Of a DNA stretch of 64,000 nt, positions 1 to 64,000 are shown one piece after another; position 1 is the first letter of the stretch, and each line of letters opens with the position of its first letter. Under the pieces are notes generated by a model. That model was not told where the DNA came from and made no database searches. It was given only the letters and a program-made list of their open reading frames with translations. Made by a program: the position numbers and the translations under genes. The stretch lies in the IMG/VR virus record IMGVR_UViG_2778261540_000003; one strand, 5' to 3'. The DNA comes from a virus. Taxonomy: Duplodnaviria; Heunggongvirae; Uroviricota; Caudoviricetes.

Positions 1-12468: not shown

Positions 12469-13142
12469 TGGCACCCACAATTTATCACCGTATCGACGGT
12501 ACCAAATACAGGAATGTCTGGGTTGTTGGTGATCTGCATGGTTGCTACACCAGACTGATGTCCGAACTCCATCGTGTGGATTTTGACCCGGCGCAGGATT
12601 TACTGATATCGGTCGGCGACCTTATCGATCGCGGTACTGAAAATGTCGAATGTCTGGAACTATTGCAGATGCCCTGGTTCAGGGCAGTGATGGGGAACCA
12701 TGAGCGGCTGATGATTGATGCGTTAAGTCCAGATGGCAACGTGAATAACTGGCTAATGAATGGCGGACAATGGTTCTTCATGCTGGACACTGATCAGGAA
12801 ATATTAGCCTGGGCGCTGGTGGAGCTGGTAAAGCGTCTGCCCTATATCATTGAGTTGAACACGGGGCAAGAAACTATCGTTATAGCCCATGCCGACTATC
12901 CGGATAATGAATACCAATTCGGTAAGGAGGTGCCGCTTTTCAACGTTGTCTGGGCGCGCGAGCGTATCAGTGATTCGATGGATGATATTGGTGGCGAAAT
13001 TTCGGGCGCAGATCGTTTTATCTTTGGTCACACTCCGGTGAAAAGCCCGAAGACATTCTGGAATCAGCAGTATATCGACACTGGTGCCGTATTTTGCGGA
13101 AACCTGACATTGATGAAAGTGAAAGGTGATGGTGCAGCATGA
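12450..13142 (+). CDS. ppp: Ser/Thr protein phosphatase, lambda-PPase/metallophosphoesterase family (P1 Ppp)
   Basis: GDLHG, GDLIDRG and GNHE motifs in canonical order. Confidence 0.85.
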
Positions 13143-13840
13143 AGATTGCTTTAGTTTTTCGCTCTGGTGGTGACTATAACGCTTCCGATGTGCAGTGGCT
13201 GGTTAATCAACTGCCAAAAGGCTATGAAATTATTTGCCTGACAGACCTGAAGCGTTTACATGTACCTGGCGTCAAAGTTGTCCCATTGATCAACCAGTGG
13301 CAAAAGTGCCGTGGCTGGTGGGCGAAAATCGAGTTGTTCCGACCGGATATAACCGATGATCTGTTCTATCTGGATTTGGACACGGTTATTGCCGGTGATA
13401 TACGCCCAATCCTAGAGCATCCACCAACCAGCTTCACCATGCTTAGGGATTTTTACCATCCACAATATCGTGGCAGCGGTGCCCTGTGGATACCAAATAG
13501 TGTTAAAGCGCATATCTGGAGTTCATTCTGGCAAGATCCGGAAGGTTGGATTTCTCGTTGTGTCACTACTGAGTGCTGGGGTGACCAGGGGTTCTTACGA
13601 AAGGTTATGGGCGATGATACACCAGCATTTCAGGATCTGTATCCAGGATGGTTTGTAAGTTACAAGGCCGATGTTGTGGAACCTGGTTCAAAATATGCGA
13701 GCGCGCGTTACTCCAGGGGGAATGGGGCATTACCAAAAGACTGCCGAATAATCTTTTTCCACGGCAAACCGCGACCTCGCGAAGTGTCAGAGGATTGGCT
13801 TCCCCTTATCAGCTCATTTTTTGAGCGAGAATCAGAATAA
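13139..13840 (+). CDS. Hypothetical protein with DxD-like motif (possible nucleotide-sugar transferase)
   Basis: 233 aa; [11 protein letters not shown]; start overlaps ppp stop. Confidence 0.55.
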
Positions 13841-13841
13841 T

Positions 13842-13858
13842 ATTGCTCTAATAATTCC
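13842..13858 (+). promoter_or_regulatory. C1 repressor operator
   Basis: ATTGCTCTAATAATTCC; approximate coordinates. Confidence 0.6.
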
Positions 13859-13866
13859 ATATTTTT

Positions 13867-13897
13867 AAAACGTGATGTACACTCATCACGTTTTTTA
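13867..13897. terminator. Hairpin terminator bracketed by two inverted C1 operators
   Basis: stem acgtgatg / catcacgt, 6-nt loop, followed by T6. Confidence 0.55.
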
Positions 13898-13907
13898 TTA
13901 GAGCAAT
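13891..13907 (-). promoter_or_regulatory. C1 repressor operator (inverted orientation)
   Basis: reverse complement ATTGCTCTAATAAAAAA. Confidence 0.55.
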
Positions 13908-14141
13908 CTACAAGGTGCACTATGTGGCCATTCCGACGGAAATATCACTACTGGCTGATCGCCTTTGTTACGCCGACCGGCGGTATCAGGCATGTCATCA
14001 CCAGGTATCGCAACAAGAGACTCACCTTAGCCAGAATTTTACAGGCTGCCATAGGTGAGGGACTGGATACAAATTGCGTAGTCCTTCCTCCTTCATACTT
14101 AGGAAAAATGACCGAAGCACAAGCTAATACGGAACTTTGAA

Positions 14142-15404
14142 ATGAGCACTTCAGCACAAAACCAATCAATCGAAAATGTATCTATCCCTGATGTCCTGAA
14201 TGCCGGTATCCCGGCCATTATCCAGAACATCCGGGCCGCGCAACGCCGCGTTAGTTGTGATGACCTCACAGCACGTTTTTTTGATAATGCGGTTCAGTCA
14301 GCGGAGATGCTTCACGCACAGCTTATTGATGTTTATAACGCAGAAGCTGATAGCCATAACTCCCTGGTAGATGCAGCTGAAAATATGCAGTTGGATCTCG
14401 GTCTGAAGGGTAAAGAAATTGAAGAGCTTCAGCTGCAAATTGAACATTTGAAACGCCAGCAACAGGACGCGATCGACGATGCGACGCATGACGCCAACCA
14501 GCGTGCTGATAATGCCGAACGTATAAGCATTGAGCTGGAAACAAAACTCAATGAAATGACCGCGATGGTTGAACTGCGGAACTCACAGATTTCAACGCTA
14601 AAATCTCAATATAAAGAGATCATGAAACTTGATCCTTTTAACCTTGAGAAACGCTATAACAAAGCTAAAAGCGAGCGACAGGAACTGCGTAAGCAGGTCG
14701 CCGACCTTAACCAACAGCTCAAAAAAACTATTAAAGATGCAAGCGAAGCGCGCGTGGCATTTGCTAATAAAAAAGCAGAGGTTACCGCGCTGGTTAATGA
14801 GAATGCCAAATTTGCGACGCTCAAGAAGGAAATGTATGGCATTACTGAGCGCCGTTTCCCTGCAAGCAAACTTCATCCGACGTTAGGGCAAATCTCCTTC
14901 TTCCCGCGCCTCCTGGCTTATGGGATCTCATCGCCTAAAGAGTTCAATAACGAGCGTCCTTATATCGTTTCTAAGCTGGACTTTGCTTATCAGTTCTGCT
15001 GCGACATGGGCTATGCCATTGATATCCGAATCAACGAATGGTTGATGCCAAACTTCCAGCCGCTGGCCATTTTCCGCGAGTTCCAGCCGGAAGGTTGGGT
15101 AGAGTTCTTCCATGAATTGATCTGTAAAGAGATGGAAAGCCGCCGCCCGGAACTGGTCCGCCGTGTCGAGTGGGCGCAAGAGGTTATGTTGGCAGATGCA
15201 GAGCTGCCGTTCGAACCGGAATTTATTGATGATCTGGCAACTAAAGGGCTGCATACCCTGTTTGATGTGGTTACCCGCCGTCATGAGCAGTTGGTTGTCG
15301 AATTGGGTTTAGAGGAAACAGCGGCAAGAAGACTTCTCGATGTTTGCTATGCACGTAGCGATGCATGGGAAAAAGAGAACGGCGGCACTATTTACGTTCG
15401 CTGA
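14142..15404 (+). CDS. Hypothetical protein with N-terminal coiled coil
   Basis: 420-aa ORF preceded by operators and terminator. Confidence 0.6.
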   Translation: MSTSAQNQSIENVSIPDVLNAGIPAIIQNIRAAQRRVSCDDLTARFFDNAVQSAEMLHAQLIDVYNAEADSHNSLVDAAENMQLDLGLKGKEIEELQLQIEHLKRQQQDAIDDATHDANQRADNAERISIELETKLNEMTAMVELRNSQISTLKSQYKEIMKLDPFNLEKRYNKAKSERQELRKQVADLNQQLKKTIKDASEARVAFANKKAEVTALVNENAKFATLKKEMYGITERRFPASKLHPTLGQISFFPRLLAYGISSPKEFNNERPYIVSKLDFAYQFCCDMGYAIDIRINEWLMPNFQPLAIFREFQPEGWVEFFHELICKEMESRRPELVRRVEWAQEVMLADAELPFEPEFIDDLATKGLHTLFDVVTRRHEQLVVELGLEETAARRLLDVCYARSDAWEKENGGTIYVR

Positions 15405-15476
15405 CAGTTACAGTGTCACTTTTAATGCTGGTGGAGTGCGCCCACCAGCATTTTTTTCGTCCAATGAGGAGGGCAT

Positions 15477-15983
15477 TTGAGTATTTTCAATAAACACGCA
15501 CACCAGGAACGTCCGTATATCGTCATAGTTGATATTGATGGAACAATATCAGAGGCAACTGAAGACAGACTGCATTTGCTTCCGCCACCAGGTAAAGGTG
15601 CATTAACAAAGGACTGGAACGAGTTTAATCTCGCCTGTGACACCGATACTCCCATCACTCCAGTTATTGATATGGTGCGCCAGTTATTTAACGTTTACAC
15701 GGTCTGGTTTGTAACCGGGCGCTGTGAGATCGCAAGGGATAAAACACTAGCCTGGCTGCGGAAGTACGTAACAAACGGGGCTGAGCCTTTGCTATCTATG
15801 CGTCCTGCCACCGATGACAGAAATGACGGCCCAGCAAAGATTGATCTCCTTAAGAAAATTGGTCTAAGTAAAATCGCGTTCGCGCTGGAAGATAAGATTG
15901 AAGTGGCGCGTGTTTTCAGGAGGCACGGCGTGCTTACGTTAATGGTCAGGGAGTATGAAAACGCGCTTCTCCATCAACAATGA
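15477..15983 (+). CDS. HAD-superfamily phosphatase-like protein
   Basis: 168 aa; DxDGT-type motif VDIDGTI near N-terminus. Confidence 0.55.
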   Translation: MSIFNKHAHQERPYIVIVDIDGTISEATEDRLHLLPPPGKGALTKDWNEFNLACDTDTPITPVIDMVRQLFNVYTVWFVTGRCEIARDKTLAWLRKYVTNGAEPLLSMRPATDDRNDGPAKIDLLKKIGLSKIAFALEDKIEVARVFRRHGVLTLMVREYENALLHQQ

Positions 15984-15999
15984 TTGCTCTAATAAATAT
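15983..15999 (+). promoter_or_regulatory. C1 repressor operator
   Basis: ATTGCTCTAATAAATAT overlapping the stop codon of the preceding gene. Confidence 0.6.
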
Positions 16000-16177
16000 T
16001 GATTTTTAAAACAGAGAAAGTGAAAATAAAAACATGCCGCAAGGCGCGGCATGTATCCAATCAATCACAGGAGCTGAAAATATGAACACGGCATTCAAAA
16101 TCATTATGGCCGCGATCTATTTCTGGCTGTTCTCTATCACTTTTGGCGGCATCGTCGCACATGGGTAAGGGGGATGC

Positions 16178-16759
16178 ATGAAAGGCGAAGTGAAAGAGCG
16201 CGGCATGATTTTTAACGATGAGATGGTCCGGGCAATTCTTGGCGGGAATAAAACACAGACTCGCAGGATTGTTGAAGAAAAATTCTATGGACGGGCAGTG
16301 GCCGCAGAGTTGCTTGCCAAGCATTGTCCATATGGTCAACCGGGCGATCGTATTTGGGTTCGCGAAACCTACCGGGTACATGGCAAAGCGACGGACGTCG
16401 CAACGCTGGTTTATCGCGCAAGCGTGCGTAACTCCTGGACAGAACAAACGCACCGGGTTCCGGTCGAGGTTTGTAATAAACCAGTATCAGAAAAGTGGAC
16501 GCCATCAATTCACATGCCGCGCTGGGCATCGCGCATTCTTCTGGAAATTACCAACGTGCGCGTTGAGCGGTTGAACGATATCAGCGAATGCGATGCAAGG
16601 GCTGAGGGCGCACCAACAGAATCGACCCTCATTGGCGATAAGCATTACCCAGGTTTCCGTAGCCTATGGAAATCAATTTATGGCGAAGATAGTTGGAACG
16701 CTAATCCTTGGGTGTGGGTAATAGAGTTTGAGCGTATTCAGGGGGCAACCAGTGAGTGA
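16178..16759 (+). CDS. ASCH/PUA-like domain protein (tentative)
   Basis: 193 aa; N-terminal FNDEMVRAILGGNKTQTRR pattern. Confidence 0.5.
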   Translation: MKGEVKERGMIFNDEMVRAILGGNKTQTRRIVEEKFYGRAVAAELLAKHCPYGQPGDRIWVRETYRVHGKATDVATLVYRASVRNSWTEQTHRVPVEVCNKPVSEKWTPSIHMPRWASRILLEITNVRVERLNDISECDARAEGAPTESTLIGDKHYPGFRSLWKSIYGEDSWNANPWVWVIEFERIQGATSE

Positions 16760-17012
16760 GTCAAAATGCCAAATTAATGGCAACAAGATAGAACCGTGCG
16801 CGGCGTTGGCACAATCCCTGGAGCATGACGCTGAATACACGACGCGAAAAGGTCTGCTGAAATACAAAATCTATAACCATGAATTAATTCATTCACAAGA
16901 CCTGATCATGCTGCGGTCTGGTGAATTTTCTAAATCGCCTATTCGAGTTTCATTTTGCCCGTTCTGTGGTGAAAGTCTGAAAACGTGGGAAGCGGAGGCA
17001 ACCAGTGAATAA
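16728..17012 (+). CDS. Small Cys-containing protein (possible zinc ribbon)
   Basis: C-x10-C and CPFC motifs; probable start at in-frame GTG near 16752. Confidence 0.35.
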   Translation: MSVFRGQPVSESKCQINGNKIEPCAALAQSLEHDAEYTTRKGLLKYKIYNHELIHSQDLIMLRSGEFSKSPIRVSFCPFCGESLKTWEAEATSE

Positions 17013-17649
17013 CCGCTTTTACATGATGTGCTTGCGTGAAACTGTGGGTAATAACGCCTCATTCCATTGCCATAACGGCAATGGTTACAGTTCTGATATC
17101 GATCGCGCTCATGTTTACACGCTGGAAGAAGCCCAAAAAGCCTGGAATTGTGGACGAGATATCGATCAGCCTGTTTGCGCTGATAGCGTGGATGCAATGG
17201 CTGTGTGGCACGTTGATTGCCAGTACATCCCCACAGAAAGCCTGATTGAGTCAGATTGCACTGCGTATGTGGCCTACAAAAAAGGTAGCTGGAACGGCAA
17301 CGATGTTTACTGGCTTCAACACGGTGGATTGCCAACAGATGACTTCAGTAAAGCGACCATCTTTAGCGTCGCCAACAAAAACGAACCAGGAATAGTTTGG
17401 TTGCCATTTTCCATTGCTGATGCAGCAAAGCGTCGGACGTTCAATATCAATAACTTTAACCGCAGAACAATGGTTCAGGGCGCAGGTTTGGTCATGCCTG
17501 ACTGGTTGAAAGAGCAGAACAGAAGAAAGAAGTCGCGAAGCGGGAAGGTGCGTTGGAATTGTCCGCATTGCGGAAAAATAACCTGGCAGTACAGCCCATA
17601 TGATTTTGAAGGCTGTAGTGATTACAACTGTGAAGGATGGCGAGAATGA
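17005..17649 (+). CDS. Hypothetical protein with C-terminal CPHCG..C..C cluster
   Basis: 214-aa ORF. Confidence 0.55.
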   Translation: MNNRFYMMCLRETVGNNASFHCHNGNGYSSDIDRAHVYTLEEAQKAWNCGRDIDQPVCADSVDAMAVWHVDCQYIPTESLIESDCTAYVAYKKGSWNGNDVYWLQHGGLPTDDFSKATIFSVANKNEPGIVWLPFSIADAAKRRTFNINNFNRRTMVQGAGLVMPDWLKEQNRRKKSRSGKVRWNCPHCGKITWQYSPYDFEGCSDYNCEGWRE

Positions 17650-18395
17650 CAATTGACTATCAGGCACTGCGTGAGGCGGCAGAGCGTGCAATTCCGGCAA
17701 TGGAACACCTGTTAATGTTGCCAGTTGATGATGATTTGTTAACTGAACAGGAACTTAAGGATTACGGTGTGGATATTGATGCGCTCAACGCCTTCAAATT
17801 TCTGACCGGACCAGAAACCGTGCTGGCACTACTGGATGAACGGGAAAGAAACCAGCAATACATAAAATGCCGCGACCAGGAGAACGAGGATATTGCGCTA
17901 ACGGTAGGGAAGCTGAGAGTTGAGCTTGAGGAAGTAAAACAACACGCTGAAGAATTATCCGAAACCAAGGCTGTTCGTAACCAATGGCGGCCAGATATTT
18001 GCCCAATAACCGGACGTGCATTTTTCATGTGGATTGAGCATCCAACATTGGGAAATGTGCCGACATATGGTGGCCCATTAGATAGTTACACCATTCCAAC
18101 AAAGGACGGTGACGGTGAGTTTTCATGTGAGCGTTACGATCATGATTTTGGCGGTTGGGTAGAAAGCGAATGTCTTGGGTTATATCTGATTGATGATAGA
18201 GAACAATGCAGGGTCTACGAACTGGAGGAACGCGTTAAGGAACTGGATGCTCGGGAAATATCGCTCCCGGAACGTAGCAGCATGCTTCATCGAACAGATT
18301 TTCACGATGATTACCAAACGGTAATGGCATACAAAGTTTCTGAAGTCATCGATGCAATCCGCGCCGCAGGCATTCGCATCAAAGGAGGTGAGTAA
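17637..18395 (+). CDS. Hypothetical protein
   Basis: 252-aa ORF, start overlaps previous stop. Confidence 0.6.
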   Translation: MARMTIDYQALREAAERAIPAMEHLLMLPVDDDLLTEQELKDYGVDIDALNAFKFLTGPETVLALLDERERNQQYIKCRDQENEDIALTVGKLRVELEEVKQHAEELSETKAVRNQWRPDICPITGRAFFMWIEHPTLGNVPTYGGPLDSYTIPTKDGDGEFSCERYDHDFGGWVESECLGLYLIDDREQCRVYELEERVKELDAREISLPERSSMLHRTDFHDDYQTVMAYKVSEVIDAIRAAGIRIKGGE

Positions 18396-18571
18396 TGCGT
18401 GTGGCATGTATCGGCTTGTTACCGTACCCGACTCGTTTTTGGGCTTCTGCGCTAATTGCAAAGCCGTATGTCCTGATGGCTGACAACATCATCCCGGCAC
18501 CAAAGCGCCGCCATACCGGTATTGCAGCGGCACGACGAGCAGCAAAGAGACGCAGGAGAGCAAAGCGATGA
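18395..18571 (+). CDS. Small basic protein (58 aa), first of three tandem small basic ORFs
   Basis: hand translation MRVACIGLL..RRAAKRRRRAKR; start overlaps previous stop (TAATG); below ORF-track size cutoff. Confidence 0.3.
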   Translation: MRVACIGLLPYPTRFWASALIAKPYVLMADNIIPAPKRRHTGIAAARRAAKRRRRAKR

Positions 18572-18744
18572 AAAACCGTAAGGCAAAACGACTTTTTTTA
18601 CAGCGACCTGTGCGTGTGGTGGAGCTGGTTATTAGCAACCATAAGATAGCGGTACTCCATCCATTTGGTCAGGTGGCTTTTGCCGCAAAGCGTAAGCCTA
18701 CTGCGTCACAGAACAGGCGGAAGAAAGGGTACGCTGTAAGATGA
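18568..18744 (+). CDS. Small basic protein (58 aa), paralog of the next ORF
   Basis: begins MKNRKAK like 18741 ORF; stop overlaps next start (ATGA). Confidence 0.35.
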   Translation: MKNRKAKRLFLQRPVRVVELVISNHKIAVLHPFGQVAFAAKRKPTASQNRRKKGYAVR

Positions 18745-18929
18745 AAAACCGTAAAGCAAAGATTCTGTTAGTTCGTAGAAACGCTCCTGGCGTCTGGCAG
18801 TGGGTGAGACTCAGCAACCGACGGATGGGGTTGATGAAATATTACGGGATGATGGATTGTGGTTTTTGCAAAAAGCCCAGCGCGGCGCAAAACCGCTGGA
18901 AAAACCACTTGCGCACTAAAGGAGAGTGA
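18741..18929 (+). CDS. Small basic protein (62 aa)
   Basis: begins MKNRKAKILLVRR; CGFC motif. Confidence 0.4.
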   Translation: MKNRKAKILLVRRNAPGVWQWVRLSNRRMGLMKYYGMMDCGFCKKPSAAQNRWKNHLRTKGE

Positions 18930-18930
18930 T

Positions 18931-19140
18931 ATGGCTATCGCTGCAAGTTACACCATGCATCTCTATTGTGATTGCCTCCAGTGTACAGATGGCAAATATA
19001 AGTCGCCAGACTTCGGTGAGTATATAGGTACGTCATGGGCTGGCTGTGCAAAAGAGGCGCGCAAGGATGGCTGGCGAATAAGCAAAGACAAAACGCGTGC
19101 TTTTGCGCCCGGGCATAAAGTTTTGAGGATTAACAAATGA
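18931..19140 (+). CDS. Small Cys-rich protein
   Basis: ATG preceded by aaaggagag RBS; CDCLQC..C motif; ORF track gives longer 18859 start. Confidence 0.4.
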   Translation: MAIAASYTMHLYCDCLQCTDGKYKSPDFGEYIGTSWAGCAKEARKDGWRISKDKTRAFAPGHKVLRINK

Positions 19141-20333
19141 CCACTATAACCAAAGAGCGACTGCTGACAATCAAGCAGTGGCGCGAAACATACGGACCGG
19201 GTAGCAACGTTGTACTGCCAGCAGAAGAAGCGGAAGAACTGGCACGGATTGCTCTGGCATCGCTGGAAGCAAAACCAATAGGTGCATTCCACATTGCAGA
19301 ACAGCAAGTTGACGGCACAAGTGACTACCTCAAGGATGGAGAATGGCCTATTGATAATGGAATTATTGAGGTCTACGCCGCTCCCCCCGTTCCAGTAGTA
19401 CCGGAAGAAAAACCAATGCCTAATCCTCTTAGCATGTACGCGGTTGATGCTGTTGCCGCTATTGCAGAGGTGAGAGGCTGGAACGCCTGCCGCGCCGCCA
19501 TGCTTCAGTCCGGAAACTTTCGGGAAAATAAGAATTCGTCAACCAATAATTTTCGGGAAATCGCGGAAACGTCAACCAACTATCCGGTAATTCCTAGTGA
19601 AGTGTTGTCCGCAATCCTGAAGGTTGCCAAGATTCGTGCCGATTTCGATGATTTTGACGGTGACAGGCGAGGTATCGGTGATTGTCTGGATGAGGCTGAG
19701 CAAGAGCTTATCGTTACCATTAACAAATATGCCAGTCAGTTGGCAGCAGAACCGATAGCGACTAATGACGTTCGAGAGCAAACAGCCGTTCCGCCAGTTC
19801 CTGTAATACAGGCTGATGTCGCGCAGGCAATTGAAAAACTCAAACGGAAATTAGTGGAATGCAATCGCTATAACTACTGCGCAGATGCAGTTAAGGGCGT
19901 TGAGTATGCCTGCCACGCTGCCATGCTTCAGGGTAGCCAACCTGTAAGCCAAACTTACAAGTTTCCAGTTAATACACCTTGCCAGGATGCGCCAGCCCAT
20001 ATCTGGCTGCAAACAGCTGGAGTATGGCCAGAAGATGGCGAGTTAAGCGAATTAACGTGGTGCAGCCACAATCAGCACCATGATGACACGCTATATGTTC
20101 GAGCTGACTTGGTAAATGGCAATTCTCAGGTAACTCCGGATGGTTGGATAAGCTGTAGTGAGCGAATGCCCGCTCAAGATGATTGGATTTTAATTTATTC
20201 AAAGCACGGTGAGTATATGGCAGGACAGGTGCAAGGGGAATACGTGGAGTTGAGCGACGGCACTTTATCCTGGTTAGGGAACGCCTTGTTCTGGATGCTG
20301 CTACCAGAACCTCCCCAGGAGGCAGGTCAATGA
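19137..20333 (+). CDS. Hypothetical protein with internal tandem repeat (NFRE..STN x2)
   Basis: 398-aa ORF; DNA-level direct repeat near 19500-19575. Confidence 0.6.
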   Translation: MTTITKERLLTIKQWRETYGPGSNVVLPAEEAEELARIALASLEAKPIGAFHIAEQQVDGTSDYLKDGEWPIDNGIIEVYAAPPVPVVPEEKPMPNPLSMYAVDAVAAIAEVRGWNACRAAMLQSGNFRENKNSSTNNFREIAETSTNYPVIPSEVLSAILKVAKIRADFDDFDGDRRGIGDCLDEAEQELIVTINKYASQLAAEPIATNDVREQTAVPPVPVIQADVAQAIEKLKRKLVECNRYNYCADAVKGVEYACHAAMLQGSQPVSQTYKFPVNTPCQDAPAHIWLQTAGVWPEDGELSELTWCSHNQHHDDTLYVRADLVNGNSQVTPDGWISCSERMPAQDDWILIYSKHGEYMAGQVQGEYVELSDGTLSWLGNALFWMLLPEPPQEAGQ

Positions 20334-20397
20334 GCTGGCCTGAAGCATTCGCAACGGTAGGAATTGTGATGGCGGCAGCACTGGGTTTGTATTCAAT

Positions 20398-20649
20398 TTG
20401 TCGCTGGTGGTAACGATGGGGAAATTAACTTTTGTAGTCGAATTTGAGGATGGTAAAGAGCCACCTGTTAGCGCCAATCTTGATGTTGCTGGTGGAAGGA
20501 TTGTTTCGGTTCTATTTGGTGACTACCGAGATGACTTCTTCCAACCAGAAGAAGTTGATGTGGTGCGAGAGGCATTAAACGAGTTAAGTGTTGACAACGA
20601 TGATGCTCATGCGGAAATCATCCAAAAAATGGAACTGCTAACTCACTAA
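20398..20649 (+). CDS. Hypothetical small acidic protein
   Basis: 83-aa ORF. Confidence 0.45.
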   Translation: MSLVVTMGKLTFVVEFEDGKEPPVSANLDVAGGRIVSVLFGDYRDDFFQPEEVDVVREALNELSVDNDDAHAEIIQKMELLTH

Positions 20650-20731
20650 ATTATCAATTATGGTGCTATAACCTACGACACCGAGAGAAAATTTATAATG
20701 TCAAAAGTAAATGTTTTGATTTTTTCAGCAA

Positions 20732-21121
20732 TTGTTGGCTTTGGTTTTACTGCCGGAGTGCAGATTTATATTACGTGGGAAAAAATCATCAACTACGCAT
20801 GGAGTTGTTTTATTAAGTGAGGTAAGTATGTGGAGAGGTAATAATCATGGCAAAAGCCAGATGATACTTACCGAATATAAGCTAGACCACAAAACCAATA
20901 AATCACGCTCAGTATATTTGCTCCGGCACAATAGTCGCGTAAGAAATACCGTGCTGGAACAAAATCTGACAGTTGAAATGGATAATTACGGGGGATTCAA
21001 GCCAACAATTTCACTTGATGATTTTCCTCGTGGTTTAAGCGAAAGAGAAGCAATGCTGAAATTAGCAGAATGGCTACAAAGATTAAGCATTGCTATTGAA
21101 GATAACTGGTCTGAACCTTAA
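20732..21121 (+). CDS. Hypothetical protein in AT-rich islet (likely true start near 20827, MWRGNNHG)
   Basis: ORF in markedly AT-rich DNA; preceded by a 40-codon hydrophobic micro-ORF near 20699..20821. Confidence 0.4.
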   Translation: MLALVLLPECRFILRGKKSSTTHGVVLLSEVSMWRGNNHGKSQMILTEYKLDHKTNKSRSVYLLRHNSRVRNTVLEQNLTVEMDNYGGFKPTISLDDFPRGLSEREAMLKLAEWLQRLSIAIEDNWSEP

Positions 21122-21127
21122 ATTTAT

Positions 21128-21502
21128 ATGATGACACTAAAACATTTTCTTGACCGCCCATTATGGGCGGCAGCCGCAGGCTATGACTTTAATTATATGG
21201 ATTGCATGTCTTATACTGCCAATGCATACGACCATTCGTTCAGCCTGCTGTTTAATTCTTTAAGAATATTGCCGGAAACAGAAGTTGGAGAGCTTCATTT
21301 ATGGCTATTGGGCTTTATCGCGGCTGTCGTTGGTATTGCTGTATGGCCTTTTATTTTCTGGCTGGTGGCTGTTGTAGTGTGGTTTAAGTGCAAGGCATAC
21401 CGGAAAAAGTATTTCTTAGGTGATGGAATGACTGATATTGCCAAAATGAACATTGAAAAATGGACTAAGGAATGTGAAAAGAAATGGCGCAAAAAGAAAT
21501 GA
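21128..21502 (+). CDS. Membrane protein
   Basis: 124 aa with hydrophobic segment LWLLGFIAAVVGIAVWPFIFWLVAVVVWF. Confidence 0.5.
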   Translation: MMTLKHFLDRPLWAAAAGYDFNYMDCMSYTANAYDHSFSLLFNSLRILPETEVGELHLWLLGFIAAVVGIAVWPFIFWLVAVVVWFKCKAYRKKYFLGDGMTDIAKMNIEKWTKECEKKWRKKK

Positions 21503-22257
21503 CAAGAATCACTAAAGAACGCATATCAGAGATTATCGCCCGTATCGAAATGTATGGTCACGGTGCTGGATATACGGCAGATGAAGTATTGGCACTTGCC
21601 CAAATGGCTTTGGCGGCTTGCAAAGATGATAAAAAAATGAAGCTTATCGACTTGTTAGTGAAGGAGCTGCCCAAGTGCGGCGGGTGGCCTGATGGTATGA
21701 TCGATTGTCGCCTGCTCAGTGCCAATTTAATGGCGCCATGCGCGACTTTTGCTTTTGGCTCGGACCACAAAAAAGACACTTTCTTTGGGCGCAATTTTTG
21801 TTGTGAGATTGAGCTTCCAATCGGTGACCTTGATAGCGATGAATACCAGTCAGTTGTCACTCGCGAACAATACGAAGCTGCTCTCATAGCGTCGCAGAAA
21901 GTCGAGTTCAATGGTGATGAACCTGAAAGTAAGGCTTACAAGTTAGATTTTGAGCAATGGCTGGAACAGCAACGCGGGAAAATCGATGTGGACTGCGGTT
22001 GTGTGTCTGCGGAAACATTCATGCACTGGTTGCGGGTAGCTTATGTGGCTGGCAACCATCCGGATTTTCCGGATAGTTCCCAACAATCGCCCAAGAAAAG
22101 CGTAAAAACCACTCTGGAAAGAGGCTATCTTGAGGCCGCATTAAAGATTAAGCCGGGCCATACGCTAGGCGTCATTGATGCCATGTTGGTTCATGAAATG
22201 GCGAAGGCTTTATTGCCGCTGGTGGCTGATAAAATTCCGAATAAGGCCGATATCTGA
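21484..22257 (+). CDS. Hypothetical protein
   Basis: 257-aa ORF. Confidence 0.6.
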   Translation: MAQKEMTRITKERISEIIARIEMYGHGAGYTADEVLALAQMALAACKDDKKMKLIDLLVKELPKCGGWPDGMIDCRLLSANLMAPCATFAFGSDHKKDTFFGRNFCCEIELPIGDLDSDEYQSVVTREQYEAALIASQKVEFNGDEPESKAYKLDFEQWLEQQRGKIDVDCGCVSAETFMHWLRVAYVAGNHPDFPDSSQQSPKKSVKTTLERGYLEAALKIKPGHTLGVIDAMLVHEMAKALLPLVADKIPNKADI

Positions 22258-22296
22258 TCACCATGCTAAAATCCCCTCAATTCACAGAGGGGATTT

Positions 22297-22569
22297 TTGT
22301 ATATGTTGCATAGAGTTTTATGGAAAAGCGTTATTGTCGGCGCGATACTGGCTATATCTGGGTGTGCAATGGTGCAATACAACGACGGTGAAAAGGTAAG
22401 CATACAGTCAGATGGTTGGTATGGCCTGGATAGCCTGCAAAAAACCGCAGATAAAGCCTGTCAGCAATATGGGAAGTCTAAAGCAGTATATCAGCATAGC
22501 GCGAACGCTAACCCTAATCTTGCGCCCGGTTCGGGTGTTCAGAATACCATCTGGAAATGTGAGCCTTAA
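22297..22569 (+). CDS. Small lipoprotein
   Basis: signal peptide with lipobox ISGC. Confidence 0.5.
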
Positions 22570-22571
22570 AT

Positions 22572-22811
22572 ATGAGCGACTGGAATATTGCAGCTAAAAG
22601 TCAGGAAGAACGGGATAAGGTTAACGTTGATCTGGCTGCCAGCGGTGTGGCGTACAAAGAGCGATTGAACATACCTGTCATAGCTGAACAGGTAGCCCGC
22701 GAGCAACCAGAGAATCTGCGCACCTATTTCATGGAACGGTTACGGCACTATCGGCAGTTAAGCCTCCAGTTGCCAAAAGGGAACGATCCGGCATATCAGA
22801 AAACAGAATAG
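22572..22811 (+). CDS. hot: Homolog of DNA polymerase III theta subunit (P1 Hot)
   Basis: 79 aa; [43 protein letters not shown] closely parallels E. coli HolE. Confidence 0.85.
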
Positions 22812-22822
22812 TTGTTAGGCTA

Positions 22823-23185
22823 TTACGCAATGCCCGCGCCATTCTTAGCGGGTTTTAAGCCATATTCACCGTTGTAGAAATTACTCATGTTCCATTCATT
22901 GGGAAGCTCTTTTCTGTCCAATGTATAGTGGCGCACGATATAACGATCTTCATCTTCTTCGATGGACAGGCGGACATAGCCAATGTGAATTACCGATACG
23001 GGCGGTGTTCGTATTGCATAGATGTCGCGAAGATATACCGGTAGCTCGACAAATGCATCAGGTGCATCTGTGATGCTCGTTTTTTCACAGTATTCATATA
23101 ACGCATCGTTGATATCGTTAAGAGATTCATGATCGTATATTTCCAGGTAATTACCGCGATCGCGATGGTACTCGATTTTAGCCAT
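22823..23185 (-). CDS. Hypothetical protein
   Basis: 120-aa ORF. Confidence 0.5.
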   Translation of the reverse strand: MAKIEYHRDRGNYLEIYDHESLNDINDALYEYCEKTSITDAPDAFVELPVYLRDIYAIRTPPVSVIHIGYVRLSIEEDEDRYIVRHYTLDRKELPNEWNMSNFYNGEYGLKPAKNGAGIA

Positions 23186-23770
23186 TCAAAATCCCCTGTT
23201 ATCGTTTTGCATTTCTCTAATCCGGTTCAGAACTACTTCATGCTGGACTTGGATAGCGGCTTTTTCGTTTTCAAGCCGGGCAATAGACATCTCTAATTCT
23301 TTGCTGTACCAGGCGAGCTGGGCCAGGTTCATCCGGTTGTGGTCGAGAGTTGGAGACACTTCGACGCGATCCCTTTCTTCCTGCTTTAATGAGAAGAGAT
23401 TTATCTCATCCCTTGAGGAAAATTCAGCAACAATTTCTTGTTGATGATCCGGTCGCTGCGGCATCCTCGCCAGTATAAATGGCGGTTCTTTTGAAAACAT
23501 GAATGTCGGTTCAGACCGTGTTTTTACCCAGCTTGCCTGCTGTCTTTCGGCAAGTTCACAGGCTTCATCATAGTTATCTGCCAAACAAAGCACGGATGGA
23601 CGGTCCCACGCCCCACCATTCAGACAATAAACTACAATTTTCCCGTCAGGTTGTGTAACCCCATATGGATGGTCCCACCAGGCGTCCAGCTGAGCTTTAG
23701 AGCGTTTCTCGTTAGGAGTGCAGTCAAAATTTTTGGGCAATACAGGATCGAGAGGAATGCGGGCAGGCAT
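23186..23770 (-). CDS. Hypothetical protein, divergent from humD across a LexA box
   Basis: 194-aa ORF. Confidence 0.55.
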   Translation of the reverse strand: MPARIPLDPVLPKNFDCTPNEKRSKAQLDAWWDHPYGVTQPDGKIVVYCLNGGAWDRPSVLCLADNYDEACELAERQQASWVKTRSEPTFMFSKEPPFILARMPQRPDHQQEIVAEFSSRDEINLFSLKQEERDRVEVSPTLDHNRMNLAQLAWYSKELEMSIARLENEKAAIQVQHEVVLNRIREMQNDNRGF

Positions 23771-23907
23771 AGCTAATTCCTTATTAACTGATTGGCAACG
23801 AGGTTACGCTGATCCGTTGGTGATGAATAGTAGCAAAGAGCACAAAATCATCAGCGGTGGTTGATGTACGTAACGCGTTTGCACCAAAGGTGTCTCTTTA
23901 ATGTATA

Positions 23908-23923
23908 CTGTATAAATGAACAG
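23908..23923. promoter_or_regulatory. LexA (SOS) box
   Basis: CTGTATAAATGAACAG = CTGT-N8-ACAG, about 20 nt upstream of humD start. Confidence 0.75.
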
Positions 23924-23944
23924 TATTATTGAGGTGAAAACGCT

Positions 23945-24334
23945 ATGGGCTTCCCTTCTCCTGCGGCGGATTATGTTGAAAGCCGAATTTCTCTTGATCA
24001 GCAACTAATCAGGCATCCATCAGCAACCTACTTCATGCGGGCAGCTGATAGCCATCACCGTGAGGGAATATTGCAGGGTGCTTTGCTGGTGGTTGATTCC
24101 TCGCTTACTCCGGTTGATGGTTCTCTGCTTGTGTGCGCTATGGAGGGTGAATATCGCATAAAGAGATACAGGAAGTATCCGCGCCAGCACCTGGAGGATT
24201 TAAGCACCGGGAAGAAAGAGGCGTTACCAGTAGATGACGATGGATACACGGGCAGTAATGCTGTTTTTGGTGTGATCACTCATGTCATCAATGATGCCAG
24301 AAGTGGGGAGTTTGATGATTGTCCGGTTATTTAA
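23945..24334 (+). CDS. humD: UmuD-prime-like SOS mutagenesis protein (P1 HumD)
   Basis: 129 aa, recognised as P1 HumD; LexA box upstream. Confidence 0.9.
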   Translation: MGFPSPAADYVESRISLDQQLIRHPSATYFMRAADSHHREGILQGALLVVDSSLTPVDGSLLVCAMEGEYRIKRYRKYPRQHLEDLSTGKKEALPVDDDGYTGSNAVFGVITHVINDARSGEFDDCPVI

Positions 24335-24400
24335 GCTGCAAAGGGCTGGTGCTTTATGCCTGTGAAGTTTATAATTGTGTACACATAACGAGTACACGAG

Positions 24401-24628
24401 GTGTTTATGCAATCCATTAACTTCCGTACCGCGCGTGGCAACCTTTCTGAAGTGCTCAACAATGTTGAAGCCGGGGAAGAGGTTGAAATCACCCGCAGAG
24501 GCCGTGAGCCAGCAGTAATTGTCAGCAAGGCTACTTTCGAAGCCTACAAAAAAGCGGCGCTGGATGCTGAATTTGCATCCCTGTTTGACACCCTGGACTC
24601 CACCAACAAGGAACTGGTTAACCGATAA
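24401..24628 (+). CDS. phd: Antitoxin Phd (prevent host death)
   Basis: 73 aa [39 protein letters not shown]..., recognised as P1 Phd. Confidence 0.95.
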
Positions 24629-25008
24629 TGAGGCATATATCACCGGAAGAACTTATTGCGCTTCATGATGCGAATATAAGCCGCTACGGCGGCCTGCCGG
24701 GAATGTCTGATCCGGGTAGGGCAGAGGCCATTATCGGGAGAGTTCAGGCCAGAGTTGCCTACGAAGAGATCACCGACCTTTTCGAAGTCTCTGCCACCTA
24801 CCTGGTGGCTACAGCGAGAGGGCATATATTCAATGATGCCAATAAGCGTACCGCGCTAAACAGTGCGCTGCTATTTCTACGCCGTAACGGGGTGCAGGTA
24901 TTTGATTCACCTGAACTGGCAGACCTTACCGTAGGCGCTGCGACTGGCGAGATATCTGTATCTTCTGTCGCCGACACGTTACGTAGATTGTATGGTTCTG
25001 CGGAGTAG
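24628..25008 (+). CDS. doc: Toxin Doc (death on curing), Fic-fold kinase
   Basis: 126 aa, recognised as P1 Doc; start overlaps phd stop. Confidence 0.95.
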
Positions 25009-25219
25009 ATTAATGGCACGCAAATACAACAAGTTGTCCCGTGAAGCGTTAAAGATGCTTCTTGATGGCGTGAGTCGCCGCAAGGTAAAGCAATACCTGG
25101 TTGGTAAGCAAATTGGTGCCAGGACAGCTATTGCTGTGTTATGCCGTCAGGAAATGGTTGTGCTTAAACAGAGAATGCCGGGCAGCAGATAAAGCCCAAT
25201 CAGTGATTAAAGGTGTGAT

Positions 25220-26263
25220 GTGAAAGCCGTAATTACTCCATTTGTACAGAAAGAGCTTGGCCTCGCCACGTTCAAAGTGGATCAGGAGGTCAGAAAGCTG
25301 GTGGAGGCTGGCCGTAAATTTATTATGGAGCCGGTGCCGCGTGAGTTAATCGAGCACATGGAAGACGGCCTCGTTGTTACCGAGCAAACCATGGCAACAA
25401 ATGAGGCGTTGCAGCCGTTTTTTAACAGCGATGAACTGTTTCGCCGTATTGGTGGAATTGACGCGCTGGTGGCGTGGTTGCGTAGGAAAGAGGGTCAATG
25501 CCAGGCCGCAGATCGTAGTTGGTGTGACAACCATATTGTCCACGCTGAACGAGACAATAGCGCGGTGTTGTTGTGCTGGCATCACGATAACCATTACCGG
25601 ATGCGTGGTTTTAATGAGCTGAAAGAAACGCTGCACAATAATCGCGTTAACTGGATACTGGATGTCGCCCGTCAGGAAATGGGCCTTTCAAATAGCCATG
25701 ATTTAAGTATTCAGGAGCTGTGCTGGTGGGCTTTCATGCGCAACATGATGCACCTGATGCCGGAAGAAGTCTGCCGCATATCAATAAATAAGATGAAGGC
25801 TACTCCGCAGGATAGCGGACCTCTGAAAGAGGCGGATATTCGCCCGTATGACGATCGCGCTACAGCATATGTTCAGATGATGGAAGAACGCGCCGCGCCG
25901 ATGCGTGCAAAAGTATGCCCTGTGGATGTTGACTCCGACCCTGGCATGGCGCATTTCAAAATACCAAAACTGCAATCGCTAAAATTACCTGAGTACATGG
26001 ACTTTGTTGCTTCCCGTCCATGCTGTGGGTGTGGAGCTGCGGGAGCTGGCGCTCACATTACGCCTTATATCGTTCGTCATAGTCGATTATGCGCGCATGA
26101 CATTTACGCAATTCCTCTGTGCCAGTCATGCCAGCGTGATATTGAGCGTGACCGCGATAATTGGGAGAAGACGCACGGTAGGTTGGCGATGCATCAACGA
26201 TTGTTCTTTGATTACGCGCTTGGAGTGGGCGTTATCACAAGTCATTCGTCGAGTGTTAGATAA
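25220..26263 (+). CDS. Hypothetical Cys-rich protein (position of P1 pdcB)
   Basis: 347-aa ORF downstream of doc; CCGCG and CQSC motifs. Confidence 0.6.
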
Positions 26264-26264
26264 A

Positions 26265-26281
26265 ATTGCTCTAATGTATTG
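26265..26281 (+). promoter_or_regulatory. C1 repressor operator upstream of lpa
   Basis: ATTGCTCTAATGTATTG. Confidence 0.6.
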
Positions 26282-26351
26282 CTATTTCTTTAATCGAGGG
26301 TATTATATTCCACGTTGATTAGTTGACATGGGCTAATCAGTAGGTGACAGG

Positions 26352-26804
26352 ATGTTACTTAACTGGCAGGGACGCCACTTCATGGAAATAAATCACTCAC
26401 GAATAACATCGTACGAGATTGCGGATTACATGATCCGCACTAAATCTCTTCTATCAGCGAAAGAACTCGCAGCAATTCTTGAAAAGGAATACCCGCATCT
26501 GGATGTCGATAAGCGCGATGTTTATCTGCGCTTAAAGGCTATCGCTGTGTCTAAGTATTCGTCTGTTTTGATAGATGACAGTACACGCCCACGTAGATTT
26601 CAGATCCACTCTCTGAATCCTGAATTCTTTCGCCGTAGCCGCGCTCCGCGCCGGTTTGATGAAAAACTCCAGAACGAACTCTATATGACGCAGGACGAAA
26701 AGGAACGCCGGGAGCACCAGCCTTGGGTAATGGCGCGTCAACTTTTCAATAAGGTGGCCCGTCAGCACCGTCATTACGGTAATGCCACATCCGCACGTAT
26801 CTGA
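26352..26804 (+). CDS. lpa: Late promoter activator (P1 Lpa, gene 10) candidate
   Basis: 150-aa ORF between doc region and pacA, preceded by a C1 operator as expected for lpa; assigned by position and size. Confidence 0.65.
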   Translation: MLLNWQGRHFMEINHSRITSYEIADYMIRTKSLLSAKELAAILEKEYPHLDVDKRDVYLRLKAIAVSKYSSVLIDDSTRPRRFQIHSLNPEFFRRSRAPRRFDEKLQNELYMTQDEKERREHQPWVMARQLFNKVARQHRHYGNATSARI

Positions 26805-26889
26805 TTGATTGCTTGCCCGTTCCGGGCCTTTTGACATGTGACTTTCGTTACCCTCGCGTCAAAAAGAGTTTTTACGAAAGGAAGCATAA

Positions 26890-28083
26890 GTGACCTGGGA
26901 CGATCACAAGAAGAATTTTGCTCGCCTGGCGCGAGATGGTGGTTACACCATCGCACAGTATGCCGCCGAGTTTAATCTTAACCCTAATACCGCACGTCGT
27001 TATCTCCGTGCCTTCAAAGAAGACACCAGGACTACGGACAGCCGCAAGCCAAATAAGCCAGTCAGGAAGCCACTAAAAAGCATGATCATTGATCACTCTA
27101 ATGATCAACATGCAGGTGATCACATTTCGGCTGAAATAGCGGAAAAACAAAGAGTTAATGCCGTTGTCAGTGCCGCAGTCGAGAATGCGAAGCGCCAAAA
27201 TAAGCGCATAAATGATCGTTCAGATGATCATGACGTGATCACCCGCGCCCACCGGACCTTACGTGATCGCCTGGAACGCGACACCCTGGATGATGATGGT
27301 GAACGCTTTGAATTCGAAGCTGGCGATTACCTGATAGATAACGTTGAAGCGCGGAAGGCCGCGCGCGCTATGTTGCGTCGGTCCGGGGCCGATGTTCTGG
27401 AAACCACTCTTCTGGAAAAGTCTCTTTCTCATCTCCTTATGCTGGAGAACGCCAGGGATACGTGTATTCGCCTAGTGCAGGAAATGCGCGATCAGCAAAA
27501 AGACGATGATGAAGGTACTCCGCCTGAATACCGTATCGCGAGCATGCTAAACAGCTGTTCCGCGCAGATAAGCAGCCTGATCAACACCATTTACAGCATC
27601 CGGAATAACTATCGAAAAGAAAGCCGGGAGGCGGAAAAGCACGCTTTATCTATGGGGCAAGCTGGCATTGTTAAGCTGGCATACGAACGAAAGCGTGAAA
27701 ATAACTGGTCAGTGCTGGAAGCGGCTGAATTCATCGAGGCGCATGGAGGAAAAGTGCCTCCCCTGATGCTGGAGCAAATCAAAGCCGATCTGCGTGCTCC
27801 TAAGACCAATACCGATGATGAGGAAAACCAAACAGCATCTGGCGCTCCATCACTTGAAGATCTGGATAAAATCGCGCGAGAACGGGCCGCCAGCCGCCGC
27901 GCTGATGCCGCATTGTGGATTGAGCATCGTAGAGAAGAAATTGCCGATATCGTCGATACAGGTGGTTATGGTGATGTCGATGCGGAAGGCATATCAAACG
28001 AAGCATGGCTTGAACAGGATCTGGACGAAGACGAGGAGGAAGACGAAGAAGTTACCCGCAAACTGTACGGGGATGATGATTAA
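26890..28083 (+). CDS. pacA: Terminase small subunit PacA
   Basis: 397 aa, GTG start; contains the pac site; acidic C-terminus. Confidence 0.88.
27083..27241 (+). other. pac packaging site: 4 + 3 hexamer repeats TGATCA/G containing Dam GATC sites
   Basis: TGATCA at about 27083, 27090, 27102, 27117 and TGATCG/TGATCA at about 27213, 27225, 27236. Confidence 0.85.
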
Positions 28084-29567
28084 TGGCCAGAAGTTGCGTA
28101 ACGGACCCACGTTGGCGCGAGCTTGTGGCGCTATATCGTTATGACTGGATTGCGGCCGCTGATGTGTTGTTTGGGAAGACACCAACCTGGCAGCAGGATG
28201 AGATCATTGAGTCCACGCAGCAGGACGGCAGTTGGACAAGTGTGACCTCCGGCCATGGTACTGGTAAATCGGATATGACGAGTATCATTGCAATACTCTT
28301 CATCATGTTTTTCCCCGGCGCTCGCGTCATTCTGGTCGCTAACAAAAGACAGCAAGTCCTTGATGGTATTTTCAAATACATAAAGAGCAATTGGGCTACT
28401 GCTGTTAGCAGATTCCCGTGGTTGTCAAAGTATTTCATTCTTACAGAAACGTCTTTTTTTGAGGTGACTGGCAAGGGTGTTTGGACAATATTGATAAAGT
28501 CCTGTCGCCCCGGGAATGAGGAGGCGTTGGCTGGTGAACACGCCGATCATCTCTTGTATATCATCGACGAAGCGTCGGGTGTGAGTGATAAAGCATTCAG
28601 TGTGATAACAGGTGCGCTGACCGGTAAGGATAACCGTATTCTGCTTCTTTCCCAGCCTACGCGACCTTCAGGCTATTTCTACGATTCACACCACAGACTA
28701 GCTATTCGCCCGGGAAATCCTGATGGATTGTTTACTGCGATAATACTGAATAGTGAAGAATCTCCGCTTGTAGATGCAAAATTTATACGAGCAAAACTTG
28801 CGGAGTATGGCGGTCGTGATAACCCCATGTACATGATCAAAGTACGTGGTGAATTTCCCAAATCTCAAGATGGCTTTCTTCTTGGTCGTGATGAGGTTGA
28901 GCGGGCGACGCGGCGAAAGGTCAAGATTGCCAAAGGATGGGGCTGGGTTGCATGTGTTGACGTTGCTGGTGGCACAGGACGAGATAAGTCCGTTATTAAT
29001 ATCATGATGGTGTCCGGCCAGCGAAATAAACGCCGTGTAATCAACTATCGTATGCTGGAATACACAGACGTTACAGAAACGCAGTTAGCCGCCAAGATTT
29101 TCGCAGAATGTAACCCAGAACGGTTCCCGAACATAACCATAGCTATTGATGGCGATGGCTTGGGGAAATCGACGGCTGATCTAATGTACGAACGCTATGG
29201 CATTACCGTCCAGCGTATCCGCTGGGGTAAAAAGATGCACAGCCGTGAAGATAAAAGCCTTTATTTCGATATGCGCGCTTTCGCGAATATTCAGGCGGCA
29301 GAAGCTGTAAAATCAGGGCGTATGAGGCTTGATAAGGGGGCTGCGACTATAGAGGAAGCATCAAAGATACCGGTAGGGATAAATTCCGCAGGTCAATGGA
29401 AGGTGATGTCAAAGGAAGATATGAAGAAAAAACTCAACCTGCACTCACCGGACCATTGGGATACATATTGTTTCGCTATGTTGGCGAACTATGTTCCCCA
29501 GGATGAAGTGCTTAGCGTCGAAGACGAAGCGCAGGTTGATGAAGCTCTGGCATGGCTTAATGAATAA
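28083..29567 (+). CDS. pacB: Terminase large subunit PacB
   Basis: 494 aa; Walker A GHGTGKS, Walker [11 protein letters not shown]. Confidence 0.9.
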
Positions 29568-29591
29568 CTCATTAACCATGCCGGATAGAAA

Positions 29592-30443
29592 CTATTGCGC
29601 GCTTTCGGGGTTGTCGTTTACTGGCTGCCCCTTCTTAGTTTTACGGCTGCGCGTAACTGATGCGGCTGATTTGACCTTTTTCTCTTCGCGAGTGATGGCA
29701 ATTTGTTTTTTTACATTTTCAATATCTGCCAGGCGATATATTTTTGCCTGCGGCCAGCGGTCGCAGATGATCGGTTCTATAGAGTCATAAAGGCTAAATT
29801 TTGCTTTCTCGAATTCACCGTTGATGATGATTCCATCACGGAGAGTTTCATCGCAGATAAACACACCACACAGCGGCACATGGTAACTAACTGATTTACC
29901 ATCATTGTAGTTAGGGCTACTGGAAATGTAATGGACGCGCAGCATTGTTTCGCTAAAGCCGTGTACACGCATACGGAATTTTTCATCCTCCGGGTACTGC
30001 TTCATTAGCTCTTTTGTTGCTTCCAGGTTCTCTATGTATTTCGCACTGTGCTCATTGATCCCCGCGCTTTTCTGGATGCGAATGTCCTTATCAATCAGAT
30101 GAATAATGCGGCCAGCGGTCATGTTGACGCTGTTCACAGCTTCTGTCTGATAAGTTGTAACCTTACGCACACCGCGAAGGATGTTAGGCACTGGATATAA
30201 AATAGTCTTTGGGATATTGAGGTCTGGGTACTGTTCCAGTTCTCGCGCCATTAAAGTCCATTTATCAATTTCAGCCTGAATGCTGTCCGTTTCTTTGAAC
30301 GGCAGAACGACAACCGGGCGTACAGGACGACCGTCGCTGGCGGCATCAACGTGTTGGGCGCGTGCAACAGCTTTTTTTAGAAAGAGATCCCTGAAGCTGA
30401 CGAACTCCTGGTACAGTTGTTCGCCGTAGACATAATTTATCAT
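29592..30443 (-). CDS. c1: C1 repressor of lytic functions
   Basis: 283 aa beginning MINYVYGEQLYQEFVSFRDLF, recognised as P1 C1. Confidence 0.95.
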   Translation of the reverse strand: MINYVYGEQLYQEFVSFRDLFLKKAVARAQHVDAASDGRPVRPVVVLPFKETDSIQAEIDKWTLMARELEQYPDLNIPKTILYPVPNILRGVRKVTTYQTEAVNSVNMTAGRIIHLIDKDIRIQKSAGINEHSAKYIENLEATKELMKQYPEDEKFRMRVHGFSETMLRVHYISSSPNYNDGKSVSYHVPLCGVFICDETLRDGIIINGEFEKAKFSLYDSIEPIICDRWPQAKIYRLADIENVKKQIAITREEKKVKSAASVTRSRKTKKGQPVNDNPESAQ

Positions 30444-30537
30444 TGATCCTCCTCCAGAATTGACATGGCCAACAACTCACAGCGGATTACACTGGGAGTT
30501 GTTGGCCACCATTATAGAAGGATCCAACGAAAATAAT

Positions 30538-30554
30538 AGATTTATTAGTGCATT
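30538..30554 (-). promoter_or_regulatory. C1 operator-like site between coi and c1
   Basis: reverse complement AATGCACTAATAAATCT (14/17 to consensus). Confidence 0.45.
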
Positions 30555-30763
30555 TATTGTGAGTCTGGCTGGTTAGTGGCCATGAGATATTCGATTGTGT
30601 CAGTGAGATCATCCAGGTCGTCTTGGGTGATGCGGTACTCCTGATTGGATATCTTTGAGTAGTGTTCAGCAATGGCGCGGGCAGCGTCGGTTTCGGCAGG
30701 GTCTACAGATAAAGCGTTAGAGCAATGTCTAACGTCGTCGATGGTTGGTGGAATGAAAGCCAT
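30554..30763 (-). CDS. coi: C1 inactivator Coi
   Basis: 69-aa acidic protein immediately upstream of c1 on the same strand. Confidence 0.75.
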   Translation of the reverse strand: MAFIPPTIDDVRHCSNALSVDPAETDAARAIAEHYSKISNQEYRITQDDLDDLTDTIEYLMATNQPDSQ

Positions 30764-31001
30764 AATTATGCCTCACTGTATTGACAACACAGAGCCTGAA
30801 GCTCTGACCTACTGTTTCACCCATGATCCATGCTGGGGTAATCTAACAACATTGCGCTGTGTGTAAGATGAGCAATGCATAGCTGTAATGCCGTTGTATA
30901 AGGTTTCCCTGTTTGCTCATTTCCTTCTGAGCCGCTCTACAACGCTGAAGACACATTAAATAGTGAATCCAAAGTCGTATTACGAAACGGCGGCAAAACT
31001 A

Positions 31002-31018
31002 TAATTTATTAGAGCAAT
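31002..31018 (-). promoter_or_regulatory. C1 repressor operator
   Basis: reverse complement ATTGCTCTAATAAATTA (16/17). Confidence 0.6.
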
Positions 31019-31084
31019 TGTCAAACAACAATGAAAAACAATCCAGTTTTTGGCTGGTGGAGTGGGATTTTTCTCTCAAAATTT

Positions 31085-31101
31085 ATTGCTCTAATAATTC
31101 T
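31085..31101 (+). promoter_or_regulatory. C1 repressor operator
   Basis: ATTGCTCTAATAATTCT. Confidence 0.6.
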
Positions 31102-31144
31102 TGATTTTTATGCGCAGCTGGACGTAAACTCCTCTTCGGACCTA

Positions 31145-31178
31145 ATAACTTCGTATAGCATACATTATACGAAGTTAT
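31145..31178. other. loxP site-specific recombination site
   Basis: exact ATAACTTCGTATA-GCATACAT-TATACGAAGTTAT. Confidence 0.98.
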
Positions 31179-31596
31179 CTTAAGGGTTATTGAACATGAT
31201 CAATTTACCTGTAAATCCATACAGTTCAATACCTTATCAGGTTAAATAGTGATCACTTGATCATTTGATCAAGGTTGCGCTACGTAAAATCTGCGAAATG
31301 TTGGCAGTGTTAGTGCTCCAGATTTCGCGTAGCGCACTTAGCACCACCAATCAATCAGAGGTGAAAAATGGGATATTCAGCTGCTAAAGTGTCCACTCAT
31401 CTTGAGCTTGAGAAAAACCGTGGTTACTGGCGGGCAAAAGGGTTTGATCGTGATAGTTGCCAACTGTCATTATCGCGCGGTGAAGAGAAAATAGAACGCA
31501 CGCGCGGTCGCTGGCGTTTCTATGACGAGAACCATAAACAGGTAAAGGCAGAGCCAATCCTGTACACTTTACTTAAAACTATTATCTGAGTGTTAA

Positions 31597-32628
31597 ATGT
31601 CCAATTTACTGACCGTACACCAAAATTTGCCTGCATTACCGGTCGATGCAACGAGTGATGAGGTTCGCAAGAACCTGATGGACATGTTCAGGGATCGCCA
31701 GGCGTTTTCTGAGCATACCTGGAAAATGCTTCTGTCCGTTTGCCGGTCGTGGGCGGCATGGTGCAAGTTGAATAACCGGAAATGGTTTCCCGCAGAACCT
31801 GAAGATGTTCGCGATTATCTTCTATATCTTCAGGCGCGCGGTCTGGCAGTAAAAACTATCCAGCAACATTTGGGCCAGCTAAACATGCTTCATCGTCGGT
31901 CCGGGCTGCCACGACCAAGTGACAGCAATGCTGTTTCACTGGTTATGCGGCGGATCCGAAAAGAAAACGTTGATGCCGGTGAACGTGCAAAACAGGCTCT
32001 AGCGTTCGAACGCACTGATTTCGACCAGGTTCGTTCACTCATGGAAAATAGCGATCGCTGCCAGGATATACGTAATCTGGCATTTCTGGGGATTGCTTAT
32101 AACACCCTGTTACGTATAGCCGAAATTGCCAGGATCAGGGTTAAAGATATCTCACGTACTGACGGTGGGAGAATGTTAATCCATATTGGCAGAACGAAAA
32201 CGCTGGTTAGTACCGCAGGTGTAGAGAAGGCACTTAGCCTGGGGGTAACTAAACTGGTCGAGCGATGGATTTCCGTCTCTGGTGTAGCTGATGATCCGAA
32301 TAACTACCTGTTTTGCCGGGTCAGAAAAAATGGTGTTGCCGCGCCATCATCCACCAGCCAGCTATCAACTCGCGCCTTGGAAGGGATTTTTGAAGCAACT
32401 CACCGATTGATTTACGGGGCAAAAGATGACTCTGGTCAGCGATACCTGGCCTGGTCTGGACATAGTGCCCGTGTCGGTGCCGCGCGAGATATGGCCCGCG
32501 CCGGAGTTTCAATACCGGAGATCATGCAAGCTGGTGGCTGGACCAACGTAAATATTGTCATGAACTACATTCGTAACCTGGATAGTGAAACGGGGGCAAT
32601 GGTGCGTCTGCTGGAAGATGGCGACTAG
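31597..32628 (+). CDS. cre: Cre tyrosine recombinase
   Basis: 343 aa beginning MSNLLTVHQNLPALPVDATSDEVRKNLMDMFRDRQAFSEHTWKMLLSVCRSWAAWCKLNNRKWFPAEPEDVRDYLLYLQARGLAVKTIQQHLGQLNMLHRRSGLPRPSDSNAVSLVMRRIRKENVDAGERAKQALAFERTDFDQVRSLMENSDRCQDIRNLAFLGIAYNTLLRIAEIARIRVKDISRTDGGRMLIHIGRTKTLVSTAGVEKALSLGVTKLVERWISVSGVADDPNNYLFCRVRKNGVAAPS. Confidence 0.97.
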   Translation: MSNLLTVHQNLPALPVDATSDEVRKNLMDMFRDRQAFSEHTWKMLLSVCRSWAAWCKLNNRKWFPAEPEDVRDYLLYLQARGLAVKTIQQHLGQLNMLHRRSGLPRPSDSNAVSLVMRRIRKENVDAGERAKQALAFERTDFDQVRSLMENSDRCQDIRNLAFLGIAYNTLLRIAEIARIRVKDISRTDGGRMLIHIGRTKTLVSTAGVEKALSLGVTKLVERWISVSGVADDPNNYLFCRVRKNGVAAPSSTSQLSTRALEGIFEATHRLIYGAKDDSGQRYLAWSGHSARVGAARDMARAGVSIPEIMQAGGWTNVNIVMNYIRNLDSETGAMVRLLEDGD

Positions 32629-32645
32629 CCGTTTATTTACGCTTG

Positions 32646-32662
32646 ATTGCTCTAATTATTTG
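32646..32662 (+). promoter_or_regulatory. C1 repressor operator
   Basis: ATTGCTCTAATTATTTG. Confidence 0.55.
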
Positions 32663-32678
32663 ATATTTATGGTGACAC

Positions 32679-32990
32679 ATGCGGAAGGATTTCAAAATAG
32701 ACGGAAAATATGTGGTGCTGTCTGTAAGCTCTCAAATTCAGTCACCATCTGTCATTGTCACCGTAAAGTTGAGCGATAGGATGCCTGATATCGACTCGAT
32801 ATCTGTTGCGTTCCCCGTTAAAAGCATGCGGAGTGCTGAACATTTTGTGATGAATGCAACGGAGGAGGAAGCGCGGCGCGGGCTTACTAGAGTGATGGCG
32901 GAATTTGGCGAACTCCTGGGTAAGGTAAACAATGCCCTTTCAATCAGTTCAGCAAGATCCAAAGCGTTAACAGCTTCCATGATGAAATAA
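32679..32990 (+). CDS. cra: Cre-associated function protein candidate
   Basis: 103-aa ORF directly downstream of cre; assigned by position. Confidence 0.6.
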   Translation: MRKDFKIDGKYVVLSVSSQIQSPSVIVTVKLSDRMPDIDSISVAFPVKSMRSAEHFVMNATEEEARRGLTRVMAEFGELLGKVNNALSISSARSKALTASMMK

Positions 32991-33120
32991 AAAAGCCTGG
33001 CAAGGAGCCAGGCTGCACAAAAGAGCGGGTTTGTATTCCGCATCCAATCAATCAAGAAGGAGTATAGCACACAGGTACTGAAGTGAAAAAATGTGATTCG
33101 CGATAAATAAAATATCTACC

Positions 33121-33137
33121 ATTGCTCTAATTGATTG
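33121..33137 (+). promoter_or_regulatory. C1 repressor operator upstream of ref
   Basis: ATTGCTCTAATTGATTG. Confidence 0.6.
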
Positions 33138-33204
33138 CTATAATTGAGCCGCAGTTTTTGTCAACTACGAAGACGTTGCCATTACTTCACTCCTTGACAT
33201 CATT

Positions 33205-33230
33205 GGCGGCCATTAGGCCGCCTTTTTTTT
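33205..33230 (+). terminator. Rho-independent terminator
   Basis: ggcggcc-atta-ggccgcc followed by T8, just upstream of the ref start codon. Confidence 0.7.
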
Positions 33231-33235
33231 GCCAT

Positions 33236-33796
33236 ATGAAAACAATCGAACAAAAACTTGAACAGCGCCGCGAGTGGCAGAAGGCAGCCAGAGAACGAGC
33301 GATCGCTCGGCAACGGGAAAAGTTGGCTGACCCCGCCTGGCGAGAATCGCAATATCAGAAAATGCGGGATTCTATCGACCGCCGTATCGCTAAACAGAAA
33401 GAGCGCCCACCAGCCAGCAAAACGCGGAAAAGTGCGGTAAAAATAAAATCTCGTGGCTTGAAGGGACGAACACCGACGGCGGAGGAACGGCGTATAGCCA
33501 ATGCTCTTGGCGCTCTCCCCTGCATTGCCTGCTATATGCATGGAGTAATATCTGAAGAGGTGTCTCTGCACCATATCTCCGGTCGTACCGCGCCGGGTTG
33601 TCACAAAAAGCAGTTGCCACTTTGTAGATGGCACCACCAGCATGCAGCACCGGCTGAAGTAAGAGAAAAATACCCCTGGCTGGTCCCTGTTCATGCCGAT
33701 GGTGTGGTTGGAGGCAAGAAAGAATTCACCTTGCTGAACAAGTCAGAGATGGAGTTACTGGCTGACGCCTATGAGATGGCAAACATCATGCACTAA
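33236..33796 (+). CDS. ref: Recombination enhancement function Ref (HNH endonuclease)
   Basis: 186 aa from internal ATG (MKTIEQKLEQRREW...); HNH-like His/Cys cluster HHISGRTAPGCHKKQLPLCRWHH. Confidence 0.85.
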   Translation: MKTIEQKLEQRREWQKAARERAIARQREKLADPAWRESQYQKMRDSIDRRIAKQKERPPASKTRKSAVKIKSRGLKGRTPTAEERRIANALGALPCIACYMHGVISEEVSLHHISGRTAPGCHKKQLPLCRWHHQHAAPAEVREKYPWLVPVHADGVVGGKKEFTLLNKSEMELLADAYEMANIMH

Positions 33797-33985
33797 TAAA
33801 TATATTATTTTTAATGATAAATGATTGACAACTGACAAGTGACTTCAGTCAGAATCATCACACGCCCGGTACGGATGGATCCCTTTTCAAATATTCCATG
33901 GACGGCACAGTCTGAGTACCGGGCGCTACCTTCAGTTGTATTGCTAAGCCGCCGCTGGTGGCTTTTCTTTTTTGTAGGGGGCGCT

Positions 33986-34152
33986 ATGGATAAGAAAATA
34001 TGCGTTGTTTCGATGAGCGTCGGCAAACCGGCGTCAATGACTGCTGCATGGATCAATAACGAGCTGATAATGGCTGAGCGGACCAGCTACCCTGAACGCC
34101 GCCGCGATATGGAACTCCAGCTGCTGCGCGAATTGCGAGAAAAAGAGGAAAA
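33986..34152 (+). pseudogene. 5-prime fragment of orphan gene X interrupted by transposon (first 55-56 codons from MDKKICVV; alternative GTG start at 33839)
   Basis: reading frame runs into the transposon inverted repeat and terminates there. Confidence 0.7.
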
Positions 34153-34190
34153 GGGGTCTGACGCTCAGTGGAACGAAAACTCACGTTAAG
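34153..34190. repeat. Tn3-family 38-bp terminal inverted repeat (tnpA-proximal end)
   Basis: GGGGTCTGACGCTCAGTGGAACGAAAACTCACGTTAAG. Confidence 0.95.
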
Positions 34191-37100
34191 CAACGTTTTC
34201 TGCCTCTGACGCCTCTTTTAATGGTCTCAGATGTCCTTTGGTCACCAGTTCTGCCAGCGTGAAGGAATAATGGCCGAGCATATTGATATGTCCGTGGCAA
34301 AGCGGGGAGAGGCGTGCGATATCTTCATCATTCAGTGTTTCACCCTGCGCCCGGAGATGATCCAGGGCTGCCTGCATATAAATAGTGTTCCATAACACGA
34401 CGGCGTTAGTGACCAGCCCCAGTGTGCCCAGTTGATCTTCCTGACCGTCGGTATATCGTTTTCTTATCTCACCTTTTTGACCGTGACAGATGGCTCTGGC
34501 AACGGCATGGCGACTTTCTCCCCGATTAAGCTGGGTCAGAATGCGCCGGCGGTAATCTTCATCATCAATATAATTAAGCAGATACAGCGTTTTGTTGATG
34601 CGCCCCACTTCAATGATTGCCTGAGTCAGTCCGGAAGGACGTTCACTTTTCAGCAATGAACGGACCAGCACTGAAACCTGTACTTTGCCCAGCTTCAGGG
34701 AGCCAGCGGTCCGGATCATTTCGTCCCACTGAAGGACTATTTTTCGGGGATCTGATTGCCCTCTGGCAATATCATTCAGCACGCCATAGTCGGCATCATG
34801 GTCCATTCGCCAGAAAACCGAAGCACCGGCATCAGCCAGGCGTGGAGAAAACTGGTATCCCAGCAGCCAGAAAAGGCCAAAGACAAGTTCGCTGGCACCT
34901 GCTGTATCGGTCATAATTTCGGTTGGATTCAGCCCGGTCTCCTGTTCCAGAAGACCTTCCAGCACAAAGATAGAGTCCCTCAGCGTCCCCGGTATAACGA
35001 TGCCATGAAAGCCGGAATACTGATCGGACACAAAGTTGTACCAGGTGATCCCTCTGTTATTACCAAAGTATTTGCGGTTCGGTCCGGCATTGATTGTTCT
35101 GACTGGCGTAACAAAGCGCATTCCATCTGCAGATGCCACTTCTCCTCCACCCCATATCTGTGCCAGTGGCAGCGTTGCCTGAAAATCAACCAGTCTGGCA
35201 TTAGCGCTGGTGATAGTTTCAGCCCGCAGATAGTTCGCTTTTGTCCAGTTCAGCCGGTGTCGGGTCAGTGCAGGAACATTTGATCTGATCAGTGGTTCCA
35301 GACCGATATTGCAGGCTTCAGCCATCAGCACGGCGCTGATGCTGACGGGCAGATCATCAACTCTGGCACTGGCTTCACTAGCATGGAAAAACTCATCAGC
35401 AAATCCGGTATGGGCGTTAATTTCGAGCAGCAACTCCGTTAAATCCACCGGAGGGAGTAGATCACTGATCATTTTGCTCAGTCGTTTCAGACTGTCCGGC
35501 TCATCAAGACTGGCGAGGGGAGAAATTGTCAACCGGGGCTTCGGGCCAGAAACATCGAGTTCGACAGCCTCATTTTCGCAAAGACGTGCAGCAACCTGTC
35601 TGTAACGACTATCAAGCTGATGACCCAGAGATTTTATTGCTTCCTGCGGGTCTGTCGGGTGCCCCAAAGAACGATAAACCTTAATCCGGTTTGCCTGCCA
35701 GTCAGCACCCTGTAGTAATCTTGCACGAGGATCTCCCCACCGGTTACTGCCGGTAACGTAGACATCCCTCCGCCTCAGACTATCCTGCAGTTTACTGAGA
35801 AAGCAGAGCGTGTATCCCCTGCGGGTGATATGTTTTTCCTTGTTAATCACCAGCCGTTTCCATGACCGACTGATAATTTCCGTTGGTGCGTCGTCAAAAA
35901 ACTGCCGCCGTGAGCTGAACTCCCGGCTGAGGTAGTCACAGGCATTCAGAGTGGTAACCCCGGCAGGTGCGGATGAAAATTTAACGGTATTCAGCAGATG
36001 GGGCAGGAAACGACGAACGCGCCCGTACTGCTCCACCATTTCTTCATGAAAATTATCGTCTGAGGGCCGGGCAATTTCACGGACAAGCGTGATGATTTCA
36101 GCCAGCTTTTGCCTTGGGATGTAGCTGAACACCTCAGCACGAATCGATTCGTCCGGTGTTTCTTCTTTCAGCAGGTACGAACATGCGCTGGCGAGCGCCA
36201 ATGCAGATTTATCCAGATCCTTCAGCGAGCGGAGCCGTTTTTTCTGCCCAATCTTTCTGGCGTCACGGATGATAACGGCCAGCATGGCGTCCAGAACGTC
36301 CAATGCATCATCCAGCGCCAGCGTTTCCCATGCAAGGACAAAGGCAACCAGAACCGCCATCCTTTTCTGCGGTGACATCCTGGCAATATTGAACACCGAA
36401 GTCATACCAGCATAACGTGCGAGATTTTTCAGGCGCACAGCCGGGAGTGTACTCAGGTTTTCAGCATGCAGGCCAAAATCGTTCAGAGTTTTCCAGCGTT
36501 CAATTGCTTCATTAAACGCCGGACCACTGATGGTCACAGGGCCCTTTTTCAGTGATTCCAGTAAAGACAGGCGGCTGCAATCAGTTGGCCCCAGCAGCAT
36601 CTCCAGCTGTGAACGCTGTTCGGCTGACGGTATCAGTGCCAGTTTGTTCCACAGGCGCAACGTCGCCTTTTCCCTTACCTCTGAAATCAACCGGGTCAGC
36701 GTAGTGGCTCCGGGGAGAATAATACGATGTTGCATAAGCCACCCTGTCGCCAGATCGAAAAGCAGGCCAGGACGTTCGTTGCTTATCCAGCTCCGGGTAT
36801 ATAAAAGACGGGTAAGGCGAAATGTCCAGGGCCAGGCAAATTCACGATACTGATAGTGCTGACGTATCAGCGCTGCATGCTCACGGCGGGTATTTTCCCT
36901 CTGACCGTATTCTGCAAGAACGGTGATATCACGAATCCCGAGCTGTCTGGCGGTAAAATGCCGGACGCCGGAAGGAATATGATTCATATCGGTGAGGAAG
37001 GTGCCCAGAAAACGGACACATCCAATTTGCAGGGCAATGCCCAGACGGTTGTGATCACCTCTGCTTTTTCCGATAAATTCCTTGTCTGCTTCATCAAGGT

Positions 37101-37191
37101 GAAAATATCGTGCCAGCTGAAGCTCATCCGGTTCACCGGTGAATCTGCCATAGCTTTCAGTCTGCTCAGTGGTCAGAAAGTCAACGGGCAT
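34186..37191 (-). CDS. tnpA: Tn3-family DDE transposase TnpA
   Basis: about 1001 aa from MPVDFLTTEQ; stop codon lies inside the terminal inverted repeat; ORF-track 1054-aa version extends spuriously into res. Confidence 0.95.
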   Translation of the reverse strand: MPVDFLTTEQTESYGRFTGEPDELQLARYFHLDEADKEFIGKSRGDHNRLGIALQIGCVRFLGTFLTDMNHIPSGVRHFTARQLGIRDITVLAEYGQRENTRREHAALIRQHYQYREFAWPWTFRLTRLLYTRSWISNERPGLLFDLATGWLMQHRIILPGATTLTRLISEVREKATLRLWNKLALIPSAEQRSQLEMLLGPTDCSRLSLLESLKKGPVTISGPAFNEAIERWKTLNDFGLHAENLSTLPAVRLKNLARYAGMTSVFNIARMSPQKRMAVLVAFVLAWETLALDDALDVLDAMLAVIIRDARKIGQKKRLRSLKDLDKSALALASACSYLLKEETPDESIRAEVFSYIPRQKLAEIITLVREIARPSDDNFHEEMVEQYGRVRRFLPHLLNTVKFSSAPAGVTTLNACDYLSREFSSRRQFFDDAPTEIISRSWKRLVINKEKHITRRGYTLCFLSKLQDSLRRRDVYVTGSNRWGDPRARLLQGADWQANRIKVYRSLGHPTDPQEAIKSLGHQLDSRYRQVAARLCENEAVELDVSGPKPRLTISPLASLDEPDSLKRLSKMISDLLPPVDLTELLLEINAHTGFADEFFHASEASARVDDLPVSISAVLMAEACNIGLEPLIRSNVPALTRHRLNWTKANYLRAETITSANARLVDFQATLPLAQIWGGGEVASADGMRFVTPVRTINAGPNRKYFGNNRGITWYNFVSDQYSGFHGIVIPGTLRDSIFVLEGLLEQETGLNPTEIMTDTAGASELVFGLFWLLGYQFSPRLADAGASVFWRMDHDADYGVLNDIARGQSDPRKIVLQWDEMIRTAGSLKLGKVQVSVLVRSLLKSERPSGLTQAIIEVGRINKTLYLLNYIDDEDYRRRILTQLNRGESRHAVARAICHGQKGEIRKRYTDGQEDQLGTLGLVTNAVVLWNTIYMQAALDHLRAQGETLNDEDIARLSPLCHGHINMLGHYSFTLAELVTKGHLRPLKEASEAENVA

Positions 37192-37912
<721 letters not shown>

Positions 37913-38082
37913 TACGCCTATTTTTATAGGTTAATGTCATGATAATAATGGTTTCTTAGACGTCAGGTGGCACTTTTCGGGGAAATGTGCGCGGAACCCC
38001 TATTTGTTTATTTTTCTAAATACATTCAAATATGTATCCGCTCATGAGACAATAACCCTGGTAAATGCTTCAATAATATTGA

Positions 38083-38955
<873 letters not shown>

Positions 38956-39064
38956 CTGTCAGACCAAGTTTACTCATATATACTTTAGATTGATTTAAAA
39001 CTTCATTTTTAATTTAAAAGGATCTAGGTGAAGATCCTTTTTGATAATCTCATGACCAAAATCC

Positions 39065-39102
39065 CTTAACGTGAGTTTTCGTTCCACTGAGCGTCAGACC
39101 CC
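39065..39102. repeat. Tn3-family 38-bp terminal inverted repeat (bla-proximal end)
   Basis: CTTAACGTGAGTTTTCGTTCCACTGAGCGTCAGACCCC. Confidence 0.95.
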
Positions 39103-39582
39103 GAAAAGGGTTTTATCGTGCTGGTGGAAGAGGAAAACAGCTTTATTACTGGTCGAGTTGGCCAGCGTGTAAGGTTGCGCGATCCCTTCATGAACGGCAG
39201 GCCGGTACTGATTGAAGCAATGCAGATTTACAAGGAGCTGGAACGCCAGAAAGCGATCAAGTTACCGCGCAAGGAATCCGGCAAATACATCCTCCACCAA
39301 AGCATCTTCGATTCCGAACACGATAAAAAAGGCGATGAATTTTTCAACATCAACTGGAGCGAAATAACGACAGAGCATGTTCTGACGTTACTATGTTGCT
39401 TTGCGACGGAATACAACAACGTTGCCAGCGCCGAGTACATCAGGGCAATGGCTTCTGAAGTGGATAGTCGTGATGACTCATCGCTGATAGCGTCATATAT
39501 AAACATCATCAAGAAAACTCAAATTATGGGATGCGCTAGAGTTCCTCAAGGAATACTCACCGGAAAGAATAATATTCTATAA
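39103..39582 (+). pseudogene. 3-prime fragment of orphan gene X (about 158 codons), in frame with the 5-prime fragment once transposon and one GAAAA copy are removed
   Basis: restored junction reads ..REKEEK-GFIVLVEEENSF..; intact pre-insertion ORF of roughly 213-262 aa. Confidence 0.7.
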
Positions 39583-39625
39583 CCTACGAAGGTTATTTGT
39601 TACTTTCTGCGTAAACCCACAACTA

Positions 39626-39647
39626 ACCTTCCTAAGTTAAGGAAGGT
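39626..39647. terminator. Hairpin between convergent genes (possible bidirectional terminator)
   Basis: accttcc-taagttaa-ggaaggt; no strong T-run. Confidence 0.35.
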
Positions 39648-39679
39648 ATTTATCATGAAGTGTAGACATAAGCGTATTA

Positions 39680-40720
39680 TTACATGGGCTTAACCACAAC
39701 CTTTCCGTATATATCAAGTTTTGATTGTAATACGTTGACGTGAGACAATTCTTTATTCGAACTAACTTTATCTAAAATTATATTTTTATCTTTTTCAGTC
39801 ATGTTATACCCTAAGGTAATTTGCTTGAATGCAGAAAAAGGAATTTTCTTTAAGTTAATTTCATGATAGTCATGAAAAACATCAGGATACTCATTCAATA
39901 GGCAATCATCAATCGATGGAGAGACAATGCTTCCTATTTTTCTCTCGCAATCAGCCAATGGAAAAATAATTCTACTTTCATTTTCAGGAAGCCACTCTTC
40001 ACCTTTTGTATAAAGAAGCCTATTAATAAAAAGCTCGCGAACTGGATCTCGATTTAAGATCCCATGCAATGTATTATCTTTATTCTTTATATCTATATTC
40101 CTCGATGGCGCAGGATAGCCATTAAATCGCACAGCGCCTTTATAATAGGTTACAGATGCTCTATCTTCTGGATTATAACTAACATCACACGGCCGATATA
40201 TTTTAAAAAAATCGTGTGTTTCATCGAAAACTACAGCAAACCCCTTTCCTATCGATGCATAATGAGTCCACATGTGTAGATTGCAATCACTTTTTGATAG
40301 AGAGAATACACCAAGATGACAGCTTACGGCTTCTACTAAATAATCGTTAAGGTACGTTACTATTTCTTGGAGTTTAGATTCATCATATGAATCCATTGAG
40401 GTAAAACCTTCATTGATTAACAAGTGTGGAAAATCCTCTCCGTATCGTTTCCCGCAAGGTTTTAAATAATACTCTAACTCTTGTATAGATGGGACATAAG
40501 ATGGATCTCGTTGCATTTTCTTAAATTCATTTCTAGCCCATGCGTAATCGGCTGGTGAAAATTTATTAAAAAATGGAAGAAGTCGCGACTCACTCGACGG
40601 ATCATTAAGATACTTTGGTTGCGTTGCTCTAAAGAAACCATCCTCCAGACAAGATGTTCTAATGTGCATGCCCGGCCAAGGTTTTTCCATATAACTCTCG
40701 CCTATATATTTAACTAACAC
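39680..40720 (-). CDS. Orphan AT-rich protein in the cargo island (candidate defence or accessory gene)
   Basis: 346-aa ORF, strongly AT-rich relative to flanks; segment FSLSKSDCNLHMWTHYASIGKGFAVVFDE; no catalytic motif recognised. Confidence 0.65.
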   Translation of the reverse strand: MLVKYIGESYMEKPWPGMHIRTSCLEDGFFRATQPKYLNDPSSESRLLPFFNKFSPADYAWARNEFKKMQRDPSYVPSIQELEYYLKPCGKRYGEDFPHLLINEGFTSMDSYDESKLQEIVTYLNDYLVEAVSCHLGVFSLSKSDCNLHMWTHYASIGKGFAVVFDETHDFFKIYRPCDVSYNPEDRASVTYYKGAVRFNGYPAPSRNIDIKNKDNTLHGILNRDPVRELFINRLLYTKGEEWLPENESRIIFPLADCERKIGSIVSPSIDDCLLNEYPDVFHDYHEINLKKIPFSAFKQITLGYNMTEKDKNIILDKVSSNKELSHVNVLQSKLDIYGKVVVKPM

Positions 40721-40772
40721 TGTATATCGATCCTGTTGTTTAAGCCCATATCATATGGGCTTTAAATGATTA

Positions 40773-41021
40773 TTAATCAGCGTTCAGAAGCAATGCGTTA
40801 TCTATGATGATCTGCTCCCATTCTTCGAATGCCCGGTCGCGGACGCCCTGGGGAACACTGTTAGTTTTGAAATCGACGACCGTCCGCCATTTTCCGTCAG
40901 GACGGTACATGCGCAGAGCTTTACTTCCCCCTTCCCTGCGCACCTCAACGTTATGCTTATCAGCAAACTCTTGCAATGCTCGTAGCGTCCCATGCTTTAC
41001 TGTGTAGTATCGCTTCTTCAA
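40773..41021 (-). CDS. lxc: Small basic protein at the position of P1 lxc (bof)
   Basis: 82 aa; assignment by position and size from memory of the P1 map. Confidence 0.5.
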   Translation of the reverse strand: MKKRYYTVKHGTLRALQEFADKHNVEVRREGGSKALRMYRPDGKWRTVVDFKTNSVPQGVRDRAFEEWEQIIIDNALLLNAD

Positions 41022-41458
41022 GTTTTCTCTCCAGCCTGTGCCAAGGCTTCAACTTCCAAATCGTAAGACTCAAACTCATAGTCCTGGTCGTCAACCTCTT
41101 CAGGCACTGGCAGTAAATGCCAGGCTGAGTATATCTGACCATTATCAAAACGCTCCTGGCTGTAGAGCGTCGCAGCTATGAGCGTCAGCGCCGGGCGGTC
41201 ATAACGGTAAATTTTGCGAACGTCACGGTCAACGAGACGACCGAAATTACCATAACCGCGCTCCAGTAATAATTTTTTAATTTCCGGCCAGTATGGGCCA
41301 TAGCTGCGGTACAGGCGGGGATTTTTCAGTAATCGCCCGCGTAGCCCTGACAGGAAGAAATCAACGTATTCGTCTTCTGTCTTTCCTAACAACGCTGTAC
41401 GGAGTACCGCCTCAAGATATGTTTTATTCGGTTTTATTGTATCAGATAGTGTGGCCAT
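41018..41458 (-). CDS. Protein at the position of P1 ulx
   Basis: 146 aa; overlaps next gene start; upstream neighbour of darB operon end. Confidence 0.5.
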   Translation of the reverse strand: MATLSDTIKPNKTYLEAVLRTALLGKTEDEYVDFFLSGLRGRLLKNPRLYRSYGPYWPEIKKLLLERGYGNFGRLVDRDVRKIYRYDRPALTLIAATLYSQERFDNGQIYSAWHLLPVPEEVDDQDYEFESYDLEVEALAQAGEKT

Positions 41459-41491
41459 ATTATGCGACGCCCGGCGAACCGGGCGCTCCTG

Positions 41492-44400
41492 TTATGCGTA
41501 TTGTTGGATGACGGCCAGAACGTCCGCCACGTTGTGTTTTGTCTCGATAATCCACCAGTTACCCGGGAAATCGCTGTTCTTCGCCTTCGCTGGCAGCCAG
41601 CGAGCGCCGAATTTCGCCTTGATTGCGTCTTTCGCACGGAAAAGAACGCCTTTCATGCCTGAGGCTTCCTGAAGCCCAAATACCTCGCCAGCGGCGAATT
41701 TTGGTGCGTACATCATCTTCAGGTCGGCGGTGGATACGCGATAATTCAGACCAAGAGACTGAGCTATGCTGGTGGCATCACCCTGTATTGATGATAACTC
41801 TTCTTGTTTCTCGTTTCTGGCGGCAATCTCTTCCTCCGTGATGTTGCCAAGGGCCAGGTTTATCCGATCAGCGTCGGCCTGTTTCTCTTCATCGGTGCGC
41901 CCGGCAAGAACCGTGTTAATTCTCTGCAATATCTCCACATGATTCTTGCGCATGCTGAGCAATTCCGGCGTAACCTCGTTAAGATCCACCAGCCCAAGGA
42001 TGGCAAGGTCGGAAAACATTGATACCAGGTTGTAGGTCATGCGATAGCTGAGTTGACCATAGGCTGATGGCAACTGCACCGCATCCATTTTATAGGCATC
42101 CATAAATTTAGAGCCGTCGTTTACGACATCCGCAATTGCCGGTGTGATTTTTCCTGTGGTGGCGGCCTCCCTGATTGCTGTTACCCACGATTGAGTCAGC
42201 GCGGAAACTGCATGATTCAGATTGGCTTTGCGTTCTGCTGCAATGCGCGCGCTTGCAGCGTCCATTGACTGTTTGATCTCGTCTTTATTGCTGTAAATGC
42301 CAATGGTGCCAAACTGTGCTGTGGTGATCTCATAATCTGACGCCCGGAACTCATTGGTACCGAAAATGGCATTGGTGACTTCAAGTTCAGAATCCCCGTT
42401 ACGAGTAGCCCCCTGGCTTGTTTTTTCCGGCATTCTGGCGATCGCATCCGCTATTTTCTCCTGAATTGCTTCAGGGGATAGCGTATCTCCGTATGACGCG
42501 ATTACATCGCCATAATTGGAGCCAAACAGTTCAACCAGGAATGTTTCTGCCGAACGGATCTGGCGGTTATTCCCTTCCGACATCATACCAAGCACCCATT
42601 TTGCAATTGACGACTTCAGCGCGCCGTCACGGCGATCCGGGTAAACCGCATGCTTCAGTGGGTCCGAATAGGTACCAACAAAATCGATGCTATAGCCTGA
42701 CTCTGTAGTCTGAACGCCGTATGAGTCAGTGATTTTGATCATGCCGCGCTGCTGGAAACGGTAGAAATCGTCACAGGAAATGATGTCGTTAATCCCGGCG
42801 ATGGAGACGCCACCACTGATTTTCTGCATAACAGCATCTTCATCGGGAGTTACATCAACCTGTTTATCCAGCGTCTTCACATCCCAGTTACCCGATTTGG
42901 TACCTTTGAAGGTAAAGATAATCTCCACGTCTGCGCGCTGGCTGTCGAAGTCCAGCGACTTAATGCGAACGATATCACCGGCACAATCGTAGTATTGGCC
43001 TACACGCCATGAGCGATCGCCGATAACAAGGAACTCACTCGCATGGTTAACCAGGTCAGGATCAACATCCAGAATGCCTTTATTTATTGCATCCTCCACC
43101 AGCGGGCGCAGGCGTTTGATATCCGTCGCGGCCTTCTGAGTACGGTTCAATAATTTCTCATAGCGGGAGATGGCTTGAGAGATATTAGCCTTGCGCTGAA
43201 TGGCGCTTTTCAACGACGCGCGATACTGTGCTAACAACGTACGGTCTGTGTGATGGACGCTACCCCAGCGGGCTTTCCAGTCTGCGTTATCAGCTGCTTT
43301 GGCCATTACCGCCTGTTTGAATTTAGCTACCTCGGCGGTGGTCTTTTCAAGTTCCGCTTTGCTTCGCTCTAATTCAGCGGTAAGTACCTCCACATCCTCG
43401 CCAGCTGCGTGCTGCGCCTTGATGTAGTTCTGAAGGTCGATAGTAGCCTGTTCTTTCTGGCGAGCGCGTTGCGCGGCTTTCGCCTTATCCATTTGAACCT
43501 GCATCATTGCCAGACGTTCGCCATCATCCTTAGCGGTATACATCTGCATTTCGATCATATCGTTGGCGTCGGCGTTCTCCATTTCTGACTTATCTGAACG
43601 GAGGATATCGGAGATCCAGCCTGCTTTACGCTTCAGCGTCTTCAGTCGGTATTCATCGAAAGAACCCTTGCCGCAGTAGTAGTGAACGCGAACGCTTGCA
43701 CGGTTGGAGCCAACTCGGGCACCGCGACCGTTACGCTGTGCGATACTGGCTGGTGTCCATGGCAACGTCAGATGATGGATGTCAGTCGTTCCTCGATGCA
43801 GGTTGATACCCACCTCTGCCTTTTTGTTGCAGATGATGATCGGAGTCCGGCCCTCCTGGAAGTCGGCTGCAATCTTTTCCAGACCGCCCAACGACATTTC
43901 ATTCTGCTGCGCGATATAGGCGTCATACAGAGCCATTTGCTCGTTGTATTTCGCTATCTGTGCATCTGTTGGTTCATCCGGTAACTCTTTCGGCGGTTTA
44001 ACCGCTTTCAGTTTCTTACCGGTTTTACCTGCCTCGGCAACCGTCTGAGCATTCAGGATCCCCACCTTTGAAGGTTCAAGGTTAAGAGCATTGCAGATAA
44101 TGCGCTTGAGCTTCTGGTGCTGCGTTTTTTCGTCCGTGAAGATGATTTGCTTACCTTCCGGGAAAAACTCCTTCAGCGTGGCGATCAGCTTCACGTATTT
44201 GGGCGTAACGGGGTGAGTTACGGTCTGTTCGTCAATGCCAAACTTGGCCAGGCGCTTATTCACTTCCTGCTCGAACGCTTCCGGAACCTGCAACTGAATA
44301 AACTCGCCCTTATCTATCAGGGAGTATTGCGATTGCTGCGTGATTGAATCATCACTGTCGTCGTCTTCGCTGGTGGCTTGTTTAGGCAAACTGTCCGCCA

Positions 44401-47400
44401 GCTGCTGCACCGCATCGGCGTACTCCGGCAGGAAACGATAGGTGATCCGGCGATAGTACAGGTCCATGTCAGTACATACGCGGTCCATATCCCTGATTAT
44501 TGAGAAGATCGGACGGGCTTTCTCGTGCTCAATCACGCCGTCTTCATTAACCGAGGTCGTTACGCCATTGTTGGCTTTTGCTGCCGCTTCCGCCTGTTGA
44601 CGCAATTCTTCATACGCCGCCAGTTGTTCTTCAGTAAGTGGTGCATCCTGCTGGTGTTCGTCCAGTTCCGGGATCTCCACGGTATCCTTAACGTCTTCCG
44701 CCGTTTTAAGCGTTGTCCAGCGATGGAATATGCCGCGCAGCGCATCAAGGTTTTCAAAGCCCACCAGCGCCATTTTTTCTTCAACTTCACCGCTGATTTT
44801 CTGTACCGTTTCCAGCCTGGTCTTGCCGAAGAATTTAACGAAGTCATCAGGACCGTAGATCCCCATCTTCTGCCAGTATTCCTTCGGCAGAACATGAGAA
44901 AGCATGTTGTATGCATCGATCGGGGTGTTAACGACTGGCGTTGCAGTCAGGAGAACCGGTCCACGCCCACCATTCTTTTTCATCAGGTACGCGTTTTTGA
45001 TTGCCATATCTCGCGCCGATTGCGCCACCGCGCTGGTGGGCAGATAGGCCAGCTGTGACGCTTCGCGACCATTTTTATAGCTATTGCGGTAGTTGTGGCC
45101 TTCGTCAGCAATCACGCTGTCGAAGCCCATATCCTCAAAGTACGGATACTTCTCTGCTTTTTCGGTACCGGTATCTGAATACTCCGACAATACCCGGCGA
45201 CGCGCCGCCTCTTTGCGATGGGAATCGGAGTCCATTGCGCTGGCCACACGCCCGGCAGCAACGAAGTCATAAAGCATGTCTTGTGCATGCTCATCTACGG
45301 TGTCATCACGTAGCGGAATGCGGGCGTATTGTTCTTTGGTAAACACGACTGCACGGTAGTTTGAGTGCGGGATCGCGTTCATCCGCGCCGTGATAGTGGC
45401 TTCATCTGCCAGCTTAAGGGCATCGCGCATAACGGGAGTGCCATCTGCACCAACGACAGGTTTACCGTTCTCATCGAGCACCGGCACCTGGCGAATCTGA
45501 TCGCCATCCATCAGCACATCAAGACCGACGAACAGGTAGTTACTGAATGCCTCTTCACTCAGAAACTCTTTTGCTTCGTAATACCAGTTTTCCAGCACTG
45601 ATTTAGGCACTACATACGCAGTACGGGTGGAACGACCGTTCTCATAGTTGAACGCCTCAAGCGCCAGCGCGGTCGTGGTTTTACCCAGCCCGGTACCGAA
45701 GCCCAGGATGCCGCGCCCATCTTCGGACAGTCGGCGCACCTCGCTATTCTGGTAATCAAATGGCTGTCGCTTACCGCTTAATCCCTTCAACCCAAGCGGA
45801 TCGCCAGAGTGTTCATACGGGATATTGCTATTGAAAACATCGTTGTATTTGGCAACCAGCTCATCGTAGCGATCGTGCGTCTTGATCCACTTATTGAACT
45901 GGTCCTCAAGCAGTGCCATCTGCTCGCGGTAGCCGTTCGCCGTCGCGCTATCTTTGCCACCGATACGCGCACCATTGAGATACTTTTCCAGCTGTGCCGG
46001 GAACCCGGTCGCGTTTTCACCTGATTTACGGTCCCACTCGTAGCGGATCTCGCCTGTTTCTTTATCCTTGCGCTGGACGACACCGTATCGGTGCCCGACG
46101 AACAGACCATCACCACCGTGATAGGTGTCAGAAACCATTTCGTCGCCTTCAAGCTGCACTGACTGCACATAGCGCAGATCCGGATAGCCGTTTTCCTGCA
46201 AAAATTCCAGAATGACGGAACGGTCGAACCAACGGCTATTGAGCTTAAACCGGATATTCTCTGCTGGCGTCTTGATGCGCTTCTCTTCGATCGCTGCCAG
46301 CTGATTAAGGACGTTGTTCTTTACTGGACCGTCGGGGAGCGTGGCGAGGAATTCCTGTTTTGGAGCCACTATCTCGTTAATGTCGCCGCTGGTGGCGCGG
46401 GCGAACGGAACAATCCCGCCATACGGTGAAACCGCAATACCAGGGGTGCTGGCCAATAAATTAAGCAACTCTTCATCACTGGCTGGCAGTTCGCCGGTAA
46501 ACGCAAGGCGGAAATCATCGAGCTGGATTGGATCGCGAGTGAGATCACTGTAGAGATAACGCAGGGTGTCCTGATAGCTGGTGGAGTCATAACTTGCGCT
46601 GGAATCATGCGTAACCAGCTTTCCTGTCAGCTCGTCAGAAATAGTGCCATCCAGCTTAATTGCACCACGGAAAGCAAACCAGGCGCGCGCACCGCTCCCC
46701 GATAATTTCGCTATCGGACCGCGACCGGGGTTACCAAAACGGTCAATCTCTGCCTGCAAACGGGATACCAGAGAAAGGCGCTGCTGTTCGATTTGTTCAG
46801 CACTATGCCCGGCGGCCTTCATGTCCTGATATTCAATTAACATCCGGCCAATCATCGCCCCGCGATACAAGCGTTCACGGTATTTTTCAGGCTGGCTGTT
46901 AATCCAGTCCACCAGCTGCACCATATCGTCGCTGATTGATGTGGTGTACTTATCGCGGACATTTGCCATCTGGGTAAATGTCATGCCGAGACGGCCTTCT
47001 GTTGTAGTCAGGTTACGCTGAAGAGCCTCCCAGCTATCCGCGCCATAACTGGCAGCATCGATCTTAAGTTCCTTCCCGGCATCAGCTTCAATCCAGCGAC
47101 CACCAGCATATTTTTGCCATACGCCATTAATCAGGCGCATTTCCCCTTCACCAACAACGTCTGCGGTCGGTGACGGTTCAGCCATATCGAGCAAAGACCA
47201 GTCGATACGGCTTTCGAAACGATGAATCAGCTTCGCTTTAAGAGCCTGGTTATCAATCTGACCGTCGGCACGAACCTCAATACGCCCCTGGAAGCCCTTT
47301 TCCTGGGTGCCATGAACAAACCGGCGGCCATCCTTTTCAAACCACTTGCCAGAAATAAACGTTGGCCAAAGCACATTTGCCGATTCAAGAGTGCTTTCAT

Positions 47401-58337: not shown

Positions 58338-60253
58338 GCCGCTACCCCCGCTTTCTGGATTGCTACCAACAGATCAGCCAGGTGGCGAGCTGCGCCGTTA
58401 ACCAGCTCTTCGTTTTCCTCAAAACGTCCGGCAGCCTGAAGGGCTGCAATCGCTTCCCGGATATTGCCCCGGGCGTTACGGATCTCCGCCATGTCAGTGC
58501 TTTGCATATCCATTACGTTATTGAGATATTCAATGGCTTTATTAGCCTCTGCATCTGCTTCGCTAACCGTTTCATCAGGCTGTGCCGGGGCCGGTTCTGG
58601 CTGAGTAATCTCACCGACTTCGGCCTGCAATGCATTGATCATGCTCTGCACCATTTTCTCGGTGCCAGCGCCCCCAGGAAACGCAATATTGGGGAAAGTT
58701 TTTTGAAACTGAGTTTTCAGCATTACGCGGAACTCGTCTGGTGAGCTGGTGGCCAGCTCCAGAGCTTTTTGTGCATATTTGCCAAACGGACCATTAGTAA
58801 GTGTCTTCGCCAGGAAGTCGAAAGAATCCTCGCGAGGCAATAACTTCAGGTCGTACTCACTCATTTGCTGATCAGAAAGCGGGGTATCGTAAGTAGCAAT
58901 GCCGTAGCGTGCATATTCATAATACGGGTCACCTTCATCAGGGCGCGGCAGAATCGCTTTGTTACCTTCAGGTATTGCGCCAGGGGCCGCCGGACGCATT
59001 TGCAGGGCATATCGATATGCACCTACAGAGACTTCTGGTTCAGGCGAAGAGCTACCGGTATCCTCCGCTGGTTCAGGTTCGACGTTTTCCGGTTTATGTT
59101 CTTCTGGTTGGACCAGATATTCCGATACATTACCCGCTTTATAGGCTTTAAACAGCTTGCCGATCGCATCTGCCATGTCCACACCCTGTATGGATTTAGC
59201 CTTGATCATGTATACGCTGCCATCCGGATCGGTTAACTGGATATACCCTTCACCATCCCCAATGAATTGCTTCATTGATGCACCATTACTGAGCGTCGCT
59301 TCCCCGTCCATATGCATACGATTTTTGATACTGGCAAGGCGATCCGTCAGCGCGCGAGAGTGCCCACCAGTCATCCCCGCTGGAGCAATGGTATCGCGCC
59401 CACCAGTGCGATTGAGCTGATCAATCTCCGTCTGCAAACGCTCATTCTCTTCATAAAGAGAATCCGCTTCCGATGCAACAGCGTTAATTTTCTGCTCCAG
59501 ATCTGCCTTCTGCCCTTCTACCGCTGCCACCTGATCCGCGAGGTCGCTCATGGCATCCTCTTTCTGGTCACTGTCAGCCTGTAGTTGGGTTATTTCATCA
59601 ACAAGGGCTTTTTTCTTCTTCTGCGCACGCTGGAATTTTGCCGAGTTTTTCTCTGCAAGGTTGGCAAGTTTCATGGTGACCTGCGCCAGCGTCATATCAC
59701 GTCCACTCATCGGAGCAACGGTGTGAGTAACGTCTTTTTTATTCAGTAAGAACTGGAAAGCAACCAGCGTATCGCTATTGGTGATCCGGTTTTCCGCTGT
59801 CGGGCTATGAAACAGAATGCTGATAGTCTGACCATCACTGAGCGGAATAATGGCTGGCAAGACCGGCAGCCCGTTAACGTTACGTGCCCGGCCAATTTCA
59901 GCGCCGCCGATCGCGCGCGCGCCGCTCTGGGCCACATCCCCCGTTTTATCACTCCCCGCAGAGATTCCGGTACCATTCAGCTTCTGGTTCAATGCCCGGA
60001 CAAATGCCTGCATGGTCCGGTGTAACTGCAAACGAGTAGAACTAATCGCCTCCAGTAAATCCGTAGCACACCAGTGGATCGGCGTGTCATAGAAGAACGT
60101 AGCCTCGATTTCCTCCAGGGTGTTGGATTCCGTCATCAGATAGCGGTCCTCACCGGCCATTAATGCGCGATATTCATCATCAGTCACTGGCGGGGGAAGC
60201 ACGTCAAGCCCAGGCTTGAGCGTCACCCCTTTATTGATATTGAACTGTTCCAT
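58334..60253 (-). CDS. darA: Antirestriction internal head protein DarA
   Basis: 639 aa, matching remembered DarA size; position in lydA-lydB-hdf-darA operon. Confidence 0.75.
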   Translation of the reverse strand: MEQFNINKGVTLKPGLDVLPPPVTDDEYRALMAGEDRYLMTESNTLEEIEATFFYDTPIHWCATDLLEAISSTRLQLHRTMQAFVRALNQKLNGTGISAGSDKTGDVAQSGARAIGGAEIGRARNVNGLPVLPAIIPLSDGQTISILFHSPTAENRITNSDTLVAFQFLLNKKDVTHTVAPMSGRDMTLAQVTMKLANLAEKNSAKFQRAQKKKKALVDEITQLQADSDQKEDAMSDLADQVAAVEGQKADLEQKINAVASEADSLYEENERLQTEIDQLNRTGGRDTIAPAGMTGGHSRALTDRLASIKNRMHMDGEATLSNGASMKQFIGDGEGYIQLTDPDGSVYMIKAKSIQGVDMADAIGKLFKAYKAGNVSEYLVQPEEHKPENVEPEPAEDTGSSSPEPEVSVGAYRYALQMRPAAPGAIPEGNKAILPRPDEGDPYYEYARYGIATYDTPLSDQQMSEYDLKLLPREDSFDFLAKTLTNGPFGKYAQKALELATSSPDEFRVMLKTQFQKTFPNIAFPGGAGTEKMVQSMINALQAEVGEITQPEPAPAQPDETVSEADAEANKAIEYLNNVMDMQSTDMAEIRNARGNIREAIAALQAAGRFEENEELVNGAARHLADLLVAIQKAGVAA

Positions 60254-60254
60254 G

Positions 60255-60866
60255 TTAATTTCCTGCTTTCAGTTGCTTAAGACGGCGTTTGAGTTCGCCA
60301 TTTCGGGCCTTTTCGTTATTGAGTCGGCCTGTCTCCTTATCCAGCTTCGCCCGCAAATCAGTGATCTGCTGTTGATTGAAAGACACCGAGTTCTGAGCTG
60401 ATTTATAAGCGGCAACCACCTGAGCATTCCGCTGTTTTGCTTCTTGCAGGCGCTGAAAGTTGGATTTAACTGCCGGTTTCTTGTCTACCGGATTGGCAAC
60501 ACGCTTCGCTTTGGCGATCAGTGATTTCTGGAATTTTGCGGAGTTTTTGCGAGCCGCCTGTCCCATGACGGTACCAAGCGTCTTGATATCCGGCGACTGA
60601 GCGTTAGGAATAGCTTTTCCATTCAGTTTCACAGACGATATATCGCCAGTATCGTTTACCTGTATGGCAAGAATTTGTCCGTCGTTAAGAACCAGCTTTG
60701 CGGTTTTAACTTTAACGCCATCTTTCGTTGTTGCGCGGTTGCTGGAGTCAACCTCAATTACCGTAACCCCGGTTTTATTGATCGCCGCGATAAGGGATTT
60801 CAGCCCCTTTTCATTAACCTGGTCAAAATCGACCGTTGCATACTTATTTTTCGTCATCTGACACAT
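60255..60866 (-). CDS. hdf: Hdf candidate (dar operon)
   Basis: 203 aa with basic coiled-coil C-terminus; immediately upstream of darA. Confidence 0.55.
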   Translation of the reverse strand: MCQMTKNKYATVDFDQVNEKGLKSLIAAINKTGVTVIEVDSSNRATTKDGVKVKTAKLVLNDGQILAIQVNDTGDISSVKLNGKAIPNAQSPDIKTLGTVMGQAARKNSAKFQKSLIAKAKRVANPVDKKPAVKSNFQRLQEAKQRNAQVVAAYKSAQNSVSFNQQQITDLRAKLDKETGRLNNEKARNGELKRRLKQLKAGN

Positions 60867-61287
60867 CCTGTGCGAGATTTATTACGTAACTTCTGCGGAT
60901 TTGCTGAGTAACAGGGAAAATCCGATACAACGGGTTAATGAACGAGTCGCCATGCGTAACCATGACGTTGAAATGCCACAGTCGCTCTCCTTTACCCATA
61001 TATTCAGTGGGTATGTACAACCATTCACTGTTTTCGCCCTGTTCAGCCGACGTCAGACAACGTTGTTCGCCTTCAATCACTGTCGTCGGCTTCTGAACAT
61101 CGCGGATCCAATATCTGACCGTTGCGCCGCGCAAAAACGGGAATTTAGACCGGTATTTGAACGGCACCCGGATGAAACCCGGTTTAATTTCCACATCACC
61201 AAGTTCTAAATGCGTGATGTCCTTGCGTTTTAGCAAATAGCGATCGGCTAAGGCTAACGCAAGAACGCATACACCCCAGCCAATCAT
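60844..61287 (-). CDS. lydB: LydB candidate (holin antagonist)
   Basis: 147 aa downstream of holin-like gene; by position. Confidence 0.55.
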   Translation of the reverse strand: MIGWGVCVLALALADRYLLKRKDITHLELGDVEIKPGFIRVPFKYRSKFPFLRGATVRYWIRDVQKPTTVIEGEQRCLTSAEQGENSEWLYIPTEYMGKGERLWHFNVMVTHGDSFINPLYRIFPVTQQIRRSYVINLAQDVSDDEK

Positions 61288-61613
61288 TTCCCGCCTCCCT
61301 TTTTCACCAAACTTGTAAGAACATTCAGAATGCTATCGATATTCACTCGTTTCATCCCTGAAATCACCTCATGACCGTTATTGCTGGCTATCGTTACCAT
61401 TAAGTACGTAATTGATAACTCCCAGCCCTCGTGTTGCCCCAATAGGTACGCCACCGCGCCAGCTGTCACTGCAACAAAGATCTCCGTAACCAATCCCAAC
61501 AAATTGCCAGACTGGCGACCGTCTCGGACATCCATCAGGAACGTGCCTATCCCACCAATTACTGAAAGCAGGAGCGCAATAGCAACTGGAGCTAATTCCT
61601 GTGTGTCAAGCAC
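61284..61613 (-). CDS. lydA: Holin LydA candidate
   Basis: 109 aa with hydrophobic TM segments and charged C-terminus KKGGGK. Confidence 0.6.
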   Translation of the reverse strand: MLDTQELAPVAIALLLSVIGGIGTFLMDVRDGRQSGNLLGLVTEIFVAVTAGAVAYLLGQHEGWELSITYLMVTIASNNGHEVISGMKRVNIDSILNVLTSLVKKGGGK

Positions 61614-61680
61614 AAGTTCCCTCCTACGTTGTCAGGAGGTAATGGTATGCAAAGTAACTTCTCAACCGGTCATTTGTTGC

Positions 61681-61962
61681 TTAAGAGGCATTTCTATTGA
61701 GGTGCGAATCGATAATCCTTTGTAACTTTTCAAGAATGAGCCTGTTATTGATGCTGCAAATAATAGTCACGCAATTCTGAAGACTTTCATCCATACCCTT
61801 ATATTCCGCGAAATACATGCCTATAAAGCCTGCAAGTACGGCAGCAATACACTCGGCCATCAATTGCCTGCATGACGCTTCGTAACGTTTTTCACGAACC
61901 CCATTCAGAAACGAATGCACCCCGCCAAGGATGGAGAGGAGCATTATTGTGAAATCACACAT
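61681..61962 (-). CDS. Second small holin-like membrane protein
   Basis: 93 aa with two hydrophobic segments. Confidence 0.5.
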   Translation of the reverse strand: MCDFTIMLLSILGGVHSFLNGVREKRYEASCRQLMAECIAAVLAGFIGMYFAEYKGMDESLQNCVTIICSINNRLILEKLQRIIDSHLNRNAS

Positions 61963-62089
61963 AACTATTTCCTTAATAGTGAATTAAATATCATTGGGAA
62001 ACGGTATGTACTTTGTGATTTCCACACATACTGGTTTTTGTTAATTAAAATCCGCAGCTTGCTATAAATAACGATAGTGAGCAGAAAAT

Positions 62090-62650
62090 ATGCTAATAGG
62101 CTATGTACGCGTATCAACAAATGAACAAAACACTGCTTTACAACGAAACGCTCTTGAAAGCGCAGGATGTGAGCTAATTTTTGAGGACAAGGCGAGCGGC
62201 AAAAAGGCTGAACGCCCTGGGTTAAAAAAGGTTCTCCGTATGCTTTCCAGAGGTGACACCCTAGTCGTATGGAAGTTAGATCGTCTTGGGCGCAGCATGC
62301 GTCACTTAGTTGTGCTGGTGGAAGAGCTGCGTGACAGAGGCATTAACTTCCGGAGTCTCACTGACTCCATCGACACCAGTACACCAATGGGGCGCTTTTT
62401 CTTTCACGTAATGGGGGCGCTGGCAGAAATGGAACGTGAGCTTATCGTTGAACGTACACGCGCTGGACTTGATGCAGCTCGCGCAGAAGGTCGTATAGGT
62501 GGACGTCGGCCTAAATACCAAGAAGAAACATGGCAGCAAATGCGGCGATTGCTCGAGAAGGGCATCCCCCGTAAGCAGGTTGCAATCATCTATGATGTGG
62601 CTGTTTCCACGCTTTATAAGAAGTTTCCGGCGTCATCATTTCAATCCTAA
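62090..62650 (+). CDS. cin: Cin serine DNA invertase
   Basis: 186 aa beginning MLIGYVRVSTNEQNTALQRNALE; catalytic Ser in RVST. Confidence 0.95.
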   Translation: MLIGYVRVSTNEQNTALQRNALESAGCELIFEDKASGKKAERPGLKKVLRMLSRGDTLVVWKLDRLGRSMRHLVVLVEELRDRGINFRSLTDSIDTSTPMGRFFFHVMGALAEMERELIVERTRAGLDAARAEGRIGGRRPKYQEETWQQMRRLLEKGIPRKQVAIIYDVAVSTLYKKFPASSFQS

Positions 62651-62667
62651 ACCTTGGTTTAAGAGAA
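62642..62667. other. cix inversion crossover site
   Basis: caatccTAAACC-TT-GGTTTAagagaa, inverted half-sites around a 2-bp core, overlapping the cin stop codon. Confidence 0.7.
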
Positions 62668-64000
62668 CTCGGTACCAGCGGTGAAAAGATCCCCCTGTTG
62701 AGCACGGCTAACACATGGAGTTCACGCCAGACTTTCAACGGCGGGATCACCGGGGCGCTGGCAGGGAATGCCGATACTGCAACGAAATTGAAAACAGCAC
62801 GCTCGATTGGCGGTGTGGCATTTGATGGCTCGGCCAATATCAATCTTCCAGGTGTAAATACAACAGGTAACCAGAACACCACGGGGAATGCTGCTACCGC
62901 GACGAAACTTGCGACGGCAAGAAACATCAACGGTGTTAAATTTGATGGTTCTGTGGACATTTCGATACCAACAATTACGTCCAGAGGGCGTGTTACTGCG
63001 CTCACCGGTACAACACAAGGTGCTGCTACTGGATTGCAAATGTATGAGGCGTACAACAACGGCTATCCTTCTGCTTACGGGAATGTGCTTCATCTTAAGG
63101 GCGCAACGGCAGTTGGTGAAGGTGAGTTGTTCATAGGTTGGAGCGGTACAAGTGGCGCTCATGCACCTGTACATGTACGTTCGCGACGAGATACTGATAC
63201 AGCCAGTTGGTCAGAGTGGGCGCAGGTCTACACATCGAAGGATTCCATCCCTGGTGTAAATACCACGGGCAACCAGAACACAACCGGAAACGCGGCGTCT
63301 GCAACGAAATTACAAACGGCAAGAACTATTGGTGGTGTTTCATTTAATGGCACCGCAAACATCGACCTGCCGGGCGTGAATAAAACAGGCAATCAGAGCA
63401 CTACCGGCAATGCAGCTACAGCCACAAAACTGCAAACAGCACGCACCATTAATGGGGTTTCATTTGACGGAACGGCTAATATTTCTCTGTCACCGGCAAA
63501 TATTGGTTGCCCGGCATCTCCTACTGGTTGGCTTGAAACAGGTGATAATGGAGCATCAATAACAACAGAGCAATTAGTGACTCTGCTACGAGATAATGGT
63601 GCTTTTAATGCAAAGGTATGGATAGCGCGTTGTGCCTGGGCGTATGCAATTAGTGCATCCATACCAGACAGCGAAACAGGATGCGGCATTATTCCACTGG
63701 CTGGCGCAGTTATAGAGGTATTTAATAATAGCAGTAGCACGAGTTATTTTACCATTCGTATAACAACGGCAACGACGACAAGTGTATCTGGCGCACTCAC
63801 TAATGCTGAATTTATCTATGTGTCTAATGGCACAAGTTATTCACCAGGATGGCGCAGAGCGTATAACACTAAAAACAAACCTACTGCGGCTGATGTCGGA
63901 GCTTTACCACTATCTGGAGGAGCGTTAACTGGCGGATTAACTGCTGCTGGCGAGATTATTTCCAAATCGGCGAATGGTCTGCGCATTGCCTATGGCAACT
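62656..64000 (+). CDS. Silent alternative tail-fibre variable region (Sv-prime orientation) in the invertible C segment, partial
   Basis: open plus-strand frame from the cix site to the window end, no start codon; repeated TA(T/R)KLxTARxIxGVxFDGSxNI tail-fibre modules; absent from ORF track because no stop in window. Confidence 0.65.

Follow-up and report, generated by a model that had tools for sequence, protein, structure and literature searches.

The locus at positions 18395-18929 of the analysed window, a 64,000-nucleotide stretch of phage DNA, raises the question of whether three very short, overlapping reading frames, annotated inconsistently in reference records, are genuine genes and, if so, what role their strongly basic products may play. 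Sequence matches assign the window to a P1-like plasmid prophage of E. coli, and plasmid pLH85-a-A, like other plasmids of ~90-100 kb, matches the segment 17600-19200 with 100% identity. On the + strand, an ead/Ea22-like gene (17637-18395, +; annotated by PGAP, Pfam PF13935, E 4e-27) is followed by ORF1 (18395-18571, +, 58 aa), ORF2 (18568-18744, +, 58 aa) and ORF3 (18741-18929, +, 62 aa), and then by a variable "cargo" gene (18931-19140, +, 69 aa) belonging to PHROG 926 (phrog_926, E 1.5e-36). The three overlapping frames of 58, 58 and 62 codons given in the preliminary description are present in the DNA, joined by a TAATG junction between the Ea22-like gene and ORF1 and by ATGA junctions at 18568 and 18741. 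Relative to the gene before it, each ORF is in the -1 frame, and the 69-aa gene starts 1 nt past the ORF3 stop. At 58 aa, ORF1 and ORF2 are indeed shorter than the ORF lister's default cutoff of 60 aa, as had been pointed out.

ORF1 is preceded by a strong Shine-Dalgarno (SD) sequence (AAGGAGG, 18382-18388) and ORF2 by AGGAG (18554-18558); because the corresponding AAAGGG of ORF3 (18724-18729) is weak, initiation of ORF3 probably relies on ATGA coupling. The SD of the downstream gene (AAGGAG, 18919-18924) is located within the tail codons of ORF3. The richness in Arg and Lys first remarked on holds for all three products, which contain 15-16 Lys plus Arg residues per 58-62 residues, carry net charges of +14, +15 and +14, and have pI values of 12.0, 12.0 and 11.3 for ORF1, ORF2 and ORF3, respectively. 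This places them in the top ~2% for basicity among the 347 window ORFs of at least 50 aa; for the 50 window ORFs of at least 150 aa, the median net charge per residue is ~0 and the maximum is 0.12. A 12-nt inverted repeat is also present inside ORF3 (18859-18870 and 18897-18908); it was rejected as a feature of the family, since one of its arms lies in a conserved segment and the other in a type-specific one.

The surrounding operon offers clues to the timing of expression. A P1-type C1 repressor operator (ATTGCTCTAATAAATAT) at 15983-15999 (+) is identical to the protein_bind feature Op(hea) of P7, the record of which describes this site as a C1 operator "predicted to regulate expression of hea operon", and the window contains 13 matches to the C1-operator consensus against 0.3 expected. 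A chain of adjacent or overlapping + strand ORFs extends from 16178 to 22257, flanked by strong terminator-like hairpins at 15424 and 22268, of which the latter (22268-22297, +) lies downstream of the chain and is the probable end of the operon. The neighbours of the cassette in the window include Ea22 and DUF551 genes. In phage 933W, the gene order is exo ... ea22-like L0069, homologues of ORF1 and ORF3, L0068 ... xis, int, and in 933W and other Shiga-toxin (Stx) phages the cassette is situated between exo and xis, downstream of ea22. [quoted passage not shown] Other contexts are likewise non-structural, including Salmonella phage Sasha (after a ParB-like gene), the lytic phage Av-05 (among hypothetical genes) and the P1-like phage D6 (after Ea22), and none of the contexts examined (933W, Sasha, Av-05, D6 and the window) places the cassette in a structural module. 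The C1 operator, the exo-xis position and the non-structural contexts thus make the internal virion proteins proposed in the preliminary description unlikely, and the cassette appears to be an early one, in an operon headed by a C1 operator, which disfavours a virion role.

ORF2 and ORF3 do share the N-terminus MKNRKAK by which they were first linked, and are homologous over their full length (37% identity, BLASTP E 5e-10). Both are members of PHROG 1380: the phrog_1380 HMM matches ORF3 from end to end (residues 1-62 of 62, E 1e-40), and residues 1-58 of ORF2 align to profile positions 1-60 of 62 (E 6.5e-23). The motifs MKNRKAK-x-L, SN[RH][RK] and [ST]A[AS]QNR occur in both proteins and occupy invariant or nearly invariant alignment columns, while the core between the near-invariant termini of PHROG 1380 is variable and falls into at least eight types, with ORF2 carrying body type B and ORF3 body type A.

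For this MKNRKAK family, ~235 loci were collected from IMG/VR, which yielded 105 distinct versions at the DNA level and 80 at the protein level, and codon analysis was performed on 99 distinct sequences, with substitutions counted along a minimum spanning tree. Omega was 0.36 in the annotated frame versus 0.97-1.5 in four other frames; in the antisense mirror frame, which is open in 10 of the 99 sequences, it was 0.48, as expected from shared third positions. Substitutions were distributed 85/52/141 over the three codon positions. Tree-based omega fell to 0.044 over codons 1-9 and to 0.19 over the C-terminal motif; within body types it was 0.027 for the N-terminus, 0.36 for the core and 0.20 for the C-terminal motif, with no sign of diversifying selection in the variable core. 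Invariant residues are encoded by alternating synonymous codons, including K5 (AAA/AAG, 75/24), K7 (AAG/AAA, 62/37), S26 (AGC/AGT/TCA), N27 (AAC/AAT, 56/43) and R59 (CGC/AGG/AGA, 73/17/9), and this synonymous variation at invariant residues indicates that constraint in the family acts on the protein rather than on a DNA or RNA motif. The possibility that the conserved termini constitute a DNA or RNA element was accordingly dismissed: synonymous sites vary, Rfam covariance models gave no match across 18395-18929, and the folding energy of the cassette RNA did not differ favourably from that of shuffled sequences (z +0.84), revealing no excess structure. Together, frame-specific omega, synonymous changes and the codon-position pattern identify ORF2 and ORF3, on the evidence of sequence evolution, as real protein-coding genes under protein-level purifying selection. 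The comparison of conservation and synonymous rates recommended at the outset therefore finds the frames kept in hundreds of phages with substitutions of the coding type, and not a loss of the frames across relatives. A few members of the family are truncated.

ORF1 belongs to a different family, PHROG 13831, which its sequence matches over the full length (phrog_13831 HMM, residues 1-58 of 58, E 1.1e-41). Its N-terminal half is hydrophobic (MRVACIGLLPYPTRFWASALIA) and its C-terminal half polybasic (...TGIAAARRAAKRRRRAKR), and members of the family start with ATG or GTG. A distant paralogy with the MKNRKAK proteins was considered and rejected (hhalign probability 0.1%), and profile comparison thus marks the ORF1 family as unrelated to the MKNRKAK family and separable from the array. 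Omega was 0.40 in the ORF1 frame versus ~1 in four other frames; however, its antisense mirror frame, open in 44 of 48 sequences, yielded 0.43, and substitutions by codon position (30/35/78) are about equal at positions 1 and 2. Omega and the codon-position pattern, as far as these alignments go, do not separate the sense frame of ORF1 from its antisense mirror, and the sequence evidence for coding is weaker for ORF1 than for ORF2 and ORF3. Frameshifted ORF1 variants without the basic tail are present in databases, one cluster of them on 95 contigs. In favour of the sense frame are its orientation, which is that of the entire operon, its strong SD, its ATG or GTG starts and its ATGA junction with the next gene. 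In addition, Additional file 8 of Neuhaus et al. 2016 (PMC4765031), which lists 72 novel genes of EHEC EDL933 found to be translated, includes X015, whose 51-aa sequence is the 933W-type homologue of ORF1. Ribosome footprints on X015 are strand-specific (35 RPKM, 84% coverage, RCV 0.32), and no mass-spectrometry peptides were reported for it (PMC4765031).

Across 119 distinct contexts, the MKNRKAK gene is present in one copy in 63, in two copies in 55 and in three copies in 1, with tandem copies linked by ATGA overlaps. An ORF1-type gene lies directly upstream of the array in 84 of these contexts (71%); in those without ORF1, an Ea22-type or other gene directly precedes the array, and even there the last ~25 nt of "ORF1", with the AGGAG for the next gene, are kept. 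All 42 copies that have another copy after them end in ...NRRKKGYAVR, and 88 of 89 terminal copies end in ...NRWKNH(LRTKGE), irrespective of the core. The C-terminal tail is set by the next element, either another copy or the cargo gene. ORF2 and ORF3 conform to this rule, the former having a tail of the "internal-copy" type (...QNRRKKGYAVR) and the latter one of the "terminal-copy" type (...QNRWKNHLRTKGE). Hybrids are also seen, one example being a core of ORF3 type joined to a tail of ORF2 type. In all, 15 distinct arrays of core types were recorded, and the gene after the array varies by locus, being a member of PHROG 926 here and encoding DUF4014, HNH endonuclease or DUF551 proteins or a 171-aa protein elsewhere.

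The DNA common to ORF2 and ORF3 is limited to 21 nt at their starts, which form the direct repeat D1, with copy 1 (GATGAAAAACCGTAAGGCAAA) at 18567-18587 (+) and the 95% identical copy 2 at 18740-18760 (+). Similarity breakpoints cluster at this repeat. In blastn comparisons of the window with other loci, breakpoints pile up at 18360, 18580, 18740 and 18930, which correspond to gene ends; HSP ends are concentrated at 18580-18590 (91 HSPs) and HSP starts at 18740 (114 HSPs). Moreover, bodies of the ORF2 and ORF3 types each recur, at 98-100% identity, in phages that either are without the other type or pair it with a different one. The local duplication suggested by the preliminary description therefore stands only in part: ORF2 and ORF3 are paralogues, but with only 21 nt of DNA in common the duplication reads as ancient rather than as a recent local event. 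The present arrangement is best described, from these breakpoints, as a reassortment of ~180-nt modules at conserved junctions, that is, the usual phage mosaicism on a small scale.

Among phage records, ORF3 is represented in 146, ORF2 in 16 and ORF1 in 67; cassette sequences occur on 310 plasmids, and the exact proteins of ORF1, ORF2 and ORF3 are each found on at least 1000 contigs. The cassette can thus be described, by sequence matches, as common to lambdoid (including Stx) phages and P1-like phage-plasmids. The MKNRKAK family is narrowly distributed in enterobacterial phages, and a profile search against 1.84 billion representative proteins retrieved only 50 clusters, every one belonging to this small family; P0091 and P0095, two long repeat proteins from this search, were judged spurious, and a scan of genome contigs yielded no confirmed relative. 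Database names for the three proteins are all "hypothetical" or "prophage protein", and gene calls differ among records. PGAP calls ORF1 (WP_001261538.1) and ORF3 (WP_000797279.1), and not ORF2, in pLH85-a-A; only ORF2 is annotated in RCS47; ORF3 is merged into a 155-aa "orf8" in VT2-Sakai; and the original 933W record annotates neither the ORF1 nor the ORF3 homologue. A literature search with peptide strings, accessions and PHROG identifiers returned no mention apart from X015. The Sakai RIBO-seq supplements contain none of the cassette sequences, and, under the names searched, the three ORFs are absent from the paper on the Phi24B exo-xis region.

Searches for function and fold were largely negative. 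Pfam and NCBIfam scans of ORF1-ORF3, together with per-member Pfam scans of both families (E up to 10), returned nothing recurrent or significant; PADLOC models, a library covering defence and not anti-defence proteins, matched 0 families at E up to 1; and a PDB sequence-profile search gave one chance match (E 0.87). Profile and structure searches with ORF1-ORF3 yielded no significant match to DNA- or RNA-binding families or structures. AlphaFold (AF2) models of ORF2 (pLDDT 68) and ORF3 (pLDDT 61), which share most of their alignment and are therefore not independent, adopt the same helix-beta3-helix topology, and each MKNRKAK member is predicted, at low confidence, to fold into a helix, a three-stranded beta-meander and a C-terminal basic helix. 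Several more specific resemblances were discarded. The zinc-finger dsRNA-binding family zf-C2H2_jaz scored 13.3 bits against a Pfam gathering cutoff of 22.6, and the two Cys of ORF3 that would serve as ligands are missing from most body types. For DNA-binding mini-domains made of a three-stranded beta-sheet plus a helix, such as AP2/ERF or the arm-binding domains of integrases, neither structures nor profiles showed significant similarity. An N-terminal strand resembling that of CsrA (ILLVRR, compared with LILTRR) and a lambda-N-like ...QxxWK... motif both involve residues that are not conserved across body types, and neither gave a profile match.

The families to which the three proteins belong, PHROG 1380 (ORF2 and ORF3) and PHROG 13831 (ORF1), carry no functional annotation. 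The closest positional counterparts are the exo-xis small proteins (Orf60a, Orf61, Orf63, Orf73, Ea8.5 and Orf55; PMC8614690), which occupy the same exo-xis interval past ea22 and have a similar size range (50-75 aa); by position, the cassette genes fall into the variable set that follows ea22. However, ORF1-ORF3 have no sequence or detectable fold relation to them, are much more basic, and form tandem paralogue arrays with constant termini. This position, on the strand of the early-left genes, is that of the cassette in 933W, whereas in the window its place is a P1-type operon under C1 control.

Arginine-rich-motif (ARM) RNA-binding peptides, such as the N-terminal ARM of lambda N, are short polybasic helical segments and include early lambdoid products. 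Their composition is resembled by the C-terminal ...AAQNRWK... and by ORF1 ...AAARRAAKRRRR. Pfam and NCBIfam scans of ORF1-ORF3 detected no homology, and the ARM of lambda N is a free N-terminal arm, whereas the motif here would end a mini-domain that is predicted to be folded. No boxB-like target was identified, and the RNA of the cassette is not unusually structured.

Taken together, these data are consistent with ORF1-ORF3 being real early genes, coupled in translation, that encode very small polybasic proteins within a modular cassette. The genes would be expressed on derepression or infection, with ribosomes moving from gene to gene by termination-reinitiation. The proteins may then bind nucleic acid, either DNA or RNA; this is a plausible best guess from the net charge of +14 to +15 in ~60 residues, the three conserved Asn-Arg motifs and the low-confidence predicted mini-domain. 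Constant basic termini would provide general affinity and the variable core specificity or partner choice, and, early in development, the proteins could thereby modulate gene expression or replication in host or phage, like other small exo-xis proteins. We give this explanation as a whole, a coupled early cassette of nucleic-acid-binding modulators, an even chance of being correct. A more elaborate variant holds that the constant basic termini dock all members on a common nucleic-acid or ribonucleoprotein platform and also act as recombination sites, while swappable cores neutralise or reprogram different host targets, for example a defence system; we consider this variant improbable.

Among the competing explanations, the proteins may instead be early host-takeover or counter-defence factors that bind a specific host protein (for instance RNA polymerase, the replisome or part of a defence system), the cores matching different targets. 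The accessory early region with small modulators adjacent, the combination of at least eight core types into 15 arrays of one to three copies, and the narrow spread in enterobacterial phages (50 clusters among 1.84 billion representatives) all fit such a role. However, with a core omega of 0.36 the body types show no positive selection, which fits poorly with a target interface shaped by an arms race, no defence model was matched (though the library holds defence rather than anti-defence proteins), and so extreme a positive charge would be more typical of nucleic-acid binders, which leaves this reading tenable and on the whole unlikely. A further proposal, that the ORFs serve mainly as translational relays to the variable cargo by ATGA/+1 reinitiation, with dispensable peptides, would account for junctions that are without exception ATGA or +1 nt, the weak SD of ORF3, a tail that tracks the downstream junction and contains the SD of the next gene, and the retention of the last ~25 nt of "ORF1" where ORF1 is absent. 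A pure relay role is nonetheless disfavoured by amino-acid constraint well away from the junctions (SNR[RK] in mid-protein, core omega 0.36, N-terminus 0.03 with many synonymous changes), and a relay would need neither conserved residues nor several paralogous copies; we regard it as quite improbable. A function of ORF1 separate from that of ORF2 and ORF3, as a membrane-active or toxic small peptide, has a slim chance: its hydrophobic N-terminal and polybasic C-terminal halves, its separability from the MKNRKAK array and its want of homology to the array genes would suit it, but an overall GRAVY of -0.22, with prolines and one Arg inside the hydrophobic stretch, leaves no clean transmembrane helix, and known toxin families show no similarity.

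The remaining two explanations fare worst. Virion internal or DNA-condensing proteins could be imagined from the very high positive charge and from weak matches (E 0.024) between adenovirus core protein V and 3 of 22 members of the ORF1 family; however, these Pfam matches are below threshold and compositional, and the position away from structural genes, which is an operon under a C1 operator in the window and the exo-xis region in lambdoids, renders this role extremely improbable. The same slight likelihood, close to negligible, attaches to non-functional sequence, namely chance ORFs or linker DNA kept as recombination junctions between modules. Similarity breakpoints that coincide with the conserved termini, inconsistent annotation between records and occasional truncated or frameshifted copies could be explained in this way, but frame-specific purifying selection, synonymous variation, third-position-dominated substitutions and ribosome footprints for the ORF1 homologue oppose it, and for ORF2 and ORF3 the non-gene reading appears already largely refuted.

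As it stands, ORF1-ORF3 are tidy but unsurprising uncharacterised small early accessory phage proteins, ordinary in kind. The present analysis provides a clean gene model where three reference records each call a different subset of the three ORFs, together with coding evidence, the rules of a modular array and the link of ORF1 to published ribosome profiling. The interest of the cassette is modest, and derives from its prevalence in Stx phages and phage-plasmids and from an array with constant termini and a variable core. Many of the Shiga-toxin phages and P1-like phage-plasmids of E. coli and Salmonella, a large share of them, carry the cassette, and the exo-xis or early accessory region in which it resides encodes small proteins that are known to affect the choice between lysis and lysogeny and, through it, the release of toxin. 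If its products are nucleic-acid-binding regulators or counter-defence factors, they would represent a new small-protein family in phage early biology; and if the improbable combinatorial reading, with constant handles and exchangeable cores, were true, the array would be a swappable specificity cassette of Stx phages and P1-like phage-plasmids.

Sites resembling the 17-mer C1 operator ATTGCTCTAATAAATTT, counted at up to three mismatches, are strongly enriched in the window, with 13 sites against 0.3 expected (including those at 15983, 31002, 52039, 10218, and 31085). This excess identifies the window as belonging to a P1-type genome and points to further repressor-controlled operons within it. 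Just 3' of the operator that heads the operon carrying the cassette of small basic genes lies a perfect GC-rich hairpin (ACATGCCGCGCCTTGCGGCATGT, 16032-16054), which forms part of the operon leader on the plus strand and resembles a terminator when read on the minus strand, where a T-run follows it. A below-threshold match to GcvB (E 0.31) overlaps the hairpin and is probably due to chance. In addition, 3' of the operator and ahead of the operon's first annotated gene, the plus strand harbors a 28-codon ORF (MNTAFKIIMAAIYFWLFSITFGGIVAHG, 16082-16168), preceded by a good Shine-Dalgarno sequence (AGGAG, 8 nt upstream) and encoding a single hydrophobic helix. The ORF is present in identical form in P7 (1464-1550 of locus L002), and is unannotated both there and in the PGAP record.

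Downstream of the cassette, an intact plus-strand ORF of 398 aa (19137-20333) carries a DUF551 domain at its C-terminus (E 5e-9). The corresponding region of pLH85-a-A, a near-identical plasmid (33 mismatches across 9.6 kb), is split by PGAP into two fragments labelled as pseudogenes. The ORF looks like a mosaic, with its pieces occurring separately in other loci, and homology-based annotation may be misled by this make-up. In VT2-Sakai (L236), the small gene VT2-Sap06 (326-544) lies two positions 3' of the cassette; its RefSeq product name, 'released from the phage upon host infection', is odd given the location of the gene in the early-left region.

Within the cassette, a subset of the homologues of ORF1 (18395-18571), namely P0219, P0220, and P0224, is frameshifted after ...IIPAPK, acquiring an acidic tail (...QRHDEQQRDAGEQSDEKP) that runs into the start of the next gene. 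Since P0224 is present on 95 contigs, ORF1 is not intact in every case. Two rare homologues of ORF3 (18741-18929), P0054 and P0060, switch mid-protein to the +1 frame relative to ORF3 (GETQQPTDGV...LWF) before regaining the original frame ahead of KKPSAAQNRW, so that both termini survive the double frameshift. Each derives from a single assembly contig, and the double frameshift may be a sequencing artefact.

The conserved C-terminal tail of the MKNRKAK family, to which ORF3 belongs, also occurs on P0098, an otherwise unrelated 59-aa protein (MTPQQENALRSIARQ...) ending in ...AAQNRWKNYLRTKGE, and is evidently recombinable onto other genes. Furthermore, on some viral contigs the first MKNRKAK gene or array is followed 600-750 nt 3' by a second one, with another gene between them (1396-2689 of contig L013; 1500-2495 of contig L181), indicating that members of the family within a single operon can be scattered as well as arranged in tandem.

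What the first reader, a model, noticed from the sequence alone, without database searches (positions are those of the whole stretch)
20650..21130. AT-rich islet with a 40-codon hydrophobic micro-ORF and a small orphan protein
This roughly 480-bp stretch is clearly more AT-rich than its surroundings. It contains a short ORF encoding an all-hydrophobic peptide (MSKVNVLIFSAIVGFGFTAGVQIYITWEKIINYAWSCFIK, approximately 20699..20821) followed by a 98-aa protein, then a membrane protein gene at 21128. Small hydrophobic peptides in foreign-looking islets are typical of type I toxins, superinfection-exclusion peptides, or moron genes.
Basis: seen in the sequence. Interest (0 to 1): 0.45.

Follow-up and report, generated by a model that had tools for sequence, protein, structure and literature searches.

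The report
Small membrane-protein gene in AT-rich phage cassette
The AT-rich stretch is a real, horizontally acquired five-gene accessory cassette in a known variable region of a P1-like phage-plasmid, and its 40-codon ORF is a genuine but already catalogued small membrane-protein gene of unknown function that sits inside an operon and lacks the features of a type I toxin-antitoxin locus.

Summary
Window 20650-21130 has 36.2% GC against 48.6% for the window, which puts it in the lowest 1% of windows. The low-GC block really spans about 20400-21500.

The window is an SJ46-type P1-like phage-plasmid. The block is a fixed five-gene cassette: a 27-aa hydrophobic ORF, a 77-aa gene, the 40-aa micro-ORF, a 97-aa gene and a 124-aa membrane protein. 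It lies in the known low-GC "variable region 8" (pmgT-hot). About a third of P1-like plasmids carry it; P1 itself does not.

The micro-ORF (20698..20820) matches phrog_5525. Its 40-aa homologues (45-58% identity) in Uetakevirus phages and in Klebsiella and Pseudescherichia genomes have strong ribosome-binding sites and stop/start overlap with an upstream gene (DUF551/Eaa-like in most). Deep dN/dS is 0.1-0.4, so it is a real single-pass membrane protein gene. Within P1-like elements, however, its variation looks neutral (5 synonymous : 19 nonsynonymous).

I found no antisense RNA, no Rfam match, no significant RNA structure and no promoter or terminator of its own. It lies 4.7 kb downstream of the P1 Op88-type C1 operator. 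The type I toxin reading is therefore unsupported, and "moron-like accessory cargo" is only partly supported. The 97-aa protein is not an orphan: it belongs to the N15 gp44 / phiKO2 gp43 family. Function remains unknown and interest is low.

The parts
15983..15999 (+). C1 repressor operator (ATTGCTCTAATAAATAT), at the position of P1 OpmgT/Op88. It marks the head of the operon that contains the cassette.
   Evidence: One mismatch to the operator consensus. The surrounding 140 nt are 98% identical to the P1 pap-OpmgT-PpmgT region.
20330..20413 (+). 27-aa hydrophobic micro-ORF (MSWPEAFATVGIVMAAALGLYSICRWW). Its start overlaps the stop codon of the 398-aa DUF551 gene. It is the first gene of the conserved cassette.
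   Evidence: present in all SJ46-type loci that extend far enough upstream, in two allelic classes (27 aa and 24 aa). Weak, sub-threshold Pfam DUF7512 hit.
20416..20649 (+). 77-aa soluble protein gene (phrog_3876), function unknown.
   Evidence: E 1.9e-52. It always lies 282 nt upstream of the micro-ORF start. Strong purifying selection, pN/pS 0.07.
20650..20697 (+). 48-nt AT-rich intergenic spacer (31% GC) with a weak ribosome-binding site (GAGAG). It contains an extended -10-like TGCTATAAC that is not conserved.
   Evidence: The variant L096 replaces the -10-like element.
20698..20820 (+). 40-aa single-pass membrane protein gene (phrog_5525): MSKVNVLIFSAIVGFGFTAGVQIYITWEKIINYAWSCFIK. It has an invariant G14-x-G16-xxx-G20 motif and an amphipathic C-terminal tail. 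Its TGA stop overlaps the ribosome-binding site of the next gene.
20828..21121 (+). 97-aa soluble protein gene (phrog_1258), a homologue of N15 gp44 and phiKO2 Gp43. The predicted fold is a four-stranded antiparallel sheet plus a long C-terminal helix.
21128..21502 (+). 124-aa membrane protein gene (phrog_2638) with one long hydrophobic helix (about residues 57-86) and a basic C-terminal helix.
   Evidence: The Pfam Cpta_toxin hit is sub-threshold (13.3 bits against a 27.3-bit cutoff).
22268..22297 (+). First terminator-like hairpin on the + strand downstream of the operon head (11-bp stem, then a T-rich tail). It is the likely end of the transcription unit.
   Evidence: No + strand terminator-like site was found between 15900 and 22167; a weaker 6-pair site lies at 22168..22182, about 100 nt before this hairpin.

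Best explanation
**What it is.** The AT-rich stretch is a horizontally acquired five-gene accessory cassette spanning 20330-21502. The genes, in order, are a 27-aa peptide, a 77-aa protein, the 40-aa peptide, a 97-aa protein and a 124-aa membrane protein. The cassette sits in the pmgT-hot variable region of an SJ46-type P1-like phage-plasmid.

**The micro-ORF.** It is a genuine protein-coding gene of a small, Enterobacterales-phage-restricted family (phrog_5525). It encodes a 40-residue bitopic inner-membrane protein.

**Expression.**
- Shown: gene order; co-directional orientation; a conserved C1 operator at the operon head; no intervening terminator; the micro-ORF stop codon overlaps the ribosome-binding site of the 97-aa gene.
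- Inferred: the micro-ORF is transcribed as part of the long operon that starts at the Op88-type operator at 15983. That would make it repressed in the lysogen and expressed on derepression. It is not an autonomous unit.

**Mechanism (inferred, and only guessed).** The peptide inserts into the inner membrane. It then acts through helix-helix packing of its invariant G16xxxG20 face, either by self-association or by binding a host or phage membrane protein. That would make it a host-modulating or exclusion-type accessory factor of the early programme, as known small membrane proteins are.

**What it is not.** It is not a type I toxin-antitoxin locus. In P1-like elements the gene appears to be under little current constraint.
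For: **Identity of the element.** The window is 100% identical to E. coli plasmid pLH85-a-A and about 96% identical to phage SJ46.

**Variable region.** The region corresponds to the published 'variable region 8' (pmgT...hot, humD) of P1-like phage-plasmids. That paper also states that the variable regions are low in G+C (PMC9603915).

**Composition.** The cassette is a compositional outlier. Homologous genes elsewhere have ordinary composition:
- N15 gp44 has 50.5% GC and phiKO2 gp43 49.7%.
- Micro-ORF homologues have 48-50% GC.

**Distribution.**
- The block has a fixed order in about 70 loci.
- It occurs in 225 plasmids, against about 655 that carry lpa.
- RCS47 and several P1 variants carry only the 97/124-aa pair, with a breakpoint exactly at 20822.

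**Coding evidence for the micro-ORF.**
- Full-length phrog_5525 match, E 1.2e-24.
- It is annotated in SJ46 as J46_0090.
- 40-aa homologues at 45-58% amino-acid and 55-60% nucleotide identity occur in Uetakevirus phages, Klebsiella grimontii and Pseudescherichia vulneris.
- 17 columns are invariant, including G14, G16 and G20.
- Synonymous sites are saturated, and dN/dS is 0.12-0.39 between clades.
- Nearly all of about 90 copies are intact at 40 aa.
- The homologues have an AGGAGG or GGAGGG ribosome-binding site and an overlap between the upstream stop and their own start.

**Operon context.**
- The C1 operator and promoter region is 98% identical to P1 OpmgT.
- There is no + strand terminator-like site until 22168-22297; the 11-pair hairpin at 22268 is the convincing one.

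**Membrane character.** Maximum 19-residue hydropathy is 1.83. The tail has a hydrophobic moment of 1.33, against 0.16 for the TM segment.
Against: - No experimental evidence of translation, membrane insertion or phenotype exists.
- Within P1-like elements the micro-ORF's variation is indistinguishable from neutral: 5 synonymous and 19 nonsynonymous variant codons against a neutral expectation of 20% synonymous. This differs from its neighbours (Fisher p = 0.004).
- Occasional copies are disrupted: one start-codon loss, one frameshift, stop-loss extensions to 47 aa, and one recombinant fusion. In this lineage the gene may therefore be dispensable.
- Its ribosome-binding site here is weak (GAGAG) compared with the homologues.
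- The C1-controlled expression is inferred from P1 annotation, not measured. An internal promoter cannot be excluded.
- The proposed GxxxG-mediated interaction rests on motif conservation only.
Confidence: 0.65

Rival explanations
1. Type I toxin-antitoxin locus: the 40-aa peptide is a membrane-depolarising toxin whose translation is held in check by a cis-encoded antisense sRNA, and the locus stabilises the phage-plasmid.
For: The size and architecture fit the general description of type I toxins: under 60 aa, one TM helix and short extensions (PMC12648545). The element is a low-copy plasmid prophage, which benefits from addiction modules. One weak promoter-like site (9 of 12 matches) lies on the minus strand at 20853..20825 and points into the ORF.
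Against: - Promoter-like sites are not enriched over shuffled sequence (7 found, 7.8 expected), and the antisense site is not conserved in RCS47 or the L096 variant.
- There is no minus-strand terminator-like site nearer than 19745.
- Rfam gave no hit even at E <= 10.
- Neither strand folds better than shuffles (z +0.54 and -0.61).
- Synonymous sites are free to saturate between homologues, which argues against an overlapping functional RNA.
- The homologues have no 5' UTR at all: their start overlaps the stop of the upstream gene and follows a strong ribosome-binding site. That is the opposite of the sequestered ribosome-binding site typical of type I toxin mRNAs.
- The element already carries phd-doc.
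Confidence: 0.05
2. Superinfection-exclusion or other conflict factor under diversifying selection: the peptide sits in the inner membrane and blocks DNA entry of competing phages, or counteracts a membrane-associated defence. Its rapid amino-acid turnover in P1-like elements would then reflect an arms race.
For: - It is a membrane peptide in a variably present accessory cassette.
- Its nonsynonymous-to-synonymous ratio is about 1, while the flanking genes in the same loci show 0.07-0.31.
- One allele is 72% identical with a 3-codon insertion, although its flanks are 95-98% identical.
- The ORF nevertheless remains intact in over 95% of copies.
Against: - There is no similarity to any known exclusion or defence protein (PADLOC, Pfam and NCBIfam all negative).
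- The inferred C1-repressed operon context predicts no expression in the lysogen, which is when exclusion is needed.
- The variable positions include several that are invariant in the deep alignment (N5, L7, Y24, A34, S36). That fits relaxed constraint as well as it fits positive selection.
Confidence: 0.12
3. Decaying or non-functional ORF in this lineage: the family is real elsewhere, but in P1-like phage-plasmids the copy is a neutrally drifting passenger. At most it serves as a translated spacer that delivers ribosomes to the 97-aa gene.
For: - The within-clade substitution spectrum is neutral-looking.
- Its ribosome-binding site is weak compared with the homologues.
- Sporadic copies have lost the start codon, acquired a frameshift or lost the stop codon.
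- Its stop codon overlaps the GAGG ribosome-binding site of the next gene.
- RCS47-type elements keep the 97/124-aa pair without it.
Against: - The ORF is intact, at exactly 40 codons or 43 in one in-frame variant, in the great majority of about 90 sampled copies and 225 plasmids.
- The core motif GFGF.AG...W..IIN.W is unchanged in all P1-like alleles.
- PGAP omits the ORF in the 100%-identical plasmid pLH85-a-A, but SJ46 annotates it, so annotation gives no guide either way.
Confidence: 0.15

Closest known systems
phrog_5525 (PHROGs v4 family of 40-aa phage proteins, function unknown); SJ46 J46_0090
   Same: Full-length match, 1-40 of 40, E 1.2e-24. SJ46 J46_0090 is 97.5% identical and sits in the same position. 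The micro-ORF is a member of this family.
   Different: Nothing differs. The family has no assigned function, so membership explains nothing about mechanism.
Type I toxins of Enterobacteria (Hok/Gef, Ldr, TisB, IbsC, ShoB, DinQ, ZorO)
   Same: A small peptide with one TM helix, carried on a mobile element.
   Different: No sequence similarity, no antisense RNA, no structured leader, no autonomous transcription unit. The homologues are translationally coupled to the upstream gene.
Phage morons (autonomous accessory transcription units of atypical composition inserted between conserved phage genes; concept recalled from the lambdoid-phage literature, not re-read here)
   Same: Atypical (low) G+C, presence/absence polymorphism among close relatives, and mosaic breakpoints at gene boundaries.
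   Different: No flanking promoter/terminator pair. The cassette has the same orientation as, and is contiguous with, a long C1-controlled operon.
Regulatory small membrane proteins that bind larger membrane proteins (e.g. MgrB, AcrZ, MgtS, CydX; reviewed in PMC12648545)
   Same: Size, a single TM helix, and a conserved small-residue (GxxxG-type) face that suggests helix-helix packing.
   Different: No homology (best NCBIfam hit is CydH, E 0.15). No partner is known. The gene is phage-borne.
N15 gp44 / phiKO2 Gp43 family (phrog_1258), for the neighbouring 97-aa protein
   Same: 56-67% identity over the full length, the same length, and a location in accessory early/late-regulator operons of temperate phages.
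   Different: The copy here is AT-rich (38.8% GC against about 50%) and is paired with a membrane protein that the N15 and phiKO2 loci lack.

Membership tests
phrog_5525 small phage protein family | Full-length profile match at a significant E-value | tested here: met
   E 1.2e-24, residues 1-40 on profile positions 1-40 of 40.
phrog_5525 small phage protein family | Conserved length and motif in independent homologues, with purifying selection | tested here: met
   Homologues of 40 aa at 45-58% identity; 17 invariant columns; dN/dS 0.12-0.39 between clades.
Type I toxin-antitoxin system | Small hydrophobic toxin peptide with one TM helix | tested here: met
   40 aa, maximum 19-residue hydropathy 1.83. 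Toxicity itself was not tested.
Type I toxin-antitoxin system | Antisense (cis- or divergently encoded) antitoxin sRNA with its own promoter and terminator | tested here: not met
   Only one 9/12 promoter-like site, not above chance and not conserved. No nearby minus-strand terminator. Zero Rfam hits. Antisense fold z = -0.61. This is computational evidence only.
Type I toxin-antitoxin system | Autonomous toxin transcript with a structured leader that restrains translation | tested here: not met
   The upstream spacer is 48 nt. The sense fold has z = +0.54. The homologues have no leader, a strong ribosome-binding site, and a start that overlaps the upstream stop.
Type I toxin-antitoxin system | Growth arrest or membrane depolarisation on expression, neutralised by the RNA | not testable with these tools
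   Requires inducible expression in E. coli.
Phage moron | Present in some and absent in other closely related phages, at a fixed insertion point | tested here: met
   225 of about 655 P1-like plasmids carry it. It is absent in P1 and partly present in RCS47. Breakpoints lie at 20404, 20822, 21503 and 21602.
Phage moron | Nucleotide composition distinct from the surrounding genome | tested here: met
   GC 36% against 49%. GC3 is 0.34. Tetranucleotide distance is in the top 1.7%.
Phage moron | Own promoter and terminator, allowing expression from the repressed prophage | tested here: not met
   No terminator flanks the cassette. The only candidate promoter (TGCTATAAC in the spacer) is not conserved in the L096 allele. 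Transcript mapping would be decisive.
Superinfection-exclusion proteins | Homology to a known Sie/Imm/Cor/SieA-type protein or defence model | tested here: not met
   No Pfam, NCBIfam or PADLOC match.
Superinfection-exclusion proteins | Protection of the lysogen against incoming phage | not testable with these tools
   Needs plating assays.
CptA/YgfX membrane toxin (for the 124-aa neighbour) | Pfam PF07254 match above the gathering threshold | tested here: not met

The most novel reading that the evidence does not exclude
phrog_5525 peptides could be a previously unrecognised class of phage-encoded, GxxxG-bearing 40-residue membrane effectors. They typically follow DUF551/Eaa-type early genes. 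In P1-like phage-plasmids they would be evolving under diversifying selection because they take part in phage-phage or phage-host conflict at the inner membrane, for example exclusion or anti-defence. The unexplained 27-aa and 28-aa hydrophobic ORFs of the same operon might belong to the same toolkit.
Probability: 0.12. Interest if true: 0.5.

Novelty: new member of a known kind. Interest (0 to 1): 0.22.

Why it matters
- **Annotation.** The 40-codon ORF is a real gene family that NCBI's pipeline skips in the identical plasmid, so it should be annotated. The 97-aa 'orphan' should be linked to the N15 gp44 / phiKO2 gp43 family.
- **P1-like phage-plasmids.** These elements are important carriers of ESBL genes. 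The result shows that variable region 8 is filled with an exchangeable, low-GC, lambdoid 'ea-like' gene set that includes several tiny membrane peptides.
- **Type I toxin searches.** It is a caution that a small hydrophobic ORF in an AT-rich islet is not enough to call a type I toxin. Operon embedding and translational coupling in the homologues argue against that reading.
- **Limits.** No function is known and the gene may be under relaxed constraint, so the biological payoff is modest unless an exclusion or anti-defence role is demonstrated.

Tried and rejected
- **Type I toxin reading.** Rejected on the promoter/terminator scan, Rfam at E <= 10, folds of both strands, non-conservation of the antisense promoter-like site and the coupled architecture of the homologues.
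- **Internal promoter in the 48-nt spacer.** The extended -10-like TGCTATAAC is lost in the L096 allele. The spacer also does not resemble the P1 late-promoter -22 box read from P1 LPhot and LPpmgL.
- **Function by homology.** Pfam, NCBIfam, PADLOC and a PDB sequence search gave nothing above threshold for any of the five cassette proteins.
- **Function by fold.**
  - The 124-aa model (pLDDT 73.9) gave only generic helical matches.
  - The afdb50 library was unavailable.
- **Exhaustive HMMER search with the micro-ORF.** Only 8 hits among 1.84 billion representatives. All are close family members, or long and probably spurious matches (2134 aa and 349 aa, several matched stretches each).
- **Literature.** A full-text search for the peptide sequences returned no papers.
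- **Linkage between the micro-ORF and the 97/124-aa pair outside P1-like elements.** None found. The Uetakevirus, Klebsiella and Pseudescherichia loci lack the pair. N15-like loci that carry the 124-aa family have a different 79-80-aa upstream partner and no micro-ORF.
Full report
**What the window is.** The 1.4 kb around the finding is 100% identical to E. coli plasmid pLH85-a-A (NZ_CP100487). It is about 96% identical to Salmonella phage SJ46 and Escherichia phage vB_EcoM-813R1, both P1-like phage-plasmids (Punavirus). The locus lies between the pap-like gene and hot/humD/phd-doc. [quoted passage not shown] The same paper says the variable regions tend to have low G+C (PMC9603915).

**Checking the observation.**
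- GC of 20650-21130 is 36.2%. The window mean is 48.6% (sd 3.7% for windows of that size), and only 1% of windows are as low.
- The dip is wider than reported, about 20400-21500. GC3 is 0.34 for three of its genes, against 0.43-0.52 for the operon genes outside the cassette. The block's tetranucleotide profile is in the top 1.7% most deviant.
- The micro-ORF exists exactly as quoted, at 20698..20820.
- The next gene is 97 aa (20828..21121), and a 124-aa membrane-protein gene follows at 21128..21502.

**Anatomy and distribution.** tblastn of the window's proteins against about 90 related loci shows a block of fixed order and spacing in every SJ46-type locus. The block is a 27-aa hydrophobic ORF (20330..20413, whose start overlaps the stop of the 398-aa DUF551 gene), then the 77-aa gene, the 40-aa micro-ORF, the 97-aa gene and the 124-aa gene.
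- The flanking 398-aa and 257-aa genes vary widely between loci.
- BLAST breakpoints fall at gene boundaries: 20404, 20822, 21503 and 21602.
- RCS47 and some 'P1' variants carry only the 97/124-aa pair, with the junction exactly at 20822.
- In PLSDB, 225 plasmids carry the micro-ORF region, against about 655 that carry the conserved lpa gene. That is roughly one third.

Homologues of the same gene families in other phages have ordinary composition: N15 gp44 50.5% GC, phiKO2 gp43 49.7%, and micro-ORF homologues 48-50%. The AT-richness is therefore a property of this cassette lineage and not of the proteins. That is consistent with acquisition from a lower-GC background.

**Is the micro-ORF a gene?** Yes.
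- It matches phrog_5525 over its full length (E 1.2e-24) and is annotated in SJ46 as J46_0090. PGAP skips it in the identical plasmid.
- tblastn and pattern scans found 40-aa homologues at 45-58% identity in Uetakevirus phages (EC.W1-9, phiv142-3, Phi05_1387 B), a Klebsiella grimontii chromosome contig, Pseudescherichia vulneris and E. coli chromosomes.
- Nucleotide identity to these is only 55-60% and synonymous sites are saturated (pS about 0.7). Even so, length and 17 columns are invariant: M1 K3 N5 L7 G14 F15 G16 A19 G20 Y24 I25 W27 I31 N32 A34 W35 S36. Between-clade dN/dS is 0.12-0.39.
- In the homologues the ATG overlaps the stop codon of the upstream gene (an Eaa/Ea22/DUF551-type gene in most loci) and follows an AGGAGG or GGAGGG ribosome-binding site. 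The downstream gene overlaps the 3' end. This is classical translational coupling inside an operon.
- An exhaustive HMMER scan of 1.84 billion representative proteins found only 8 hits. The family is real but narrow, restricted to Enterobacterales phages.

**Predicted protein.** Residues 6-27 or so form one TM helix (maximum 19-residue hydropathy 1.83). It contains an invariant G14-x-G16-x-x-x-G20 small-residue face. A conserved W-E boundary follows, then an amphipathic C-terminal tail with hydrophobic moment 1.33, against 0.16 for the TM segment.

**A complication.** Within the P1-like elements the micro-ORF evolves differently from its neighbours.
- Among 13 alleles there are 5 synonymous and 19 nonsynonymous variant codons, which is exactly the neutral expectation.
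- The corresponding counts are 24:11 for the 77-aa gene, 27:25 for the 97-aa gene and 25:31 for the 124-aa gene (Fisher p = 0.004 against the pooled neighbours).
- One abundant allele (P0144, 43 aa) is only 72% identical to the window copy and has a 3-codon insertion, although its flanking genes are 95-98% identical. The upstream spacer has diverged as well.
- A few copies have lost the start codon, acquired a frameshift, lost the stop codon (47 aa) or become a recombinant fusion.

Nearly all of about 90 copies remain intact, and the GFGF.AG...W..IIN.W core never changes. This pattern fits either relaxed constraint or diversifying selection, and I cannot separate the two with these data.

**Expression context.**
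- A C1 operator (ATTGCTCTAATAAATAT) sits at 15983..15999, right after the pap-like gene. The 140 nt around it are 98% identical to P1's OpmgT (Op88) and predicted PpmgT promoters.
- All genes from 16083 to 22257 are on the + strand with tiny or negative gaps.
- There is no + strand terminator-like site until 22168-22297; the convincing one is the 11-pair hairpin at 22268..22297.
- Only two spacers longer than 40 nt exist in the operon. One is the 48 nt before the micro-ORF. Its TGCTATAAC (extended -10-like) is not conserved in the L096 allele and does not resemble P1 late promoters.

I therefore infer that the micro-ORF is transcribed with the C1-repressed operon, silent in the lysogen and on after derepression. 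Its TGA overlaps the GAGG ribosome-binding site of the 97-aa gene, which allows coupling. These are inferences from sequence and from P1 annotation, not measurements.

- *Type I toxin.*
  - The peptide has the right size and shape (PMC12648545).
  - The defining RNA antitoxin is not evident. Promoter-like sites are not enriched (7 found, 7.8 expected).
  - The single 9/12 antisense site at 20853..20825 is not conserved. The nearest minus-strand terminator-like site is at 19745.
  - Rfam returns nothing at E <= 10, and neither strand folds better than shuffles (z +0.54 and -0.61).
  - The coupled, leaderless arrangement of the homologues is the opposite of a type I toxin mRNA.
- *Moron.* Composition and presence/absence fit, but there is no promoter or terminator of its own.
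- *Superinfection exclusion.* There is no homology to known exclusion or defence proteins, and the predicted lack of expression in the lysogen argues against it. It is not excluded.

**The neighbours.**
- The 97-aa protein has 130 database clusters of homologues across Klebsiella, Salmonella, Citrobacter, Erwinia, Pantoea and Raoultella genomes and contigs, and in phages such as N15 (gp44), phiKO2 (Gp43), P22-like phages, mEp235 and HK225.
  - Its AF2 model (pLDDT 85.8) is a four-stranded antiparallel sheet followed by a long helix.
- The 124-aa protein (phrog_2638) has an N-terminal helical domain with conserved Cys and Trp residues, one long hydrophobic helix and a basic tail.
  - The Pfam Cpta_toxin hit is sub-threshold, and fold search is uninformative.
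  - Distant homologues of it sit in N15-like elements beside a different 79-80-aa partner and Dam.
- None of these neighbours co-occurs with the micro-ORF outside P1-like elements, so no functional linkage is implied.

**Verdict.** The feature is real but ordinary. It is a low-GC, horizontally exchanged accessory cassette in a known variable region of P1-like phage-plasmids. It contains a genuine, already catalogued 40-aa single-pass membrane protein gene of unknown function. The most likely mode of action is as a small membrane-inserted modulator acting through its GxxxG face after prophage derepression. That is an inference with modest confidence, and in this lineage the gene may be under little constraint. 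The type I toxin reading is not supported, the 'orphan' label is wrong, and the 'moron' label is only partly apt.

Noticed in passing
window 20330..20413 (+): A second hydrophobic micro-ORF (27 aa, MSWPEAFATVGIVMAAALGLYSICRWW). Its ATG overlaps the stop of the 398-aa DUF551 gene. It is conserved in all SJ46-type loci in two allelic classes (27 aa, and 24 aa ...AIVGVAMAIAAIFIFWG). It occupies the same position relative to a DUF551 gene as the phrog_5525 homologues do in Uetakeviruses. It is unannotated and has no PHROG match.
   Followed up: partly
window 16083..16169 (+), with hairpin 16032..16054: A third small hydrophobic ORF (28 aa, MNTAFKIIMAAIYFWLFSITFGGIVAHG) lies at the very head of the operon, just after the C1 operator, and has an AGGAG ribosome-binding site. 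A 10-bp GC-rich palindrome precedes it; read on the minus strand, the palindrome scores as a terminator with a T-run. The aligned part of the region (through the ORF's first codons) is 98% identical in P1, where no gene is annotated at that position. SJ46 calls a longer version 'membrane protein' (J46_0098).
   Followed up: partly
window 10218..52055 (13 sites): Thirteen matches (up to 3 mismatches) to the P1 C1 operator consensus ATTGCTCTAATAAATTT, against 0.3 expected by chance. The sites include 13842/13891 (a pair), 15983, 31002/31085 (a pair) and 52039. This confirms a P1-type immunity circuit across the window.
   Followed up: no
window ~30700-31500, 39270-40870, 61600-62200: Three other low-GC islands (GC <= 40% in 481-nt windows). 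The one around 39300-40900 is the most extreme in the window (minimum 31.4% GC, and the largest tetranucleotide deviation).
   Followed up: no
window 22268..22811: A strong terminator-like hairpin (22268..22297) is followed immediately by a 90-aa lipoprotein-like gene (22297..22569, signal peptide with an LSGC lipobox) and a 79-aa homologue of DNA polymerase III theta (hot, 22572..22811). A Klebsiella grimontii locus with a micro-ORF homologue also has a hot homologue about 440 nt downstream (L088).
   Followed up: partly
window 19137..20333 and 21484..22257: The 398-aa and 257-aa proteins that flank the cassette are modular. They share an N-terminal 'TKERL/I...' module (phrog_60, phrog_3323 and phrog_660 hit both) but have different middle and C-terminal modules (DUF551 in the 398-aa protein). 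They are the most variable genes among related loci (26-100% identity), which suggests domain shuffling in Ead/Ea22/DUF551-type proteins.
   Followed up: no
L093 / L095 (Logan contigs SRR10083323_2747 and SRR7774475_2228), 2765..3378: Distant homologues (51-57% identity) of the 124-aa membrane protein occur in elements that carry Q-antiterminator, RdgC, RNase_T, Dam and DinI genes. Each overlaps an upstream 79-80-aa basic protein that appears unrelated to the 97-aa gene (not formally compared). The gene there is also AT-poorer than here but still below its locus average (41% against 46.7% GC).
   Followed up: partly
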